A stretch of DNA of 64,000 bases. It comes from Blasia pusilla (taxonomy: Eukaryota). The stretch lies in contig CM114271.1 in assembly GCA_050084515.1 (NCBI GenBank), positions 32,922,001-32,986,000 on the forward strand. The letters are read 5' to 3'. The position numbers were made by a program, and so were the translations under genes. The notes beneath the pieces were generated by a model that had not been told where the DNA came from, ran no database searches, and saw only the letters and a list, made by a program, of their open reading frames with translations. This document shows, piece by piece, positions 1-64,000 of the stretch; positions within the stretch are counted from its first letter, which is position 1; each line of letters begins with the position of its first letter.

Positions 1-1294
1 TGGATAACGAGACTCAACCGTAATCATTTCACTTCAATCTGCGGAGCCAATTGTATGATCATCATTCAATTCCTACGACCCATAATCGTACAATCGCGGA
101 TAGATGAAAGGCTGGACGTTACACGCTCTAAGGAAGGGATGCAATAAATGTGTGGAACCTTGTATATCGTTATCCCTTGTCATGTCCAACAAATTAGAGT
201 GAAATAGAATGATGATCAACAATAGGTGAACTTAAAATTCCAGATGTTTTCTCATGATAGCTACAAATGTCATCATTTATTGGTGGGTTTATTTGTCATT
301 TGGAGCATTATTCCCATCTTCAAAAATTGTTTATGGAACAAAGCGAAGGCGTGAAGAATTATTTCCATTAAAAAAATTTGTTGATGGACATAGTATGGAT
401 TTGATATTCATATCACTTCCATCATGTTAAGATTTAGAGACAATCCCTGTTTTGTTCATCTAGAGGGATGTAGAACTCACCATTGCTATATTTTATCTTA
501 TTTGCACTCATGTGAAATTAACCTTTGGTATCATGTGCAATCTATGTAATATTTATGATAAAATATATATTTAAAATCAATAAAAGAGTGTATTCAATGT
601 ATCAAAAAATTTATACAAATATGTTAATATCAAGTCCTTTACGTAGTAGTAGTGGTATATATATATATAGAAATTAAATAACATTCCAATACTAAGAGAA
701 TTTTTCCCCGTGGGTTCATATTTGGATCAAAAATATTTGTCAAACATGCACATGTTAATAAATTAGCATTTACTTTAAAATAATCCTATTCATGTTTATA
801 ATAATAATCCAATCCCTCGGAGAATGTTCTTCGAGTGAATTATGAGATTTTTGAGCTTGCCGTGTAATGCATTTGTGTCACTCACTATAGTCCATCCCAC
901 CTTCCAATAAGTCGGTCACTACATCCCTTGAGTCCCCTCATCTAATGAAACATAACTTTTTCGCTCATTAGTCTCATAAACAAATCCAAGATTTGTGAGT
1001 TCGTCACACTTGATTATTTTTCCGAAGTAAATACGATCCCCCGAAGAAGCCATGAGAGAAACGTCTTTAGACTGATCATGGTCTTGTCATAAAACACTTG
1101 AACAACAACCTTGAGATTATTATGCACACTCATCAACAACAATTCTTTTCTTTCTTGTCTTATGGCCCAAAAAGGAATTATCCACTACCTCGATTCTAAT
1201 TGGGTGATTTTTAGAAAACTATAAACAAGAAAATTTGAGATTATTCACTGGCTATGCAGAAGGAATAGTCGTTGTATCTTGGCGAATTGCCCGG

Positions 1295-1486
1295 AGATGA
1301 AGTACTAGAGCACGAAAAAGTCTCTACCCAAAATTTTACTAGTATGCTTATCAAAATTGTGTCATTTTTTATAGGTTTAGGGTTGTAATGATATGATGGA
1401 GTACTAGAGCACGAAAAGGTCTCTACCCAAAATTGTACTAGTATGCTTATCAAAATTGTGTCACTTTTTATAGGTTTAGGGTTGTA
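1295..1486. repeat. Tandem duplication, two ~92-bp copies (period ~99 bp)
   Basis: GATG(A/G)AGTACTAGAGCACGAAAA...TTTTTATAGGTTTAGGGTTGTA occurs at ~1295-1387 and ~1394-1486 with few substitutions. Confidence 0.9.
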
Positions 1487-3113
1487 TTTATATCATAGCG
1501 GAAATACATGTACAACACTTCAAATTTTGGTGACGTAAAAATACTTCACAAAGTTCAACAATGATCGAGCATTGGAGTTTGCGCATGTCTCTTGCAAGAA
1601 AGATTGTGATGGAGCCTTCCTACAAAATTGCAAAAGGTCATGCTCGGGTTCATCCTTCGGACTTCCCCACATTTATAGTGTGCGGAGTTTAATAGGATCT
1701 CTGACCGAAAAGAGATCGAGAACCGATGATATCGGATGAGCCGATGGAACATGAAGAATCGTCGGGAAGAAAATATTCAAACTTTGAAATTCCATTGGCC
1801 TGAACAATGCATAAGATTTTTTTAACCGAACTAAGAAGGAGTTTGTGAGTTTGTGACCAAATTGAGAGGGAATTGTTGGCTAATGATAATGGTTCATCCA
1901 ATTATGTCGCCGCATTCAATCTGATTGCCTCCACTTGTGATTGCACCTTCTTCAATTCCTTTAAGTCCCCCCCCTTATTTAGTTCCTTCGACACCACTCT
2001 AGAGAGTCTGCTCCAAGTTAGAGGGCACGGGTGATTTATTTGTAGTTCTAAAGTTAGTGAACTAACATGTATCCTACCACAAGTAGTTCCTTTAAAAACT
2101 CTTCTTTTACTATTGGTCTGACAAGTATCCAATGTAAATCAAATAACATATCCTCTCGTTTAAATACATAAGGCCGTGGAGGACGTAGAAGAAATCTCAT
2201 CTTGTTCAAATATAAGATCGTTGACACTTTCCCATAAATTAGACTTATTTTTTACTTCTACTTTTTCTTGAGATGACTACTTCTAGAGGTGTTTCACTTC
2301 TTTGGGAGGGTTACTAGAAGAAGTAACCCTCCCCCCCCTTCCTCAAAATATAGCAAAGACTTGCCTAGTCAAGACACGTTTGTTTTCTTTGACAGTCTTC
2401 CTGATCCTTTTCCTCAAAGTCTCCCCACTGCATTGTCATATTCCTCATAAAAATGCTCACCAATCACTTTATTTAGGCCTCAAACTTAGTAAATAACCCT
2501 TCCCATAGTATATTCAATATCCTAAAACCAACGATGAGAGTTGGATGCGTGAAACGGGATGAGTAGTAGTCTAGTTTTCCGACAAAGTCTAGTTGATTGC
2601 GATAAGTACAACTCATTAATTTTTTCTATAGTGCGAGTGCATCCCTTGCTATAAGAGAGGAATGTTGCTCTTAAAGATGCCTTAGCTGGATAATCTATGG
2701 AACTCCGTAAACAAATTTTGATTTGATGCACAATTAGAAGAAGCGGCAGTGGGACAAAGGAATCATTTATTCAATAGTGAGTGGTACTCAACTAGGGATA
2801 GATATGATTGGGATGTGACACCATCAATACATCATTGTACTATCTTTTGATTCCTTAGCACTAGATTGGGTTCAAAAACCGTTGACAAGAAATCAAAGAC
2901 GACTAACTGATATCATGAAATAAGTAGCGGATTGAATTTTTCTTAGTAGTGGTAGTGAGAAACAAAAGAACAATGCGCAACCACATGGAAATTTTTTTAC
3001 GAGCCCGACATGTTCACCTAGATCTTATAAAGTGAATGATAAAATCACGCAAACTTTATTAGCTTGATCGCTCCTGGATTTCTTAATTGTACAATACGCT
3101 AATTTAATGTGGG

Positions 3114-3151
<38 letters not shown>

Positions 3152-3699
3152 ACATGGAGCCGCCCTTCTCCGACTCCGGCAGTAGTCAGAACGGCTCTGT
3201 GCGAGGCAACGGAGCCACATAAACATATGCGGCTCTGTTTGCCTCCGTTCACTTCTTTTTTTAGTATTTTTCCTCTAGGAGGTTGTATTTCACGGGTTTA
3301 GGTTCTACGCACACAACATTTCACACCTAATACACATTTTTTTATTATATTATCACATGTAATGGTGATTAATCTTTTACTGGTTTTGTTTGGAATAATA
3401 CGGATAAATTATATATTCTAGTGGGTGAAAAAGAATGAGATTTTCATTGAGAACCTTTTAGCGATCATTATGGATGTTTTTTGACTTACTTTGTGCATCA
3501 TTTCTTGAAGGAGGAATGTTTAGTGAAATCGAGCTCGTTACTTTTATTATGGGGACTACGGAAGACGACAAAGTTAATTAATATTCAAAATATATTCATG
3601 TTCTATTTCATGATCGAAGAGTGGCATTGAAGTCAATCAAATGGAGGAACAAAAATTTGGGTAATTCCAAAACAATTCACTTGGTGGGAGGTCATTCAT

Positions 3700-4891
3700 A
3701 AAAAGGTTTGGACTTATAATGACGTTTTTCTTTACACTCATATGAGAATTTGATATATAATGTCTTTTGAAAAAATATGGAAACTAGTACATGTGATTGA
3801 ACCATTCATGCCATCTATGCCAACGTGACATAGATGGCATGAATGGTTCAATCTAGGTTCATAGGTAGTAGACAAGTGTTTGTTATCTCAACTATTTTTT
3901 TAACGAAAAAAAGAGTTGAGATAGCAAAGTGTATTGCGGGGATTATTTACCGATTTGCCCATAATCCACCACTTCCAATCTTGAGTGACTTATACGTGAT
4001 TGAAAAATCAACAATAGTCAAGTACACACCCATTCATTATCATTGACATTCTAAAAATTAAACATAAATTGTACGCAAAATATATTAGATGGCCAATAAT
4101 TGATGAAATGATTGAACAAATGCGCAAATATAAGCATAGTTGTGGAGTTTCATGAATCATAGGTGCTATAGATGGGTTTCACATCAAACTTAAATTCAAA
4201 CTTATTGCATGTGAAATATTTCCTATAACACTATAAGAATCGTCACTGGGATTATTTGGTGCTTCTCCAAAATTTATGTGCTGTCGATATGAAGTTTTAG
4301 GACTCATGTTGTATTAAGCCTCGATTCACTCATGATGCTGGATATTTAAGATAATCGAGAATGTTTCAATGCATTAAAGAGAAACTTTTTTTTCTCAACC
4401 ATAAATCACATTGCCACTTGATCACATAGAACTTCAAATCATTCCACCCATAATACTTGTGGATACTATCTATTATAATATGATAATTTATAATATGGCT
4501 ATTGAAGTGTTTCCATCGATATCTACATCAAGACAATCCATTGGAAAATATATTTGATAGACATACATCAATGACAAGAGTGACAATAGGAAATTTTTTT
4601 GATCATTTGAAATGAAGATGGACAATTCTACACGATTGTCCAATATCTCTAGAAATGATTTCTAAAGTAATTTTTGCATATGGAGTCTTGCATAATGTTT
4701 TTATCACATATACAAATCCCTTATCGCAAGACATCAATTCAGTGAATAATAGGATGAATGGTGGAATTATCCAATCACAGTGTGGAAGTACAGTTGAGAG
4801 GAGAAGAACAAACGTAGATGAACTAGTGCGAGCAACATTGTTTAAAGAGTTTTATGATACACATGCTTACTTGAGCGGTGATAGAGCTTGA
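3700..4891 (+). pseudogene. Degenerate PIF/Harbinger (HARBI1-like, DDE_Tnp_4) transposase
   Basis: Broken frames read IIGAIDGFHIKL (~4156), YKNRH, HDAGYL (~4330), TRVTIGNFFDHLK*RWTIL and KVIFAYGVLHNVF, i.e. the GAIDG.H / HD / R..IE..F..LK.RW / LHN motif series, with many stops and frameshifts. 5' boundary approximate. Confidence 0.8.
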
Positions 4892-5094
4892 GGTAGATTA
4901 TACATAATTATTTTTCAGAAGCAAATGTTGTTGATGATTTTCCTTCTCGCTTTTCTCTCTCCAACTGAAGCTCCATGCGGTGAAGTTCGAACATTTGAGA
5001 CATGAGCTCCAATTTGTTATCTTCTTGTTGAGCTTTCTTTTCACTTATCTCATTCAAAACTTGAATGAAGGCATTTATTGATTGTGTAATACTA

Positions 5095-8000
5095 TGTCGT
5101 GCGCATACACATCGCTACACAACATATATCGCTGTCACCGAATACACACACAAACATGCACGATCCCATGCTAACTCATGGCATCCAAACACAGAGGCGA
5201 GGAGTACCAAAATATCTCCAATCAAAGTAAGATCCAATTTCTCTCTACACCATCTCACACCATAACTCTCAAAGGTGTGCACTCTCTCTCATGTCAAACC
5301 AAACCCACTCTCGCGTGGAGACCCTCGAAACCTCCGTCACGTCTTTTAGGATAGATCGGTGAGATCTAGTAGAGCGCCTTCGTAAGTAGTGGAGGACATG
5401 CTCAATAGGTCGAGGATGACCTACTGAGGCTTGAGGAAACCTGAGACGGCAGGTTTCCTCAAGCCTCAGCTCATTTGGAGCCATATTGAATAACTTATTA
5501 TTTTAGGTAAGTATCATTTTGAATATATGATTGACTTTCTATTTTTGGTAAGTGACCCTTGACCTCCTACATCAAGTCAAGAGCCAAGGAGATCACTTGG
5601 GAGAATAGGTTACCATGGAGAGATCTCGAGAGAGTGGAGGGGTATACCTCAAGGAGAGAGAGCTTGACAACTCATTCTCTCTTTGTTGAACCTCTTGGCA
5701 TGAGGCGGCGGAGCTATGATCCCATGCCTTGTGAGTGTAACCCAAGCCTCTCATTAGGAGAGTGGGTTTGGTTTGACACGAGAGAGAGTGCACACCTTTG
5801 AGAGCTATGGTGTGAGATGGTGTAGAGAGAGATTGGATCTTACTTTATTGGAGATATTTTAGTACTTCTGGTCTCGTTGTTTGGATGCCATGAGTTAGCA
5901 TGGGATTGTGCGTATTTGTGTGTGTGTTTGATGACAATAATGTATGTTGTGTAGCAATGTATATGCGCACGACACTTCGTACCACTCCGGGTAAACCCTC
6001 GAGAGCTACTCTCAGGTCCACTATCTCGCCTCTCAAAATCCTGAAAGGACGTCGTGATGGCCCTCGTGCCTCTCTCACACGATCACTCTCAACCTCGCGA
6101 GTTATCCGTCAATCACTCATCCCAAACATGCGACACTCAATCTACACTCTCCCTCCTCGAGACGTGTAACGTGCGGCAACAAGCGGCGTGGTGCGGCAAA
6201 TCGACTAAGCTATCATCTCATCGACAACCTACCCTCAACTCGGGACATCCCACATAGGTCTATGTCCCCTAAACCACATACATAAATGATACTCTCAACA
6301 TCCACACAACCCAATATCCCCAAATAAACTAACCAAATCCCAGAATCTCTCACGCGTGCAGGTTAAAGGACCAGAATAGGTAACCTGACCACATATTGAT
6401 GTTGCTCCTCAGGAACTCCAAATCTCAACCCCAACTCGGTCGTGGAGACAACTCCTCCAATCAGCAAGTCCTCCTCCTCCCGTACTGACGTTGCTAAAAC
6501 TCCTCGATGGATAGTGCGGTTCCAACGGAACAGTGCGGCGTTGCAGGCGGTACAGAACGGCTACAAAGGACATGACCCTCGATGGTGGGATGCGGAACTC
6601 GGCGGCATACCCTCCTCAATCAATAATAAACCCACACTCTGCTCCACAATGACGGTGCGGCTCTGCGATCTAGACGGTGCGGTGTGGCCACAAGCGGCAC
6701 GGCGTGACAATCAGCCGCGCGTTGCGGCTACGGGCATCACGACACGGTACTCGATCGTCGTCGAGCGGCAACCAATCACAACATAGCAGCATGAAATCAG
6801 AACTCAAACACCATAACCGGAGGTCATCTACCATCACTGGTTGATGATGAAACTGCGATGACGGTGATGGCCAAACCAAAGTACGTGGTGGCGATGCAAG
6901 TCAGACAATCCACGGTGGTCGTGGAAGACCCTCCACTTTGTAATGGCGGCAATGGCAACCAAAGGGTGGATAACGGCAACGGCCGACAGTGGACGGTGGA
7001 CCGTTGATGGTGACAACGGATCGTTGACGATGACGATTGACCATCGACGGTGACGGTTGACCATTGACCAATGACGGTGACTATGACGACGACGGTCGCC
7101 GCTGGCGTAGTGGCTGGTTCAGGGTTTGAACAATTTAACCCTAAAAATCATCTAACAATGGAAATTTTGCAAGATTGACCATAACTTTTTACTCGCATCC
7201 AAATTGCGCACCGTTTGTTGTACGACGTGCAAAACTTTACGATCTACGATGGAGTTAAAAAATATTTGGAATTGGACATTCCAGTAAAAACTGATAGGGA
7301 CTGTTGTAAATCCCAATGTCTCTTTCTCCTACACAAAATTTGGCAGCGCTTCCGCGATGATTTCTCCCAACCAAAATGTAAAACCTGTAAAAATACAAAT
7401 CTGCAAGCTACATGGTGCTCCCAAGAGTAATGGCATGGGGCAACCCGCCCCCATAATCAATCCCTATCAAAAATTGGGCAACGTTTTTGCACGCCACTCT
7501 TCTACACAAAAAATAGGCAAATGCAAAGAATAATCAAAGCAGCCCTTGCTCCGATGAGCACTCCCATGAGCCGCTAAACGGAGAACACGGTCCCCAATCT
7601 GCAAAAAAAATAAGTGACCAACGAGCTCCCCCATGATGCTCTCTCATTCTCTCATTCTCTCTTTGTAAAGTAAGATCCAATCTCTCTCTACACCATCTCA
7701 CACCATAGCTCTCAAAGGTGTGCACTCTCTCTCATGTCAAACCAAACCCACTCTCCTAATGAGAGGCTTGGGTTACACTCACAAGGCAAGGGACCATTAG
7801 CTTTTCCACCTCATGCCAAGAGGTTCAACAAAGAGAGAATGAGTTGTCAAGCTCTCTCTCCTTGAGGTATACCCCTCCACTCTCCCGAGCTTTCTCCATG
7901 GTAACATATTCTCCCAAGTCACCTCCTTGGCTCTTGACCTGATGTAGGAGGTCAAGGGCCACTTACCAAAAATAGAAAGTCAATCATATATTCAAAATGA

Positions 8001-8179
8001 TACTTACCTAAAATAATAAGTTATTCAATATGGCTCCAAATGAGCTGAGGCTTGAGGAAACCTGCCGTCTCAGGTTTCCTCAAGCCTCAGTAGGTCATAC
8101 TCGACCTATTGAGCATGTCCTCCACTACTCACGAAGGCGCTCTACTAGATCTCACCGATTTATCCTAAAAAACGTGACA
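5095..8179 (-). mobile_element. Internally deleted, non-coding copy of the DNMT-Gypsy family (A1 - leader - deletion - end of A2 + B2), TSD ACTA
   Basis: On the minus strand it begins TGTCACG (8179) and ends GCGCACGACA (5095). ACTA lies at 5091-5094 and 8180-8183. 7665-7420 matches 44707-44957, and 6800-5975 matches ~48230-49026. Confidence 0.88.
5335..5974 (+). mobile_element. Solo terminal-repeat unit (A+B) nested in opposite orientation inside the 5095-8179 copy
   Basis: (C)GTCACGTCTTTTAGGATAG...ATGCGCACGACA, highly similar to 35148-35817. Flanked by CCTC/CTTC (4-bp TSD, 1 mismatch). The uninterrupted target, with a single GAGG, is visible at ~49024. Confidence 0.88.
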
Positions 8180-8269
8180 ACTATTACTGATATCTCTCAA
8201 CCTTCTTTTTTTGTTTGGTTGTCTTGCAATGCCCGGTTGGGAACATGCTTTGCTTCTTGGATTTTGTTC

Positions 8270-8852
8270 GGTAGGTAGAGCTTCACTTGAACTCATGTTG
8301 GATGTGTGAGTTTGAGATATATCTATTGGTTCATATAATGGTGCATCTATAGATGGATGAATAGGTAGATCGCTCAATAGATCCAAAAGTTTCTTGCCCT
8401 CATCGAATAGAATGTGAATAAACGACGGTTGAGATTCAACATGAATGAGATCTTCTTCACTCAAATCAACAAAAATGTCCATACCAACAAATTCTTGGAT
8501 GTTAGTACCACCATCACATACACGTGGTATTATGATTCCTTTGGTGGAGGATCTTGTAAGGTTTGTTGGGTAGGTAGAGCTTCATTTGAACTCACATTGG
8601 ATGTGTGAGTTTGAGATATATCTCTTGGTTCACATAATGGTGTATCTATGGATGGATGAATAGGTAGATCGCTTAATTGATCCATAAATTTCTCGCCCTC
8701 ATTCGTTAGAATGGAAATAAATGATGGTTAAAATTTTGTATGAATGAGATCTTCTTCACTCAAATCAACAAAAATATCCATATCGACAAATTCTTGGATG
8801 TTAGTACTACCATCACATGCACATGGTATTATGATTCCTTTGGTGAAGGACC
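8270..8852. repeat. Tandem duplication, two ~283-bp copies (period ~300 bp)
   Basis: GGTAGGTAGAGCTTCA...GATTCCTTTGGTG occurs at ~8270-8552 and ~8569-8852. Confidence 0.9.
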
Positions 8853-11681
8853 TCTAAACCTAAGTATTTGAGCATAATATTCCACTCACTTGGTTCGGCA
8901 CCCGTTGGACCTTTTTTATTTTTTCACTCTTATACTTTTTTTACTAACCCATCTAATTTATTTCTTAGCATTTATGGCTCATATGATAGGGTCAAGATAT
9001 TTTTCATTCATATGAATTGCAAGTAATGGCCATTGATCTTGGCTCACATTCCCTTGATTACAATGACGGAAGTAACATTATTCATACAAATCAATAAATA
9101 TTCTCTCATTCTCTTTACTCCATTATACTTTTGGTTTTTTAAGAGAGAAAGGACATGAAATTAAGACAACACAATTCAAAATGATAAGCATCATCACATA
9201 AAAAACCCTCAAACAATGCATATGAGGCAACGTGAAGGATTGGATTTGTATCAGAAACCATACCGGAAAACTGTTTCTTGGTATTGATTGAGGTCATAGC
9301 TCTTTGTACCACAGTCTATTCGGAAAAGTCAGTAGTCCTTTCCATGTAGGGCTGATATTTTTGATACCTAGAGCAAACATAAACAAATATAAATATAAGC
9401 CAAATCCTCATTGAATGGTGCAAATGACTCTACGCAAAAATAAACAAGATTTTAATGTATATTGCATGCTGATGTCCAAAAAAAGAAGAAGAATGGGTTT
9501 GAAGATCTTCTCATTGCGGTTATTTTGACTCTAAGAACAAGGCGTAACGATTTGCGAGGAGAAGTATATGACTATGATAATCTAATACACTCTCACAACT
9601 AGTTTTTGTAACTCACCTTTAAAAGAAAAGGGCAAAAGAGCTCTTTGGAAAACTTGGACTATCACAAATTAGGAAAGAAAAAAGAGAGTGCACGTTCACC
9701 TTAAAAGTAGCCGACGCCCTTTTTTTAATATAAAAACAAAGGAGAGAGTAGGAAACGAAGCCCTCCGTTTGAAGGCTCCGTTCGGGCTTGACTCGAGTTC
9801 CGTTTCGGCCCGGCTTGTGCGGAGCAGGAACAGACTTGGCATATTCAGACGATATGCCCCCAAACGGAGGCATATCGTCTCGATGTGAATCGGGTAAGAG
9901 AGAGACCAAAGAGTAAAATAGGGAGAATCGTGCATCAATATGCAACACCCAAGAGACCTCTACATCGTAGTGTAACTTCCTTCTTCTTACTACTCACATG
10001 GTGCAAACATTAGATATGCAAAAATCTGAACCTACTAATGAAACCAACACTCAACTTTATGATGTGGTCTAGGGTTGGCAATCAAAGAGCTTGAAGATTC
10101 CTTTCCTACAACACCATGAGATCAAGCAAGCATATTATAACTCTTCCAAGTCTTAGCAAGCTCATGGTAAAAAAAATCACCTCTAGCGTTGTTGCCACAG
10201 CTCAAATGTCCCCTCCATCCATACTTCCAACTTCACACAACTCCACCTGCCGTTCCAGCTTCCTTGACTCCAACTCTAGCCCTAACTTAGCTATCGGAGG
10301 CCCCTGAATGATACCAAGATTACCTTATTGACTATCACACACCTGTGTGTGCATACAAGACTGCAGTAATTCACAAAATGACACATGTAACACACAAAAA
10401 ATGTGTCGATTAACGGTGTCTGTGGAAAGTCCCTTCAAGCCGCCAATGAAAGCACCACACGCATTTGCAAAATAAGATCGCAAATCATCTAAAAGGCGCA
10501 ATTTTTTTAAACAAGAGAGACGTCACATCTTACATAAAGTACATTTTTTTGGTTTCTTTTCACACATAATAAACCCCCATGTCTCAATAGTAATATGTGT
10601 TATTAAGGCGTTGAAAAATACAAAGTAACCTTTTATCATAGAATAAATAGACTAGAGACTTTTGAGAACCCAAAATGTCCCATGATATTTTGTACTAAGT
10701 AAAATTAAGAAGAAAATAAAACAATAAATGTCGTGCACCGCCCTTCAATCCGTCCACATTCTCGCAGGCCCGTCGCTCGGAACAGACTCCGATTTCCCAT
10801 CCGTCCACCCGCGCGTTAGGTCGGTCGTTTGGAACTGATCTGCGCGTTCCATTCACGTACTCATCGCCAGAGCAGCTGAAGAGAGAGAGAGAGAGAGCTC
10901 CGCAAGCGCTGTCGCTGTCAGTGGAATGTTTAGCACGCCTTTCTAGTAATTCGGGGCTTTTCCTCGGTGCTACCACACGCGAACATTGGCTTTCTAGGGT
11001 TTGTGCGTGGGACGTTTGATCACGAACACGCACCGCAGGTCGTTTGCCTTGGCGGGCACGCGACGGAGGAGAAGCGCGGGATTGATCGAGGGAGCGTTTC
11101 CGTTTCGCGATTACCACGCAGCGGAAAGAGCAGCGACTGATTCCAGTTGGATGCCGGCATCTGAACCGGGGAAAGCGCTTCGGGTTGGTGCACGGTGTGG
11201 TTCATCGGGAGTTCCTTCGTTGGCTCTCGAACGCTCGCACTCTCTGCCCTTACGCACTTCATTCGAAACCTGGGATTTGAGTCAGATGTGGTCTTACGCG
11301 AACTGTTCTTCTTCGCGGGATGTGGGGCCGAGTTGGTTATGTGTAAACGCTTCCTTGAGAGCCGTTTCTTGGGATTTTGGGGGAGCTCTTGTTGGCCCCG
11401 AAGCTGCCTGCCCAAGAACTTTGATTAGTTGTTTTGACTGCTTTTTTGTCAGCAGTTTCTCATGCACTCTGTGTTTTGGCGCTGTAGGAGATTGGCAGTT
11501 CACCATGCAACCCTTCACATTACCGCATGTACCAAGGGACCTGCCTATGTCTTGAAGGGCTGCAGGTAGTCAGCTGGGCCTGTGATTGATTAAAGGTATC
11601 GCAGGAGTTGTTCAACCCGATAACGATTTTCTCAGTCGTCAATCGGGAGTCGAAGTCATCAGACGGAGAGCGCGAGTGTTG

Positions 11682-14600
11682 ATGTCGCAGTCTCGAGTTT
11701 CAATAGCGCTGGGGGCTTTCGGCCAGGTAGTTTATCTTTTGAGTGAGCCGCTCTCTGGGCTTATGTAGGAGAATTGATGGGAGGTATCATGTTTCGGAAA
11801 AGATAATTTCGCTCACCACAGTGAGTTAGGAAGGTGACGGATAGCAGGACGCTCGATGTGATTTGAATGTGGCTAAAGTAGTTTGGAAGCATTTGTGTAG
11901 CTCTCATGGTCCGTATTTTTCCATTTCTACGGGAATGCAACCCGCGATGGATGATTGGAGTGAGGTTGTGGCTTCGTGTGGTCAATGACCGTCCACGTGG
12001 AGTACATGTTCAGAAGGGTATATTTTAGAAGTTTCTCAGTTGTTTGTTCTGGTGATCCAGATGCATGGATAGCTTTGTCGAGTTGCTTCTGGCCTCACTA
12101 TAAAGTGGAAAAGGTTTGAATCGAATTCCGAGCTCTAGCAGACTTTTAGCACTCCGTGAGCCTCACGTTTTGTGGGATCGACGCGAACTTATGAACCGCC
12201 TGTCTTTGTAGTTGTTCATTGGTGTGAAGACGCTTATTATGTGCGCGTCTTTTCCTCTGGCTTGAAAGGTTCAAAGGCGTGCAGGTTTTTCTCGCGACAT
12301 GTATTCTGATCAAGTAAACGGAGGAGCAGGAAACAACAGGAAAAGGTCGGTTAGGGATCGGCTGGGAAATTCTGCTGACCAACAAAGCTCCGTGAGTCGC
12401 CCCCAGGTTAACTCGAAACGGTAATTTCTTGGGTTTTCTTCCCTGGCAGTACCGAGTCTTGGCTTTCCTGTTTGACAAGAGAGAAACGATCGGAGTTCTT
12501 TTGCTAAGCTAGAAATTAATTTCAATTTGGGAGACTATTTGTGTTGGTCGTTCTGACAACGACCAATTAGAAAACTCTTCCGTCCCTTATGGATATTTTC
12601 CCTCCGCATAATGAGCTTTGTAATTTCAATCACACTGAAATTTCACATTTCCAAACATTCCCCTGATTCAGCCATCGTACAATATACACACCAGGAAGTT
12701 CACTTTTCAATTTGTTCTCTATCCCATTATTGCCATTTCTTCCTAGCGTTGTAGACTTGTGAAAAGTCACGTCAAAATTAAATGAAAGGGAGTTCATCAG
12801 CTCCTTACCAGATTGTGTGGTAGGGCAACCCTCGGGGGTTTCTGTAGGCTCTGTTGTAAGCTTCTTTGTGGGGTTTTGGTGATTGGCGTCCTTAGTAGTT
12901 CTGATTTTCCGACCAGATTCAAAGCTCTCTGAATAGTTCATGTTAGAGATGTGCAGTGATGTCGTTTTAAGAATGAGTAAAACAATACTACTTGTAGTCT
13001 GCAATTTATCACTACTATGACAGGAGAGGATAGGAAATTTGGTCATTTGTGAAAAAGTTGTTGATTTGGGGAAGCCTGTGTAGACGCTTGTTCTGCACAC
13101 CTTAAGAAGTATCGTTCATGGGTACACAGATCAGTGAGAAAGAAGAGCCATTTAGCATTAGACTTTGCGAGAGTGTACCCAGCTGGCTGCTGCCATTATC
13201 TTCTGGTGTTGCAGAAGTCTGTTACCTCTCTAGTCAGGAGACCAAAGGAAGTGCTCCTTGTGGAAATTTATTTCGGGCGTTTAGGGTAGATGTCCAGCAA
13301 ATGTACATCTAACATACAGCAAATATACATCTACTAATTCCAGATGATGAATTAATCTTCAGTGATAGGATTGCTGGGTTTGTCTCATGTGGATATATAT
13401 ACTTTTCTGTTGATCACCAGACAGCGACTTGAAGCAGCAAAGTGGAAGCATGATCTGTTCGAGGAGAAGGAAGCAGGGGAAATACATCAAACTAGTATCC
13501 TTTGAGATATGAATTAGTTTGAGAAAAACAGCCTGTTGTATCTGAGCTTTACAAGTGTTCCACAGTGGTGTTTTCCTGGCAAGCAGTTTCTGATGTAAAC
13601 TGTCTGAATGATGTGCTGTGGTGCAGAACTATTGTTAAGTTGGCAATGGCTTGCCTTCTTGATAGTGACCAGCATCATGGCCATCACAACAATTAAATGT
13701 CAAAGAGTAAGGCAGGATTTTATGTTTATGACTTTGGTCAAAGTGAGTCATGAGTATTGATCAGGCTGATGACTTCAAATACTGTTTAATCCTAGTGTAT
13801 TTTTTAGGATGGTACACCATTCTGGAACTGTGTTAGACTGCTTAACCTGCTGTAGATGGACGAGATTTGCGGTCAAGGCTTGGTCCTGGGCGTCGGGAGT
13901 TTACTAGAGGACAGGGGGAAATGATTTCTACGGGTGGAGTCAAGGATCTAAGAGAGAAACTTTCGGGTCCTCTACCCCCTCCTCAAGTGGGCCGGGAGGC
14001 TGCTATTCAACGACGACTAGCCTCAGTTGTAAGAGGCTCTTGGGGCATTGCCTCTTCAGCCAATCTCAGGCCAGGAGCATCACGGAACAGTACTATTTCT
14101 CAGAAAGCTCCATTGGTGCAGAAAGCTCCAGTCCTGCAAAAGGTTCAACCTGTGGAGGTAAGGGCATACGTTTTTTTGAGTCTGTGGGATAAGGCTCTGG
14201 AATTTGTCGGGGCTGGAATTTCAATGCTGTTGGTTACAAGGAATGTTGTGTTGGTCCACTGTTCATTGTCATGTAGAGGACTACAATGGGAAGATTTTTT
14301 TTCATCTAAGCTATGCACTCCCCAAAAATAGTTCTGCAGACTACAAGCAGGGTGAGTTCAGGTGTCTGTGAACCGCCTTTCAGAATGCCACTTTTGGGGG
14401 TGCCTAGTGTGGAGACTTCTGCTTTCAGCAGAGTGACTGGGTCGGACTGTCAAAAGTTGAGAATAAAGCCCACATCTCGTCAAGTTTACCCTCACGTGAG
14501 GACAGAACTTGTAAACCCTCGGAATACTTGCCATCGTATGTTTGAAGACCTTCTAAGAGGATCAAACTTCCTGCTTAGAAGAACCTAGGGTGCTACAAAA

Positions 14601-16444
14601 AAGTGGCCCATTTAGGGCTGTTGAAGGAAATGTAGTACAGAAATAGACTATGTAAGTAAGTCTTGTTTCTTCATCCATAAAGATGGGAGATAATTTGCAA
14701 TTAAAATACACTGCGGGATCCACAGGGCTTCACTAGACATTGTTTTGTGTTTCCATTAGCATATCAGTTCAAAAACTCCTTGGTCAATGAATGTCATGGT
14801 CAATTCAGTCAGGAACTGATGTGATCTCCTATAAAATAAAGCATTGTGCTTGTGAAGTATGCTGTAGATGGAATTGAGTCAATGAAGAAGTTGTACTAGA
14901 CCTGAGTGTTGGAGATGGGATCAGGTGGTAAGGCCTGTTTTGCAGCTTTTCATTTTCCATCTTGTTTCAGATTGGAGCAAGAAATGACCTATGAATAAGA
15001 TGTGTAAGCCTTCAAATTCACCAATTCACTAATGTCTACTGCCTCATTGTTAGACGCCCCAATGGTAACTCATTGGGAATACTAAAACTATTGGAGAAAA
15101 CGATTTGTCCCAGCATCATCTGATTGGCCTCAGCAGATTTATACCTTTCCATGTCTCCCCCCTCCCTCACCTTGCTTTGTCAAGGTGAATGGATCATGTC
15201 TGACATTTTAAAGATCTGAACACTACCTTTCCACTGAAGTATGTGTACACTAGCAACAGATTTATGTTAAACTCTGTCAAAGTATCACTGGGAGAGTGTC
15301 TCTTAGAGCAAATTTGAAAGTCCTTTTTTAGTGGGGACTCTGCTCCAAAGACTTTCCTAAAAGATATAAAACTGCTGTGTTGTTAGCATCGCTAACATTT
15401 ACAGCAAGTGGAGTCGTGTGAGTCTTAGAATATACTTTAGAGGCTTGATGAATGCTATTTTTATAAGGAGTATGTTGATTTACACTGTATGTCACTTGTC
15501 ATGTCCGTTGTCTCATTGTCTCTGGGAATGCATGGGTTTCAAGTCAAAGGAAATAAGGAAAGGGGAGGGGATGTCAATTTTAGAGGCTGCTTTTCTAAGA
15601 ATTTTAACTTGGGTTTGGTAGGAGGATTCTGCTCATGGACACATTTCGGTGGTATGAGCTACATAGAGACTGGTTGGTTGCGCAGGTTGATGAGACCACC
15701 ATTGCTGGTCTTCTACAGTCATTGGGCCTGAGCAAGTATCTAATCACGTTCCAAGCTGAAGAGGTGACTCTTAATCCTTGTGAAACCATTGTCTTTTCTT
15801 GTTGTGATCTTCCTTTTTTTTCTGAGAGTGAAATGGAGTCTCATGGGAAAGTGTATGATGAGCTTGAAGTATTACTTACCTTTTTAGTGGCTTGGTTGGA
15901 ATGATGTGCAGGTGGACATGGCTGCGTTACAGCACATGGGTGATGATGATCTGAAGGAGCTTGGTGTGCCGATGGTAATTTTATCCCCCCTCCCTTGTAT
16001 TTAATCTTGATCTTATCTCTTTGTCAAGACCAGGTAGGAATTGTCTTTGGAACTGCTTGTTATTTTAACTAGGTGATGAAAGGAAGGCCCAATGTACAAG
16101 GTGGTCATAGTCTGTATAACTGTTTTATGAAAGTGACAATGGCTGTTGCTAAGATCTTCTAAGTGATCACATTTTGTTTTGTAGTCCTGTAAAGCATTTA
16201 TTAATTTTGGATTGTGTCATAGTTTAGGGAAATAGTGGAAGGTTGTGTATCGTTGTAGACTCTACTGGGATGGTTTCTGGATCGGAATCTCATGAAGCTG
16301 TAAGAGAATGACATGCATCCTCTGCAAATTGTGTGGTTTGTTGCTTGTTTCATTCTTATATGAGTACTAAACTTAGTTCCTGTGTTTGTTTCTGTTCAGG
16401 GGCCTAGAAAGAAGATTCTTCTAGCAATTGGTGGACATACATAG
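11682..16444 (+). CDS. SAM (sterile alpha motif) domain protein. Predicted exons 11682-11726, 12269-12420, 13421-13494, 13856-14157, 15686-15763, 15912-15974, 16400-16444
   Basis: GT-AG introns with compatible phases give MSQSRVSIALGAFGQ-VQRRAGFSRDMYSDQV..KRSVRDRLG..WKHDLF..DLRSRL..KDLREKLSG and a C-terminal SAM domain (TIAGLLQSLGLSKYLITFQAEEVDMAALQHMGDDDLKELGVPMGPRKKILLAI). The first exon is less certain; an alternative start is MYSDQ in exon 2. Confidence 0.88.
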
Positions 16445-17605
16445 GGATGAAAAACGCTGGCTGTGAAATGTAAGAAAGATGGCGTTTTCAATGGGTGTGA
16501 AAAGATGTTTGACCCTTGCAGTTTCTTATCAGAACGAAGCATGGTATCACATTTGAAGTCATACAGTACACCCAATCATCTAAAGCTCTTGATTCTTGGT
16601 TTGCCTTGTATCGTCCCTGTAATCTATTTTGAAAGAAATCTGAGCCGTTGTCAAGGCCACTGTCTGCAGAACCTCATTAAGGCAGTAGAATCGTCAATTA
16701 ACCTGAGCTCAGATGTCACCGCAACGCCGAGATTCATCATGAACTTTGAGACCACCTGGACAGTGTAGATGTTAAAGTTGAGATTCTTCAAGGGTTCTTG
16801 AAGCTATTTCTTGCATCGGGTGTGTCAAAGGCTTGAGGTGGAAGGAGGTGCACACAACTTTTGATGCCCTCCTTATGTGACCAAGCGGCTTTAAGTCAGG
16901 TCCAATCTATGCATAGGCAAATTCATGGTGTATTTAGTGTTTGCCTTGTATCGTTCCTGTAATCTACTCTGAAAGAAATCTATCCTGTTTTCAAGAGACG
17001 TTGTCAGCAGAATCTTGGATAATTTTTGGATATATTTGGGATTTCTACTGCCTGAAGTTTCTGCAATACGAACAAACTCGAGTATCGAGACGCAGCTGTG
17101 CTGTGCACCAGATTTTGGTGTCATGCTTTCAAGTGTTTGGGAGCCAAGAATGAAGTGTGACCTCCGAGAAGTAATGCTGCCTCTTTTTGGTGCAAGTGAG
17201 GTCCTTTCTTCATTTTACCACTTCCAGTGTAGATGCCTCTAAATCTCGAGTCATCTCTTCAAAGTGATATCTGTAACAGAGGCATCTTATGTAAGGAGTG
17301 GAACTCAGGAAATGAGAGTTTCAGGGTTTACAATGTGCAAGATGAAAATTCTTTTTGTGTCTGAGGTCTACAGATATCGGTTTTTCGTTTGAGTTTTTTT
17401 TTACCCACTGGAACGAGGCAGATTTGTGATGAATCTTGGTGCTGTATATTCCACTCTGGCATGTGTGCTTGGAACTTGTGGCATCTGGTGTCACAATACC
17501 GTCTGTTGTAGGAAAGGTCTGTGAAATTGTAACTTGCAATTTGGAGGAGAGGATTTCACTGTGAGTTTGAAATGAACTGCCCTCAAACTTAAGCGAGGAT
17601 TTTAT

Positions 17606-17667
17606 TAGTGAAGTAAAGTGTGGGATATAACCTAGTGAAGTAAAGTGTGGGATATAACCTAGTGAAA
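17606..17667. repeat. 27-bp tandem duplication
   Basis: TAGTGAAGTAAAGTGTGGGATATAACC x2 plus a partial third copy. Confidence 0.9.
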
Positions 17668-18707
17668 CTTCATGTGATCATCGCTGAAGAGATATACTAT
17701 TAAGAGATGGAATACAGAATCCTTCGATCCTGTATACTATTCCGTCTGAATCATGAAACTCGGGGTAGAAACACACTCAAATTTGGAGTCAGGTTATGCA
17801 ACCTTACATTGAGTGCCCGACCACACTTTCTGGTTTTCATCAATTTCCATCTCGCTTGAACAATATGGACGGTGTCTATATTGTTCCAATAGACCTTCGC
17901 CTGGAACATCTCATCCTCGCCAAGATTGACAAGAATACATTGTGTTGTCATGGTAATGTTACTAGCCACGGAAAGTAGCAAGGGGGAGTAGCCGTAGGTC
18001 GAAAGTCCGGTCATATCTTTTCTAGATCTCATCGGAGGTCACTACGATATACTATTCCGGAGGTGACATGTGAAACATCCCTTAACATGAGTGTAGCACA
18101 TGTTGGTGCCTCACGTCGTTTTCTCTTGCGAAAGCGAATCCTCCTTTGGGAGATCTTGTTTGATTCTTCTCTTGTTTTTATGAATGCCATGTGATGAGTT
18201 GTGACGAGAGAGTAAACACACGTTTACTAGGACCTTTCGAAGAATGGTGTTTGTGGGTAATCTGAACAAAAAGGTTACCATGGGATTGCCAATGGAAGTG
18301 CACGCGAGTGATGAAGTTCATTTGGATTTCATACTGAAATGTGAGATCCAAAGTGATCTACATCATATACATTGCAGTTATGTTGACACATTGATTGAAG
18401 GTATTGACCTTCTCACAATTACTATGAAGATTGGCACTAAATTTAACCTAAAACTAAAGCACATTCATATCCAAAGATGTAAAAAATTACTTTTCATCAA
18501 TGAAAGAAAGTCTAGAATCAATATCTTGTGCATTGCATAATTAGACGTGTTTTGCGGTTGTATATTAGCATAGTTGTGAATCATGATCATGTGGGAGTAT
18601 ATGAGGTAGAAAACCTCCTCACATCATGATTATAATTTAGAATTGAAAAAAAGAGGTCGTAGCATGACATATTTTGAATATGGTTGAGGATGGAGACTTT
18701 TATAGCT

Positions 18708-18905
18708 TAACACTAGTGTGCAGCCCGTGCCATGCACGTAAGTGAAAGACTAACCATGTTGTACAAAAACTCAAAATTTTTCTTGACGTCCCTAGTATGG
18801 GAAACATTTTCTTGCTGCCCAATTGCTAGATGTCAAGAAGACAAGTGTTTGCAAATCAAGAAGGCATTCTCCAATAATAATTCACATGAGAATTTTTCGA
18901 GAGAG
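18708..18905 (-). mobile_element. Probable non-autonomous Helitron 3' end (second copy at ~34048-34232)
   Basis: Minus strand reads a CGTGC-ATG-GCACG hairpin, ~9 nt, then CTAG|T. About 190 bp are homologous to 34048-34232. Confidence 0.55.
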
Positions 18906-19143
18906 GAGTGATTGAGATTAGATCTGAGGATGAGAGTACATGAGAGAAATCTAGTGAGGGAATGAATGCTTATAGTGGTCTAATTGAGTGGGGAAATTAG
19001 CAAATGTGTAGGCACTTAGTGATTGATTTATAGTTGTTCTTTGTTGATTATATAATAAATTTAGAGAAATTTGGATATGAGGGTAATCAACAAAAGGGAG
19101 AATTTTTTGGGGGGAAAATTGGGGTCTAATGTGCAAGATTTCA

Positions 19144-19843
19144 TGTCACGTCGTTTATAGTGGAATAACAAGTTCCTATGCGACGTTTTGGTGGAGAGTA
19201 AAGACAAAGTCTAGTAGATCATGGATGACTAGCTAAGAGGTAGGATAACCTACAATAATAGATTTTCCTTTTGTGTAGATACATTCCGAGGTCAAATGAG
19301 GAACTTACCATTTCAAGTAAATTCCCCAATTATATGAGCTTTAACTTTCTGTTTATGGAAGGTGGATCTTGATCCACTATTTTAGGTTTAGGATCAATTG
19401 GTGAATTTGGTGCGGAAATCACCAAGGGGAGGACTTTGAGGAAGACTTTGGTGCATAAGTCACCAAATGGAAAGACTTTGAGCAAGACTTAGTAGAGGAC
19501 CAAAGGGAGGACTTGGGGAGAGAGCTCATTGTTTCCTTCTTGAATCTCTTGAGCATGAGGCGTCGGAGCTATGATCCTATGACACTCCTTGTCTTGTGAA
19601 TAACCCTATCCTCTCACTATGAGAGTGGGTTTGGTTTGACAAGAGAGAAAGAGAGAGTGTGAATGAGAGCCATAGAGCTCTGTGTATTGTGTGATATTTT
19701 TCGTCTATTTTATTGGAGATATTTTGGTTATGGATTGCCTTCATGATGATATTTGGTAGATGATTGAGTGAGGCTAGTATTTTTTTTTTTGGTTGATTAG
19801 TAACAACGATGTACGTTGGGTAGCGATTTATATGCGCACAAAA
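19144..19843 (+). mobile_element. Diverged solo terminal-repeat unit of a related subfamily
   Basis: Starts TGTCACG, shares GAGAGTGGGTTTGGTTTGACA and TATTGGAGATATTTTGGT with the A+B unit, and ends ATATGCGCACAAAA. No clear TSD. Confidence 0.7.
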
Positions 19844-19859
19844 TTTTTTTCAACCAAGT

Positions 19860-20435
19860 AACATGTTGACCGAGTCAGGGGTCACCCGATAACCTATGCA
19901 TGCAAGTTATCGATGGGATGGTTTTTTTTTGGGGGAAGAACCTTTTGGATCTTCCTCCAAGGTTATGAACTTCCTATTAACCCTACGATTGTGTATTGTG
20001 AACAAGGGTACCTTCTTGCAAGGATCTCCAATTTCTTACGTCATATTATTGCACGGCATTGGACTGGGTCTCATAGACTAGGCATTGAGGAAAGACGATG
20101 GCTCAACATTGATAGAAGTGAACGAATTTGTAGGTTATGTGTCTTAGGAAGTATTGAGGATGAAGAACACGTGTTTGTTACATGTTGAAGATATGAAGAG
20201 ATTAGACTAGCTCACAAAATTGATGTGGGGAATTTCTATTCCTTACTACATCTCGTGCCTTATGATTTAGGTGTTATAGTAGGGATATCATTATTCATCG
20301 CTCAAGTGCTCTAGGTATTGGCTAGGATAAGGCGTCTAAGGTCTTTTCCTCTTTCGGTGTATTACTTGTAATGTCTTTTTTAGCCTTTTGACCCTTCGGG
20401 TCCCACGTGTTTGATTTATTTACCATTTACCATTT
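19860..20435 (+). mobile_element. 5'-truncated non-LTR retrotransposon (RTE-X/L1-like ORF2 C-terminus)
   Basis: TGSHRLGIEERRWLNIDRSERICRLCVLGSIEDEEHVFVTC is a post-RT CCHC zinc knuckle. A (TTTACCA)n-like 3' tail lies at ~20418-20435. Confidence 0.7.
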
Positions 20436-20750
20436 ATAAGAGAGGGATAGATGGTTTTCCCAAACCACCTTTCTTAGTTGGGCCTTTGGAGCACCTCTCG
20501 TGCTTGTGTGTGTAGGAACTAGGGTGCCAACGTTCAGATTCCCTAATAGGAAAGGGTGGATGTGGCTTGATATGTTGATGTAGATTCGAGAGTAAAGTTA
20601 GCCGTGTGAGCCAGTTTTACTCTAATTTTTGTTTTGTAGTCTCAATATATATGCAAGAGTTCACTTTTGTATGTGTGTGGATCTACTCGAGTGTTGGGAA
20701 GAACGGTGTTGTGTGGAGTGGATGAAACTAGCGATGTGTATGCGCACAAC
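20436..20750 (+). mobile_element. Partial terminal repeat of another related subfamily (inverted homolog at ~35975-36285)
   Basis: Ends GCGATGTGTATGCGCACAACA like segment B. ATAAGAGAGAGGGATAGATGG...GGGCCTTTGGAGCA...GTGTTGGGAA is shared with the reverse complement of 35975-36285. Confidence 0.65.
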
Positions 20751-21129
20751 AAAACAGATAGTGCCCACGCCAAGGTTGGATGTGGACAAGTGTCCATGGA
20801 AATATCCATGTCAGTGGATTTATGTCCGTCTTATGGAAGGACTTGTCCAAGTAGGCACCATCTTCCCTTTCGTCTCATTTCTCCGACTTGCCTTTGTGTT
20901 CCATACTCTCCCATTTCTTCCTCCCTCCACCTCCACTCCTCCCCCCTTATTGCCCCACTTGCTCTTGCCATGCCTTCCATCATGAACTATAAGTGTGGAT
21001 CCTACCTCTTGCAATCCATGTCCATGGATATGTCCTAACTTTTCCATCCACGTCCTTCTTGGGGCTGGGAGGGACTTTTCCATTTTTGTGCAACCATGGC
21101 CCACGCACTGCCAAACTCTCAACATAGAA

Positions 21130-21320
21130 CTGTTAATAGGTGGTTGCAACCTTACTATGAACTCTTGTCACATGATAAACTATAGTGCACTAGAAGCACC
21201 AAGGGCCATCTAAATGACCCTTGGTGCTTCTAGTGCGTTTAGATGGCCCTTTGTGCTTCTAGTGCGCTATAGTTTATCAAGTGACAAGAGTTCATAGTAA
21301 GGTTGCAACCACCTAAACAG
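21130..21320. repeat. Long inverted repeat (hairpin) with ~80-bp arms
   Basis: TAGGTGGTTGCAACCTTACTATGAACTCTTGTCAC...GCCATCTAAA (21137-21214) is nearly the exact reverse complement of 21238-21315. Confidence 0.95.
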
Positions 21321-21960
21321 ACACCTTTCCAACTCAAACCTCTACAATCCTAAACCTATGACTTCTGCCTAATCCAAAATCAAGGGATGTCCTCTAGAGT
21401 TAAGGAACACGTTGTGTAATCAATACACTGCAGTTGAGGGCCCAACCAAAAAAAGAACATGCTTGTGGTGTTATGTGATGAGGCAAAACCAAGGGTAGCC
21501 AATGCACCTTGAATTGTGGGCCATGTGGGAAACTACTCCATCTGAGATGCTACCAAATGCCATGTGCCGCCCTCACTCATTGTGGCTACCAATCTAAACA
21601 CCTCACTTGGCAATACACCTAATGTCACCAAAATCATGACTAAAAAAAAGGTGCATGGCACACCACCATTTTCGCCTCCAACAACATACTCAATCAAAGC
21701 TCCTCCAAAGATCAAAAAACTCTATACTTGTGAACCTTTTGACAACTTGATGTGCTCAATCATGAGAAACCATAGGCGCTCGACCAACACCCTTTGATGG
21801 GATCCTAACCATCTTAGACATTGTGAGTGACTTGGGTAATCGTGTTTGGAAACCAACCACTCCTCATTGAGGGTCTGACTCCAGAGCAACACCTTGCAAC
21901 TCACATACTCTAGGCGCACCATGGATCTCAATGGTTCACTTGTCCACAATGCCCTTTGAG
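21320..21960 (-). pseudogene. Highly degenerate gag/protease relic related to the DNMT-Gypsy family
   Basis: Minus strand 21420-21320 reads QRVFLNSRGHPLILD*AEVIGLGL, matching QRVLLDSRAQPLMLWKAEFIGLGL at ~50830. Upstream extent uncertain. Confidence 0.5.
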
Positions 21961-23409
21961 GAATTCTAACTCTCTATCAAAAGAGTACTCTCGAACAATA
22001 TTTGCTCTTCCAAGATCGACATGTCTCCGTGGTAGTGATTTCTTTGCATAAATTCTTGTCTACAAAAGTGGGAAAGTACGAATCGCCAATGCGTAAGATG
22101 TGAATAAAAATGCTTTTTGCTTTCATTCAATATAATGGTGAAGTATTAGGTGTATGAGTTCTTCGAGTATAAAAGGAATTAGGACATAAACATTTATGTC
22201 AACTACTTAGTATGTATGTATTTAAAAATAAAAATAAAAATTGCAACAAGTACATATCCCGAAAAGGAAAGAGGACATGTAATACCATATCAAATATGAA
22301 TTATGGTGTCTCACGGTGCTTAAAAAAAGAGGTGCCACTTTTTGTAAGCATCACTTGAGGCTTATTTGATTTGAATCTATATTATATTAAGCAAACCGCA
22401 TTTTAGTTACATGAGAATATAATCACGAGTTAAAATTCATTCACATTTTTTTCAAGCCATTCTAAACTTAGAAAATTTTAAGAGTATTTAAAAAAAATTA
22501 ATCTATATTATTACTGGAGAGTGCCCTTATAGAGGATGTCATGCCTCCTAGTGACACCTGTCTTTTTGGGTCTATAGTTACTTGACACGGGTTGCATTCC
22601 CCTTCGCGATTTCGAAAGATGTCCCACCTACTTGAGAGTTATTTGCCGTTATAAGAGGGCGGATAGGGTTCGGACGCCTTTGACCTGTGCTGCCACGAGC
22701 ACCCGCTATTATGAATCATAAAAGAAAACTCTTATTTTCTACTCGGAAATTAGATTTAATAAATTGAAATTTTGGATAAGTCGCCTTAATCTGGGAGTGG
22801 GAAGGTGTGACTAGTAGCCCTAAAAGGGCAAGGAAGGTGGAGTAATAAGAGCCGGGTCCGATGGGCCGGACGTAGCGAGGACGATTGGGGGTCGCCACTT
22901 TTCTTCGCCCAAAACTTTCAACGGAAACTAAGAATGACCTAGTTTTTTCTCTCGGTTTGTCCGTTAGAAAAATGATTTGCCGCCACCTCTATAAGTGTCC
23001 ATGAGACCCGGCTCTTACTAAAAGGAGTCGAGGCGGTTGAAGACGCAGCCGCAAACCACGGGCGGCACTAGGTGGCCTCAAACCAATCGCTTGGTTGTTT
23101 GTCCCGAAGCAGGGCCTAATGATGTGCGATCCCCGCGCAGTTTCCGCGGAATGCTTGGACAATGAAGTTGTCATGTTTGGAAAGACCGCCAAATGTCGAA
23201 TCCGATCGTTGGGAGCAACGGCTCTGGACTTCCAACTCCTGGAGCAAAACGCAGAATCCGGTTCGGTCATTTGCAACTCTTGAAGAAGAGAAGCATTGAT
23301 GAAGGAACTTTCTCGAGAGAACACATCTGAGGATGTGCCAGTGAAGAATTTGCAGTGACTGACTGGCGTGATCCCTCCCAACGATCCCTAATTCTTTAAT
23401 AATTAGTAA

Positions 23410-24849
23410 CTAGCCCAGTCGTCTGCGCGGAGGAGAACGATTGCGGTCTCGAGGCTTGGAGGGTTTGGGCTTGGAATTCGCGAACGCAATGGCGTCCAGG
23501 CGTTCTTCGGGGTATTGTTCCAGGGGCTCGGGATCCTCGTCGTCTGAATTGTAGACGCTGTTACTGTACATGATGGTGTCCTCGTCCGATTCGATCTCTT
23601 CTCGAGTTGCGTCGGCGTCTTTTGCGTAGCGCGAGAAGAAGGCTCGAGGCGGGTGCTCTTCTGGCTCGTCGTTATCGTCGTATCTGCGGGTAGAGAATGG
23701 AAGGCAATTTGACATCACTCCATCTTCTCGCAACTGCGTCTGCGTCTGCGCCTTGCCCTTACCTTTCTTATTTTGCTTCGCCGTCGGCTCTTGAGGATCC
23801 GTGCCATACTGGTCCTTTTCTAGAAGGAAAGCGAGCAGTCTTCTGAACCATGACTTCTCCGGAGGAACGATCTCGAATTTCTTGTTCCTCCTCCTCCACC
23901 AACAGAGGAGGACCACCACGAGCAAAATAAGGAAGGACCCGCACAATACGCAGATGATAATGATGGCGGTCCTGGATAAGGGACCCTTGGGATCAGGGGC
24001 AACTACATCGCAAGTGAACGACCACGACAGGATGCTGTGGAGTTGATTGACACCGTAGTTCGTTGCGGCGCTGAAACCGATCCACATGTTCTCATCAACA
24101 ACTTTCGATAGGTCGAGAGGAAGGTCCAAAAGTGGACGGGCGGGCCTCGACCTGTTGAACCCGACCTGCACGCGCACTTCTAATCGCGTCTGCGGTGCGG
24201 TGTAGTCGATCCACGCTGTGATGGGCCTCCCATTGTTGAGGTCAATGCCAACTCCGTCAGCACTGACTGCGTATCTGGATATGGGGTCGGCTATGTCTAA
24301 CCCCACGTGATTTGAGTCGATGTCCTCCAATTCGTGATTTTTTAGGGTGTCGAATTCCACGGCGATGGCTGCACGCACCCTCTTCCGATGCGGGAAGAAA
24401 CCGAAATGGCCCAAGGAATCGCCCTTGCCTTTAGGATTTCCCGCCATCACGAACGCAAGACCGTCTCCTGTCATCGATGGATACACGCCTTTCATCGTGA
24501 AGGTGAAGGACGTACTGAAAGAAGCTGTTGTGACCCGATTTCGCAATCGAATTGGCCTATAGTAAAACGCCTTACCCTTCACCTCCGCCTTCAAGTTCTG
24601 CTTCGTGTTCTGGAAAGCATCGGCATCGGGTGTGAGCACCAGACAAGAGTGCCTAACACTCCCGTATTGCCACATAGGATTCGTCAGATTGACGATGGCA
24701 GCCTTGTACCCAAAAATCATACTATGTCTCTCGGCTTCGGTGAATTCTGGAAAACTGAAGGAGAACTGTGTGACAAGAGGGCTCCACGGATAAGCCGCCC
24801 GGACCGAGCACGCCAAACTCCACAACGTCAACAACATGAGACCGTGCAT
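23410..24849 (-). CDS. L-type (legume) lectin receptor-like membrane protein without a kinase domain, single exon
   Basis: Signal peptide MHGLMLLTLWSLACSVRA; lectin motifs ASFSTSFTF, GDGLAFV, IAVEFDT, NHVGLDI, AWIDY, WIGFSAAT, HSILSWSF; TM helix AIIIICVLCGSFLILLVVVLLCWW followed by RRRNKK; acidic low-complexity tail. The ORF is open from 24975, but the first ATG is at 24849. Confidence 0.9.
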   Translation of the reverse strand: MHGLMLLTLWSLACSVRAAYPWSPLVTQFSFSFPEFTEAERHSMIFGYKAAIVNLTNPMWQYGSVRHSCLVLTPDADAFQNTKQNLKAEVKGKAFYYRPIRLRNRVTTASFSTSFTFTMKGVYPSMTGDGLAFVMAGNPKGKGDSLGHFGFFPHRKRVRAAIAVEFDTLKNHELEDIDSNHVGLDIADPISRYAVSADGVGIDLNNGRPITAWIDYTAPQTRLEVRVQVGFNRSRPARPLLDLPLDLSKVVDENMWIGFSAATNYGVNQLHSILSWSFTCDVVAPDPKGPLSRTAIIIICVLCGSFLILLVVVLLCWWRRRNKKFEIVPPEKSWFRRLLAFLLEKDQYGTDPQEPTAKQNKKGKGKAQTQTQLREDGVMSNCLPFSTRRYDDNDEPEEHPPRAFFSRYAKDADATREEIESDEDTIMYSNSVYNSDDEDPEPLEQYPEERLDAIAFANSKPKPSKPRDRNRSPPRRRLG

Positions 24850-27800
24850 GATCTCACCCAAATTCTGCAATTCCCAGTGCAGGGCAAGAATTCCTTCCAA
24901 GGTCTCTGTGGAGATGCGGCGGACGGAGAAATTTCGCCCTCTTCGGTCGAGCCAGTCAATCCGCCGCGCGGGCAAAACCTACACCGAGAGCGCTACCAAA
25001 CCCAAAAGATTTAGGGTTTAATAATGTCTCTACGGGTGACAAATGGATCGACTCGAAGTAACAACGCGGTTCTGAAGGGTTTGCCGCGGAATGGTTCTTG
25101 CCTTCAGTGGCCCATGCGAATACCCATGCTAACAATCAGGGGATGATATCAAAGACCTGGAGGAGAATCTCCCAGTTCAAACCGAGACTCTTCAGGAGGA
25201 TGGTGAAAGCAGGCAGACATATCCACCCCCTTCAATGGACGAAAATTCGGTCAGGCGGTGGCTCATTCGCTCCTGAAGATGCACACCAGACACCAGTAGA
25301 GAATCCTCGCTCACTTGCAGGCGCTTGGCCTAGCACTCCGACAGTGGTGGAACGGTTCTCTCTCCTTTCTCCTTCCGATAGAATTGGGAAGAGAAAGATA
25401 ATGCCACCTCTCTTTCCTTGTTCCCAAACAAAAGCTGGGATTAGATGATGCCAAGACTCTCTCTTATCTCGTATCCCCGTAGATCAGTCACTATGGGTAT
25501 TCATTTCTTTCGCCGTTCAGACACTTTCTGCCCGACTCTACGCGCGAGATAGAGATACGGACGAGGTGCGGAATGTGTGCGACCGACTCAGGTCGTGCAC
25601 TTGATCAGATGCTTGACAAGTCCCTCTTGAAAATTCTAGCTCTTTGCTGAAAATAGAATCTTCATGGCAATTGTTACCCCAGGCCGGGCTGCGGAGATCT
25701 GGTCGGATGCTTCACCGCACATGTACTAGTCATCATTAGGAGAAAATAACCTAATGATAAACCTAAGTGTAGCCTAGACTCTTGAGCACTCCACGGAGTT
25801 CAACCCGGACGGATGCATGCCCATTCGGAAGGTGGTGCAATACGGTGCACCGGACCAGAAATTGGAAATCGACGAATCACATGAATGCTGAAAACTCCTT
25901 GGATCGGCGGGATTGTTTCTGTGCACTGGCGCAAAACCCTGCACCAGAAATTCAAATTGACAAAATCGTTGTGACCTGGAAGCTTTACCACAGATAGGGT
26001 TATGTGCAGTTGCACAACAATCCAGACCAAACAAAGAAATTTCGAATCGTTTATCCTGGGATCGCTGAGAGATACCGTGCAGTCGGGCGATATACTACAC
26101 AAGAAATGAAATGATGAATTACTTGAACCTCAGAAACTCTACGGATTCCACGCACTTGGGCGACTGACGAGAGAGATGAACACGGCGGGTAGAAAGGGGC
26201 AATTGTGTCCAGAGTGAACAGATTTAATTTTGAAAGAAGGCAAACGGTCCTGGTGAAGCACGCAGACTAGTTGTTCGGTAGATTAATCGAGGCGGTATGT
26301 GTACGAAACTACTCAATTATCTGAGATTCCGTTGAACCTGACAAACCACTAGACAATCTTGGAGCCAAAAATCCCAAGCAGTGCCTCAGTAACTATTCAA
26401 ATCTCTGCTGTTCTTTCAAACCTGGAGGAATCACAAAGACGAAGAAAGGAACGTGCGATGAACGACTGATTGTCATTGAATCTCTTCCGCTGAGGCAGAG
26501 TTGGAGTCTACCTGTGTCTACGCAGCACCGGCAGGGTCGCATGGGAAGTTCAAGGATGCCTGAACGGGGAGAAAAGTGAACCGGTGAGTTCAGTGAAAAA
26601 CACTAGAGGGTGCGTCTCGGTATGCGGATTAGGGCGAGCGGCCGCGCGTGTGCGGATACTCTGTCCGGTAAACATCGCGTTGGAAGCAGGCCGTCGGCTG
26701 CAGACGGGTAGTGGAACTTGCCGCAGCGATGACATGCGGTGCCTGCAATCGCCTTGACGATTTGGCGATGTTCGCGAGGAGATGTAATGCTGTTGACTTG
26801 AAAACACCGGGGGTCAGGCCGACGCTTGGCCGGATCGCTGCTCTCTTCAGTTCAGTTGAGGGGCATGCATTCATACGCTGTTGACTCCAGATCACCAGAC
26901 CGGACGGACGGGTCTAAGAGGCTACGCACGGCGTAGAGTTGAAGACGACACCTTTCTCGGGACCAACCACACAACACTGTGTAAGATCGTCTATAGTGTG
27001 CCACGTCTTGGTAGTGCGATACCTCGCGAGGCCTCCGCCGCATCACAGAGGCGGTCTCTCGAGGGTACGCGCGTCCGGACTCCGAGCTGCATCTCCTGGA
27101 CGGAAAGTGCAGGCGGTGGGATGCAGGTGTCTGCGGGCGAGACGGAGATTCGTCGGGTATGATCCGATGAGGTCAAGGGCGGCATCCTGAAGTTCGTCGA
27201 GGCAAGTCAAAGCTTTGACGAGGTGATGGCTAGGGTATTGAATGAGAGCGGAAGTAGGCTGGGATGTCTCCTCGTCCGACGCCCCTTCCTTTCGAGAGGT
27301 TAGATACCGGCTACTAGAAAGAAAAAGAACGAAAACAAGTCGTGAACAAAAGGGGTCGGTGGAAAGGAACATTGCTGCCACCGGGCACGCCTGGATTTCT
27401 CATACTCTCGGCCATTTTAGCAACGACTGCCGGGGTTGGCCCGGGACCCAAGAAATTCGACCGGAGTCAAGCCCCGGAGTCCACAATCATTAAGCGCTGA
27501 TTTCTTCCCCATCGGACGGAGCCGAGCACGGAACCCTTTGCTCTCCCTCTCGCCCGGGGCTCGATCGAGGTGCGGGTGTCTGGGAGCCTGGGGCAACAGG
27601 AGGAGAGCGCTCGGCACTCGTACGAGTCGAGTCGCACGGGAGGGATCGCCGCCGTCTCCACACAAAAGATAGCGAACGGAAGATGCTCCGTTCGCGCATG
27701 AGTAGGACCGTACATCTTTGCCGTGGGAGGCCGAGGCCGATGGCAACCTCCCTCGCTCAACGATTCCCGCCCAGTGCCCAGTGCCCACCCACACGGAGGT

Positions 27801-30007
27801 CAGTCCAGCCGTAACATACCGTCTCCGAATCGTTAGGGACTCGAGGGGCGGAAAATATCCCCAGTACAGTAGTACGGTCATGAGCGAGCGATCACGCAGA
27901 GGAGGCGACAATTCCTTTCATGATCGTCTCCCCGTCCGTCCGTCCGTCCGTCCGTCTGCACAACTAACGGAACCAAACCTTCCAGCAGCCTCCAGCTGGG
28001 CAGACCTGGACGCCGTGCCGTGTGCTCCAGATTCCGAGCCAGATAACAAACAGATTTTCGAGCGGGTACGAGATCCCGAGGGCCCAACAAGCGAACCTGT
28101 TATCTGACGCCAAAGAAGCGACTTTCTACAAGAAGTTTTAATCTTCGCCGACCGAGTCACCGACTCCCCCCGGAAACAGCGGCAAGCTTCTCGAGGCGAA
28201 GTAAGTGACGAATCCAGATTCAAGAACGAGCCGGTTGGCGCAGGTCACCCATGCGAGAGACCAGTAAGTGACTTTCCGGGGGTCTGTGCCCGTAGCTGCC
28301 CCGCCTGCCTGGTGTCGTGTCATTGGCTGCAACCATAATGGGCCCATCGGAAACATGTGAGGTACGTGATGTAGTTGGCCACATCATGAACGATCGACTC
28401 CGTTCATTTAATAGGCACGGTAATAAAGTAATCATATCAGACCAGGTGGCTTACAGATGGACATGCTTGAGTGGGTACTCTGCCACGTTGGAAGCCGTCC
28501 GCCCGGAAGCGTGCAGGTCCAGTAAAGAGAGGTAAAGACACTTCAAGTCAAGCTCGACGAACGTAGAAGACAGCAGGACATCCGAAGCCTCGGGATTTGG
28601 GTTACCGCCAAGTAACCTCTGTACAAGTCAGCCTGGCACTACGTATTGCCCAGCCCTGAGCTCTTCGGAGGCTCGGAGACGTTGGAACTTGGAGACCATC
28701 TGCTGACGGCAGTCACCGTCGCTGCACGGCGATCCTCTCTGTGCTATCAATGACGACCGGACACCTGGGATGGTAGCCGGTCAACGTGGCTTCAGCCACC
28801 AGTGACCTGCGGGGAACCCCTAAAGGTCGCACGCTACTCAACACATAAAATACTATCAATAAAAGACATCTGGCCATAGAATTTTTGTTCCTTTTCGTAA
28901 TTTATCGCTACTATTCATTGCCTCCATGAACGCTTCTAGATTTTCATAACAAACTGGGGACACGAATGTGAAAAGGTACTTGTACTACTATTGTTTGTGA
29001 TTTATCAATATTTCTTAGTTTTTCATTAATTATCCAAATGTGTAGATCATATGTTTTTTTATTTGCAAATAGTTGTGTGCTTCAAGTGGTAATTGGGCAC
29101 TAAGAAAATGATTTATATATTATGGGTAGCGAAAAAAAATTAATTTTTTGTGCAGCATCATTAGTCCTTTCATTCTCGTGCATAGCATGAGTTGTACAAT
29201 ATTGTACATTGATATCGGAATTGTGTTTTAAAAAAAATGAACTTCACTTTTTTAGTTATTTATTCATGGAAATCGATATATATATATATATTCACACGTA
29301 ATTCATGTGAACTTTTTATGTCCACTGCTTTTGAATCTCGTGTGTTTTTTTTTTATCTCCAAAGTATTTTCCACACAAGTGCTTATTTTTCCAAATATTT
29401 AAACGTACACCATTAAATAGAGGGGTCCCATGTTATTAAGATTATGATCAATCTATACTATTATTGGAGAGCTATTTTTCATTTTGCAAATTCTCTTTTG
29501 CCATTTGCCATTTTTAATCAATAGGATGGTTTGCCTTACGCATCAATAGATTCATTCAAAATTAATTTTAAATGGGAAATTAAGAGCTTAATTATGGGAT
29601 GTGTGTATCTTGCAGCTTACCCTATTCTAAATTATTATCATAACAAAAATAGCGAGATAAGAAAATTTATAAAAGTTAGTTCAAGTTTTATGCTTTTGGA
29701 AACGAAAAATGAATTCAAATTTTGAGAGAGAGGGAGTGGTTTAATTAATGAAGAATAGTTGATATTTTTAGGAAGAAAGGGGATGTTGATTAGTCTTTAT
29801 AAAAGAGTGGGAATTTTGAAATAAGATTTAAAACTTTATGGAGCCTCGGGGTATTACTTCAACCTTTTTTTAAGGAGTGGAGTTATTTAATGGCCTTATC
29901 CTATAAGGTTGTTATTTAAGAAATGGCCATCTAGCCGAGATCACCGATTAGCCGATGGTTCTCGATCACTATTAGGAAATAAAGATAGTCCGTCTACTTG
30001 TCTAGTT

Positions 30008-32491
30008 ATAGCTAGGTTCTCAAACGCCATAGGCATGACTCTCCAAAAGAGCTCAGCCCGCTAAGAACACACTCGTACCCATACGTCTGGATCGTTGAGG
30101 TCAAGTACCTCAACCACATCTCGTCAAATCGACGCCGGTAACTCTGGCTCTCTCTCATAGAGCAAGAAATATGGTGAAAATTATGCCACGGATACCTGCC
30201 CACTGAAGCGGTAATCCATCGCCAACCACGGCAACTGTAGGTCCCAATCTCCCAAGAGTCCTCTTTGTAGTCAATACTTGCGCAATCCTCTCTTCACCGT
30301 GTGCACAACTCTCTCTTCCAAACCATCTGCCTCCGGATGATCTCGAGAAGTCGTACGATGATCTATCAATGCCTGATCACACAAGGCCTAAAAGTCACCC
30401 CTAAACTCAGTACCATGGTCCGTCAACATCTTTGTTGGTGCGCCGAAGTGACTAAGCACTCTATTAAGAAATGCATAAGCTGCTCCCTCACTCGACCTAT
30501 CTGGCAACGCTACCAACTCAATCCACTTGGAGAAGTGCTCCACCATGACCAACACGTACCGACTATGGCGTCCTGTCAATGGTAAAGGCCCTACAAAGTC
30601 TAAACTTGAGCGATACCCTAACCCCATGATCGGTAAAGGATGCAAGTGTGGTGTCGGAGCATTGAACGATGCCCGCACCCTACCACATACAATGCACCTG
30701 GCTACAAACTATTAAACATCAGTCTGCATACCATGCCACCAATACTGAATCTGAATCAAGCTATACGTACGCTTGACTCCAAAATGCCCTAACGCCTCGT
30801 GAGCATGTCTCACAACTCGTGCTCGCTATGAAGGATGCGGCACCATCCGCACTCGTCCATCTTCCGAAACTCAAAACACATGCGTCCCCTCCCACCTGAA
30901 CCTCCTGGCTCGCTCTAGGACTCAATCCCGCTCTCAAGCATCCACCGTGCTCGCTAAGACACCAGTGCGTAGGTACTCCAAAATCATCTCATCATCGTGG
31001 ATGTCTCTAGTTCCTGTCGACTCCTTACTAGCATCTGGATCTGAGGACTCACCATCCAACCTCCCTCCTAGAGTGGATGCCTCCTGCTGACCTGAAATAG
31101 CCAATAGACATAAATAGGCAGATGGGTGCCAACCCGTCACCATCTCCTCATCACTCTCGCCATGCCACCACGCTCAAGTCGCATCACTCTAGCTCGTGCG
31201 TGGGTTACGGCTCAACCCATCCGCATCCTGGTTCAGATGTCATGGGTGATGGAAAATCTGAAAATCATACTCCTTCAACATGAGTGACCATCTGGCAAGC
31301 TTCCCTATAAGCTTGTCAGACTCCATCAACCATCTGAGTGGCTGATGATCAGTGATGAGCGTGAAAGGGTTTCCGAAAAAATAACATCTAAAATGGGCCA
31401 CTCTCCACACTACAGCTAAGCACTCCCCCTCATAAGAACTGTACTTTGCCTCCGTAGCGTTGTTCGAGCAGCTCGCATATGCCACTACAAACTCCTTCCC
31501 CTCATCATCTCTCTAAGTGAGCACCGCTCCTAATCCCAACATACTCTACTCCGTATGTAACTACAGAGACAACCACATATAGGTATCCTCAAAATTGGTG
31601 AGGATGTCAACCTATCCTTGAGCTCTACAAATCCTTGCTCTTGATCATCTCCCCAAAATCACCCTTGGTCCAACCTAGTCAGCAAAGTCAATGCCTTCGC
31701 AATTGCACTAAAGCCCTTCACATACCATCGGTAGTAGTTTGCCAATCCCATGAAAGCTCAAACTTGACTCACATTTGTAGGGCGGGGAATGCACGCTTTG
31801 GCCTCCACCTTTGTCTTCTGAACTCCAAAGCCCCCTAGATAAATGGTGTGTCCAAGATACTCGATCTGGTCATGGAAGAACCTGCACTTGCCTGGATGTA
31901 ACTTCAGCCCATGTAAAAACAATCGTCGAAACACCTCCTCCAGATGTCTCTCAAACTCCTCAACCGTGGCACTGAAGATGATAATGTCATCAATGTAACA
32001 TCTTGCATAATCCAAAACAGCCAAAATCCTATCCATAACTTGTTGAAAACCCGCAGAGATGTTCTTCAACCCAAATGGTAAGAACCGCCACTAGTACAAA
32101 CAATCCCTCCCAAAAGGATCTATCCCCTAAAATATTGTCTTCTCCCTATCCTCCACTCGGATGGGCAACTGATGATAGCCAGCATGGAGATCCAAACAAT
32201 TGAAGATCCTTGCATGCCCCACCGCATCAAAGATCTCCTTGAGAGTAGGCATAGCATAGAAATCAGCCTTCGTATGCCGATTGATTGGACTATAATCCCC
32301 ACACATCCGCCCATCGGTCCACTGGTCATGCATGTCCTTCTTCGCCGACATAACTGTGGCAGATGCATACTCTCCAAGCAATCTCTCCACCAGTCCAACA
32401 TCAGCCAAGTCTCAAATCCGACTCTGAATCACGGCTTGCTCCATGTTGGAATACCTGTAGAGTCGTCGGAAGATAGGAGTATCACTATCCA
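30008..32491 (-). mobile_element. Degenerate RT-RNase H-integrase fragment of the same Gypsy family
   Basis: YASATVMSAKKD, LDLHAGYHQLPI, CYIDDIIIFS, YSSYEGECLAVVW, SLDFVGPLP, LTDHGTEF; colinear with ~52980-55470; many stops. Confidence 0.93.
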
Positions 32492-34735
32492 ATTTTAGTG
32501 TAATTTTAGTTATGGAAAATATATATTTTAGTGTAATTTCCAAAAAAAAATCCTCCCCCTCCCCCCCCTCCTTCCCATATCCCTCCACTCCCACATAAAG
32601 CCCCTTCCTTCTCCCTCCTACTTTGCATTTTCCTCCTTATGCGCCTCCCTCCTACTCTAACCTTCCGTTACCTTCCCTGTGTTTCCTACTTGTTCTCGAT
32701 ATTTTTCCTATCTTTTTTTTAAAATCAATTTTAGTAGAGGCAAGTTTTTTTTTCTTTCCTTGCTTCCATTGGTCTTCTTTTCCATCATTATCTTCCACCT
32801 TTTTCCAATCGTGGATGTCTTAGATCTTCAGAGAAACAATGAATCATACTCCATTTTTATATTCTTGCTACTTATTTATTTTGTACTTGTAACTAAATTT
32901 ATTGATTCTTGTCCTCTTCTTTTCTATGGTAGATGTAGGAGGTCCCTCCTTCGTTCTCGTGCTCTCTTCTACTTCCACTCAATGATGACTAATAGTGCAG
33001 GTAGTATGCCACGTTTTATCTCCTCTTCTTGATAAATTTTACCCTAATCCATAGAATTCGTATGTCTTTTCATCACTGACATTAATTTAGTAAAAAGACA
33101 TCATCCAAATCATTTTAGAGTTGTCTTTCATTCGAGTGTCAATGCATTTGACTTACTTTATGATATGCTAAGGAGTTGATTAACACTAATCCTCTGCATT
33201 CCCTACGAGTGTTACCAAATGGATTGTAGAGTGTTGAGAAATAAGTCACTATCACTCTAGGATGTCTTTCCATAGGGGATCACACAAATGAGATGAAAGA
33301 GCATACTCAACCCACTCATTTACAAGCCCAACTTACATACACTTCCAAAAGTGATGTACGTTGCATGTGTTCTTCATAATATCATCATAGATAGAGAAGA
33401 TCCTATTGTCAATGGTCCTATAGATCCCTCCTCCTTCACAAGGATGCATGTACCAAAAAAATCCTAGCAATCCTCCAAAGAATGAAATAACACGTGATAG
33501 AAAAAGAAATTGTTACGCTCTTTTCAAGCAGGTCATGGCAGAAGCTCAATAGTAATTTCAACATGTGAAGAAAGTTGTATCATGGATCATGCTATAAGTA
33601 CATCATACATGCATATTTTTGTTTGCCATGTCTTATACATGGTCTATGAGAACCTGTGAATGGAGTTGCATTGCATCATGAAAGTTAGAGAGTGTTAGCA
33701 CTGATATATAATTTAAACACAAAATCCAATAGTGTTAACTTTCATATTCATTTGACATAAAATAAAAATATTTTTTTATGTTGATCTTTTGTCAATAAAC
33801 TTTCAACACCAATTCTATACATAAAAGTTTATGTAGAAAAAATTCATTACATAAATTCCATCATAAATACATGAAATGCATATTATATTCTAATCATTTA
33901 TATCAAAATAATGCAACATCAAGTTTTTTTTATGCATGTCATTAATGTCATAAGAATTTTTCTTGAACATAAGATCTAAAGATAACAAAGAAGTTGAATA
34001 TCTCTTGAATTAGGATCTCAAGATATGCCCTCAAAATCTCCTACTAATAACACTAGTGTAGTGTCCATGCCATGCATGGGAGTGAAGAGACTAATGATGC
34101 TATACACAAAATTTTGTTGCCCATAATATGGGAACCATTTTCTTGTTGCCTAGTTGCCATATGTAAAAAAGACATATGTTTGCAAATCAAGAAGGCACTC
34201 TCAAATAATAATATAGATGGGAAAATGTTGTAGAGATCATTGTGAAGGCAAGTGCATTATGTTTTAGGACTTGTAGATCTAATTTTCATTGCTCAAGATC
34301 TTATCTGTGAGCACGATTTATAATATATTCTATGGAATCAACATTTTGCTGGATGGCTTAGCCCATTGATTTCCTAAGTCGTTGTGATTCTCTAATCCCA
34401 ACATTGAGGCTCTTCTTTTTCACAAATTCCTCTTCACAATACCACATAACCATAAGAAAAGTTATTTGTTCAATTGAAAATATGAAATTATTTTGAATAT
34501 CTAAATATTCCAAGTAGCCATAATATGGATGAAAACAATTATTATGAGAACCTTGAATAGGAGAAGATCCACGAGGGGAACTGCTTGAAGACGGTTTGGT
34601 AAACATGCCTTTTGAACCCCATTGGGATCTCAAATGATTCTACCTCTACATTAATCAACAAGAAACTAGTAACAACCCAAATTTTCATGTTATGTGATAT
34701 TTAACAAGAAATAAACATTATCATTCATATACCGT

Positions 34736-34793
34736 GAGTCATGGGTGGACTCGTGAGAGTCATGGGTGGACTCATGGGAGTCATGGGTGGACT
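34736..34793. repeat. 21-bp minisatellite, ~3 copies
   Basis: GAGTCATGGGTGGACTC(G/A)TG(A/G) repeated. Confidence 0.9.
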
Positions 34794-35147
34794 TTTGGTT
34801 GTATAAGGAGTTCCTTCCTTTAATTGTTGAATACCCAAAAGTACCGCCACTTCCATGGCCATTCATCAAATTATCTTCCATTTCCAATCATAAAAATGTA
34901 CTAAAAAATGACATAAGTGTCACATGAAAAATGAAAATTTTTTAAGACGTGAGATTATAAGGTTTTGCTTAAACTAAGTTACCTTTTTTTATTTGTTCAC
35001 AACAATATTCCATTTTTTCTTAGATGCTTACCATCACAAACGGGCAAGCTTGCAAGAAATAATTTTAGAAGCATCTATTCTTAAAGCAATAGTCAACCAT
35101 TTTTTCCCAATTTTGCTTATTTAACTCTCTTCTTTCCATCTCATCTT

Positions 35148-35817
35148 TGTCACGTCTCTTAGGATAGATCAGTGAGATCTAGTAGAGCGCCTTTGTGAGT
35201 AGCGGAGAACATGCTTATTAGGTCAAGGATGACCTGTTGAGGCCCCGGGAAACTTGAGAGAGCAGGTTTTCCCTTCGTTTCGGCTTATTTGGAGTCATAT
35301 TGAGGAACTTACTATTTTAGGTAATTACCAGTGTGAGTATATGATTGACTTTCTATTTTTGGCAAGCGATCCTCGACCTCCTACATCAGGTCAAGAGCCA
35401 AGGAGGTGACTTGGGAGAATAGGCTATCATTGAGAGAGTTTGGGAGAGGGGAGATGTATACCTCAAGGAGAGAGAGAGTTTGAGAGCTCATTCTCTCTTT
35501 GTTGAACCTCTTGGTATGAGGTGGCGGAGTTATGATCCCTTGCCTTGTGAGTGTAACCCAAGCCTCTCATTAGGAGAGTGGGTTTGGTTTGACATGAGAG
35601 AGAGTGCACACCTTTGAGAGCTATGGTGTGAGATGGTGTAGAGAGAGATTGGATCTTACTTTAATTGGAGATATTTTGGTACTTATTGTCTCGTTGTTTG
35701 GATGCCATGAGTTAGCATGGGATCGTGATGCCATAAGTTAGCATGGGATCGTGCATGTTTGTGTGTGTGTTCAGTGACACAGATGTATGTTGTGTCTCAA
35801 TGTGTATGCACACGACA
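35148..35817 (+). mobile_element. Solo terminal-repeat unit (A+B, 670 bp) with perfect 4-bp TSD TCTT
   Basis: TGTCACG...GCACACGACA, with TCTT at 35144-35147 and 35818-35821. Homologous to 5335-5974 and 56229-56864. Confidence 0.92.
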
Positions 35818-37038
35818 TCTTGTTTTGCTACAATCAAAATTTTGATCTGGGAAGGCATCCATTGAATCAATTACACATTACGTTATGGTACTTGGGGGTC
35901 AAGTACCACACAATCCTCCTCTATATGATTTCTTTCTTATAATGAAAAAAAAGCGTATGAGTGAGATTGCTAAGTTTATCATGCGCATACACATTGTTGA
36001 TCACATATACACCACACTTTCCCAACACACGGATAGATCCGCACGTATAAAAGAATGAACTCATGTATGTACATTGAGATCGCATGACTAAATGAGAGTA
36101 AAAAGGTGTCATACAACCAACTCCACTCTCAAATCTACATTGACCTATCGAGCCACATTCAGCCTTCGCTATGAGGGAATTCGTACACTAGCATCCTAGT
36201 TCATGCTACACACCAACAAGAGAGATGCTCCAAAGGCCCAACATGAGAAAGATGGGTTAAAAAAGCCATCTCTCCCTCTCTTATAGCCTTGGGAAGAACC
36301 AAAAGGCTCTTTCTCCAAAAATAATCATTCTCAATAGTAACCTATGTACATAGATTACCGAGTGACCTCGACTCAATTAATAGGCGACTTGGACAAAAAA
36401 GAGCAAAAGAGGGAAATCATAAGAAATGAAGTTCTTGATACAATCAACCCATCTTTAACCTTATCCAATACTTCAAGACGAAGTTACACCAAAACAACCT
36501 TTAAAAAAGTTAAAAAAATTTATCCGAATACGGGAATGTCTCACCGGATTACACATCTTTCTCGGAACAAAGATCGGATTCACCTTAACACTGAAATAGA
36601 CAAAATCTCGAACACCAACAATTATTTCTAGGTGGCCGCCATTCCAGTGCACGGCGGACAGCGGACGGTCTAATTGGCAGTCTCGGTGACCACGGACGGT
36701 GCGCCGTGACGGCAGCCAACGGCTACACCCCAGGAACGCGGGGGATCCCCGGGCGGTCCCAGGGAGGCGGCGCGCAGGGCCCCGGGCTAGCTAGCTGGCA
36801 GTGAGAGCGCTTTTCTGCGCTCACCGCCTGATGATCGACCCCCCTCGCGGGCGGTTTCTGTCCGAGGCGGGAGCGGGACTCAGGGAGTGTGCGTATAAGT
36901 GTAGAGCCACACCGCCTTCCTTCCGACCCGACCGCTGTCCGAAATCACTCCGCGTTTTGCAGTCCTCGAGAGCTAGTCGGCGTAACCGAAAATCCACCGA
37001 GAGCGCCAGCAGAGAGGGCAAGCTGACAGTGAATTAGC

Positions 37039-38464
37039 ATGTCGTCAATGGAGACTTCGCTGCCCGTGTCGTCGGAGGAGAAGGGTTACAAGAACGGAGG
37101 CGCAGTCGCAGCTAAGCCGGCCCATAGTGCCGCTGTCACAGTTCTCAGGCTGCTCACGTTCGCCGCAACGCTCTCGGCGTTCGTTGCGATGATCACTGAT
37201 AAGCAGAGCCGGACCGTGAATACCCCGCTCGGACGCCTCAAGCTGTGGGCCAAGTATCATTACTCGGACGCGTTCATGTAAGTAGAAGATGTCACCTGCT
37301 TGAGCATTTCGGTTCTCGGTCGCATTGCATCAAAACGCACAGCGCCTTCGATGTCGGACTTGTAAGTTCGTCAGCCGAAACCCGGATATTCTGGAATATC
37401 GGTTGTCTGCTCGGCTGCAGCCCAACGCATGGAGGAAGTCCTGTGTCTCGGGGGCGTTAACGGGCGTCTCATACTTGCGGGCCCGGTCTCTTCTGGCAGC
37501 CCCCGGCCGCGTTCGCCCTTCGTACGGTGGTCCGGTCGAGTCTCTAGTCAAATCTCTTGATTTCGCTCCATTTCGCTCGTCGCGTATCTGCAAGACCTGG
37601 TTCTACTTCAGAGCTATTCCTAGGGGGTGTCATGATCCAGAGTCTCGGAGTGCGGTCAAGGAAACCCTGCGCGAGCTGGGGTTCGACTCTGGAAAGAGGG
37701 AAGAAAATAGGTCTAGGTATAGACTGCATTCACGTGAAGAACGCGTAGTGATTTCCCTCATGGCTTGGTGGAGGGTATAGACAACGGACAGCGATAACCA
37801 CGACTGCGTCCAGTCCGGTGCAAACCAGCGCGATGTCGAAAGCGCCCTTGGGTTCTCTGGCGTCTTTTGGCAAGGGTAACCAGAGCAGCCGGAAGGCGAA
37901 TTCCTGCTCCGCTAGTCGGAAAATTGTGCGGATGACATCGGTTGGGAACACTCTCGGTTTCTCTATATTTTCAGACTCATGGGAGTTTACTGACCACCTC
38001 CTTTGTGGCTGGTTTCTGTTCAGGTGGTTTGTGACCGCCAACGGTATTGGATTTGTGTACGCACTAGTGGCCACTTTACTCGGCACAGTCGCTCACCCTC
38101 CAGCCCTTGCCAAGCTTCTCCTGACGACAGACTTGGTATGTAAATCTCACCTTTCTTGACTTCTCAGAGTCGATCATGCATTGCTGCTGAGGTGAGATAT
38201 TTCATGGAAGATGGGATGCGCCGAACCTGAGCTGTTTTACCGCATATGTCGCAGCTTGTAGCGAGCATATTGATGTCGGGAGCAGCAGCAGCTACTGCTG
38301 TCGCGTACATTGGAAAGCGTGGAATTGTAGAAACCAACTGGTCGGAGATCTGCAACACATTCGAGAAATACTGTCATCATATTCTTGGCGCTTTGGTTGC
38401 CGGATTCCTTGGGTGGTTGTTCTTGACCATCGCCGTAATAATTGGCCTGCAAAGGCGCCACTGA
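37039..38464 (+). CDS. CASP-like (DUF588/MARVEL-related) four-TM protein, CASPL1-type, ~186 aa. Exons 37039-37277, 38024-38135, 38255-38464
   Basis: VLRLLTFAATLSAFVAMITDKQ..AKYHYSDAFMWFVTANGIGFVYAL..TDLLVASILMSGAAAATAVAYIGKRG..NWSEICNTFEKYCHHI; two GT-AG introns with compatible phases. Confidence 0.92.
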
Positions 38465-40859
38465 ACAGACTGCGAACTTCTTGGATTTGTGAGAAGGGAT
38501 GACCGGTGTTTGTGGACAGTTGTGGAAACCTCTTGGACCTGTTTCTAATTATGAGAAAATCGATACACAAACTCGCCGTCCGATTAATTTTTTCCCCAAT
38601 CCTATCTTCTCTGTTGTAGATACGTCTTCGCTAGAGAAATGTGACGAGCAAACTCGCGTAGTCGAGTAAGAATATTCTTGTAATAGTAAGAAACTTGAGT
38701 CGTAAAAAATCAATTCATTTCGATCTCGTCAACAGAAGGCGTCCGCTTTTGTTGCTCGAGGTGGATGTATTATTTCAACCTGATGTGGGTGTCACTCTTG
38801 CAAGTGTATGGACCTTTGAAACTAAATCTCTCCTGAGGCCCATTTCCCGGACCTCGGAAAGACGCATCAATTCTCTTAATCCATACCTCCGACATCCGGG
38901 TTAAGGGCTCAGGTCGATACCTACATCCACCCATCAACTGTCTATATCCCTGTCAACTGTCCTCCAGACCCCCCGCTTCCTCGATCACAACGTACATGTC
39001 ATGTCTTATCCTCATCGGAGTGGATTCGAGCCCTTTACGTATACTCCTGCCACTCTTCCCTGAAAGAAGCCAACGTGTTCCCCCCTCAGTAATCACACCT
39101 CGCAAGTCCCATGCCTAATTCTTCACGGGACGGTGGTTAGCAAGTGAGGTGTAGGGCAAATTCTGTCAGCTCTTTTTTTCTCTGAAGATCTTCCCCAAAA
39201 CCCACATTTTGCGCGATCTGCTGCATGTGAACGCGAGTGAGACACCTTGAAAACTAAATAGATGTCACAGCATTTATCCGCGAGCACCATACCGACTGTC
39301 TGACACTCCCCAAGCCGCCCTGGACAAATCTTTATGAGGTGAGCAGGCGCATGCATTACCTTCCCGACCCTTGAATCCTTGATAATCTGATCATAAACTT
39401 CCAAGTACGTGCCAGTTTCGTCACAGAACATGGAAAGTGCATTTACCAGGTGGGATTTCTCCCGGACCTTTGCTGGTCGGGAAAGAAACTGCACTGAAAA
39501 GAAACCGTTCGGTATAACAAAAATGCCGGTGCCACGCGCCCGTAGATGGACATGGTCCGGCAGAATATGGGGTATCGCTACAGTGTATTCATATCTCCCT
39601 GGGAGACTAGTGTTAATACGTCAGTACGCGTTTATCCGTCTGAGTACAGGAGCTGAAGCGATTAATTGGGTACAGGGTATGTAAGGTTACATAGACTCTA
39701 GTTAACTCCAGCCGGAAATGATCTATTAACTAGAGTGCTGTCGAAAGCCGTTGGAGCGATCTCACTCGGCACACGTCCGCCGTCGGCGGTGGATGTCATG
39801 CTCATCCGTTAGCGAAGTAAAGTCACACTTTCGTAGTAATAATCACTGTTGTGCGGTAGCCTTACGCAGAGTCTACCACGCTTCACAATTCGTGTACCCG
39901 TCCGTCTGAAACATTGGGATGCATGGGTCAAACACGTGATAAGAAATCTTACAAAACCACTGCACCGCTCCGCATCACATCAAGATTAGTACATCTACAT
40001 GCCGACGTGTCGTGCCTATGTCGTGTGCTCAGTGCTGACCGGCTCGACGCTTGAGAACGACCGGCAGGATAACACGTGCACAGACCCACTGGGAAATTCT
40101 CCGGACGGACCGAGAGTCCCAAGTCCGATCTGCGGATTGACAGGTTGAACACGACAACGAAGTGATCAAACTAACCCAACAAGTCAAATCGAACGGAAAA
40201 GCCTGCGATCCTCATAAAAAGAAGTGTTTGCACTTGGACAGGAGAATAACAAGTAGAGTTCGGGATCCTTTTGACGAAAAAGCCGATCGTAAAAAGCTGC
40301 AAACTTCTCGTGTACGGAGAAAGACGCGGAGAAACATCGAATTTTCTACCACTCGATAAGTTAATAGTGACATATTTGAAATTTGGGGTGGGGGGGAAGG
40401 AATGGTGTCGATAGCGGAGCGGCGGCACAAATGGGAAAATGTACGGGAACGAAAGTAGAGCAGAAAAAATCCAGATTTGCGAAGACTAGAAAGCGGAATA
40501 GACTAAACTTTTGAGGTAACAATTAACGAACAGACTGGCAGTTGCATGGCTAACTGGGAGGAGGTCGCCGTGAGTAGGTGGGTAGAGAAAGACACAGACC
40601 CGATCGAAGACTCGAAGCATTAGCGTCGAGAACACCTAATGTAGCTGGTGCTGACTCATGGATCGCATGCAGCTGAACATGTTTGTAACTTTGCGGGTGG
40701 AGAGAGCCTCGAGGGAAGAAACTGATGACGTTCACCTCATGGGAGTGTGAGATTCTTCAAGAGAACAAAGATGCACTTCGATAAAAACGAGTGATGGAAA
40801 ACCCATCGGAAGTACAAAAGAGGGGGACTCAAAGAGTCAAAACCTGAAGGCCACAACAG

Positions 40860-42450
40860 GACCAGAAAAGGAAGAAGGGGGCATTCCCCCTAACGACGAA
40901 ACTCACCAACAGCAGAGACAATATCAGCAACAACAAGAGAGCTATGACTACTACTAAGTGGGCCTCTAGCGCCGGTGTCTCCCACCCCTGAGCCCGCGCA
41001 AAATCCCATTAGCCTGGCACGCGCAACGCTATGGAGACCCGCTGCCTACAATCTGAGAATCGCAGTAGCTAAGGACAACCCATTTCTCGAGTGGAGATGA
41101 TGGGCGCGATCCGAATGAACGAAGTCGAACCTCTCCCCATAGCCCCATACATCTCTATGGCCAGGGGGATGAAGATGTGTCCCTCGTGTAGTCGACTGTA
41201 GATATGTGTCTTCTTCGCCGCCGCCGCCGCTCCTTGTAGCATTCGCCCTTGGGCCACCACTTGGGCTCGCACTGCCTCCCGCGTAGGATCTGTGACTACC
41301 ACGTCCGCCACAACCACCTCAGCCTCACGTGTCATGTAGAGATCGGCACGAATGAGGGAATCCCGCATGGAGTAGTGCCTCTCTCTTTGCACATGGAAGC
41401 CACTCTCCCGAGCAATATTGAACATGATATCCCGCACTGCATCGTGAGTGGCTATCCTCTCACCCCCAACTGGACAGCGTGCCAAATGCACACCAAGTGG
41501 ATCCAGGCTCCGGCGACACTCGCAGTGTGTCGAACCAACCACCGATGGTTGGGGGAGGCCCAAGCGGAACCGCATCGCTGTGGTATAGGTAAGTGGTGCG
41601 ATACGGAAAGCCTGGAGAAGGGGGTGCGCCCCTACCCATGAGCCTGCCCCCTTTCCGGAGCAAGAGCGAATACGGGCCCTAACCTCCATGGGGATATTCC
41701 CGTCAGACATAGTGCCTCTAAAAACTGCCTCAAAGTGGGCTTCCATCAAGGAAGATTGGAGCCCAGACTGACCGGAGGTAACTAAGGAGGAGAAAGTGGG
41801 GAGAACGGCTTTGGCCTCAACTCGAAGGGAATCTCTACAAGCTATGAGTGAAGGACTGAAAGGGAAAGAGCCATCCTCGACACGGGAGACGAGTGTAGAA
41901 GGAGCGGTCTATCTCTAACCAAAAATCGGGAGCAAAGGAGGGTGCCACTGTGGCCCAACTCTCTAAAAAAAGCGGAGGGCGCCACTAACTCGGTCGAGAG
42001 AAGACCTACTCCACCAAAAGAAATCGGCCAAGAGGCTGTCTCACGAGCTAACTCCCCCATGGGGCACTCTAAGGAGCCGGGTCCTAGAAGATCCCCAAAC
42101 ACTGCATGAGCTTCCTATCAAAGGATCTATATAGGGAAGAAAGGTGACTAGATGTCCGGCAGTTCTAGTGAGGTAACCAGGTCTACGAGCAAAACAAGAA
42201 GAGAGAATGCCGAAGGCGACTTGAGGGTCACCAATCCTTGTAAGATCATCAACGTGGAGAAGATCCTCGGTAAGAGCCGCTGCCACGAAAGTCGATACAA
42301 AGTCCTGGCTCCCGAGCGGTACTCCCAAGACTCGAAGCCCTCCGACAGGTCGCAAGAAGCCGTCGGGTAAATGTAGATCATCACGTAGGCCTGATGGAGA
42401 CCAAGCCTTGCACTTCCCCACCTTCACCGCCAGGCCGACACGTTTCAAGA
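40860..42450 (-). mobile_element. 5'-truncated RLE-type non-LTR retrotransposon (CRE-like clade): RT C-terminus/thumb, zinc knuckle and restriction-like endonuclease
   Basis: GLAVKVGKCKAWSP..GLRVLGVPLGSQDFV; WPISFGGVGL; RFRLGLP..CECRRSLDPLGVHLARC..GGERIATHDAVRD; RADL..VVADVVVTDP..KTHIY..FIPLAIEMYG. Confidence 0.85.
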
Positions 42451-42689
42451 GAGAGAGGAAGAAACAGTGCTTGAGTACGGAGAAATTTATGGCGTATTAC
42501 CCCTCCATGGGAATAATATTATACCTTCCAGATCTGTTCCCTAACAGGAGACGTTTACTGCTATGTTCATTCGGATGCCGGCGAGCGTGTAACCCTAATA
42601 TACCCGCATCTGATTAGAGCCGAGATGAAAAGGGGCCTCCGGATGAACATAGTGAAAACCCATCCAGAATATAAAATAGAGGACTCGTA

Positions 42690-43310
42690 GTCGAGTACAA
42701 GAAAAGAAAAACGGGGGCATCCTTCTATCTCCTAAACTCACCAACAAAGACAATATCAACGACACCGAGAGGGAAGTGATTACCACTAAGTGGGTTTCTA
42801 GTGTTGACGTCTCCCACAATCTGAGCATGCCGCATCTTGAGCAATACTGAACATGATATCCTGCACAACATCGTGAGCGGAAATCCTCTTACCTCCAAGT
42901 AGACAGCGTGCTAAATGCACACCAAGTGGATCTAGACTTCGGTGATACTCACAATGTTTCGAACCAGTCACCAATGGTTGGGGAAGGCCTAGTCAGAACC
43001 GCATTGCACCATTTACCTATGGTGTAGGTAAATGGTGCGATACGGAAAGCCGGGATGAGGGGATGAGCCCCCAACCATGAGCCTTCCCCCTTTCCAGAGC
43101 AAGAGCGAATACGGGCGCGGACGTCCATGGGAATATCCCCATCCGACATACTGACTCTAAAAGCTGCCTTAAAGTAGGTTTCCATTAAAGAAGATTGGAG
43201 CGCAGACCGACCGGAGGTAACTAGGGAGGAGAAAGTAGGGAGAACGGCTCTAGCCTAATCTAGAAGGGAATCTCTACATGCTCCAAGGGAAGAATGTAGA
43301 AGAGAAGCCG
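42690..43310 (-). mobile_element. Second, shorter and internally deleted fragment of the same CRE-like element
   Basis: DGDIPMDVRARIRSCSGKGEGSWLGAHPL is nearly identical to the 41749-41600 translation. The 3' part (CTAAGTGGG) matches ~40900-40985. Confidence 0.85.
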
Positions 43311-43392
43311 AGATGTAGGGTACCTTAATATAGATGCATGGCCACCCTTGACCACCAAATATTTCAAGGTTTTAGGGGTCCTTCTAGTAATT

Positions 43393-43855
43393 CCGTCATC
43401 CAACTCCGTCTAGAATCGGCCATAAGCGCCTACATAGTGTAGCTCGCTGGCTACACCATGTAGCCAATGAGCTACACGGTGCTCCCGAGAGCACCCGCAT
43501 GGGGCAATCCGCCCCCATACTCAATCTTTATAAAAAATTGGGCAGCACTTCCGCATGCCACTCTTCCACACAAAAAATCGGCAACCGCAAAGCACAACCA
43601 AAGCCGCCCTTGCTCCGGTGAGCACTCCCATGAGCCGTTGAATGGGGAATACTGTCCCCAACCTGCAACAACAGCGAGTGAACAACAAGCTCCTCCATTG
43701 AAACTCTCTTACTCTCTCATTTCCTCTTTGTAAATCGCTCAAATCTCACACTATGTCTCACACCAAGCTCTCCATGGTGTGCACTCTCTCTCTCATGTCA
43801 AACCAAACCCACTCTCCTAATGAGAGGCTTGGGTTACACACACAAGGCAAGGAGG
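43393..43855 (-). mobile_element. Fragment of a third copy of the Gypsy 5' end (3' part of A plus start of leader)
   Basis: Reverse complement matches ~44660-45071, plus A sequence seen at 56610-56670. Confidence 0.9.
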
Positions 43856-44029
43856 AACATACGTTTTCCATATGCAATCTTGACGTCGGTAGACTAGATG
43901 GAGAGAAAAGAAAACAAGAAGTGCTTGTAAGGGCCGTAACAAGTAATTTTGACATATTAAATTATATTTTCTTTAAGTGCAGAGTTGCAGATTTGATTAG
44001 TATGGAAGTGGGTTTACATCAAAGTGCAT

Positions 44030-44433
44030 TCCCTTCATGGAGTCCCACTAAGTTTGTCCTCCCATTGCTGCCCGAACTTCCTATCTCTACTGTCATGTCT
44101 TTTAGGATAGATCGGCGAGATCTAGTATAGCGCCTTCGGAGATACTCGAGGATAGCCTCAAGAGGTTGAGGATGACCAGCTGAGGCAACGGGTAACCTAC
44201 GAGAGCAGGTTTTCCCTTTGTTTCGGCTCCAAATCCCTTCATGGAGTCCCACTAAGTTTGTCCTCCCATTGTTGCCCGAACTTCCTATCTCTACTGTCAT
44301 GTCTTTTAGGATAGATCGGCAAGATCTAGTAGAGCGCCTTCGGAGATACTCGAGGATAGCCTCAAGAGGTTGAGGATGACCTGCTGAGGCAACGAGTAAC
44401 CTACGAGAGCAGGTTTTCCCTTTGTTTCGGCTC
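44030..44433. repeat. 200-bp tandem duplication spanning the element's 5' junction
   Basis: 44030-44229 and 44234-44433 are nearly identical, separated by CAAA. Each contains flank, CTAC and the first ~139 bp of segment A. Confidence 0.93.
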
Positions 44434-44586
44434 ATTTGGAGCCATATTGAGGAACTTACTATTTCGGGTAAGTTACTCTTTGTGGTATAGTTTTCTTTCC
44501 ACTTTTGGAAGTTTCCTTTGACCCGCTATAGTAGATCAAGAGCCAAGGAGGTGACCTACGAGCATAGGTTATCGTGGAGAGGGCTT

Positions 44587-44668
<82 letters not shown>

Positions 44669-45633
44669 ACACCATGGAGAGCTTGGTGTGAGATTTGAGC
44701 GATTTACAAAGAGGGAATGAGAGAGTGAGAGAGTTTCAATGGAGGAGCTCGCTGGTCACTCACTGTTGTTGCAGGTTGAGGACCCTATTCCCCGTTCAGC
44801 GACTCATGGGAGTGCTAATCGGAGCAAGGGAGGCTTTGGTTGTGCTTTGCGGTTGCCGATTTTTTGTGTGGAAGAGTGGCGCGCGGGAGCGCTGCCCAAT
44901 TTTTGATAAGGTTTAAGTATGGGGGCGCGTTGCCCCATGCAGGTGCTCTCGGGAGCACTGGCATGTGTAGCTACGTGCCTACACTGTGTAGCTTGTTGGC
45001 TACATGGTGTCACCAACGAGCTACACAGTGTAGGCGCGTATGGCCGGTTCTAGACGGAGTTGGATGACGGAAAGGACATGGCTGGGTAGTCACGGCGATA
45101 ACATGTAGCATCATCAATAGCCGCGGATGGCAAAGCATAGTCTGGCCGTGAAGTGCAGCCGCAGAAGACTGGCCATGGAGTCAGGCGCGTGGCTCGCCGG
45201 TGACAAGCAAGGTTACCAACATCTCGCGGCAAGATGAGCGACAGGCTGAGTCCGGCGGCTCAAATTGGGATTGACAACATGACTCCCTTCCCCACATTTG
45301 AAGGGCCAAGGCAAGGCGGTCAGACTTTCTCTAAATTTGGAACCCCCCCACCAAATTATCTTTTGTTTTTAACTATAATGATCCCCGGAAAAACTATATC
45401 TACTCTCATAAAATATCCCACTTAGCCCACCAATAGTGGGTCAACTCCTCTAAATCTTTTTTTTCACTCAACTTCTATTCACAAGCAAATTTATTATTGT
45501 CCTATCCACTCAACATAGAAGGTCTTACTTTTCTAACCCTCAATTGAAAATTTACCAAGTATTTTTGAAGTTTGATCCTTCCCAAGCGATGGCTATGGCA
45601 ACCTACCAAAAAAATGTCGTAACTTTGTGCTCA

Positions 45634-47580
45634 CACAATGAAATTGTGCACCGTTTCTTCCACAACGTGCACACCTTCCCGATCTAGGACAAATTCAAAT
45701 TGATTTCTTCATTCAACCTTCCAACAAAAACTAATAGGGACTGTTATGCAACCCAACGTCTCTTCTCCTACGCAAAATTTGGCAGCGCTTGGGCGAGAGT
45801 AGGGAGGCCCAGTGTGGTCGTGAAGTGCGGTTCCGGCTTGCTACGGAGTAGTTCCAACCGAACAATTTTGGTTTTTGTAACGTGGTAGGCGGCTGCCAAT
45901 TTGGAGCCCTAGCAATGCGCCGACAGCAAGAGGTGGAGCGGGGCAACACCGAGCCATGCACAATGAAATTGTGCACCGTTTCTTCCACAACGTGCACACC
46001 TTCCCGATCTAGGACAAATTCAAATTGATTTCTTCATTCAACCTTCCAACAAAAACTAATAGGGACTGTCATGCAACCCAACGTCTCTTCTCCTACGCAA
46101 AATTTGGCAGCGCTTGGGCGAGAGTAGGGAGGCCCAGTGTGGTCGTGAAGTGCGGTTCCGGCTTGCTACGGAGTAGTTCCAACCGAACAATTTTGGTTTT
46201 TGTAACGTGGTAGGCGGCTGCCAATTTGGAGCCCTAGCAATGCGTTGACAGCAAGAGGTGGAGCGGGGCAACACCGAGCCGTGCACAATGAAATTGTGCA
46301 CCGTTTCTTCCACAACGTGCACACCTTCCCGATCTAGGACAAATTCAAATTGATTTCTTCATTCAACCTTCCAACAAAAACTAATAGGGACTGTCATGCA
46401 ACCCAACGTCTCTTCTCCTACGCAAAATTTGGCAGCGCTTGGGCGAGAGTAGGGAGGCCCAGTGTGGCCGTGAAGTGCGGTTCCGGCTTGCTACGGAGTA
46501 GTTCCAACCGAACAATTTTGGTTTTTGTAACGTGGTAGGCGGCTGCCAATTTGGAGCCCTAGCAATGCGTTGACAGCAAGAGGTGGAGCGGGGCAACCCG
46601 AGCCGTGCACAATGAAATTGTGCACCGTTTCTTCCACAACGTGCACACCTTCGATCTAGGACAAATTCAAATTGATTTCTTCATTCAACCTTCCAACAAA
46701 AACTAATAGGTGTCATGCAACCCAACGTCTCTTCTCCTACGCAAAATTTGGCAGCGCTTGGCGAGTAGGGAGGCCGGTGTGGCCGTGAAGTGCGGTTCCG
46801 GCTTGCTACGGAGTAGTTCCAACCGAACAATTTTGGTTTTTGTAACGTGGTAGGCGGCTGCCAATTTGGAGCCCTAGCAATGCGTTGACAGCAAGAGGTG
46901 GAGCGGGGGCAACACCGAGCCGTGCACAATGAAATTGTGCACCGTTTCTTCCACAGCGTGCACACCTTCCCGATCTAGGACAAATTCAAATTGATTTCTT
47001 CATTCAACCTTCCAACAAAAACTAATAGGGACTGTCATGCAACCCAACGTCTCTTCTCCTACGCAAAATTTGGCAGCGCTTGGGCGAGAGTAGGGAGGCC
47101 CAGTGTGGCCGTGAAGTGCGGTTCCGGCTTGCTACGGAGTAGTTCCAACCGAAAATTTTTGGTTTTTGTAACGTGGTAGGCGGCTGCCAATTTGGAGCCC
47201 TAGCAATGCGTTGACAGCAAGAGGTGGAGCGGGGGCAACACCGAGCCGTGCACAATGAAATTGTGCACCGTTTCTTCCACAGCGTGCACACCTTCCCGAT
47301 CTAGGACAAATTCAAATTGATTTCTTCATTCAACCTTCCAACAAAAACTAATAGGGACTGTCATGCAACCCAACGTCTCTTCTCCTACGCAAAATTTGGC
47401 AGCGCTTGGGCGAGAGTAGGGAGGCCCAATGTGGCCGTGAAGTGCGGTTCCGGCTTGCTACGGAGTAGTTCCAACCGAACAATTTTGGTTTTTGTAACGT
47501 GGTATGCGGCTGCCAATTTGGAGCCCTAGCAATGCGCCGACAGCAAGAGGTGGAGCGGGGCAACACCGAGCCGTGCACAA
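45634..47580. repeat. Tandem array of six ~325-bp units inside the retrotransposon leader
   Basis: Unit starts (CACAATGAAATTGTGCACCG) at 45634, 45959, 46284, 46608, 46925 and 47251; very few differences between units. Confidence 0.97.
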
Positions 47581-49159
47581 CGGCCTCCACCACGACCCTC
47601 AATTGGTGCCCATGTGGCTTCCCATGAGTGCGATCAACGCGGCTATAACAAGGCTAACAAGCGGCCTTTGATGGCGGAAGGCGGGCAGGCATAGTCGGTT
47701 CGTGAAGTGCGGCCAAGGCATTGGTGGCTGTGTTTATAGGTTTGAAGTTTTTGTTGGGAGAAATCAACCCAAGAATTCCGCTGGCGCCTTACTCTAAGGT
47801 GCTCCAACTCCGTAACCCCGGCCTGACATTGCTCTACTGGCCTTGTCGCGGTCTCCGGTTTGCTTGCCGTGCTAAGCTATTCCTGACCCTGTTGTGAACT
47901 CCACGCAGCTGCTGCCGTGTGTTGCTATGGTGCAACTGCCTACTTCATCCGCAGGCTACTGACTACTGCGTCTGGTCATTCTAGCCGGCGCAGTTAGTGA
48001 TTGTGGCCATGGCCGCCTGACATTAGCTGTTGGCTCCATCCAGATGCCGTTGCCTTCGTCAAATGAAGTTCTTGCACAGTAAAAAATAGGACGATGGGCC
48101 CTACGGACAACTGATTTTGCAATTTTTGGCTGCTGATGAGAGGTTGTAACTGCTCGTCACCGATCGACCGAGGATTGGCCGCTCAGCGATGACATGTGAA
48201 CTTTTTTGAGTGATGGGGTCGCCATTTCTTTTATGCCTTGCTATGTCTTGAGATTGGTAGCTGCTCGACGACGTTCGAGTACCGTGCCGTGACACCTGTA
48301 GCAACAACGCGCCGCTGATTGCCGTGCCGTGCCGCTTGTGGCTGCACCGCATCATCTCGATCGTGAAGCCGCACCATCATTGGAGCAGAGTGTGTTTTGA
48401 TTTTAAGGAGGGTATACGGCATCCTATTCTCGAGTGCCGTGCTGTTCCGTTCCACCAGTGCCGCACCATGCCGTTGGACCCGCACCGCACATTGAGAAGA
48501 TTTGAGCATCGTCATTATCACAGGAGTGCGACTTGATGCTTGGAGGAGTTTGTCTTCACGACCAAGTTGGGGTTGAAATTTGTAGTTGCTGAGGAGCGAC
48601 ATCGATACTTGTTCAGGTTACCCATTTTGGTCTTTTGCCCTGCACGTGTTAGGGAATTCCGGGTATTGGGCAATTATTTGGGGATATTGGGTTTCGTGCA
48701 GATGCTGAGAGCATCGTTGATGTATGGGTTTAGGGGACATAGACGTGTGTGGGATGTCCATATTTGAGGGTATGTTTTGTCGATGAGAGGGTAGATCAGT
48801 CGATTTTCCGCACCACGCTGCTTGTTGCAGCACAACAAACGTCTCAGTGAGAGTGTGTAGATTGAGTGCCGCCTGTTTAGTTTGAGTGATTGAGTGATTA
48901 CTCGCAAGATTGAGAGTGATCGTGTGAGAGAGGCACAAGGGTCATTACGGGGTCCTTTCAGGACTTTGAGAGGCGAGGTGGTGGGCCTGAGGGTAGCTCT
49001 AGAGGATTTACACGGAGTGGCGTGAGGTTTCAAGCATCTCCACTTGAGGGGCCGTCTCGACCTCCTTCTGTGTCATCTTTAAACCAGGAGGAGAGTGCAG
49101 AGGAGTTTGTTAGTGCATTACCGCACATATTGAGTGGTCCTACCAGTTGGGCGTACAAG

Positions 49160-51200
49160 ATGGACGAGCGGGGTAGAGGACCACATAGGTTTCCGGGTGC
49201 TATAGGCACAATAGAGTTGCACGACTTTATTGCAGAGTTTTGGAGTTGATGTGAGTCACAACGGGAAAGGAACTCCAGAGAGTTCAACCCGTTTACAACA
49301 TGGAATAGAATATTTCAACATTTAGAGGGGGCACCCATGGACGATTACCATGAGTTCTCCCACCGATACGACCAGGAGATTGAGGCATGGAGACTCTACT
49401 ATGATCCACATTATGTGTCATGGACTGATCCGTTTCCAAATGAGGAGGAGGAGTCGGGAGAGGCTACTTCTTCTTCCACCAGTGATGTTGTAGGAGGGGT
49501 AACTTGCACTGGAGCAGTTGCACCATCTAGTCAGGTTCATCCCAGGTTTAACCCCATGGTTGAGTTCTTTGTTGAGTTGCGGACGAGCTACCAAGGGGTA
49601 TAGACGGAGAAGTTGCGGAGTATCCACGACTTCTAGAGGCGTCGGGTGAGAGTTTGCATGAGGCCTACACTCGTTTGCGCCGGTTGATTAGCATCACTCA
49701 GGGGGTGACAAAGTCCCAGACTATCCAGTCATGGTACGTGATGCTGGACCAAAACTTGCGGACACAGATGAGGGATGGGGTGCTTCTTATGAACACCTCC
49801 CCTACATTGAGAGATGTTTTTATGACCACCAAGAACATTGAGCACAACATGGCGGAGGAGAGCGTAGCCACCATGGGTTATGCGCGAAAGCAGTCACGAT
49901 TGCTTATACCACCAGTGCAGCAACGTGCATTTTGAGAGAGGTCTGTGGCACCACGAGTTCAGAGAGGATATCGGGAGGCCGTGCCACAAACACCTGCGCC
50001 TTCATATGCGGCTAAGAAATAGCCGCCAGCGATTATTTGTTCAGCATGTGGTGGAGCCCATCACCAACGCGATTGCACTCGTCAGGGGCATGGACGTGTG
50101 CCTCGGCATGGAGGAGGAGATGGTGCTGCACTAGGAGTTTATCAGTGTGACTATTTTTAGAGGTATGGTCACACACGCGCCAGGTGATTTAGCCTTCATC
50201 CTAAGTTACGTCCACACCGAGGGCCACAGAGGGCACCAGAGCGAGTTTTCGGTCCGGGTGGGCCTAGAGATCGTGCACCAGGTGGTCCCGTTGGGGGACA
50301 AGGAGTTGGAGTTTCCCGAGGGGGTGGTGGAGTTTCCCATGCAAGAGGTACAGTTCCACCACCTAGATGTGTCCAAGGAGACGTCAAGCGTGAGACTGGG
50401 ATGGCTCCTTAGATACAGCATCAACAGATTGTTGCTATGGCATTGAGGTTCCCCGATGCCGGAGCCAAAGCCGGGGCACTGACGTCTTATGGAGCAACTG
50501 GAGATATGGAGGATCCTAGCTAGATGTGCGCAATTGTTGAGTTGGAGGCAGTTGATGTTGTTACATGTGGAGCCGCCGTAGAGTGGGATCCATAGAGAGG
50601 GGAAGCATCACGTTCAGAGGTGATTGCAAAGGAGGTGATGGACCTGCCCTTGGAGCCAATGCTCGGGCCGCCCACCTCAGATTCATGGCAAGTTGCAGAT
50701 GCTAGGATGGCGGAGATGCCCGCTAGACCCACGATAGAGCGTGCCATGGTTGCTCCACGTGTTGTGTTGATGGATAACCGGGGAAAGATCTTCCAATTGG
50801 TGAGTCCAGGAGGTAGATTTTTTTTCTGCAGCGTGTCTTGTTAGATTCAAGAGCGCAACCCCTGATGTTGTGGAAGGCGGAATTTATAGGTTTGGGCTTG
50901 ACAAGGGCCGATGTGGAGCATTTTTCATTCCGGATACAAACATCCTTGGATGGAGCGAGTACCACACAATTTATCACTTGACATGAGGTTGTGGTGAGGA
51001 TTCGCCCATGACATCCTACCGATGAGTCCGTGGTGCAAGCCAAGGCGATAGTGACCGATGCCGAGTCCTACAACGTCTTGGTTGATGGAGCAGTGTTGTA
51101 CCCGATGGGGTTTTCCCTAAACAAGGAGTCAGCGTCTTACAAACCACGATGGTAGTCCGATGATGGGCACCTTAGCTCATTACCTGTTCGATTCACGGGT
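49160..51200 (+). pseudogene. gag: gag (two zinc knuckles) and aspartic protease, disrupted
   Basis: MDERGRGPHRFPG..ELHDFIAEF; ESLHEAYTRLRRLI; CSACGGAHHQRDC (~50038); CDYF*RYGHTRAR (~50146); protease VLLDSRAQ (~50835; decayed D-S-G) and YNVLVDG. Confidence 0.8.
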
Positions 51201-51539
51201 GGAGTGATCGAGCGACGACCAAGAGAGATGGCGACATTAGCCGTGTTCAAAAGCGCCATCACGTGGCCTTGTGATTTGATTGAGGGGCATGCCCATGCAG
51301 AGGACACTCCCGCGCCTGACACTTCTAGGGAGAGTAATGTTATGGTAGCAAGATCAATCTGTGGAGGAGAGGTGTTGTTGTGGAGCTCGAGTGAGGAGCT
51401 TCGACGCTTGGTCGATGAGCATGTATAGATGGCGTGGAGTCAGGTGTTTGCATCAGAGCGTGATGGGTCACAAAAACCCAAGGTAGCCAAGAGTGCTACT
51501 ATGACCCCTTTGGACACCACCTCAATTGTGTGGTGCATC

Positions 51540-52500
51540 CCAGAGGAGGGTATTCGCGTGTTGGATCTCTTTGGAGGGATCATAACAGGCTTAGCTGATG
51601 TTTTGCAGGCAGGAGTGTGCGTGCAGTAGTATTGTACGTTGAGATTGATGATGATGCGAGGCGCGCTTCACTTCGCCATGTGGCACAATTTTTCCTCTGA
51701 TGTCCCGAATTTTTTTCTGTGTCCGCCGTCTAGGGGTTCCAAAGTTCCCTACCGAGGGACATTTCATTGTTGGGGGCGCAGGACTTGGAGTGGGTAGGGA
51801 CCATAGATTTGGTCATTGCTGGTTGGCCGTGTCAGGACGAGTCAAGTGTTGGAGAAGGTAGCGGGTTGGGTGACACTCGATCCGGGTTATTTTGGGAAAT
51901 GATACGGATCTTGCGACACTTGCAAGAACATCAATCTCGTTCTCCAGCATCCATTCTAGAGAATATACCAATTTTGGGCGATTTGAGGTCTCGCGTAGTG
52001 ACGAGTGCACATCAGGTGCATGCATGGATTGGCTGTGTAGTATTGTTGGATGCGGCGAGTGTAGATTCATGAGCATATCGCCCGCCTCTTTGGTGGACCC
52101 AACTTGGTGCTACATGACTTGTTGCGGAGGGATTATGCAAGAGTGGAGAGCTCCTCTGATTTGTTGGTGGATTCTATTGTGGATCCAGGTCGTCCATCAC
52201 AGGCAATGAGGCACGATGATCGACCGCCATTGACTGTGATCAACAGGATTGGCATGCTTGGGGCAGCCTTTCCCACATTGGTGAGTTTTCCCGCCCCCTA
52301 TGCATTCAAGGAGGGTGGGCCTGGCTTAGTTTGGGATGATGAGGTACAGCGGTTGATGGAGCCCAACGCCGATGAGCGAGAGCAAGCGATGGGATTCCCC
52401 ACAAGAGTGACGGAAATATCATCACTATTAGAGGCATCAAAATGCCATGTCTTGGGTTAGGCAATAGACCTGAACTGTTTGATATGGATGTTCAACTTAG
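51540..52500 (+). pseudogene. C5 cytosine DNA methyltransferase domain within the pol polyprotein (frameshifts and stops)
   Basis: Motifs in canonical order: I IRVLDLFGGI (51552), II YVEIDDDAR, III PRDI, IV IDLVIAGWPCQD (catalytic PC at 51827-51832), V GLGDTRSGLFWEMIRIL, VI ILENIP, VIII LDAASVDS*AYR..LWWTN, IX EPNADEREQAMGFP, X HVLG*AIDLN. Confidence 0.92.
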
Positions 52501-52919
52501 GAGTAGTTGATCATCGTCGTTTGAGGTTGCGACAGATTACACTTGTTGCGTTGGTGAGCCCCATGCCTACTGAGATGGTTCAAGTATTGGCTGGGGGCGA
52601 GACCCAAGGAAATCGACACACCAAGTGTGATCGGGAGAGACACCCTTAGACTTCTTGGGTTGTTTTGCATGTACATTGAGAGATGATAGCCACAACATCG
52701 AGCGTGATTCCTGGTACTGTACGTGGAGGAGATCACAGTTTGCAGTTGGCTACAAGGGAGCAGACGAGTTCTATTGTCCGAGAGGAGGTTCCATCACAAC
52801 AACCATTGACATCCGTGCCGGAGAGTCCTAACATAGACATGATGGAGACTTGGGAGCCAGATATGGGTCCTAAGTAGATAGGAGGAGAGCGGCGCCAGAT
52901 ACACTAGTTCCTTAGGAGT

Positions 52920-55680
52920 TATAGGAGTTGTTTTTCATTTTGCATGCATGATTTGGGTACACTAAAGGGTACATGGATCCGCATTAAGTTGTCGAGCGAC
53001 ACGCCAATCTTCTTACAACCCTACAGGTATAGTGATATGGAGAGGGCTCTGATTCAGAGTAGAAGCCAAGACTTGGTTGGAGTAGGATTAGTGGAGATGT
53101 CGCATGGAGAGTATGCATCTCCCACTGTCATGCCCGCCAAGAAGGATGTGCATGGCAACTGGATGGATAGGCGGATGTGGGAGATTACCAACCTATCAAT
53201 CGGTAGACAAAGTCCGATAGGTATGCCATGCCCACCCATGAGGAGATCTTTGATGCTATTGGGCAAACAAAGATCTTCAGTTCGTTAGATCTTCGAGCCG
53301 GATACTATCAATTGCCTATCAGATTGGAGGATAGGCAAAAGACAACATTTTGGGGCATCGATCCTCACGGGAAAGATTTCTTGTACTAGTGGCACTTCTT
53401 ACCATTTGGGTTAAAGAATACCACGGCTGAGTTTCAGAGGGTCATGGATAGGATCTTGGAAGGTCTAGATTTTGCTAGGTGTTACATTGATGACATCGTA
53501 GTCTTTAGCGCCACGGTTGAGGAGCATGAGCGACATCTTGAGGAGGTGTTTCCACAATTGCACTAACATGGGCAGAAATTATATCTAGGCAAGTGCAAGT
53601 TCTTCTACAACCCGATTGAGTATCTGGGTCATACAATATACCTACGGGGCCTTGGTATGCAGCAGACAAAGGGAGAGGCTATTTCACGCATTCCACGCCC
53701 TACAGATGGGAGTCAAGTTCTTGCATTCATGAGACTGGCGAACTTCTATTGATGGTATGTCAAGGGTTTCAGTTCAATTGCGAAGCCACTAACCTTGCTG
53801 ATCAAGGTGGATCATGAGTGGCATTGGGGGGATAAGCAGGAGAGAACATTTCAGCAACTTAAGGACAGATTGACGCCCCTATCCATATTGAGGAGATCGA
53901 TTAGGGGGCGTCCTTTCCAATTGCGTACACATTGGAGCATGTTGGGGCTTGGAGCGGTGCTTACCTAGCATGATGATGAGGGTAAAGAGAACTTTGTGGC
54001 TTACACTAGTCGCTCGAACAACATTGTAGAGTCGAAGTATAGCTCGTATGAGGGTGAGTGCTTGGCCGTAGTGTGGGCTGTCGCGCATTTCAAGTGTTAT
54101 TTATTTGGAAACCCCTTTACCATCATTATTGATGATCAGCCACTTAAGTGGGTGATGGAGTCCCACAAGCTTACATGGAAGCTTGGGAGGTGGGCTCTTT
54201 TGTTGCAAGAGTATAATTTCCACGCGGTACATAGACCTGGGACGCTCAACCAAGATGTAGATGGTTTGAGCAGTAACCCATGCGCGAGTCAGGGAGATGC
54301 GACTGAAGTTTGTTGGCATGGAGAGAGTGATGAGGAATTGGTGCCAGGATGGCAGACGTCAGTCTATTTGGGGTTGTTGGCTATGGAGAGCCGGATTGCT
54401 GAGACTTTGATGGTGAGGTCTGATGGAGAGTCCTTAGATCTAGAGGCCGGTGAGGAGACGACATGTGGCCAAGTCATTCACGACGATGGAGTTGTCTTGG
54501 AGTACCTGTGTATTGGCAAAGTCGTAGGCACAATGGGTGCTAGAGAGCAGGATCAGATCTTATAGTGATCCAAACGGTTCCGGTGGGAGGGGACACATGT
54601 GTTGCAAGTTTTGGAGGATGGTAGAGTACGTGTAGTGCCTCATCCTTCACAGAGAGCACCTTTGGTGCGTCACGCCCACAAGGAGTTGGATCATTTTGGA
54701 GTGAAGCCGACGTACAACTTGCTCCAAATACAGTATTGGTGGCGAGGCATGCAGATTGATGTTCAACATTTTGTTTCCAGATGCATCGTGTGTGATATGG
54801 TCCGAGCATCGTTCAATGCTCCGACTCCACCGTTGCATCCAATTCCGATCATGGGTTTAGGTTATAGACGAAGTTTGGATTTTGCAGTACCTTTACCTTT
54901 GACGGAGCGCCATAGTCGTTATGTGTTGTTGATGGTCGATCACTTCTTGAAGTGGATAGAGTTGGTTGCATTGCCTGACAAAGCAAGCAAGTGAGTAGCG
55001 TATGCCTTCCTAGATCGAGTGCTGAGTCATTACGGCGCACCAACTGAGGTGTTGATAGACAAGGGTTGAGAGTTTTGCGGGGAGTTTCAGGCCTTGTGTG
55101 ATCAGACACTGATCGACCACCGCACCACTTCGGGAGATCATCTTGAGGTGGATGGACTAGCGGAGAGGGTTGTGCAGACGGTGAAGAGAGGATTACCCAA
55201 GTATGGCTTGTAGAGAGGTTACATAGGAGATTGGGACCTCCAGTTTCCGTGGTTGGCGATGGGATACAGATTCAATAGGCAAGCATCCTTAACGTCTTTC
55301 TCACCGTACTTGCTCCTTTATGGTCGAGAGCCAGATTTACCTAAGGCCATTTATCGAGATGTTGGTTAGGTGTTGAACCTTGAAGACCCTGATGTATGGA
55401 TGCGAGCATATTCTTAGAGGGATGAATTGTTTCGGAGAGTGATGCCCATGGCGTTTGAGAGCTTGGCAATTGCGCAACATTGGGATACGTTGAGGTATGC
55501 GACTATTCGGGGAGGTGGTTATCGACCGACTATCTGGATGTTTCAACAGGGAGACTATGTCCACTTACAACAGACGGCACCCACGATGTTGGATGTGACC
55601 GCAGGGTGCACGGTACCATCTTGAGAGTGCGTGAATTTTTCTATCTGGTGTTCTCTTATTGGAGGGACGCGATGGTATGG
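52920..55680 (+). pseudogene. pol: Reverse transcriptase, RNase H and DDE integrase, disrupted
   Basis: YASPTVMPAKKD, LDLRAGYYQ, LPFGLKN, YIDD (53483), YLGH, YSSYEGECLAVVWAV, HAHKELDHFG..CIVC (HHCC), SLDFA, IDKG*EF, GLAERVV; RT-RH-INT order indicates Ty3/Gypsy. Confidence 0.95.
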
Positions 55681-55778
55681 TTTGGAAGGACCATGTGCGT
55701 AATTGTGCGCCATATCACCTTCCTAACATTGGCGGTACAATTGATCCAAGCTTAGCAGTAGTTCCTATAGGCTTGCCA

Positions 55779-55919
55779 TGTATGTTGCGTGGTTTTGCCC
55801 ATGGTGCAACCACTATGCTCGTATGTAATGGATGTTCGAGAGGATGGCATATGGCATGTTTGACGCTACCTCTCATTAGGGTTCCTCAGGGATGATGGAT
55901 GTGTCCCAGATGTACATAG
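55779..55919 (+). pseudogene. PHD finger at the integrase C-terminus
   Basis: CMLR....TMLVCNGCSRGWHMACLTLPLIRVPQG*WMCPRCT* fits the C4HC3 pattern, with the second Cys mutated (CGT) and one in-frame stop. Confidence 0.88.
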
Positions 55920-56664
55920 AGTAGGTAGTTATAGATTCCGACTTATGTCTGTGACATGAATGACAAGAAGGCGACTAACGATGGGGCCATATGAGCATCC
56001 GACCTGTTTGCTTTTAGCGTCCGAGAGATATATGTCATGGTAGGTAAGGATAGATGGCTATCTGGAGTTAGAGGGACCTAACCACCAACTAGGGGGAAAT
56101 TGGAGATACTTTGGTACTTCTTGTCTCGTTTTTTGAATTCCATGAGTTAGTATGGGATTATGTGTGTTTGTGTGTATGTTCGGTGATTGCGATGTATGTT
56201 GTATAGCGATGTGTATGCGCACGATAACTGTCACATATTTTAGGATAGATCAACGAGATCTAGTAGAGTGCCTTCAAAGATACTGGAGGAGAGCCTCAAG
56301 AGGTTGAGAAAGACCTGCTAAGGCCACGGGTAACGTGCAAGAGCTGGTTTTTCCTTCGTTTCGGCTCATTTGGAGCCACATTGAGGAACTTACTATTTTG
56401 GGTAAGTTATAGTGTATGGTATAGTTGAATTTCCACTTTGGGAAGTGGCCCTTAACCCGCTACACCAAGTCAAGAGCTAGGAGGTGACGTGTGAGCATAG
56501 GTTATCGTGGAGAGGGATTGGGAGAGGGAAGGGTGTTTACCTCCAAGAGAGAGCTTAAGAGCTCATTCTTTTTGTTGAACCTCTTGGCATGAGGCGACGG
56601 AGCTATGGTCTTCCTTGCTTTGTGTGTGTAACCCAAGCCTCTCATTAGGAGAGTGGGTTTGGTT

Positions 56665-56729
<65 letters not shown>

Positions 56730-58323
56730 TGTGCATACCATGTAGAGCTTGGTGTGAAACATTATGTGAGATTTGAGCGATTTAATGGGATTATGTGTGT
56801 TGTGTGTTTGTGTGTATGTTGTGACAACGACGTATGTTGTGTAGCAATGTGTATGCGCACGATACTACTAGAGTCTGCAAATTTTTTTCCAATGTCCTTT
56901 TCTCATAGCAATATGAATGATTTCCAACAATTTTCCAGCACCAAAAATTTTATTCCATACATGAACTCTTAGAGCTCAAAATAAATTGGAATAGTGAAAA
57001 CATCATGTAACACGAGGCTATAATTTACCACTTTGCAAAAGTCTACATTTGCATTCATGAAACCACTTTTGATATGGAATTAAAGTACATGTGGCTCTCG
57101 CAATTATGGTAGTCATTGGCTAAGTTTTGAAGGCTTATAGTTTTGATTCTTCTCAAAATTTTAAGATTTTTATAATGACTCATTTTCCTTTTAATTCAAA
57201 TTTCCTCATTTTACAGATTTCCATAGGAAATATTTGAAATTTCTTGCTCTGAAAACAATGTGGGCACCAGCCGGCCTTATATACACACACTCTCCAAGAA
57301 AGACCCGTCAACTTCTTCTACCTAAAAGTCCTAGATGAGAATTGAGCTACTCTTAATTAGCGATCGTTAATCAAGAACAAAATTAGATTGTCTTTTTGCC
57401 CATCTTCGATCTAAAATTCCTAGATGAGAATTGAGCTACTCTTTATTTAGGAGCAAAGTTAGATTGTGTCTTAACGTCCATTAATACCAAGCTAAGCAAC
57501 ACCAAACTTGCAACTAGTGGACATGTATTTCTTTACCCGTCCCATGGTGGACACATTTTCCTATTGTTTCTATATCTTACAGAATTAAACATGCAAATTG
57601 TTGTACAGTTCTCATGCGTCTTTATGAAATGCTAAAATTAGCTTACTCCAATGGTTACTCTCGGGCTTACTTGGTAACCTTTAGGTCACGTCATTGCTCA
57701 TCGTGATTTGGGGGATACTTAATCGATGAGAAATCACTTTTCTCACATCCATCTTGCTTAGCGATTTTGAATCATTTTTATCTTGTTCGTACTTTTCAGA
57801 GTTATTTCAAGGAAACATACTTTTGTGAGCCATAAAACTAGGTTTGTGGAGTAATTCCTTTGGTTGTCTTCCATGGAGCTCAACAATTGTGGCCGGTATG
57901 CAATACAAGTGGCAATTAAACTTGACTTCACTCTTTGAAATAACAAACGTTTAAATTCATCCTCATATATACTTCATACCATTATAATGAAATAGAACAT
58001 CCATTCACCTCAACCTCCCCTCCACAGACAAGGGGAGAGATGAGCCTCCAAGAAAACCTTTGGAAGAGCGTTGTTTGGTTTTGGAGGTTTCTAGGTTTCA
58101 CGAAATGAACTTCACTTCTTTAGAGCTAGGATTATAACTTGCCAATGAGTGTAGGTGGGACATGAACTGGAGGAAGCACAATGTCAACATTTCCTATGCT
58201 GGCTTCCTGCATCTGTTTGCAATAGTTTGGCATTCGCAACCAATGAAGAATTCAACCCTCCAATGGAATGGGAGGAAGTTGAAGGGTGTGCGCATGGAAG
58301 GTCAAGCTATCTTGGAAGGATCC

Positions 58324-61300
58324 TCATCTACTTGAGCTTTTGACGGTATCAACCAGCGCAGCCGCTTCTAGAACTGCAGAAGCTAACAATGATGGTCGGC
58401 ACTCCAATAATCTGCTTCTAGGGCTCACAGACCCACAAATGGCTCTGTCCTCATCCTGCAGATTTTCGAAGAACTTTTTTACAATCTGCAAGCAAAAGTT
58501 CACCACTTCAATGAGGCGTAGTGGCTGTGGGAACTATTTCTTCAGGTATTAACTCTTCTATAACCTCTGTCGGTCAGCAAAGATGAAAGATTTACAGGTG
58601 ATAACAGCAAGGGATTGAGACTAGAAGGGTTTTTAGAAACATGATTTGGATTGTGAGCAGGCCAGGCTTAGAAGTAGAGAGATGGTTGGCTCAAATTCTT
58701 AACTACTCTTTGAGAGTCTTCACCTTTTCTGAATGGGGTGCAGTACTGCTTCCTACATGTGGACAGATTGACATTCATCAGGCCCCTATCCAACAGCATC
58801 CATGTGCTAGGAAACATTTTCGTGGAGCATTACCTTGCGCGCATAACCACCATACCCTACTCCAGCAATAACTGCATCTTGTTTGTCCTCCTGGCAGTCT
58901 CTCGAGCTCGTGGTATCAGCTGCAAAGTCAATCCCTCAGCGAGCATCACAGTGTTCAAACTTTACAGGCTGTCCCATGGAGACCAACTCAACTGCTATCC
59001 TTCGGTGGAATGTTTCGAAACAAGTATATCCACCATCAAAGAATATAGACTTACCACACAATCCCATCTTGTTCATTGCAGCTACAGTATGTTTGTTCGT
59101 TCCGCCTGCGAGTTGTAAGTAACCTAGTTTAACACCCAATAAATGTGTCAGCATCATGCCTACACGTTGGATGCAAGAGACTGTCCACTGTCAAATTCAG
59201 AAGAGTTATTTTAACTCGTTATAGGTGAGAGCCATAGAGACAAAATTTTGTCATCCACAGATAGACCAAGAAAATCAAGAATTCTCATACCCCAAGGACT
59301 GAAGGAGAAGTGATTGAAAAATAGACCCATTACTGCAGTGATCCACATCCTGACATTGAAAAAAAAATGCACTACTACTTACCTCCATGACCAGGACTCA
59401 CAGGGTATGTAAGGAATGGAATGTAGTGTCCTTGGAAGGAGAATAAACTGTCACTCAAAATCCAAACTAGAAGCAATTGAGGATCCCTTGTGAAAAACCG
59501 ACGTACATCCAGCCTCTTCCACATGTCCCCCAATCATTTGAAACAGAACTTACAGTGAAGAACACACTTTGACATGATGGATAAGACGTTGGATATCTAG
59601 GAATGATGTCCTTTGAAAGGGCAGTTTACTGAGTACCAACACAAAGTGCGGACACTACTCTACACTCAAACTAGTTCATAGTTACCACATTGTAATGAAC
59701 ATTTGAACGTACATACTGACAACACACACGACAATGAAACCTACCACGAGGTCTGTCAGGTGACGCAGCCACGCGCGCAGCTAGATTAACAGATGCTCTT
59801 GTTGCACCCAAACCAATATCTCCACTCATTGGACGTCCATCTAACTGCAAGGGAAACACATTTTCAGCTGACAGTTCACCACTGGCAGTACTCTGTGTAA
59901 ATTGTTTCTCTTACGAAGAAGTGGAATATAAATTCCTTGCTGCTAAGAGTTGTGCAAATTGTAGAGGCAGTTTTATGGTATGGCAATCCATGCCACGTTG
60001 CTTACACTTGTTTCCATGACTTACTAGATTCATTTGATGGAAATGTCCAGCTCTGGTCTAGTCATCTGCAAGTAGTTAGCATGTGTGGTTTACTTCAGTG
60101 GAGAATTTTGAAGATTCTATTCATAAAGTACCGGCTGTCATAGCGGCAGGACCCAAGAACCTAGTTGCTCTGGGATAGGTGGGGAAATGGAAGGGAAAGA
60201 GGTGAAGACAGTACCTCTCAGAAAGAGTGGGTATGGAAGAGACGCGAAGAACTACAGCAAGAACACGGAACCAAAATTTTGGAAAGGCTTAGACAAAAGA
60301 TAAACTTGTTGCTTGCTCGTTGTATCCACAACTTTTTTTTTTTCATACAGTAATGAAGTGTGAGGACAAACCTGCCAAAGATTGAGATTCTTCACAAAAG
60401 GTTGCATGAGTGTATACATGGTCGATAGTGTTGGAATCATAGACTCCCCCAAATCAGGTACACTCACCTGAATAATCAATATGACCATGATGGAACAAGT
60501 AAGTCAAAATGAACTACAGAAGCCTGCTTATGAGCCCCATCTGTGCTTGACACACAACTATGATTTGTGCTATGAACTGTACTGCTCAATAAATAAATGT
60601 AGTTTTGTATGGAATGAGAAAGAAAACACAATAATTCAAAGACCTCATGCATGTAGAGGTAGTTTTGTGAGCACATGTGCTTTACATGTGAGTAGAACCT
60701 ACGGCAACAAGTTTGAGGAGTGCCAGCGTACTTCCCAACTTTGCAATCAAGTTCTCGAAGGTCTTCATATGCCTGGAAAAATGCTGAAGGTTTCTAATTA
60801 TGAACTTGCTAACAGTGAGACACTCTAAAAAAATACAAACACAACTGCCACAAATGCCTTGGATACCATTACTTTATAAAGTTTGCAGTGATAAAAGGCG
60901 ATCATGGGGTTGTAAGAGTCTACTGACGATTGAAATGCACAATAAACCCTTGGCCTGGAACAACAGGAGGAAGAAGGAACCCACCCTTCACCAGTATGTA
61001 TCTCAATTGCATCAACGTGGCCATTGACAATTAGGTCAGCCACTGCCTCAATGGGTCGGACATAAGTCCTGGCACCTGCAACCCACAAGATTATAACATT
61101 CAGCTTTTACAAGTCACTAAAGCCCTGCACCACCACAAGCATTCCAGTTCAAAGTCCAGAATTTTCAGTTAGATGAATCATGGTAGTAGGAAACTCACTG
61201 ATAAGACCCATCGGACATATTGGGAGACACCGACCACACCCATAGCAGCGCTCCATTATAATTCCACCCTCCTGTAAGGCCATAGGAATATTAACTCATG

Positions 61301-62919
61301 TTCATCACAAATACAACAATCCATACACACACCAGCTTCTCAACGCCACTGGATACTCGCTGTGCACATACCAGTGGAGTCGCACCAGCTTCTTTGCCTT
61401 CGCTGGGCTCTTGAAACTTGATCGCTAAAGCAGGGCATACACGTTCGCAGGGCCGCGGGCAGTCTGGGGGGCAGTGTTGTGAGTTGAACTCTGTGTCCAC
61501 AAAATTCATAGATTATTGACCAGCCAGGAGACTTCTGCAGTGGGGAACCATGAAAATGCACAACCGAGTGAATGAATACAAAGAGTACTCTCTGAAACCT
61601 GTGATCCACCCACTTTGGCGATGGTGTCAACTATCAAACTATCATCTCTGGCTCAAATCACAAAAATCCAGTTTATAAATCGCCGAACAACTTGAAATCA
61701 CACCCATGTTTTGAACGTGTGAAGAAGGGACACTGCAAAGAATACCAGCTTTTCGGAAATGTGGGTCCTCATCGTCATTTATGCTAATCATGATCCAGGG
61801 TTTTTTGAACAAACTTCCCCCATCATTTTGTAGATTTTGAAGCACATGCTTGGCAGCATTCACCCCATCCACCACCGCAGCAACGACTGCGGAGTCTGCC
61901 GCACAATCAATGCAGTCCACTGGAACATGATGATGAAAGCAACGTCAGTTGAGAACAAAACTCGTGTTCAAATCTTGGAAAGAACTACCAGTCCAAGGAT
62001 GACCACAACAGCTTGGGGACAAACTGACCACCCCATGAATCCGAACTTCACCACTCAACAATCGGTAAGTAGAATCGCACCCGAGGTTGTGAAAACCGTG
62101 ACTCTAAACACTGAACTTCATTCTGTACTCAGAAGTGATGTGGTAAATAGAACTAGCAACCGATATCGCAATGAAAAAAAAAAGGCAAGACTTGTCTGCA
62201 AGAACTCATTCTTACCGCCAGCCAAAGTGTAAACCAGGGACAGATTCCGCACTTCTGCAACATCCTGCCAAATGAAGTCAAAGACGTGCGCATTACAGCA
62301 CTGACTCCAATTCACTAGCCCTCTCACTTCTATTGCAACGATGGAGAATATTCGTCGACATTGAGGCGCTGACTACGAAATCGCTAAGTGCCATGCTGAA
62401 CACTCTTACAGGCCGAGCAGACAAGAATCGGCAATGGCCATGGCATCTTCCACAGAGAGCCTGGAACTTCCTATTACTCACCTCGAAGCTGGCTCCGCAA
62501 ATGAGCTTGACCCATCGCCCTTCTCTCAAGGAGACTTCAGGAGAGCTGGCTGTGGAAGTTTGGAGCCGAGCCACAATTGTGTCCCAATCGCCAAGGCTCC
62601 ATGATGTAGCTCCTCCTTCACGGACATCTGCTCCAATAACTCTCCTCAGAACCAGCCCAACCTACTCATCACCACTACAAAAACAGCCTCAGACAGAAAC
62701 CTTCCATTGCCAAAACTCGTCGCCTCAGAGGTCACACACACACACAAACAAAGATCGACAGGTCTTACCTCCACTATTCTTCTCCGCACTGAAAACAGCC
62801 TTGGAAGTGGCACGAGGAGAGCACTGGATTTTTGAGGCAGCAGTCCGTGACCATGTACCCGGATTTGGGGGGTGAAACGACGGGGCTCTGAGCACCCGTC
62901 GCAGCGCCAGCCCTTCCAT
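58324..62919 (-). CDS. ldpA: LdpA-like (light-dependent period) 4Fe-4S protein, multi-exon, probable plastid transit peptide
   Basis: WVKLICGASFE-DVAEVRNLSLVYTLAG-VDCIDCAAD; PWIMISINDDEDPHFRKA; CPPDCPRPCERVCPALAI; ERCYGCGRCLPICPMGLI; VDAIEIHT; LWQLDGRPMSGDIGLGATRA; LQLAGGTN; GVGYGGYARK; GT-AG introns. The start at 62919 (MEGLALRRVLRAPS) is inferred. Confidence 0.88.
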
Positions 62920-64000
62920 AACCTCCCACTCTGCTTCAGATCCTAGTGTCCGTGAACATACCTCCGGACCCACGGACCATTTGAAATCGACTGCAAGTTC
63001 CAAGTTCAAGTTGAAGAAAGCGAATCCACTAAGCTCCTCTGCTTGCTCACTGCCATAAAGTTTGAATCATGTGCCAAACTAAACGTCGCCTATCTCCGTA
63101 CAAAGTGGCACCAAAAACCGAAATTCCGCGTGCAGCGCATCATTGTTCCCACATTTTCTTGTGACGTTTGATTCGTATGAAAATTTTCTCGTGCATCAGT
63201 TTCTCATTACATTCTTTCGAGAAAATTAATTTCTTTTCCGAAAATTTATGGTGATTTTACTTACCATGGGCAATTCTTCTCATTACATTCTTTCCAAAAA
63301 CTTATTTTCTTTCTCGAAAATTTATGGTGATTTTAGGTACCATTGGAAATTCTTCAAACTATGCAATTATTTGTGGGGGGGAGTGATGGGATTAATATTA
63401 CTTGTACACGAAAAATATTTTTCTTGTTGGCCGGTTGTTACATGTCAAATAAAGAGTTGTTTGTAAATTAAACAATCACTCTCCAATAATAATATAGATT
63501 TTACATTTGTGTTTATTAGTATTTGGTTATGAAATTGCCTTAATTACTTTGCGATGGCCCATGATTTTGTCTAACAGTTGAAAAGATAATCTACTTGGTA
63601 GATGATGGATTAATAAGGAATACACCCATTTGCTTTAAGTGAATCACTACCTAATTAGGTGGAACATGTGTCACCCAAGATGACACGTGTTGAAGTGATA
63701 GGTGTTTGTTATTGGATCATAATCTATGTTATAAATCTAATTTTAAACAAATCTATGTATGGATAGGAAAATTACATATTACACGAGTTTTCATAAAGAG
63801 AGGACATATTATAGAAGGTTTTTCTACCCAAAAGGAAAGAGAGACAAGCATAAGACTCTTGCTTCAATAGCTATCCGACGGTTTGAGTAGTGCCCTTGTG
63901 CATGCCCGTCTTCAAAGACTTCAACACAAGACACCTCCCCACGGGTCTCTCTTAACAACAAAACATCACTCCACACCACTCTACATAGAAGGACCTAAAC

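Follow-up and report, generated by a model that had tools for sequence, protein, structure and literature searches.

A Ty3/gypsy-type element with split direct repeats in Blasia pusilla, whose genomic form is probably a circular permutation of the DNA predicted from its replication signals

Split direct repeats of the order A1...B1-A2-B2, in which the internal pair lies 3' of the enzyme genes, are described for Ngaro and PAT elements (PMC4157794; PMC7192593). This layout is otherwise typical of elements that use a recombinase, with one earlier mention for an integrase-bearing element among the sources cited here: for KnitGypsy-Dnmt3 of Klebsormidium nitens, the legend of Fig. 4c reads "DIRS-like repeats, Gypsy domains" (de Mendoza et al. 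2018, PMC5890265), so that the combination of DIRS-type repeats and Gypsy domains is already published. A 2026 preprint assigns Gypsy-DNMT3 to streptophytes. For self-priming the precedent is Tf1, whose primer site is complementary to the 5' region of its own RNA (PMC7175516); pairing with own RNA is also described for the plant Tcn1 clade, found in mosses and club-mosses, of the Tf1/sushi group (PMC6317226). Regarding retroviruses, integrase is reported to cleave palindromic 2-LTR junctions (PMC1905944, PMC1180852).

The window analysed here, 64,000 nucleotides of Blasia pusilla (contig CM114271.1, positions 32,922,001 to 32,986,000), holds an element at 44295-56864 (plus strand) whose layout, A1-leader-genes-purine tract-B1-AC-A2-short B2, is confirmed. 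A1 (44295-44706) begins TGTCATG, its self-primer region being gone through (GA)n expansion, and is followed by the primer-binding site (PBS) at the leader start (44707-44721, CAAAGAGGGAATGAG), the reverse complement, with one mismatch, of a 15-mer of intact A copies. No TGG-type primer site follows A1, in agreement with the initial annotation. The leader (plus strand, as are all features of this copy) carries a 325-bp tandem array of about six units (45615-47580), specific to the copy or its subfamily because read depth is very low directly 3' of it. At the other end, the polypurine tract (PPT) TAGGGGGAAA (56088-56098, last letters ..CTAGGGGGAAA) is followed by B1 (56099-56226, terminating ..GCGCACGATA), the 2-nt spacer AC (56227-56228), which is an internal att junction between the end of B and the start of A, A2 (56229-56785, with a decayed self-primer site near 56560-56575) and B2 (56786-56864), which lacks the first ~55 nt of B and ends ..CGATA; the order is the one originally described. 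The target-site duplication (TSD) CTAC (44291-44294) recurs identically at 56865-56868, exactly at the TGTC... and ...GACA/GATA ends. This is an old copy with broken ORFs, in which A1 and A2 are only 83-85% alike, with an indel of ~140 nt. A 204-bp tandem duplication (44030-44233 / 44234-44437) crosses the 5' boundary.

Elsewhere in the window the family is present as solo A-B copies at 35148-35817 (plus strand, self-primer 15-mer at 35487-35501) and 5335-5974 (plus strand, beginning CGTC, 15-mer at 5671-5685). The latter is nested in a minus-strand deletion derivative (5095-8179) made up of A1, PBS and 5' internal part, then the last 88 nt of A2 and B2, and a minus-strand fragment with an A end and leader (43391-43861) faces the full copy head to head. 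Of the seven A ends counted in the window, three read ...TTTA and pass straight into the CAAAGAG leader (44706/44707 on the plus strand, 43731 and 7666 on the minus strand), which bears out the reading that the 5' end has A only; the remaining four run into B (5847, 35663, 5225 on the minus strand, and 56785, where B is shortened). The four TSD pairs first recorded are all present: besides CTAC, there is TCTT/TCTT exactly at the ends of solo 35148-35817, TAGT/TAGT (ACTA on the plus strand) at those of the derivative (8179->5095) and CCTC/CTTC at those of solo 5335-5974, three of the four being perfect at a chance of 1/256 each. The A2/B2 joint (the slash marks the joint) varies among these close copies, as TTTA/TTGG, TTTA/ATTGG and TT/GATTGG.

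The family is of Ty3/gypsy type, with PR, C5-DNMT, RT, RNase H, DDE integrase and PHD finger, and in the favoured reading its order is gag-PR-C5 DNMT-RT-RNase H-DDE integrase-PHD. In the window copy, a frame-broken C5 cytosine DNA methyltransferase domain (51525-52520; PF00145, E 1.4e-11; also found by tblastn with the DNMT region of L052, a near-intact related contig) precedes RT-associated RNase H (53753-54562; PF17917, E 1.4e-23; PF17919), the integrase zinc-binding domain with the start of the DDE core (54569-54991; PF17921, E 1.1e-14) and a C-terminal PHD finger of Pol (55635-55892; E 5e-05, just under the cut-off; L052 PHD, E 2.6e-10). L052 gives the complete Pfam series Asp_protease_2, DNA_methylase (PF00145, E 1.8e-13, again inside Gypsy Pol), RVT_1, RT_RNaseH, Integrase_H2C2, rve (the core scored there) and PHD; the window order, PF17917/PF17919 then PF17921, is likewise that of Ty3/gypsy Pol. 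The DNMT region has tblastn matches in 45 of 80 related loci as well as in the window. Pfam found no chromodomain at the Pol C-terminus of the window element or L052, the PHD finger standing there instead. The closest named proteins come from two liverworts, Calypogeia fissa and Marchantia polymorpha, and in the DNMT comparison the named matches were Marchantia proteins only. Short TSDs at TG..CA ends (TGTCAYG ... CACGACA) also accord with Ty3/gypsy, but the identical LTR at both ends, bounded by primer site and purine tract, is absent: the copy starts with A alone and finishes with B-NN-A-B (NN being the spacer), and the unit bounded by tract and primer site, B-NN-A, does not flank the copy.

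Intact A copies contain the 15-mer CTCATTCTCTCTTTG, and the leader opens with 15 nt that are its reverse complement. At up to two mismatches the 15-mer has 7 matches in the window against 0.29 expected, a number reached by 0 of 100 shuffles. Complementarity between primer site and A extends over 15/15 nt in the window family (as between 7843-7829 and 7665-7651 in the minus-strand derivative), 10 nt in the L079 family and 16 nt in L052. In subfamily L061/L064 the pair GTTCTTTGAG/CTCAAAGAAC becomes GTTCTTCGAA/TTCGAAGAAC, a compensatory double change; the changed pair is partly decayed in L042, and the changed primer site is also present in L037 and L020, which lack a 5' end. The primer site adjoins the A end and pairs inside A, 28-32 nt past a TATA-like box in each case (TATAAT in L052), which is the placement that Tf1-type self-priming would require, and the sequence points to a predicted Tf1-like, tRNA-independent mode. 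Of the suggestion that strand transfer is non-canonical and possibly tRNA-independent, the second half is supported, in that priming looks independent of tRNA, and the first is not supported as worded: the signals themselves look canonical, with tract and primer site bracketing B-NN-A, and A has no position-specific lineages. The oddity is that the integrated ends lie inside B-NN-A and that the A2/B2 joint is kept in the genomic copy.

Whole-genome reads under the same species label were aligned to 47601-57100 at a likeness of 80 or more. Summed depth is ~1200-3400 over 48552-56793, and the family accounts for ~0.9% of the letters read in this run. After 56096, 1205 clipped reads go on with GCGA followed by TTGGAGATATTTTGG, the start of B, and 1943 reads clipped after 56224 enter heterogeneous sequence (agreement 0.38), that is, flank. 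A joint of tract to A (56098->56229) is absent among the 15 joints listed, down to 9 reads, beside which 139 more exist. In two runs, sense RNA spans B1 together with the 5' part of A2 at a depth of 105-177; depth is ~3 in the last bin (56794-57100), where B2 reads may have gone to B1. The family is thus very abundant and transcribed. Since reads run from the tract into B and relatives show B1, the earlier reservation that B1 was seen in one copy no longer applies.

The relatives comprise 80 metagenome loci, 42 of them alignable to L079. In all 29 readable rows the purine tract is followed by B, and in none by A. Among the 26 readable 3' ends, B1 leads to NN-A2 in 15 distinct loci and to flank in 9, and 2 are truncated; unrelated sequence lies upstream of A in 12 of 12 rows in which A enters the leader, and flank comes next in 13 of 13 rows with B after A and a readable end. 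The spacer is GC, AC, TC, AT or GT, and TSDs are perfect in five of seven elements and match at 3/4 nt in the other two, bringing window and relatives together to 8 perfect and 3 near-perfect 4-bp pairs. Tabulated in this way, what had been noticed at one locus, the layout on a DDE-integrase element with TSDs, is a family-wide trait; the window's 3' layout recurs in L053 and in the L062/L066/L075 lineage. The relatives' joints read TTTTCA/GTTGTGG at A2/B2, TTTTCA/CTCAAAGAAC at A1/PBS and GGGGGGCGA/GTTGTGG at PPT/B1. Of about 13 distinct loci, 11 have a precise A2/B2 joint; L002 has extra bases there and L022 a 19-nt insert. In L036 and L056 each element's own A1 and A2 are reciprocal nearest neighbours, and A1-only or A2-only lineages are absent among the A copies compared. 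In L014, A2 is followed by positions 182 to 1 of A, exactly reverse-complemented, with the break at the primer/PBS pair and the end at an inverted att. L052 has PPT-B-GT-A and also shows B-NN-A-PBS, which may reflect a true circle or tandem, or just an assembly path through identical repeats. The copies examined are all old (A1 and A2 83-94.5% alike), and later recombination may therefore have reshaped these ratios.

We consider the window element to be, with fair probability, an old, broken copy of a Ty3/gypsy family that sits in the genome as a circularly permuted version of the DNA expected from its replication signals. As the purine tract adjoins B and the primer site adjoins the A end, reverse transcription should duplicate B-NN-A, in which B, NN and the 5' part of A would form U3 and the remainder of A would form R-U5. 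The ends of the integrated copy, each flanked by a 4-bp TSD, fall inside this unit at the conserved inverted repeat ..CACGACA NN TGTCAYG.., and the A2/B2 joint is the A end joined to the first base of B. We infer that, between cDNA and integrated form, ends are joined and cut: cDNA with B-NN-A at both ends would be joined by a 2-LTR-circle-type joint or by end-to-end template jumping, and integrase would open it at the internal palindromic site beside the leader, giving A-PBS-genes-PPT-B-NN-A-B. Copies of the form A-genes-B, ending at B1, could have any of three origins, namely cutting at both sites, a one-unit circle, or later recombination between B1 and B2, and solo A-B copies could come from recombination between A1 and A2; only A...B-NN-A-B would be capable of replication, as the 3' R is kept. 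A circle with two identical internal sites should give both permutations, and the other one, A-B-NN-A-PBS-genes-B, appears in none of the 12 relative 5' ends and none of the 13 terminal B rows, so that a preference for the leader-side site must be assumed. Read depth of A is not twice the internal depth, which counts against joined ends, though the repeats diverge faster than pol.

The A2/B2 joint is mostly precise and could therefore also just be passed on by an RNA ending in B2. This is the core of an unlikely, though not negligible, alternative in the style of Ngaro and PAT elements, for which the layout is defined (PMC4157794): RNA would run from inside A1 to inside B2, template switches onto the internal B1-NN-A2 would restore what is lacking, the 5' part of A1 and the 3' part of B2, and the DDE integrase would then insert a full-length linear A...B by its true ends, with no joined-end intermediate. 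The near-invariant joint and the RNA coverage of B1 and A2 suit it, and the missing permutation needs no extra assumption. However, with the tract at B and the primer site at A, ordinary priming makes B-NN-A at both ends, not A...B, and no stop signal for synthesis was found at the A start or B end. The drop in RNA depth over 56794-57100 also speaks against it, unless B2 reads sit on B1, and the small joint differences between close copies, in the window and in L002 and L022, suit a joint remade in each cycle better.

Local rearrangement or nested insertion, in which a canonical element with A-B LTRs lost its 5' B or a solo A-B landed behind B1, would fit an old copy with a single B1-A2 junction in the window and a duplication, tandem array and inverted fragment nearby, but it is refuted by the read junctions and the relatives' 3' and 5' ends: the junctions occur in reads, 15 distinct related loci and three further lineages, the spacer position is constant, the outer TSD spans A1 start and B2 end while the 4 nt around A2-B2 mismatch each other, and the primer site adjoins A in 3/3 window copies and all 12 relative rows. 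Equally improbable is a true tyrosine-recombinase (Ngaro/DIRS) element, or its chimera with a Gypsy element, suggested by the A1-B1-A2-B2 layout and by a methyltransferase in Pol as in DIRS/PAT elements (PMC4157794): no Phage_integrase or other recombinase family was found (Pfam) in L052's two long ORFs (976-8229 of 9317 nt), in antisense ORFs or in 18 window ORFs, Integrase_H2C2 and rve are present along with the 4-bp TSDs, and the methyltransferase is a C5 DNMT (PF00145).

More tentatively, the permuted form may extend to a whole clade of Gypsy elements with integrase and DNMT in bryophyte-like hosts, whose cDNA would have joined ends of the circle-junction type; if a palindromic att site inside U3 is what is cut, the provirus would therefore be a permuted genome with split repeats. 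If true, such elements would follow an integrase-based equivalent of the DIRS/Ngaro strategy, and might serve as a living model for the transition from LTR elements to split-repeat recombinase elements, or be related to it. As the family is transcribed and makes up so large a share of the reads, the joined-end idea is directly testable.

Compared with known systems, the family matches the Gypsy-DNMT3 kind of Klebsormidium, as far as the published description allows a likeness to be drawn: both have a C5 DNMT inside Gypsy Pol, and the A-coding-B-A-B layout is found in the window family and its relatives. By composition the host is not Klebsormidium, and the nearest named proteins here are from liverworts; the text on KnitGypsy-Dnmt3 in PMC5890265 is without TSDs, primer site, att site or replication model. 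New are the primer site complementary to a site inside A, past the TATA box, the bracketing of B-NN-A by tract and primer site with the integrated ends at an inverted-repeat site inside the unit, and an A2/B2 joint that is the exact end-to-start joint of that unit. The split direct repeats are those of Ngaro and PAT, which are defined by a tyrosine recombinase and lack DDE integrase, whereas here there are a DDE integrase, no recombinase found, 4-bp TSDs and TG..CA inverted-repeat ends. As in Tf1/sushi/Tcn1, the primer site of the family would, judged from its sequence, pair with the 5' region of its own RNA and not with a tRNA, but those elements have ordinary LTRs and a chromodomain, in contrast to the PHD finger and DNMT of this clade. 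The 2-LTR circle junction of foamy virus and of HIV-1 in vitro (PMC1180852, PMC1905944) is a palindromic CA..TG joint that integrase can cut internally, and it resembles the palindromic att site here; the retroviral junction is a by-product of unintegrated DNA, whereas the corresponding palindrome of this family is built permanently into the interior of the repeat unit, and its integrated form, unlike the retroviral case, keeps the other joint, that between the U5 end and the U3 start.

On re-reading, the Ty3/gypsy-type copy at 44295-56864 has the order of A and B repeat segments that the initial annotation had given it: A1, leader, genes, purine tract, B1, A2, B2. A1 (44295-44706) starts with TGTCATG, ends in GATTTA and runs directly into CAAAGAGGGAATG. 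The purine tract, CTAGGGGGAAA, reaches up to 56098 and is followed by B1 (56099-56226), which ends in CGCACGATA. A spacer, AC, lies between B1 and A2 (56229-56785), and the element closes with B2 (56786-56864), without about the first 55 nt of B. There are seven A ends in the window; three (44706, and 43731 and 7666 on the minus strand) lead into the leader and four (5847, 35663, 56785, and 5225 on the minus strand) into B. Unrelated flank comes after four of the five B ends, and AC with A2 after the fifth, that of B1. The four pairs of target-site duplications (TSDs) first proposed are positioned exactly at TGTC and at GACA/GATA: CTAC/CTAC for 44295-56864, TCTT/TCTT for the solo at 35148-35817, TAGT/TAGT for the element at 8179->5095, and CCTC/CTTC for the solo at 5335-5974. 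The element at 8179->5095 is a deletion derivative in which A1 and leader are followed by about 2 kb of internal sequence, then by the final 88 nt of A2 and by B2; the plus-strand solo at 5335-5974 sits inside it.

The full copy at 44295-56864 is old. Its A1 and A2 are 83-85% alike, its ORFs are broken, and (GA)n is expanded in A. A 204-bp tandem duplication (44030-44437, 97.5% alike) crosses its 5' boundary and takes in 61 nt of flank and the first 139 nt of A1, and thus arose after insertion. The leader carries a 325-bp tandem array at 45615-47580, with about six units 97-99% alike. Read depth is below 30 just past this array (47601-48234) but above 1200 further on, so the region is not typical of the family. 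On the minus strand, 30018-32486 holds a related pol fragment with 74% likeness over 2.5 kb; neither repeats nor a 3' end were recognisable around it. No tRNA genes were found within the window.

The A-genes-B-A-B layout is not a local accident, as both relatives and reads carry it. Metagenome contigs were scanned with an RNase H alignment, which gave 80 related loci, 42 of them alignable to the repeats of one locus, L079; duplicates (L019=L047, L025=L027, L039=L043, L061=L064 and L024=L068) are counted once wherever loci are called distinct. The purine tract is followed by B in all 29 readable rows of relatives and by A in none. The B1-A2 junction, known to the initial annotation from a single copy, recurs in 15 distinct related loci as B1, a 2-nt spacer and A2, one of them with a small deletion across the junction. 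Nine loci pass from B1 into unrelated flank, and in two B is truncated. The same annotation had named A plus B at both ends as the arrangement that would speak against this layout; among 12 rows in which A runs into the leader, the upstream sequence is unrelated in 12 and B in 0. In 13 of 13 rows with a B behind A and a readable B end, flank comes next. Both ends are available for seven relatives, and their TSDs are perfect in five (L011 ATTA, L039 AAGG, L042 TGTG, L070 TTCA and L079 CATA) and match at 3 of 4 nt in two (L032 and L036), in the A-genes-B-NN-A-B and A-genes-B forms alike. The order tract-B-NN-A(-B) is also found in more distant lineages (the near-intact L052, L053, L062/L063, L065/L066 and L075/L076).

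A whole-genome run under the same species label, about 1% of which was read, was placed on 47601-57100 together with a contig set and two RNA runs, at a likeness of at least 80, leaving out 44000-47600 with its 1.9-kb tandem array. Summed over both directions, DNA depth is about 1200-3400 over 48552-56793; it stays below 30 on the near side of 48234 and drops to about 120 in the last bin, and 0.9% of the whole-genome letters read fall on 47601-57100. After 56096, 1205 clipped reads go on as GCGA plus TTGGAGATATTTTGG, the start of B. After 56224, 1943 reads are clipped and their continuations agree at only 0.38, as flank past the B end. A joint from tract to A (56098->56229) is absent among the 15 joints listed, which go down to 9 reads and stand beside 139 more. 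The contig joints 56757->56098 and 56759->56100 return from the A end into a full B. RNA covers the element in sense orientation (first mate on the minus strand), and transcription continues past B1 and into the 5' portion of A2 at a depth of 105-177, falling to 53-69 and then to about 3 in the last bin. One joint, 52963->54034, which skips 1070 nt, occurs in both RNA runs (12 and 23 reads) and is absent from the DNA run; the skipped part has the ends AA..TC and is hence not a standard intron, and the joint may come from an expressed deleted copy.

The start of A, TGTCAYG, and the end of B, CACGACA, form an inverted repeat, which is conserved even between lineages in which the rest of A and B cannot be aligned. 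Inside the element the B end and the A start face one another over two bases, forming the att site CACGACA-NN-TGTCAYG. The two bases are GC in 7, AC in 5, TC in 1 and AT in 1 of 14 distinct junctions of the L079 family (the 15th is deleted), AC in the window, GT in L052 and GC in L053. G-to-A changes recur at two places: the first G of A2, where TGTC becomes TATC in 3 of 17 rows (L036, L037 and L079), and the first G of B2, where AGTTG becomes AATTG in five copies. The junctions put both sites into a CHG context, which suggests hotspots driven by methylation.

Regarding coding content, Pfam identified a C5 DNA methylase, an RT-type RNase H, an integrase zinc domain and a PHD finger in the window ORFs. 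L052 has two long ORFs, with a single in-frame stop between Gag-PR-DNMT and RT-RH-IN-PHD, which together encode a protease, C5 DNA methylase, RVT_1, RNase H, Integrase_H2C2, rve and PHD. The C5 cytosine DNA methyltransferase (DNMT) lies inside Pol, between protease and RT (window 51525-52520; L052 3676-5082), and was detected in 45 of the 80 related loci as well as in the window. Pfam recombinase families were found neither in the long ORFs of L052, nor in antisense ORFs, nor in 18 window ORFs. The closest named proteins are from liverworts, one from Calypogeia fissa and several from Marchantia polymorpha; the M. polymorpha proteins that share these domains carry no annotation beyond "hypothetical", and MARPO_0091s0058 has the fullest domain set among them (PF00145, RVT_1 and RNase H).

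The leader of the window family begins with a 15-nt stretch that is perfectly reverse-complementary to CTCATTCTCTCTTTG within A. This pairing is found at 5671, 35487 and, on the minus strand, 7843, with 15 of 15 positions within copy 8179->5095, and a window search with the 15-mer returned 7 matches where 0.29 would be expected. The corresponding pair in the L079 family is GTTCTTTGAG in A and CTCAAAGAAC directly after A. The L061/L064 subfamily has GTTCTTCGAA and TTCGAAGAAC instead, a double compensatory change in which primer and site covary. L042 has the pair of that subfamily with a decayed primer site, L037 and L020 have the changed site in A2 only, and L052 has a 16-nt primer/PBS pair. 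The site in A lies 28-32 nt past a TATA-like box in the window family, the L079 family and L052 (GGTATACC, GGTATAAAG and GTATAATG). This complementarity is arranged as in the Tf1-type self-priming described in text of PMC7175516, and self-priming is here predicted from sequence, as it is for the plant Tcn1 clade in a passage of PMC6317226.

Because the purine tract adjoins B and the primer site adjoins A, B-NN-A is bracketed as a unit. The A2/B2 joint, TTTTCA/GTTGTGG, is identical to the A end before the primer site (TTTTCA/CTCAAAGAAC) plus the B start that follows the tract (GGGGGGCGA/GTTGTGG). Eleven of about 13 distinct loci show this joint exactly; there are additional bases in L002 and an insert of 19 nt in L022. 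In the window, three copies differ by 0-2 nt at the joint and one is without 55 nt. Separate inheritance would show as A1-only or A2-only lineages, or B1- or B2-specific ones, and none were found among the relatives. In L036 and L056 the A1 and A2 of one copy are each other's nearest neighbours, and L039 comes close to this. This pairing, together with the lack of position-specific A lineages, fits the remaking of both from one template. Two loci look like snap-back products of reverse transcription. In L014 (3699-3881), A2 gives way exactly to A 182..1 in reverse complement; this break falls at the primer/primer-site pair, a position that would mark this pair as a real synthesis site, and the copy ends in an inverted TGTCATG. 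At the start of L016 (3830-4078), most of A1 is replaced by an inverted segment of tract plus B, to which the final 14 nt of A are attached, and each of the two loci uses an inverted att as its end. The L052 contig (1-9317) reads leader-genes-PPT-B-GT-A-PBS-leader, with a GC-rich motif common to both contig ends, and represents a circle, a tandem, or else a path taken by the assembly across identical repeats.

These features suggest a route in which RNA would run from the self-primer in A1 to a site in A2, ordinary strong-stop transfers would give a cDNA with B-NN-A at both ends, and the two ends would become joined. Integrase would open the palindromic att adjoining the leader, yielding A-PBS-genes-PPT-B-NN-A-B and a 4-bp duplication; PMC1905944 and PMC1180852 offer precedents for integrase cutting palindromic 2-LTR junctions. 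Copies ending at B1 may derive from cutting at both sites, from a one-unit circle or from later B1xB2 recombination, and solos would be A1xA2 recombinants. The weak point of the joined-end route is that the other permutation, A-B-NN-A-genes-B, is never seen among the readable ends of relatives, so that the route requires the further assumption of a preferred site. The main rival, Ngaro-style end repair in which the A2/B2 joint is inherited, needs no such preference, but it is at odds with where the purine tract and the primer site lie. A nested insertion of A2-B2 is ruled out by the TSDs.

For Klebsormidium, the combination of Gypsy domains and a DNMT with DIRS-type repeats is already published (PMC5890265, Fig. 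4c legend), and we file the window element with this DNMT-Gypsy kind, in a liverwort-like host, by its likeness to the text and legend of that paper. A 2026 preprint uses the phrase "streptophytes (Gypsy-DNMT3)" in a passage that leaves the repeats unmentioned. In the literature searched, no title or abstract opening among the papers listed describes an integrase element with the split-direct-repeat layout, and "KnitGypsy" appears only in the 2018 paper on Klebsormidium. Searches with Dnmt3/Gypsy/liverwort/moss and Marchantia/LTR/DNMT gave no report of the clade from bryophytes; a self-primer, permuted repeat unit, internal att or mix of the two integrated forms was likewise not found for such elements. 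The DNMT-carrying Gypsy kind is extended from a charophyte to liverwort-like land plants, and the sequence offers concrete predictions in the self-primer, the B-NN-A unit, the internal att palindrome and the genomic U5/U3 joint. Standard LTR finders seek two identical terminal repeats and a tRNA primer site; the clade, which makes up about 0.9% of the letters read in a whole-genome run under the window's species label and is also common in contigs from other hosts, will be mis-called or split by them. Ngaro and PAT elements have a tyrosine recombinase, whereas the family of the window element is without one and is therefore not Ngaro/PAT. Ordinary Gypsy elements have the same LTR at both ends, a feature that the window element does not share. 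Split direct repeats have been taken as a defining mark of tyrosine-recombinase retroelements; their presence here beside a DDE integrase and TSDs bears on the origin of DIRS/Ngaro-type layouts.

What the first reader, a model, noticed from the sequence alone, without database searches (positions are those of the whole stretch)
51540..52500. Gypsy retrotransposon encoding its own C5 DNA methyltransferase between protease and RT
Seen: recognisable C5-MTase motifs (I-VI, VIII-X, including the catalytic PC) lie on the same strand as, and between, the protease and RT of a TSD-bounded element, with no introns. Known: standard plant Gypsy pol has no such domain. DNMT-bearing retrotransposons were reported in dinoflagellates and the charophyte Klebsormidium (de Mendoza et al. 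2018, recalled from memory); I do not recall a well-characterised land-plant case. The unpermuted motif order (I first) and absence of a chromodomain argue against capture of host DRM or CMT. Inference: the enzyme could methylate the element's own cDNA or new insertions. This copy is dead, but family members are dense here, so intact copies may exist elsewhere.
Basis: partly seen in the sequence, partly recalled or inferred. Interest (0 to 1): 0.93.

Follow-up and report, generated by a model that had tools for sequence, protein, structure and literature searches.

The report
Dead Gypsy retrotransposon carrying DNMT3 methyltransferase
This is a decayed copy of a jumping gene that carries its own DNA-methylating enzyme, a kind of element described once in a green alga and here found to be abundant and transcribed in a moss-like land plant.

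Summary
Window 51495-52619 (+) is a broken, intron-free C5 DNA methyltransferase domain. PF00145 scores 44.8 bits. The domain is 55% identical over 374 aligned residues to a Marchantia gene model. It lies between the protease and the RT of a 12.8-kb Ty3/Gypsy element (44091-56863).

The domain is DNMT3-type: 25 of 27 PDB sequence hits and every listed fold hit are DNMT3A/B/C.

It is not a one-off capture. Gene models from Marchantia, Calypogeia and Sphagnum are collinear with gag-PR-DNMT-RT. One environmental relative is a single 2188-aa gag-PR-DNMT-RT-RH-INT ORF. In genomic reads labelled with the species of the best partial holders, the DNMT segment reaches depth about 410-790, against about 3 for near-identical reads. 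Sense RNA reads cover it.

The terminal repeats are split (A...B-A-B) with a 4-bp TSD. The only described precedent, KnitGypsy-Dnmt3 of Klebsormidium, has the same arrangement (PMC5890265).

This copy is dead: in the DNMT alone there are two frameshifts and four stops, and motif VIII is destroyed.

It is a new member of a known kind. I found no land-plant report in print. Enzyme activity and its target remain untested.

The parts
44087..44090 (+). Left copy of the 4-bp target-site duplication (CTAC).
   Evidence: The same 4 bases follow the right end. L020 shows a 4-bp AAGG at its equivalent ends.
44091..44706 (+). 5' terminal repeat A1. It starts TGTCA and ends ...GCGATTTACA. It contains a later 204-bp tandem duplication (44030-44433) that repeats the flank/A boundary. 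No B segment follows it.
   Evidence: Identity to A2 is 363/413 (88%).
45634..47580 (+). 325-bp tandem array, 6 copies at 97%, in the long leader between A1 and gag.
   Evidence: One unit also occurs at 7201-7351 beside another copy's end.
49175..50613 (+). gag, broken, with a frame change near 49633/49642.
   Evidence: tblastn with Marchantia P0182 residues 9-469: 35-48% identity.
50671..51200 (+). Aspartic protease. The active site DSG reads DSR here. There are stops at 50979, 51009 and 51153 and a frame change at 50818.
   Evidence: alignment to P0182 residues 578-870, 129/281 identical. Asp_protease_2 sits at the equivalent place in P0040.
51495..52619 (+). DNMT3-type C5 DNA methyltransferase domain: the finding. 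Broken by 2 frame changes and 4 stops.
52788..53968 (+). Reverse transcriptase, with a frame change at 53177.
53969..54565 (+). RNase H.
   Evidence: PF17917, 83.5 bits.
54569..55510 (+). Integrase: H2C2 zinc domain plus catalytic core.
   Evidence: PF17921, 54.7 bits. tblastn with P0040 and P0175.
55635..55916 (+). C-terminal PHD finger after the integrase, where chromoviruses carry a chromodomain.
   Evidence: PF00628 at 23.7 bits, just under its cut-off of 24. 60% identity to P0175 residues 946-1038. PF00628 is precomputed on relatives.
56091..56099 (+). Polypurine tract-like AGGGGGAAA directly upstream of B1.
   Evidence: L020 has GGGGGG at the same place.
56099..56224 (+). Repeat B1, an internal copy of the segment that ends the element.
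   Evidence: 83-88% identity to B at 5847-5972 and to B2.
56227..56784 (+). Repeat A2, the second copy of A. It starts TGTCA and abuts B1.
56786..56863 (+). Repeat B2, lacking the first ~50 bases of B. It ends ...GCGCACGATA at the right end of the element.
56864..56867 (+). Right copy of the 4-bp target-site duplication (CTAC).

Best explanation
The region is the methyltransferase domain of an old, dead copy of a Ty3/Gypsy-type retrotransposon spanning 44091-56863 on the + strand. The element belongs to a streptophyte lineage whose Gag-Pol polyprotein reads gag - protease - DNMT3-like C5 DNA methyltransferase - RT - RNase H - integrase - PHD finger. Its ends are split direct repeats (A ... B-A-B) rather than plain LTRs.

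Shown:
- The domain and its position.
- Its DNMT3 affinity.
- Its presence at the same place in relatives from liverworts, a moss, charophytes and many environmental contigs.
- Its high copy number and sense transcription in reads labelled with the species of the best partial holders.
- Conservation of the catalytic residues, and a dN/dS like that of RT-RNase H.
- The decay of this copy.

Inferred:
- In active family members the domain is translated within Pol and released or kept near RT.
- There it acts as a de novo cytosine-5 methyltransferase on the element's own newly made DNA, or on DNA at the integration site.
- The PHD finger on the integrase reads a histone mark to steer integration, by analogy with chromovirus chromodomains.

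My odds: identity and family membership 0.93. A catalytically active DNA methyltransferase in live copies about 0.6. The element's own cDNA as the main substrate about 0.35.
For: Domain:
- PF00145, 44.8 bits.
- 55% identity over 374 residues to Marchantia P0182, with motifs I, II, IV, VI and IX kept.

DNMT3 type:
- phmmer of P0182 against the PDB gave 25 of 27 hits to DNMT3A/3B/3C (best E 1.7e-8). The other two were M.HaeIII (1e-3) and a plant DRM, 4onj (2.6e-3).
- An AlphaFold model of the Marchantia domain (pLDDT 84.5) has every listed Foldseek PDB hit in DNMT3A/B/C, with target-normalised TM up to 0.83.
- The first non-element hit of the family profile is a fish DNMT3b.

Part of the element, not an insert:
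- P0182, P0188, P0201 (Marchantia) and P0256 (Sphagnum) are collinear with window gag-PR-DNMT-RT.
- P0040 is one 2188-aa ORF with zf-CCHC, Asp protease, DNA_methylase, RVT_1, RNase H and integrase in that order.
- 6 of 6 long loci examined have PR-DNMT-RT-RH-INT-PHD.
- Of 236 stored proteins with the domain, 67 show the PR-DNMT-RT order and 31 the RT-RH-DNMT-INT order. The other 138 show the DNMT alone and are mostly fragments.
- In the DNMT tree (83 rows, quick method) the window sits in a 12-row clade with Marchantia, Calypogeia and Sphagnum, SH-aLRT 100.

Copy number and expression (about 1% of run X12 was read, and reads had to be at least 85% alike):
- DNA depth (both columns summed) is about 410-790 over the DNMT bins, about 800-1250 over gag-PR and about 1050-2470 over RT-INT.
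- Only 196 of 105,443 laid DNA reads are at least 99% alike.
- Three RNA runs give depth 10-17 over the DNMT. Nearly all of it has the first mate on the - strand, which means sense RNA in most stranded libraries.

Constraint:
- The catalytic C, ENV, RxR and ERE positions are invariant in 11 domains that are 30-49% identical.
- Median dN/dS among the window and L001-L021 is 0.44 for DNMT (104 of 231 pairs usable), 0.42 for RT-RNase H (36 of 66) and 0.56 for PR (61 of 136).

Repeat anatomy:
- A1 / B1-A2-B2 with a 4-bp TSD in the window.
- All 5 loci that hold both A copies (L020, L036, L048, L057, L062; L048 and L057 are near-identical) have a B pair flanking A2.
- PMC5890265 (Fig. 4 legend) describes the same repeat layout for KnitGypsy-Dnmt3.
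Against: - No enzymatic activity has been shown for any Gypsy-DNMT3. The Klebsormidium domain gave no methylation in yeast, which the authors called inconclusive because human DNMT3B also failed.
- I found no full-length open Pol in a land plant. Only 1 of 21 bryophyte-like metagenome loci (L003) has an open DNMT. The Marchantia and Sphagnum proteins are gene models that may skip lesions.
- Two of the three DNMT pieces of the window gave no Pfam hit alone.
- DNMT read depth is only about 40-65% of gag-PR depth and 25-35% of RT-INT depth. Some family members, or related families recruited by RT-INT, may therefore lack the domain. Alternatively, this copy's DNMT may simply be more diverged.
- Many relatives read GWECQ instead of GWPCQ at the catalytic loop. 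The effect of this on catalysis is unknown.
- dN/dS values come from non-independent pairs of mostly dead copies. Window-to-locus dS is saturated.
- The tree has only one outgroup and no host plant DNMT3 or DRM, so it cannot say from which host lineage the domain came, or how often.
- No primer-binding site was recognised after A1.
Confidence: 0.93

Rival explanations
1. One-off event: a host DNMT3 gene or pseudogene, or a separate mobile element carrying it, landed inside this single Gypsy copy. The family as such would then have no methyltransferase.
For: DNMT read depth is lower than that of the flanking pol domains. The only other copy in the window (29990-32600, - strand) is cut off inside RT and cannot show a DNMT.
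Against: The same order occurs in Marchantia, Calypogeia and Sphagnum gene models. It occurs in 6 of 6 long loci and in the single ORF P0040. Depth over the DNMT is hundreds-fold, against about 3 for near-identical reads. None of the 15 best-supported read joints listed removes the domain, though 102 more were not shown. No repeats or TSD flank the domain.
Confidence: 0.01
2. The domain is a genuine family feature but is not a DNA methyltransferase in vivo. It could methylate RNA, such as the element's transcript. It could serve only as a DNA- or SAM-binding or oligomerising module. It could also be catalytically inert.
For: KnitGypsy-Dnmt3 gave no DNA methylation in yeast. Many relatives have E in place of the P of the catalytic PC dipeptide. 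The authors of PMC5890265 raise RNA methylation for the LINE-borne DNMT.
Against: The catalytic Cys, ENV Glu, RxR arginines and ERE are invariant across 11 distant domains, which points to selection for catalysis. The fold and the best sequence matches are to DNA enzymes, DNMT3A/B/C, not to DNMT2. SymbioDIRS-Dnmt3, another retrotransposon DNMT3, does methylate CG in yeast.
Confidence: 0.25
3. The enzyme acts mainly on host chromatin rather than on the element's own cDNA. It would methylate DNA around new insertions or genome-wide, so a transcribed high-copy family would add to the host's de novo methylation.
For: The family has hundreds of copies and sense transcripts in three RNA runs. A PHD reader is fused to the integrase. 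PMC5890265 discusses accidental genome methylation by such enzymes.
Against: No methylome data were available here. Most copies seen are broken, so little active protein may be made. Klebsormidium, which has such elements, has an ordinary methylome.
Confidence: 0.15

Closest known systems
KnitGypsy-Dnmt3 of Klebsormidium nitens (de Mendoza et al. 2018, PMC5890265; passages and sections 10-11 read)
   Same: It is an LTR/Gypsy-type element with an intron-free, unpermuted DNMT3-type domain inside the Pol ORF. Its repeats are arranged A-coding-B-A-B, unlike ordinary LTRs. Its copies carry CHG/CHH methylation in the alga.
   Different: The host here is a land plant of bryophyte affinity, not a charophyte. 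Copy number here is in the hundreds, whereas the paper stresses few copies in K. nitens. The position of the DNMT within the K. nitens Pol, and whether it has a PHD finger, are in a figure I could not see. No K. nitens sequence was available for direct comparison, and none appeared among the 74 rows.
SymbioDIRS-Dnmt3 of Symbiodinium (same paper)
   Same: It carries a DNMT3-type domain in a retrotransposon Pol and has split direct repeats. The enzyme was shown to methylate CG de novo in yeast.
   Different: It is a DIRS element with a tyrosine recombinase, not a DDE integrase. It has no TSD-making integration. The host lineage is unrelated and the acquisition was independent.
Host DNMT3 enzymes: mammalian DNMT3A/B/C, and plant DNMT3 with DUF3444 (Yaari 2019, PMC6453930, passages read)
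   Same: Motif order, catalytic residues and fold match. For example, motif I reads LFGGI.TGL here against LFDGIATGL in DNMT3A.
   Different: No PWWP, ADD or DUF3444 companion domains. The domain is embedded in a polyprotein, is about 20% identical to DNMT3A, and has a longer stretch between motifs VIII and IX.
Chromoviruses (Ty3/Gypsy elements with a chromodomain on the integrase)
   Same: A chromatin-reader domain is fused to the C-terminus of the integrase.
   Different: Chromoviruses have plain LTRs and no methyltransferase. Lineage assignment by RT phylogeny against a reference set such as REXdb was not done.
EpiLTRs (bioRxiv 10.64898/2026.05.21.726589, passages read)
   Same: They are LTR elements that assemble DNA-methyltransferase and chromatin-reader domains.
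   Different: They combine a prokaryotic-type adenine methyltransferase with a DNMT4-like cytosine enzyme and a chromodomain. Their DNMT is at the 3' end of pol. They occur in chlorophytes and Euglena.

Membership tests
Streptophyte Gypsy-DNMT3 retrotransposons (type: KnitGypsy-Dnmt3) | Ty3/Gypsy pol domains (PR, RT, RNase H, DDE integrase) in Gypsy order. | tested here: met
   The order is PR, RT, RH, INT on one strand.
Streptophyte Gypsy-DNMT3 retrotransposons (type: KnitGypsy-Dnmt3) | A DNMT3-type, unpermuted, intron-free C5-MTase inside the Pol reading frame. | tested here: met
   The frame continuity is broken in this copy but intact in relative P0040.
Streptophyte Gypsy-DNMT3 retrotransposons (type: KnitGypsy-Dnmt3) | Split direct repeats, A - coding - B - A - B. 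| tested here: met
   Window. Five of 5 loci holding both A copies.
Streptophyte Gypsy-DNMT3 retrotransposons (type: KnitGypsy-Dnmt3) | Sequence kinship of DNMT and RT with the K. nitens copies. | not testable with these tools
   No K. nitens sequence was at hand. Kinship is shown only with Marchantia, Calypogeia, Sphagnum, Closterium, Mesostigma and unnamed contigs.
DNMT3 family of C5 DNA methyltransferases | Linear motif order I-X with the catalytic Cys, ENV and RxR. The best matches to solved structures are DNMT3 rather than DNMT1, DNMT2, DRM or bacterial enzymes. | tested here: met
   on the Marchantia homologue and the family alignment. In the window copy, motifs VIII and X are mutated.
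DNMT3 family of C5 DNA methyltransferases | Placement inside the eukaryotic DNMT3 clade in a phylogeny that includes DRM, DNMT1, CMT and host plant DNMT3. | not tested
   The tree has only a fish DNMT3b as outgroup.
DNMT3 family of C5 DNA methyltransferases | Demonstrated DNA cytosine-5 methylation. | not testable with these tools
   This needs a bench assay. The precedent for Gypsy-DNMT3 is inconclusive.
Autonomous, active retrotransposon copy | Open gag-pol and matching terminal repeats. | tested here: not met
   At least 6 frame changes across the coding region. There are 4 stops in the DNMT, 4 in PR and 4 in RT-RH. A1 and A2 are only 88% identical.
Chromoviruses | A chromodomain at the integrase C-terminus. 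| tested here: not met
   Pfam gives a PHD finger (23.7 bits) and no chromodomain. Relatives carry PF00628.

The most novel reading that the evidence does not exclude
DNMT3-bearing Gypsy elements with split direct repeats and a PHD-tagged DDE integrase are an ancient, still-transcribed component of bryophyte genomes, including the model Marchantia polymorpha. Under this reading their enzyme is active. It would methylate the element's own cDNA or its landing sites, and through hundreds of transcribed copies it would contribute a transposon-encoded share of de novo methylation in land plants. The repeat layout together with a 4-bp TSD would also mean that a DDE integrase inserts a DNA whose ends are rebuilt from an internal B-A junction. 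That replication route has not been worked out for any LTR element.
Probability: 0.2. Interest if true: 0.8.

Novelty: new member of a known kind. Interest (0 to 1): 0.5.

Why it matters
Retrotransposons that encode the enzyme normally used to silence them are known from dinoflagellates and from one charophyte alga. Their purpose is unknown, and the Gypsy-type enzyme has never been shown to work.

This locus and its relatives place the Gypsy-DNMT3 lineage in land plants. The relatives include annotated but apparently undescribed gene models in Marchantia, Calypogeia and Sphagnum. In the read sets labelled with the species of the best partial holders, the family has high copy number and sense transcripts.

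That moves an open question into organisms where methylomes, transformation and genetics are routine. Do such elements methylate their own DNA, and does that help them or the host?

It is also a practical warning for annotation. DNMT counts in bryophyte genomes can be inflated by transposon copies.

The locus itself is a dead copy and has no function of its own.

Tried and rejected
- Own genome: none is held, so no genome-wide tBLASTn for open copies was possible.
The supplements of PMC5890265 (species survey, alignments) and the DNMT trees of later papers might already list bryophyte copies.
- The second family copy in the window (29990-32600, - strand) is truncated inside RT and carries no information on the DNMT.
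- The look-up of sequencing runs: no RNA holder was listed in the index, and the best DNA holders held only 0.06-0.13 of the words. I used raw-read runs added for sharing the species label of the best holder.
- A primer-binding site complementary to initiator tRNA-Met (a short motif recalled from memory) was not found within 3 mismatches downstream of A1.
- L009, L012 and L014 showed no long direct repeats. In L003 and L069 the second A copy touches the contig end. None of these could test the repeat layout.
- dN/dS between the window and the loci is unusable because dS exceeds 1.9.
- The protein atlas added only 'PF00145, Streptophyta' for the DNMT and 'legume-lectin receptor kinase-like, Streptophyta' for a neighbouring ORF.
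- Considered and rejected: DRM (permuted motifs; only the 27th of 27 PDB hits), CMT (no chromodomain or BAH inside the domain), a bacterial-type enzyme (M.HaeIII at only 1e-3), and assembly chimera (the same order is found in independent assemblies).
Full report
**What is in the sequence**

Stop-to-stop frames on the + strand between 51.4 and 52.6 kb contain three pieces with C5-methyltransferase motifs.
- Pfam confirms the middle piece, 51734-52072: PF00145, E 1.4e-11, 44.8 bits against a cut-off of 22.
- The two flanking pieces gave no family on their own.

A frameshift-aware alignment to the Marchantia polymorpha gene model Mp_4g09160 (P0182 residues 862-1236) runs without intron-like gaps from 51495 to 52619, with 205 of 374 positions identical.
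- The motifs follow the ordinary order. Motif numbering is recalled from general knowledge: I LDLFGGIITGL, II YVEID, IV GWPCQ, VI ENIP, IX EREQAMGFP.
- The copy is broken by frame changes near 51627 and 52100 and by stops at 51698, 51731, 52070 and 52458.
- Three of the stops stand where the homologue has arginine and one where it has glutamine.
- The stop at 52070 and two further changes destroy motif VIII (RAHRAR in the homologue).
- The stop at 52458 hits motif X.

**The element around it**

The same strand carries these domains:
- gag at 49175-50613.
- An aspartic protease whose active site DSG has become DSR, at about 50830-51120.
- RT at 52788-53968.
- RNase H at 53969-54565 (PF17917, 83.5 bits).
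- The integrase zinc and core domains at 54569-55510 (PF17921, 54.7 bits).
- A PHD finger at 55635-55916 (PF00628, 23.7 bits, just under its cut-off of 24).

The coding region changes frame at least six times, so the copy is dead.

Several signs point to long decay of a methylated sequence:
- CpG observed/expected is 0.66-0.72 in the element, against 1.08 in a nearby host ORF.
- At 577 listed places the window has A or T where family reads have G or C. The reverse holds at 191 places (counts by kind of change for run X12).
- The two copies of repeat A are 88% identical (363/413). The insertion is therefore old. An age in years would need a substitution rate that I did not establish.

**Terminal repeats**

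The ends are not plain LTRs.
- Repeat A occurs at the left end (44091-44706) and again at 56227-56784. It starts TGTCA. The left copy has a later 204-bp tandem duplication.
- A second repeat, B, occurs immediately before the right-hand A (56099-56224) and immediately after it (56786-56863). It ends ...CGACA in better-preserved copies. The copy before A is preceded by the purine run AGGGGGAAA.
- No B follows the left-hand A.
- The layout is thus A1 - coding - B1 - A2 - B2, flanked by a 4-bp CTAC on both sides.

The metagenome locus L020 is an independent relative. It has A1, a G-run, then B1, A2 and B2, flanked by a 4-bp AAGG.

All five loci that hold both A copies show a B pair around A2. These are L020, L036, L048, L057 and L062. 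L048 and L057 are near-identical.

This is the layout that de Mendoza et al. [quoted passage not shown] I read the Fig. 4 legend and the A-coding-B-A-B definition in the Fig. 1 legend.

I found no primer-binding site after A1.

**Is the methyltransferase part of the family?**

Yes. A phmmer search of 1.84 billion representatives with the 112-aa piece found 2451 proteins at E up to 1e-3 and 48 at E up to 1e-10.

Many of the long proteins among the best 150 also match the window's RT, RNase H, integrase and PHD pieces.

Word-indexed searches gave named relatives:
- 7 of 11 hits to the 112-aa piece are Marchantia polymorpha gene models and one is from Calypogeia fissa, at 62-65% identity.
- A profile of 11 domains found 74 longer proteins. 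Of these, 16 are from Marchantia, 1 from Calypogeia, 2 from Closterium and 1 from Sphagnum fallax. The first protein that is not an element is a fish DNMT3b at E 2.4e-18.
- Cluster look-ups added Closterium sp. NIES-54, Calypogeia fissa and Mesostigma viride.

Collinearity with the window:
- Marchantia P0182 matches window gag, PR and DNMT in order (49175-52619).
- P0188 continues into RT.
- P0201 covers PR-DNMT-RT-RNase H.
- Sphagnum P0256 covers gag to integrase.

The unnamed protein P0040 is a single 2188-aa ORF. Pfam places zf-CCHC at 530-547, Asp protease at 796-888, DNA_methylase at 978-1226, RVT_1 at 1421-1575, RNase H at 1638-1766 and integrase at 1895-2061.

Six of six long metagenome loci examined have PR-DNMT-RT-RH-INT-PHD.

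Among 236 stored proteins with the domain:
- 67 show the PR-DNMT-RT order.
- 31 show a second order, RT-RH-DNMT-INT(-PHD).
- 138 show only the DNMT and are mostly fragments.

In a quick maximum-likelihood tree of 83 DNMT domains:
- The second order forms one clade of 29 rows (SH-aLRT 100).
- The window falls in a 12-row clade with Marchantia, Calypogeia and Sphagnum (SH-aLRT 100).
- The window sits on a long branch, as expected for a pseudogene.
- Rows were limited to domains of at least 270 residues and thinned at 85% identity.

**Reads**

No whole genome is held for the window.
- The index of public runs found only partial holders, with 0.06-0.13 of the sampled words.
- It also offered raw-read runs that share the species label of the best partial holder.

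I laid one genomic run and three RNA runs on 48000-57000, at 85% likeness or better.

Genomic run (about 1% of it was read):
- Summed depth is about 800-1250 over gag-PR, about 410-790 over the five DNMT bins (51311-52815) and about 1050-2470 over RT-INT.
- Only 196 of 105,443 laid reads are at least 99% alike, which corresponds to a depth of about 3.
- The family therefore has on the order of hundreds of copies. The DNMT segment is itself highly repeated, at roughly half the depth of gag-PR.
- This rules out a private insertion. It leaves room for DNMT-less relatives, or for faster divergence of this segment.
- At three of the window copy's frame changes (near 49641, 53179 and 55634), between a third and 60% of the reads differ in length by one base. 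Those lesions are therefore private to this copy or its subfamily.

RNA runs:
- All three give depth 10-17 over the DNMT, 9-38 over gag-PR and 44-177 over RT-INT.
- Almost all of it has the first mate on the - strand, which in most stranded libraries means sense RNA.
- Few RNA reads are at least 99% alike (4-8 per run), so the transcripts come mostly from other copies.

**What kind of methyltransferase**

- phmmer of the Marchantia protein against PDB sequences returned 27 hits. Of these, 25 are DNMT3A, 3B or 3C (best E 1.7e-8), followed by M.HaeIII (1e-3) and a plant DRM (4onj, 2.6e-3).
- An AlphaFold model of the Marchantia domain, built on the 11-row alignment, has mean pLDDT 84.5 and pTM 0.84.
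- All Foldseek PDB matches listed down to rank 50 are DNMT3A/B/C chains. Target-normalised TM is up to 0.83 at about 20% identity.
- No PWWP, ADD, DUF3444, chromo or BAH domain accompanies it.

**Constraint**

- Across 11 domains that are 30-49% identical to the first, the catalytic Cys-Gln, Glu-Asn of motif VI, His-Arg-x-Arg of motif VIII and Glu-x-Glu of motif IX are invariant.
- Several relatives have E instead of P before the catalytic Cys.
- Codon-wise comparison of the window and loci L001-L021, guided by Marchantia proteins, used Nei-Gojobori counts. I kept pairs with dS of at least 0.15 that were not saturated.
- Median dN/dS was 0.44 for the DNMT (104 of 231 pairs), 0.42 for RT-RNase H (36 of 66) and 0.56 for PR (61 of 136).
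- These copies are mostly dead, the pairs are not independent, and window-to-locus dS is saturated.
- The fair reading is only that the DNMT has been as constrained as RT.
- Only 1 of 21 bryophyte-like loci has an open DNMT.
- Of 72 loci with a single long match, 19 lack stops, and 18 of those belong to the second architecture.

**Host**

- An ORF at 23413-24978 (- strand) has a legume-lectin domain (PF00139, 174 bits). It resembles streptophyte lectin receptor kinases.
- The closest named relatives of the element's RNase H piece are from the liverworts Riccia sorocarpa (58%) and Calypogeia fissa (53%).
- I take the host to be a land plant of bryophyte affinity. Its name is coded and I did not pursue it.

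**Literature**

- PMC5890265 describes DNMT3 in a Gypsy element of Klebsormidium nitens. It reports purifying selection and the odd repeat layout. Its yeast test of that enzyme showed no methylation, which the authors call inconclusive (passages and sections 10 and 11 read).
- A 2026 preprint refers to 'streptophytes (Gypsy-DNMT3)' (passages).
- Papers on Marchantia and Physcomitrium methyltransferases that I checked by passages list only host enzymes.
- Eight searches (plus the gene identifiers in 32) found no description of such an element in a land plant.
- Subscription journals and supplements were not searched, so this is absence in what I could see.

**How it most likely works**

Shown: the anatomy, the kinship, the copy number, the transcription and the residue conservation.

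Inferred:
- In live copies the domain is made as part of Gag-Pol, next to RT.
- It methylates cytosines in the newly synthesised element DNA or at the integration site.
- The PHD finger steers the integrase to particular chromatin.
- The internal B-A junction serves to rebuild complete ends, before a DDE integrase inserts the DNA with a 4-bp duplication.

Whether methylation protects the cDNA, tempers the element's own expression or affects the host is open.

**Verdict**

The kind is already known from a charophyte. What is new is its presence, abundance and transcription in land plants, including annotated models in Marchantia. This locus is an ordinary dead member of the family.

Noticed in passing
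window 45634-47580: A 325-bp tandem array (6 copies, 97% alike) lies inside the element's long leader between repeat A1 and gag. One unit also lies at 7201-7351 beside another copy's end.
   Followed up: partly
window 44030-44433: A 204-bp tandem duplication (2 copies, 97%) spans the junction of flank and element, so the left boundary of the element appears twice.
   Followed up: partly
window 43391-43861: This is an inverted copy of the end of repeat A plus the sequence that follows A1 (44603-45072, 84% alike). It is the truncated 5' end of another family copy lying head-to-head with the main element.
   Followed up: partly
window 5095-8180: A rearranged cluster of family pieces. It includes a complete A+B unit at 5336-5974 and an inverted A at 7666-8178 that is 96% identical to 5336-5847. 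Between them lie leader fragments in mixed orientation. This is either a non-autonomous derivative or two copies recombined.
   Followed up: no
window 29990-32600 (- strand) and 35148-35815: A second, related copy (74% DNA identity, 60-77% protein identity) keeps only RT-RNase H-integrase and is cut at both ends. A lone A+B unit on the other strand lies nearby.
   Followed up: partly
window 23413-24978 (- strand): An open 522-aa frame with a legume-lectin domain (PF00139, 174 bits) and CpG o/e of 1.08. It is probably the extracellular part of a host lectin receptor kinase.
   Followed up: partly
window 52963 to 54034 (reads): A joint skipping 1070 bases (most of RT) is seen in all three RNA runs (12, 23 and 9 reads) and in none of the sampled DNA reads. 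Its ends are not GT..AG. It is either an expressed deleted subfamily or an unusual processing event.
   Followed up: no
proteins P0040, P0038, P0144, P0122, P0061, P0101: Many element-borne DNMT3 domains read GWECQ instead of GWPCQ: the proline of the catalytic Pro-Cys pair is replaced by glutamate.
   Followed up: no
proteins P0087 and P0251: These unnamed environmental proteins combine PF00145 with PF05869 (a Dam-type adenine methyltransferase). This recalls the dual-methyltransferase 'EpiLTR' elements of a 2026 preprint. Their DNMT branches outside the two Gypsy clades.
   Followed up: no
window 41410-41853 and 42839-43292: A pair of direct repeats (83-85% alike) spaced about 1430 bases apart, next to a 279-aa open frame with no Pfam family. 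Unexplained.
   Followed up: no

Follow-up and report, generated by a model that had tools for sequence, protein, structure and literature searches.

A decayed PHD finger at the integrase C-terminus of a DNMT3-bearing Gypsy retrotransposon, and its possible role as a histone-reading tether

Results

An old Gypsy-type element with a methyltransferase inside pol

The window, by which we mean the whole 64,000-nucleotide stretch of DNA that was analysed, carries on its plus strand a retrotransposon spanning about 12.8 kb and bounded by direct repeats (44293-44706 and 56227-56784) that are roughly 84% identical. A 204-nt tandem duplication (44030-44433) begins ahead of the 5' terminal repeat, A1 (44089-44708), and extends into it. 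Runs of (GA)n occur in both terminal repeats, the one in A1 lying at 44591-44667. The direct repeats align in two segments, 44293-44596 with 56227-56529 at 83.6% identity and 44603-44706 with 56669-56784 at 85.3%. Ahead of the coding region, the leader that follows the 5' repeat holds an internal tandem array on the plus strand (45634-47580), for which Tandem Repeats Finder gives a period of 325 nt, 6.0 copies and 97% matches. At the 3' end lies a repeat block (56161-56864) made up of B1 (56161-56226), A2 (56227-56786) and B2 (56801-56864), in which A2 is about 84% identical to A1 and B1 matches B2 at 87.9% over 66 nt. A third copy of the 66-nt B segment was not found at the 5' end of the element, and an old rearrangement could be an alternative origin of the B1-A2-B2 block.

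All of the coding domains are read from the plus strand in the order protease, DNMT, reverse transcriptase, RNase H and integrase, with the PHD finger last. The aspartic-protease-like region (50683-51632) is decayed, spread over two frames with five stops, and was recognised by tblastn through about 42% identity to residues 97-408 of a partial Marchantia polyprotein (P0036). Residues 409-694 of that protein align by tblastn, at 49-61% identity, with the DNMT3-like cytosine-5 methyltransferase domain that follows (51632-52490; likewise two frames and five stops), which also gives a PF00145 match at 51800-51982 (37.2 bits, E 3e-9) and in which motif IV (GWPCQ) and motif VI (ENI) are still legible. 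The next segment (53180-54214) comprises a reverse transcriptase (53183-53638; RVT_1, 83.9 bits) and an RNase H (53825-54214; RT_RNaseH, 98.7 bits, and RT_RNaseH_2, 86.3 bits). It is followed by the integrase (54644-55129), with its zinc-binding domain at 54644-54808 (Integrase_H2C2, 49.1 bits) and its catalytic core at 54890-55129 (rve, 34.6 bits). The integrase C-terminal region, including its SH3-like part, was traced over 55130-55778 by tblastn and a three-frame reading; residues 109-982 of the relative P0003 end at 55606 in the tblastn alignment, which picks up again one frame on, at 55644, with residues 994-1083. This is the Ty3/gypsy order with a DNMT3-like domain inside pol, as in Gypsy-DNMT3 elements.

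Comparison with relatives by tblastn reveals 12 in-frame stops in the stretch from reverse transcriptase to integrase and 10 in the protease and DNMT regions, plus several frame changes. With at least 22 stops, these frame changes and repeats that are 83.6-85.3% identical, the element is not an intact LTR retrotransposon. The window copy is old and dead and is unable to make the polyprotein, and because it cannot make protein it has no function at this locus.

A PHD finger remnant at the end of the polyprotein

The finger itself is a remnant at 55779-55916 on the plus strand, identified by a PF00628 match, by translation and by alignment to intact relatives. The frame that opens at 55779 translates directly as CMLRGFAHGATTMLVCNGCSRGWHMACLTLPLIRVPQG*WMCPRCT*, with stops as asterisks. 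A Pfam scan of the three plus-strand frames of 44000-57000, with stops read as X, places the PF00628 match at 55803-55913 (30.9 bits, E 2.7e-7) against a gathering score of 24. A C4HC3 PHD pattern had been proposed at this position from the letters of the sequence. The PHD assignment stands, since the Pfam match bears it out, but the full C4HC3 pattern does not hold for the window copy, which retains seven of the eight zinc ligands. Ligand 2 is now Arg (55788-55790), Asn replaces an Asp between ligands 3 and 4 that is invariant in relatives, and a TGA interrupts the finger at 55893-55895, between ligands 6 and 7. An alternative genetic code that would rescue this TGA was considered and rejected, as all three stop codons interrupt the element throughout. 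The frame also changes between 55607 and 55643, so that the finger is read in +1 with respect to the integrase core.

Over 55644-55916 the window copy shares 61% identity with the C-terminus of L002, a relative in which this part is intact. The TAG at 55917-55919 coincides with the end of the homologous polyproteins, so that the finger forms the very C-terminus; in relatives of the window subclade the last ligand lies 2-13 aa from the C-terminus. The rve core stops at 55129 and the first Cys codon stands at 55779, a distance of 650 nt or about 216 codons. The Pfam matches all fall on one strand; the PHD finger is genuine, as are the integrase ahead of it and the DNMT farther upstream, and we regard it as nearly certain that the feature is the decayed C-terminal PHD finger of an integrase belonging to a Ty3/gypsy-type, DNMT3-bearing lineage. 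The original prediction was thus right in substance as an observation, and is confirmed in part, for what it describes is a fossil.

Place, frame and phylogeny of the finger in relatives

Relatives were collected by a search with the X-read stretch from reverse transcriptase to integrase, which yielded 177 proteins at E<=1e-10, and the best 120 of the 177 were analysed. Among these 120, PF00628 is present in the precomputed annotation of 40, a full C4HC3 pattern in 41 and one or the other in 42. The nearest named relative among the matches listed is a partial Marchantia polymorpha polyprotein with 52% identity, which together with the Marchantia match of a lectin-domain gene elsewhere in the window makes a liverwort, or a plant close to liverworts, the probable host; the names in the listed matches include the chlorophytes Pleodorina and Tetrabaena. 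In the first 22 intact relatives scanned with Pfam the finger is in frame with the integrase without exception (22/22), 210-215 aa past the end of the core, with PF00628 scores of 27.6-45.9 bits. The search with this Pfam model, proposed beforehand as a check, therefore finds the domain both in the window copy and in every one of these relatives.

It had also been suggested that the finger occupies the place where chromoviruses carry a chromodomain. This holds quantitatively because the offsets match: in two Gypsy polyproteins from the same search (P0051 and P0106) a chromodomain starts 194 and 212 aa past the core, so that chromoviruses and the PHD lineage alike have a reader fused to the integrase C-terminus at much the same distance as in the window, about 216 codons. 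The chromodomain model PF00385 has no match in the three plus-strand frames of 44000-57000 or in the 22 relatives, and is present in P0051 and P0106. A further claim, that PHD finger, integrase and DNMT belong to one polyprotein, is borne out by relatives such as P0168, a single intact 2811-aa ORF running protease-DNMT-RT-RNaseH-integrase with a terminal PHD, but it is not true of the window copy, where the frame shift and the stops break the reading.

A FastTree phylogeny was built from concatenated RT-RNaseH and integrase regions of 115 sequences, five of the 120 being left out for want of one part and the window copy being entered with X at its stops. PHD-bearing tips group together in a clade with support 1.0, in which 41 of 43 tips have the finger; the two tips without a full finger are P0038, which ends 20 aa past the integrase, and P0063, which keeps the first half only. 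Midpoint rooting separates the PHD clade (43 tips) from all others (72) in a tree whose 115 sequences include no reference chromoviruses. In living members of subclade A the finger makes up the last 45 or so residues of the polyprotein, in frame.

How widely the lineage occurs was gauged with a profile that joins the integrase C-terminus and the PHD finger (alignment A2). Against 1.84 billion cluster representatives, its matches number 13004 at E<=0.001 and fall to 2572 at 1e-10 and to 403 at 1e-30. Nearly all of the best 150 matches span the whole profile, and 142 of them show every ligand of the pattern. In metagenome contigs, 541 of 594 candidate stretches were confirmed; among 80 loci examined, the C-terminal region is present in 58, of which 10 are stop-free and 23 carry the full ligand pattern there, and most such loci belong to one large decayed family rich in Cys-to-Tyr and Gln-to-stop changes. 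The lineage is widespread in green algae and bryophytes, and its living members keep both domains intact.

Selection on the finger

Nei-Gojobori estimates for the intact copies L001-L003 give omega values of 0.044, 0.052 and 0.124 for the 45 codons of the PHD finger and 0.041, 0.030 and 0.028 for the adjoining integrase C-terminus, with dS above 1 for L001 against L002 and L003, which makes the two values from those comparisons rough. In a decayed family the range is 0.12-0.52 for the PHD finger and 0.12-1.08 for the neighbouring region (seven copies, 21 non-independent pairs), the higher omega being as expected from the drift of dead copies. The finger in intact members is under purifying selection, the outcome of the kind of conservation and dN/dS analysis that the original prediction had called for. 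The prediction had named absence of the finger from intact copies, loss of frame with the integrase or a lack of purifying selection as grounds for giving it up; what was found instead is a finger that is present, in frame in 22 of 22 intact relatives and selectively maintained.

The DNMT3-like domain and its pairing with the finger

When the DNMT region of P0036 was compared with solved structures, the 29 best chains were all DNMT3A, DNMT3B or DNMT3C (best E 6.1e-8), followed by HaeIII at 2e-3. The motifs FGG, (E/P)CQ, EN(T/V) and AHRxRxxW are retained across 60 aligned members, and among these 60 Glu-Cys-Gln outnumbers the canonical Pro-Cys-Gln. Pfam flags a DNMT in just 10 of the 120 listed matches. 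When three DNMT regions were used as BLASTP queries, 39 of 45 clade members gave a DNMT-like match of 100 aa or more; in five of the six without one, the ORF begins just downstream of the expected DNMT site, so that 39 of 40 assessable members have a DNMT3-like region. An independent HMM search returned 30 proteins with reverse transcriptase and integrase. A DNMT-like region is present in 26 of them, located between RNase H and integrase in 25 and before the reverse transcriptase in one, and the other four are of the before-RT type, cut off upstream of the reverse transcriptase.

The window subclade and a basal pair have the DNMT before the reverse transcriptase; the larger subclade, which is rich in chlorophytes, has it between RNase H and integrase. 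Given these two different places in two subclades, the DNMT is a movable module and not a fixed partner. Exceptions to the pairing exist in both directions: P0042 keeps the PHD finger and has no detectable DNMT, having a 628-aa insert without detectable similarity, and P0359 keeps the DNMT, lacks a PHD finger and ends in a low-complexity tail. A search with the DNMT region of P0168 found four proteins, three of them with the finger and the fourth being P0359. Reader and writer are thus usually, not always, inherited together. The suggestion that finger and DNMT form a self-contained epigenetic module is upheld as far as co-inheritance goes (39/40 and 26/30), but the pairing is not absolute, as P0042 and P0359 attest, and that the two act as one functional unit is a possibility about which we are doubtful. 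In the window subclade, where reverse transcriptase, RNase H and integrase intervene, protease processing may even split the DNMT and the PHD finger onto different proteins.

What the finger may read

A phmmer search with the finger of P0003, an intact member of the family, returned 99 matches at E<=0.01 among all solved chains, the best 60 of which were examined. These 60 include CHD4, PHF12, ATXR5, PHF21A, KDM5A/B/D, Lid, WSTF, AIRE and KMT2C/D, along with DPF2/3, BAZ2A/B, UHRF1/2, KAT6A/B, RCO1, ORC1b and KAP1. ATXR5 is the best single-domain match (54.6 bits), and no BPTF, ING or TAF3 chain is found among the best 60 of the 99. We take ATXR5, PHF21A/BHC80, KDM5 PHD1, AIRE, CHD4 PHD2 and BAZ2 to be readers of the H3 tail with unmethylated Lys4, while some of the other top matches (DPF3, KAT6A and UHRF1) read other features of H3. 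In readers of H3K4me3 a cage Trp precedes the ligand His by two residues, and in most members of the family this position is Gly.

By these signs the finger would fall in the H3K4me0 subclass, as kin of unmodified-H3 readers with no cage Trp. It is the best solved matches together with the Gly at the cage-Trp position that favour H3K4me0, and unmethylated H3K4 may well be the state that the finger reads, a proposition on which we are evenly balanced. An AlphaFold model of the integrase C-terminus plus PHD, built from eight sequences, was poor overall, with a mean pLDDT of 51.9 and 54-84 per 10-residue block in the PHD part, and was not used.

Discussion

Retrotransposons with chromatin tools of their own illustrate the bargaining between mobile DNA and host silencing. 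In chromoviruses, the classic example, a reader domain steers integration; elements that bear a DNMT are a more recent surprise. In the lineage described here the two ideas, reader and writer, meet within one old group, whose diverged families number in the hundreds and range from volvocine algae to liverworts. Taking all of the evidence together, the best explanation of the feature is that it is the decayed integrase PHD finger of a DNMT3-bearing element and that such fingers act as histone-reading tethers, an account that we consider reasonably likely as a whole. The tethering of integration to chromatin is, on its own, also fairly probable.

If the finger does act as a tether, it would bind the N-terminal tail of H3, most probably with Lys4 unmethylated, and this binding would hold the integrase-cDNA complex on nucleosomes away from active promoters, the way chromoviruses use their chromodomain at H3K9-methylated chromatin. 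The DNMT3-like enzyme might then methylate the cDNA or the new insertion, a step that we propose more tentatively, and the element would in that case be equipped to write silent chromatin as well as to read it. One attractive but quite speculative extension, to which we would give rather less than even credence, is that a single large lineage has inherited an H3K4me0 reader on its integrase together with a DNMT3-like writer as a mobile counterpart of the host ADD-DNMT3 pair, landing in H3K4-unmethylated chromatin and methylating the new copy. The interpretation offered in the original prediction, a finger that targets integration to a particular chromatin state in concert with the DNMT, is thus plausible and finds partial support from sequence comparisons at the level of the lineage, where it withstood the observations that might have overturned it.

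Several other readings of the feature deserve consideration. The region is short, and with one ligand and the reading frame broken it might be taken for a chance Cys-rich stretch or for an unrelated host exon captured by the window copy alone. However, the Pfam score exceeds the curated cut-off, the homology to the C-termini of relatives runs the full length of the region, and 41 of the 43 clade tips have this domain at the corresponding position, so that this reading is exceedingly improbable. A chance match was rejected on the Pfam score, the 22 of 22 relatives and the homology to the C-terminus of L002, and a private capture was rejected by the clade tree. A subtler view is that the feature is a fossil and nothing else, its pattern merely marking an old insertion. 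The lost ligand, the internal stop, the frame shift, the 22 or more stops elsewhere in pol and terminal repeats that are just 84% or so identical are all in keeping with this view, and it is true of the window copy; yet it leaves the conservation, frame and selection seen in hundreds of relatives unexplained, and as a full account of the feature it is very unlikely.

The remaining alternatives accept a working finger in the lineage and differ from the tether to H3K4-unmethylated chromatin in what that finger is for. It might read H3K4me3 and so steer integration to promoters or open chromatin; many PHD fingers as a class are H3K4me3 readers, certain retroviruses and Ty elements are guided by host factors that act at active sites, and the original prediction left the H3K4 state open. 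Nevertheless, no known H3K4me3 reader appears among the best 60 of the 99 solved matches and, the position where such readers have the cage Trp is mostly Gly. In addition, the available part of one report describes a PHD-bearing Gypsy element with an excess of intergenic insertions (PMC9940879). We therefore consider promoter targeting unlikely. Somewhat less so, though still doubtful, is the idea that the finger has no part in guiding integration and instead serves the methyltransferase as the ADD domain of DNMT3 does, gating or aiming methylation, or else that it recruits a host factor or aids stability or nuclear import. The co-inheritance of PHD finger and DNMT3-like domain in 39 of 40 assessable clade members is consistent with such a role, as is the order DNMT-integrase-PHD of the larger subclade (25/26), in which one mature protein could hold both. 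On the other hand, the distance from finger to core is fixed (210-215 aa, 22/22) while the DNMT moves, the finger occupies the chromodomain place of chromoviruses, and P0359 has a DNMT without a finger just as P0042 has a finger without a detectable DNMT.

The preferred reading, a tether on the integrase, has its closest parallel in the chromoviruses. MAGGY, reportedly the subject of Gao et al. 2008, is said to be a chromovirus with a chromodomain-integrase fusion. The presumed use of the chromovirus reader, tethering integration to silent chromatin, is the one proposed here for the PHD finger; the reader there is a chromodomain, whereas here it is a PHD zinc finger, and the mark there is H3K9me, whereas here it is likely to be unmethylated H3K4. 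Among host proteins, ATXR5, KDM5A/B PHD1, PHF21A/BHC80, AIRE and CHD4 PHD2 would be the nearest counterparts of the finger, being among the best 60 of its 99 solved-structure matches. Host DNMT3 offers an analogue of the pairing, since its ADD domain reads H3K4 in the unmethylated state and is joined to a de novo methyltransferase. In the host enzyme the reader is next to the methyltransferase, whereas in the lineage described here it is on the integrase and is a single canonical PHD, not an ADD.

On the methyltransferase side, the available text on KnitGypsy-Dnmt3 of Klebsormidium nitens (de Mendoza et al. 2018; PMC5890265) describes an intron-less DNMT3-like domain inside a Gypsy pol, a Ka/Ks below 0.2 for the DNMT and an odd, DIRS-like repeat structure with split direct repeats. 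As far as that text goes, the window element shares with it the DNMT3-like domain inside Gypsy pol and a streptophyte host, and the 3' block of the window element, B1-A2-B2, is by description reminiscent of those split repeats. It differs in that the window host is liverwort-like and that the lineage described here also occurs in chlorophyte algae. No Klebsormidium protein appears by name among the matches listed or in the P0168 DNMT-region search. In the main text and one supplement of PMC5890265, apart from the domain drawing of Fig. 4c, the words 'PHD' and 'chromodomain' do not occur. The name 'Gypsy-DNMT3' for such elements of streptophytes is used in the accessible part of a preprint (bioRxiv 10.64898/2026.05.21.726589). 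The same part of that preprint describes 'EpiLTRs', LTR elements of Cymbomonas and Euglena with adenine and cytosine methyltransferases and a chromodomain. Like the lineage here, EpiLTRs as described there combine one or more writers of DNA methylation with a chromatin reader on the integrase in one retrotransposon, but they have a chromodomain and a DNMT4-related enzyme 3' of pol in place of a PHD finger and a DNMT3-like enzyme inside pol.

PHD-bearing Gypsy elements are also familiar from Chlamydomonas, where REM1 is reportedly one (Perez-Alegre 2005). The better documented Gypsy-7a_cRei is, in the available sections of PMC9940879, an active PHD-bearing Gypsy of 15.4 kb with intergenic insertions 2.6-fold over expectation. 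From those sections, the Chlamydomonas elements resemble the lineage here in being of the green lineage, in having the PHD in Gag-Pol and in their proposed insertion bias, and Gypsy-7a_cRei is large, like the chlorophyte members of our lineage. Its figure legend in PMC9940879 lists no DNMT, and Pfam misses the DNMT in most members here too. PHD fingers in retrotransposons are known more generally, to judge from the parts available of PMC6673714, PMC8557442 and the bioRxiv version of Grau-Bove et al. A link between the finger and the DNMT-bearing lineage was not found in the literature searched, including the available text of PMC9998398; figures, supplements and theses (Craig 2021) may hold it.

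DNMT-bearing and PHD-bearing Gypsy elements are therefore each already in print, as far as the available parts of these sources go, and what the window adds is a dead member in a new host group. Its own value is modest, as a marker that the lineage reached liverwort-like plants. The part that deserves attention is the lineage-wide pairing of what looks like an H3K4me0 reader on the integrase with a DNMT3-like enzyme. If the finger does read unmethylated H3K4, then the element carries the same reader-writer logic as the DNMT3 of its host, and if landing in H3K4me0 chromatin and self-methylation both prove true, they would buy the tolerance of the host or shape its methylome.

Other features of the window and the lineage

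A second, related copy lies on the minus strand at 29992-32519, as seen by blastn, Pfam and tblastn. It is decayed over its RT-RNaseH-integrase stretch, is 73.9% identical to 52995-55460 by blastn and covers residues 36-942 of P0003 with 21 stops in tblastn; it ends about 95 aa short of the expected start of a finger. Further repeat fragments of the element family are found near 5.1-8.2 kb, 35.1-35.8 kb and 43.4-43.8 kb. An Rfam scan of the window gave no match. In the chlorophyte branch of the lineage the finger is followed by one more conserved domain, C-terminal and bearing motifs like those of methyltransferases, and this tail domain had no match in sequence searches of solved structures and NCBIfam. 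The window also contains, on the minus strand at 23413-24849, a lectin-domain gene whose best named match is from Marchantia polymorpha (46% identity over 98% coverage).

Terminal repeats and leader of the element

The terminal repeats of the decayed Ty3/gypsy-type element (44089-44708 and 56161-56864) do not form two plain LTRs, but follow the order A1 ... B1-A2-B2, in which a 66-nt segment, B, lies on either side of the 3' repeat A2 (B1, 56161-56226; A2, 56227-56786; B2, 56801-56864) and is missing from the 5' end, where A1 stands. In other fragments of the family in the window (5336-5972 and 35148-35815), the repeat comes first and B after it. The arrangement is reminiscent of the DIRS-like repeats reported for KnitGypsy-Dnmt3, a Gypsy element of Klebsormidium nitens with a DNMT3-like domain (de Mendoza et al. 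2018, PMC5890265), and it sits oddly with the presence of a DDE integrase.

The leader of the element carries a tandem array of six copies of a 325-nt unit that are 97% alike (45634-47580), and a related 156-nt piece is found inside another fragment of the family at 7201-7357. Just upstream of the 5' repeat, at 43391-43794, lies an inverted counterpart of the leader segment 44655-45072 (82.6%), which suggests either that a second copy left a fragment here in head-to-head orientation or that the region was rearranged.

Coding domains and decay across the lineage

Most DNMT domains of the lineage are missed by the Pfam DNA_methylase model. In their alignment, Glu-Cys-Gln is the commonest form of motif IV, replacing the canonical Pro-Cys-Gln (AGWECQD in 22 of 60); Pro-Cys-Gln is retained in the window and Marchantia copies.

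In the chlorophyte-rich subclade of relatives (P0009-P0042, P0186 and others), 80-470 aa of polyprotein follow the PHD finger as a conserved tail, matched at E<=1e-3 by 112 of the proteins collected here. The tail includes methyltransferase-like motifs (..EPFNGTG.. and ..IVTSPWF..). It had no match in Pfam, NCBIfam or solved structures, and a protein atlas offered N6_Mtase/MTS clusters as weak leads only (score 0.86-0.87).

One large family of the lineage (loci L007-L080) has dozens of copies on metagenome contigs that are long and AT-rich. These copies are full of transition-type substitutions, such as Cys to Tyr and Trp or Gln to stop, as deamination of methylated cytosines is expected to produce.

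Other features of the window

An apparently intact, intron-less gene at 23413-24849 (-) encodes a protein that combines a legume-lectin domain with a transmembrane stretch and lacks a kinase domain; among named proteins, it is closest to one from Marchantia polymorpha (46% identity). Retrotransposon debris surrounds the gene. At 41069-42496 (-), two open frames of 279 and 151 aa resemble a non-LTR (LINE-type) reverse transcriptase in its C-terminal part, and direct repeats lie near them at 41410-41853 and 42839-43292.
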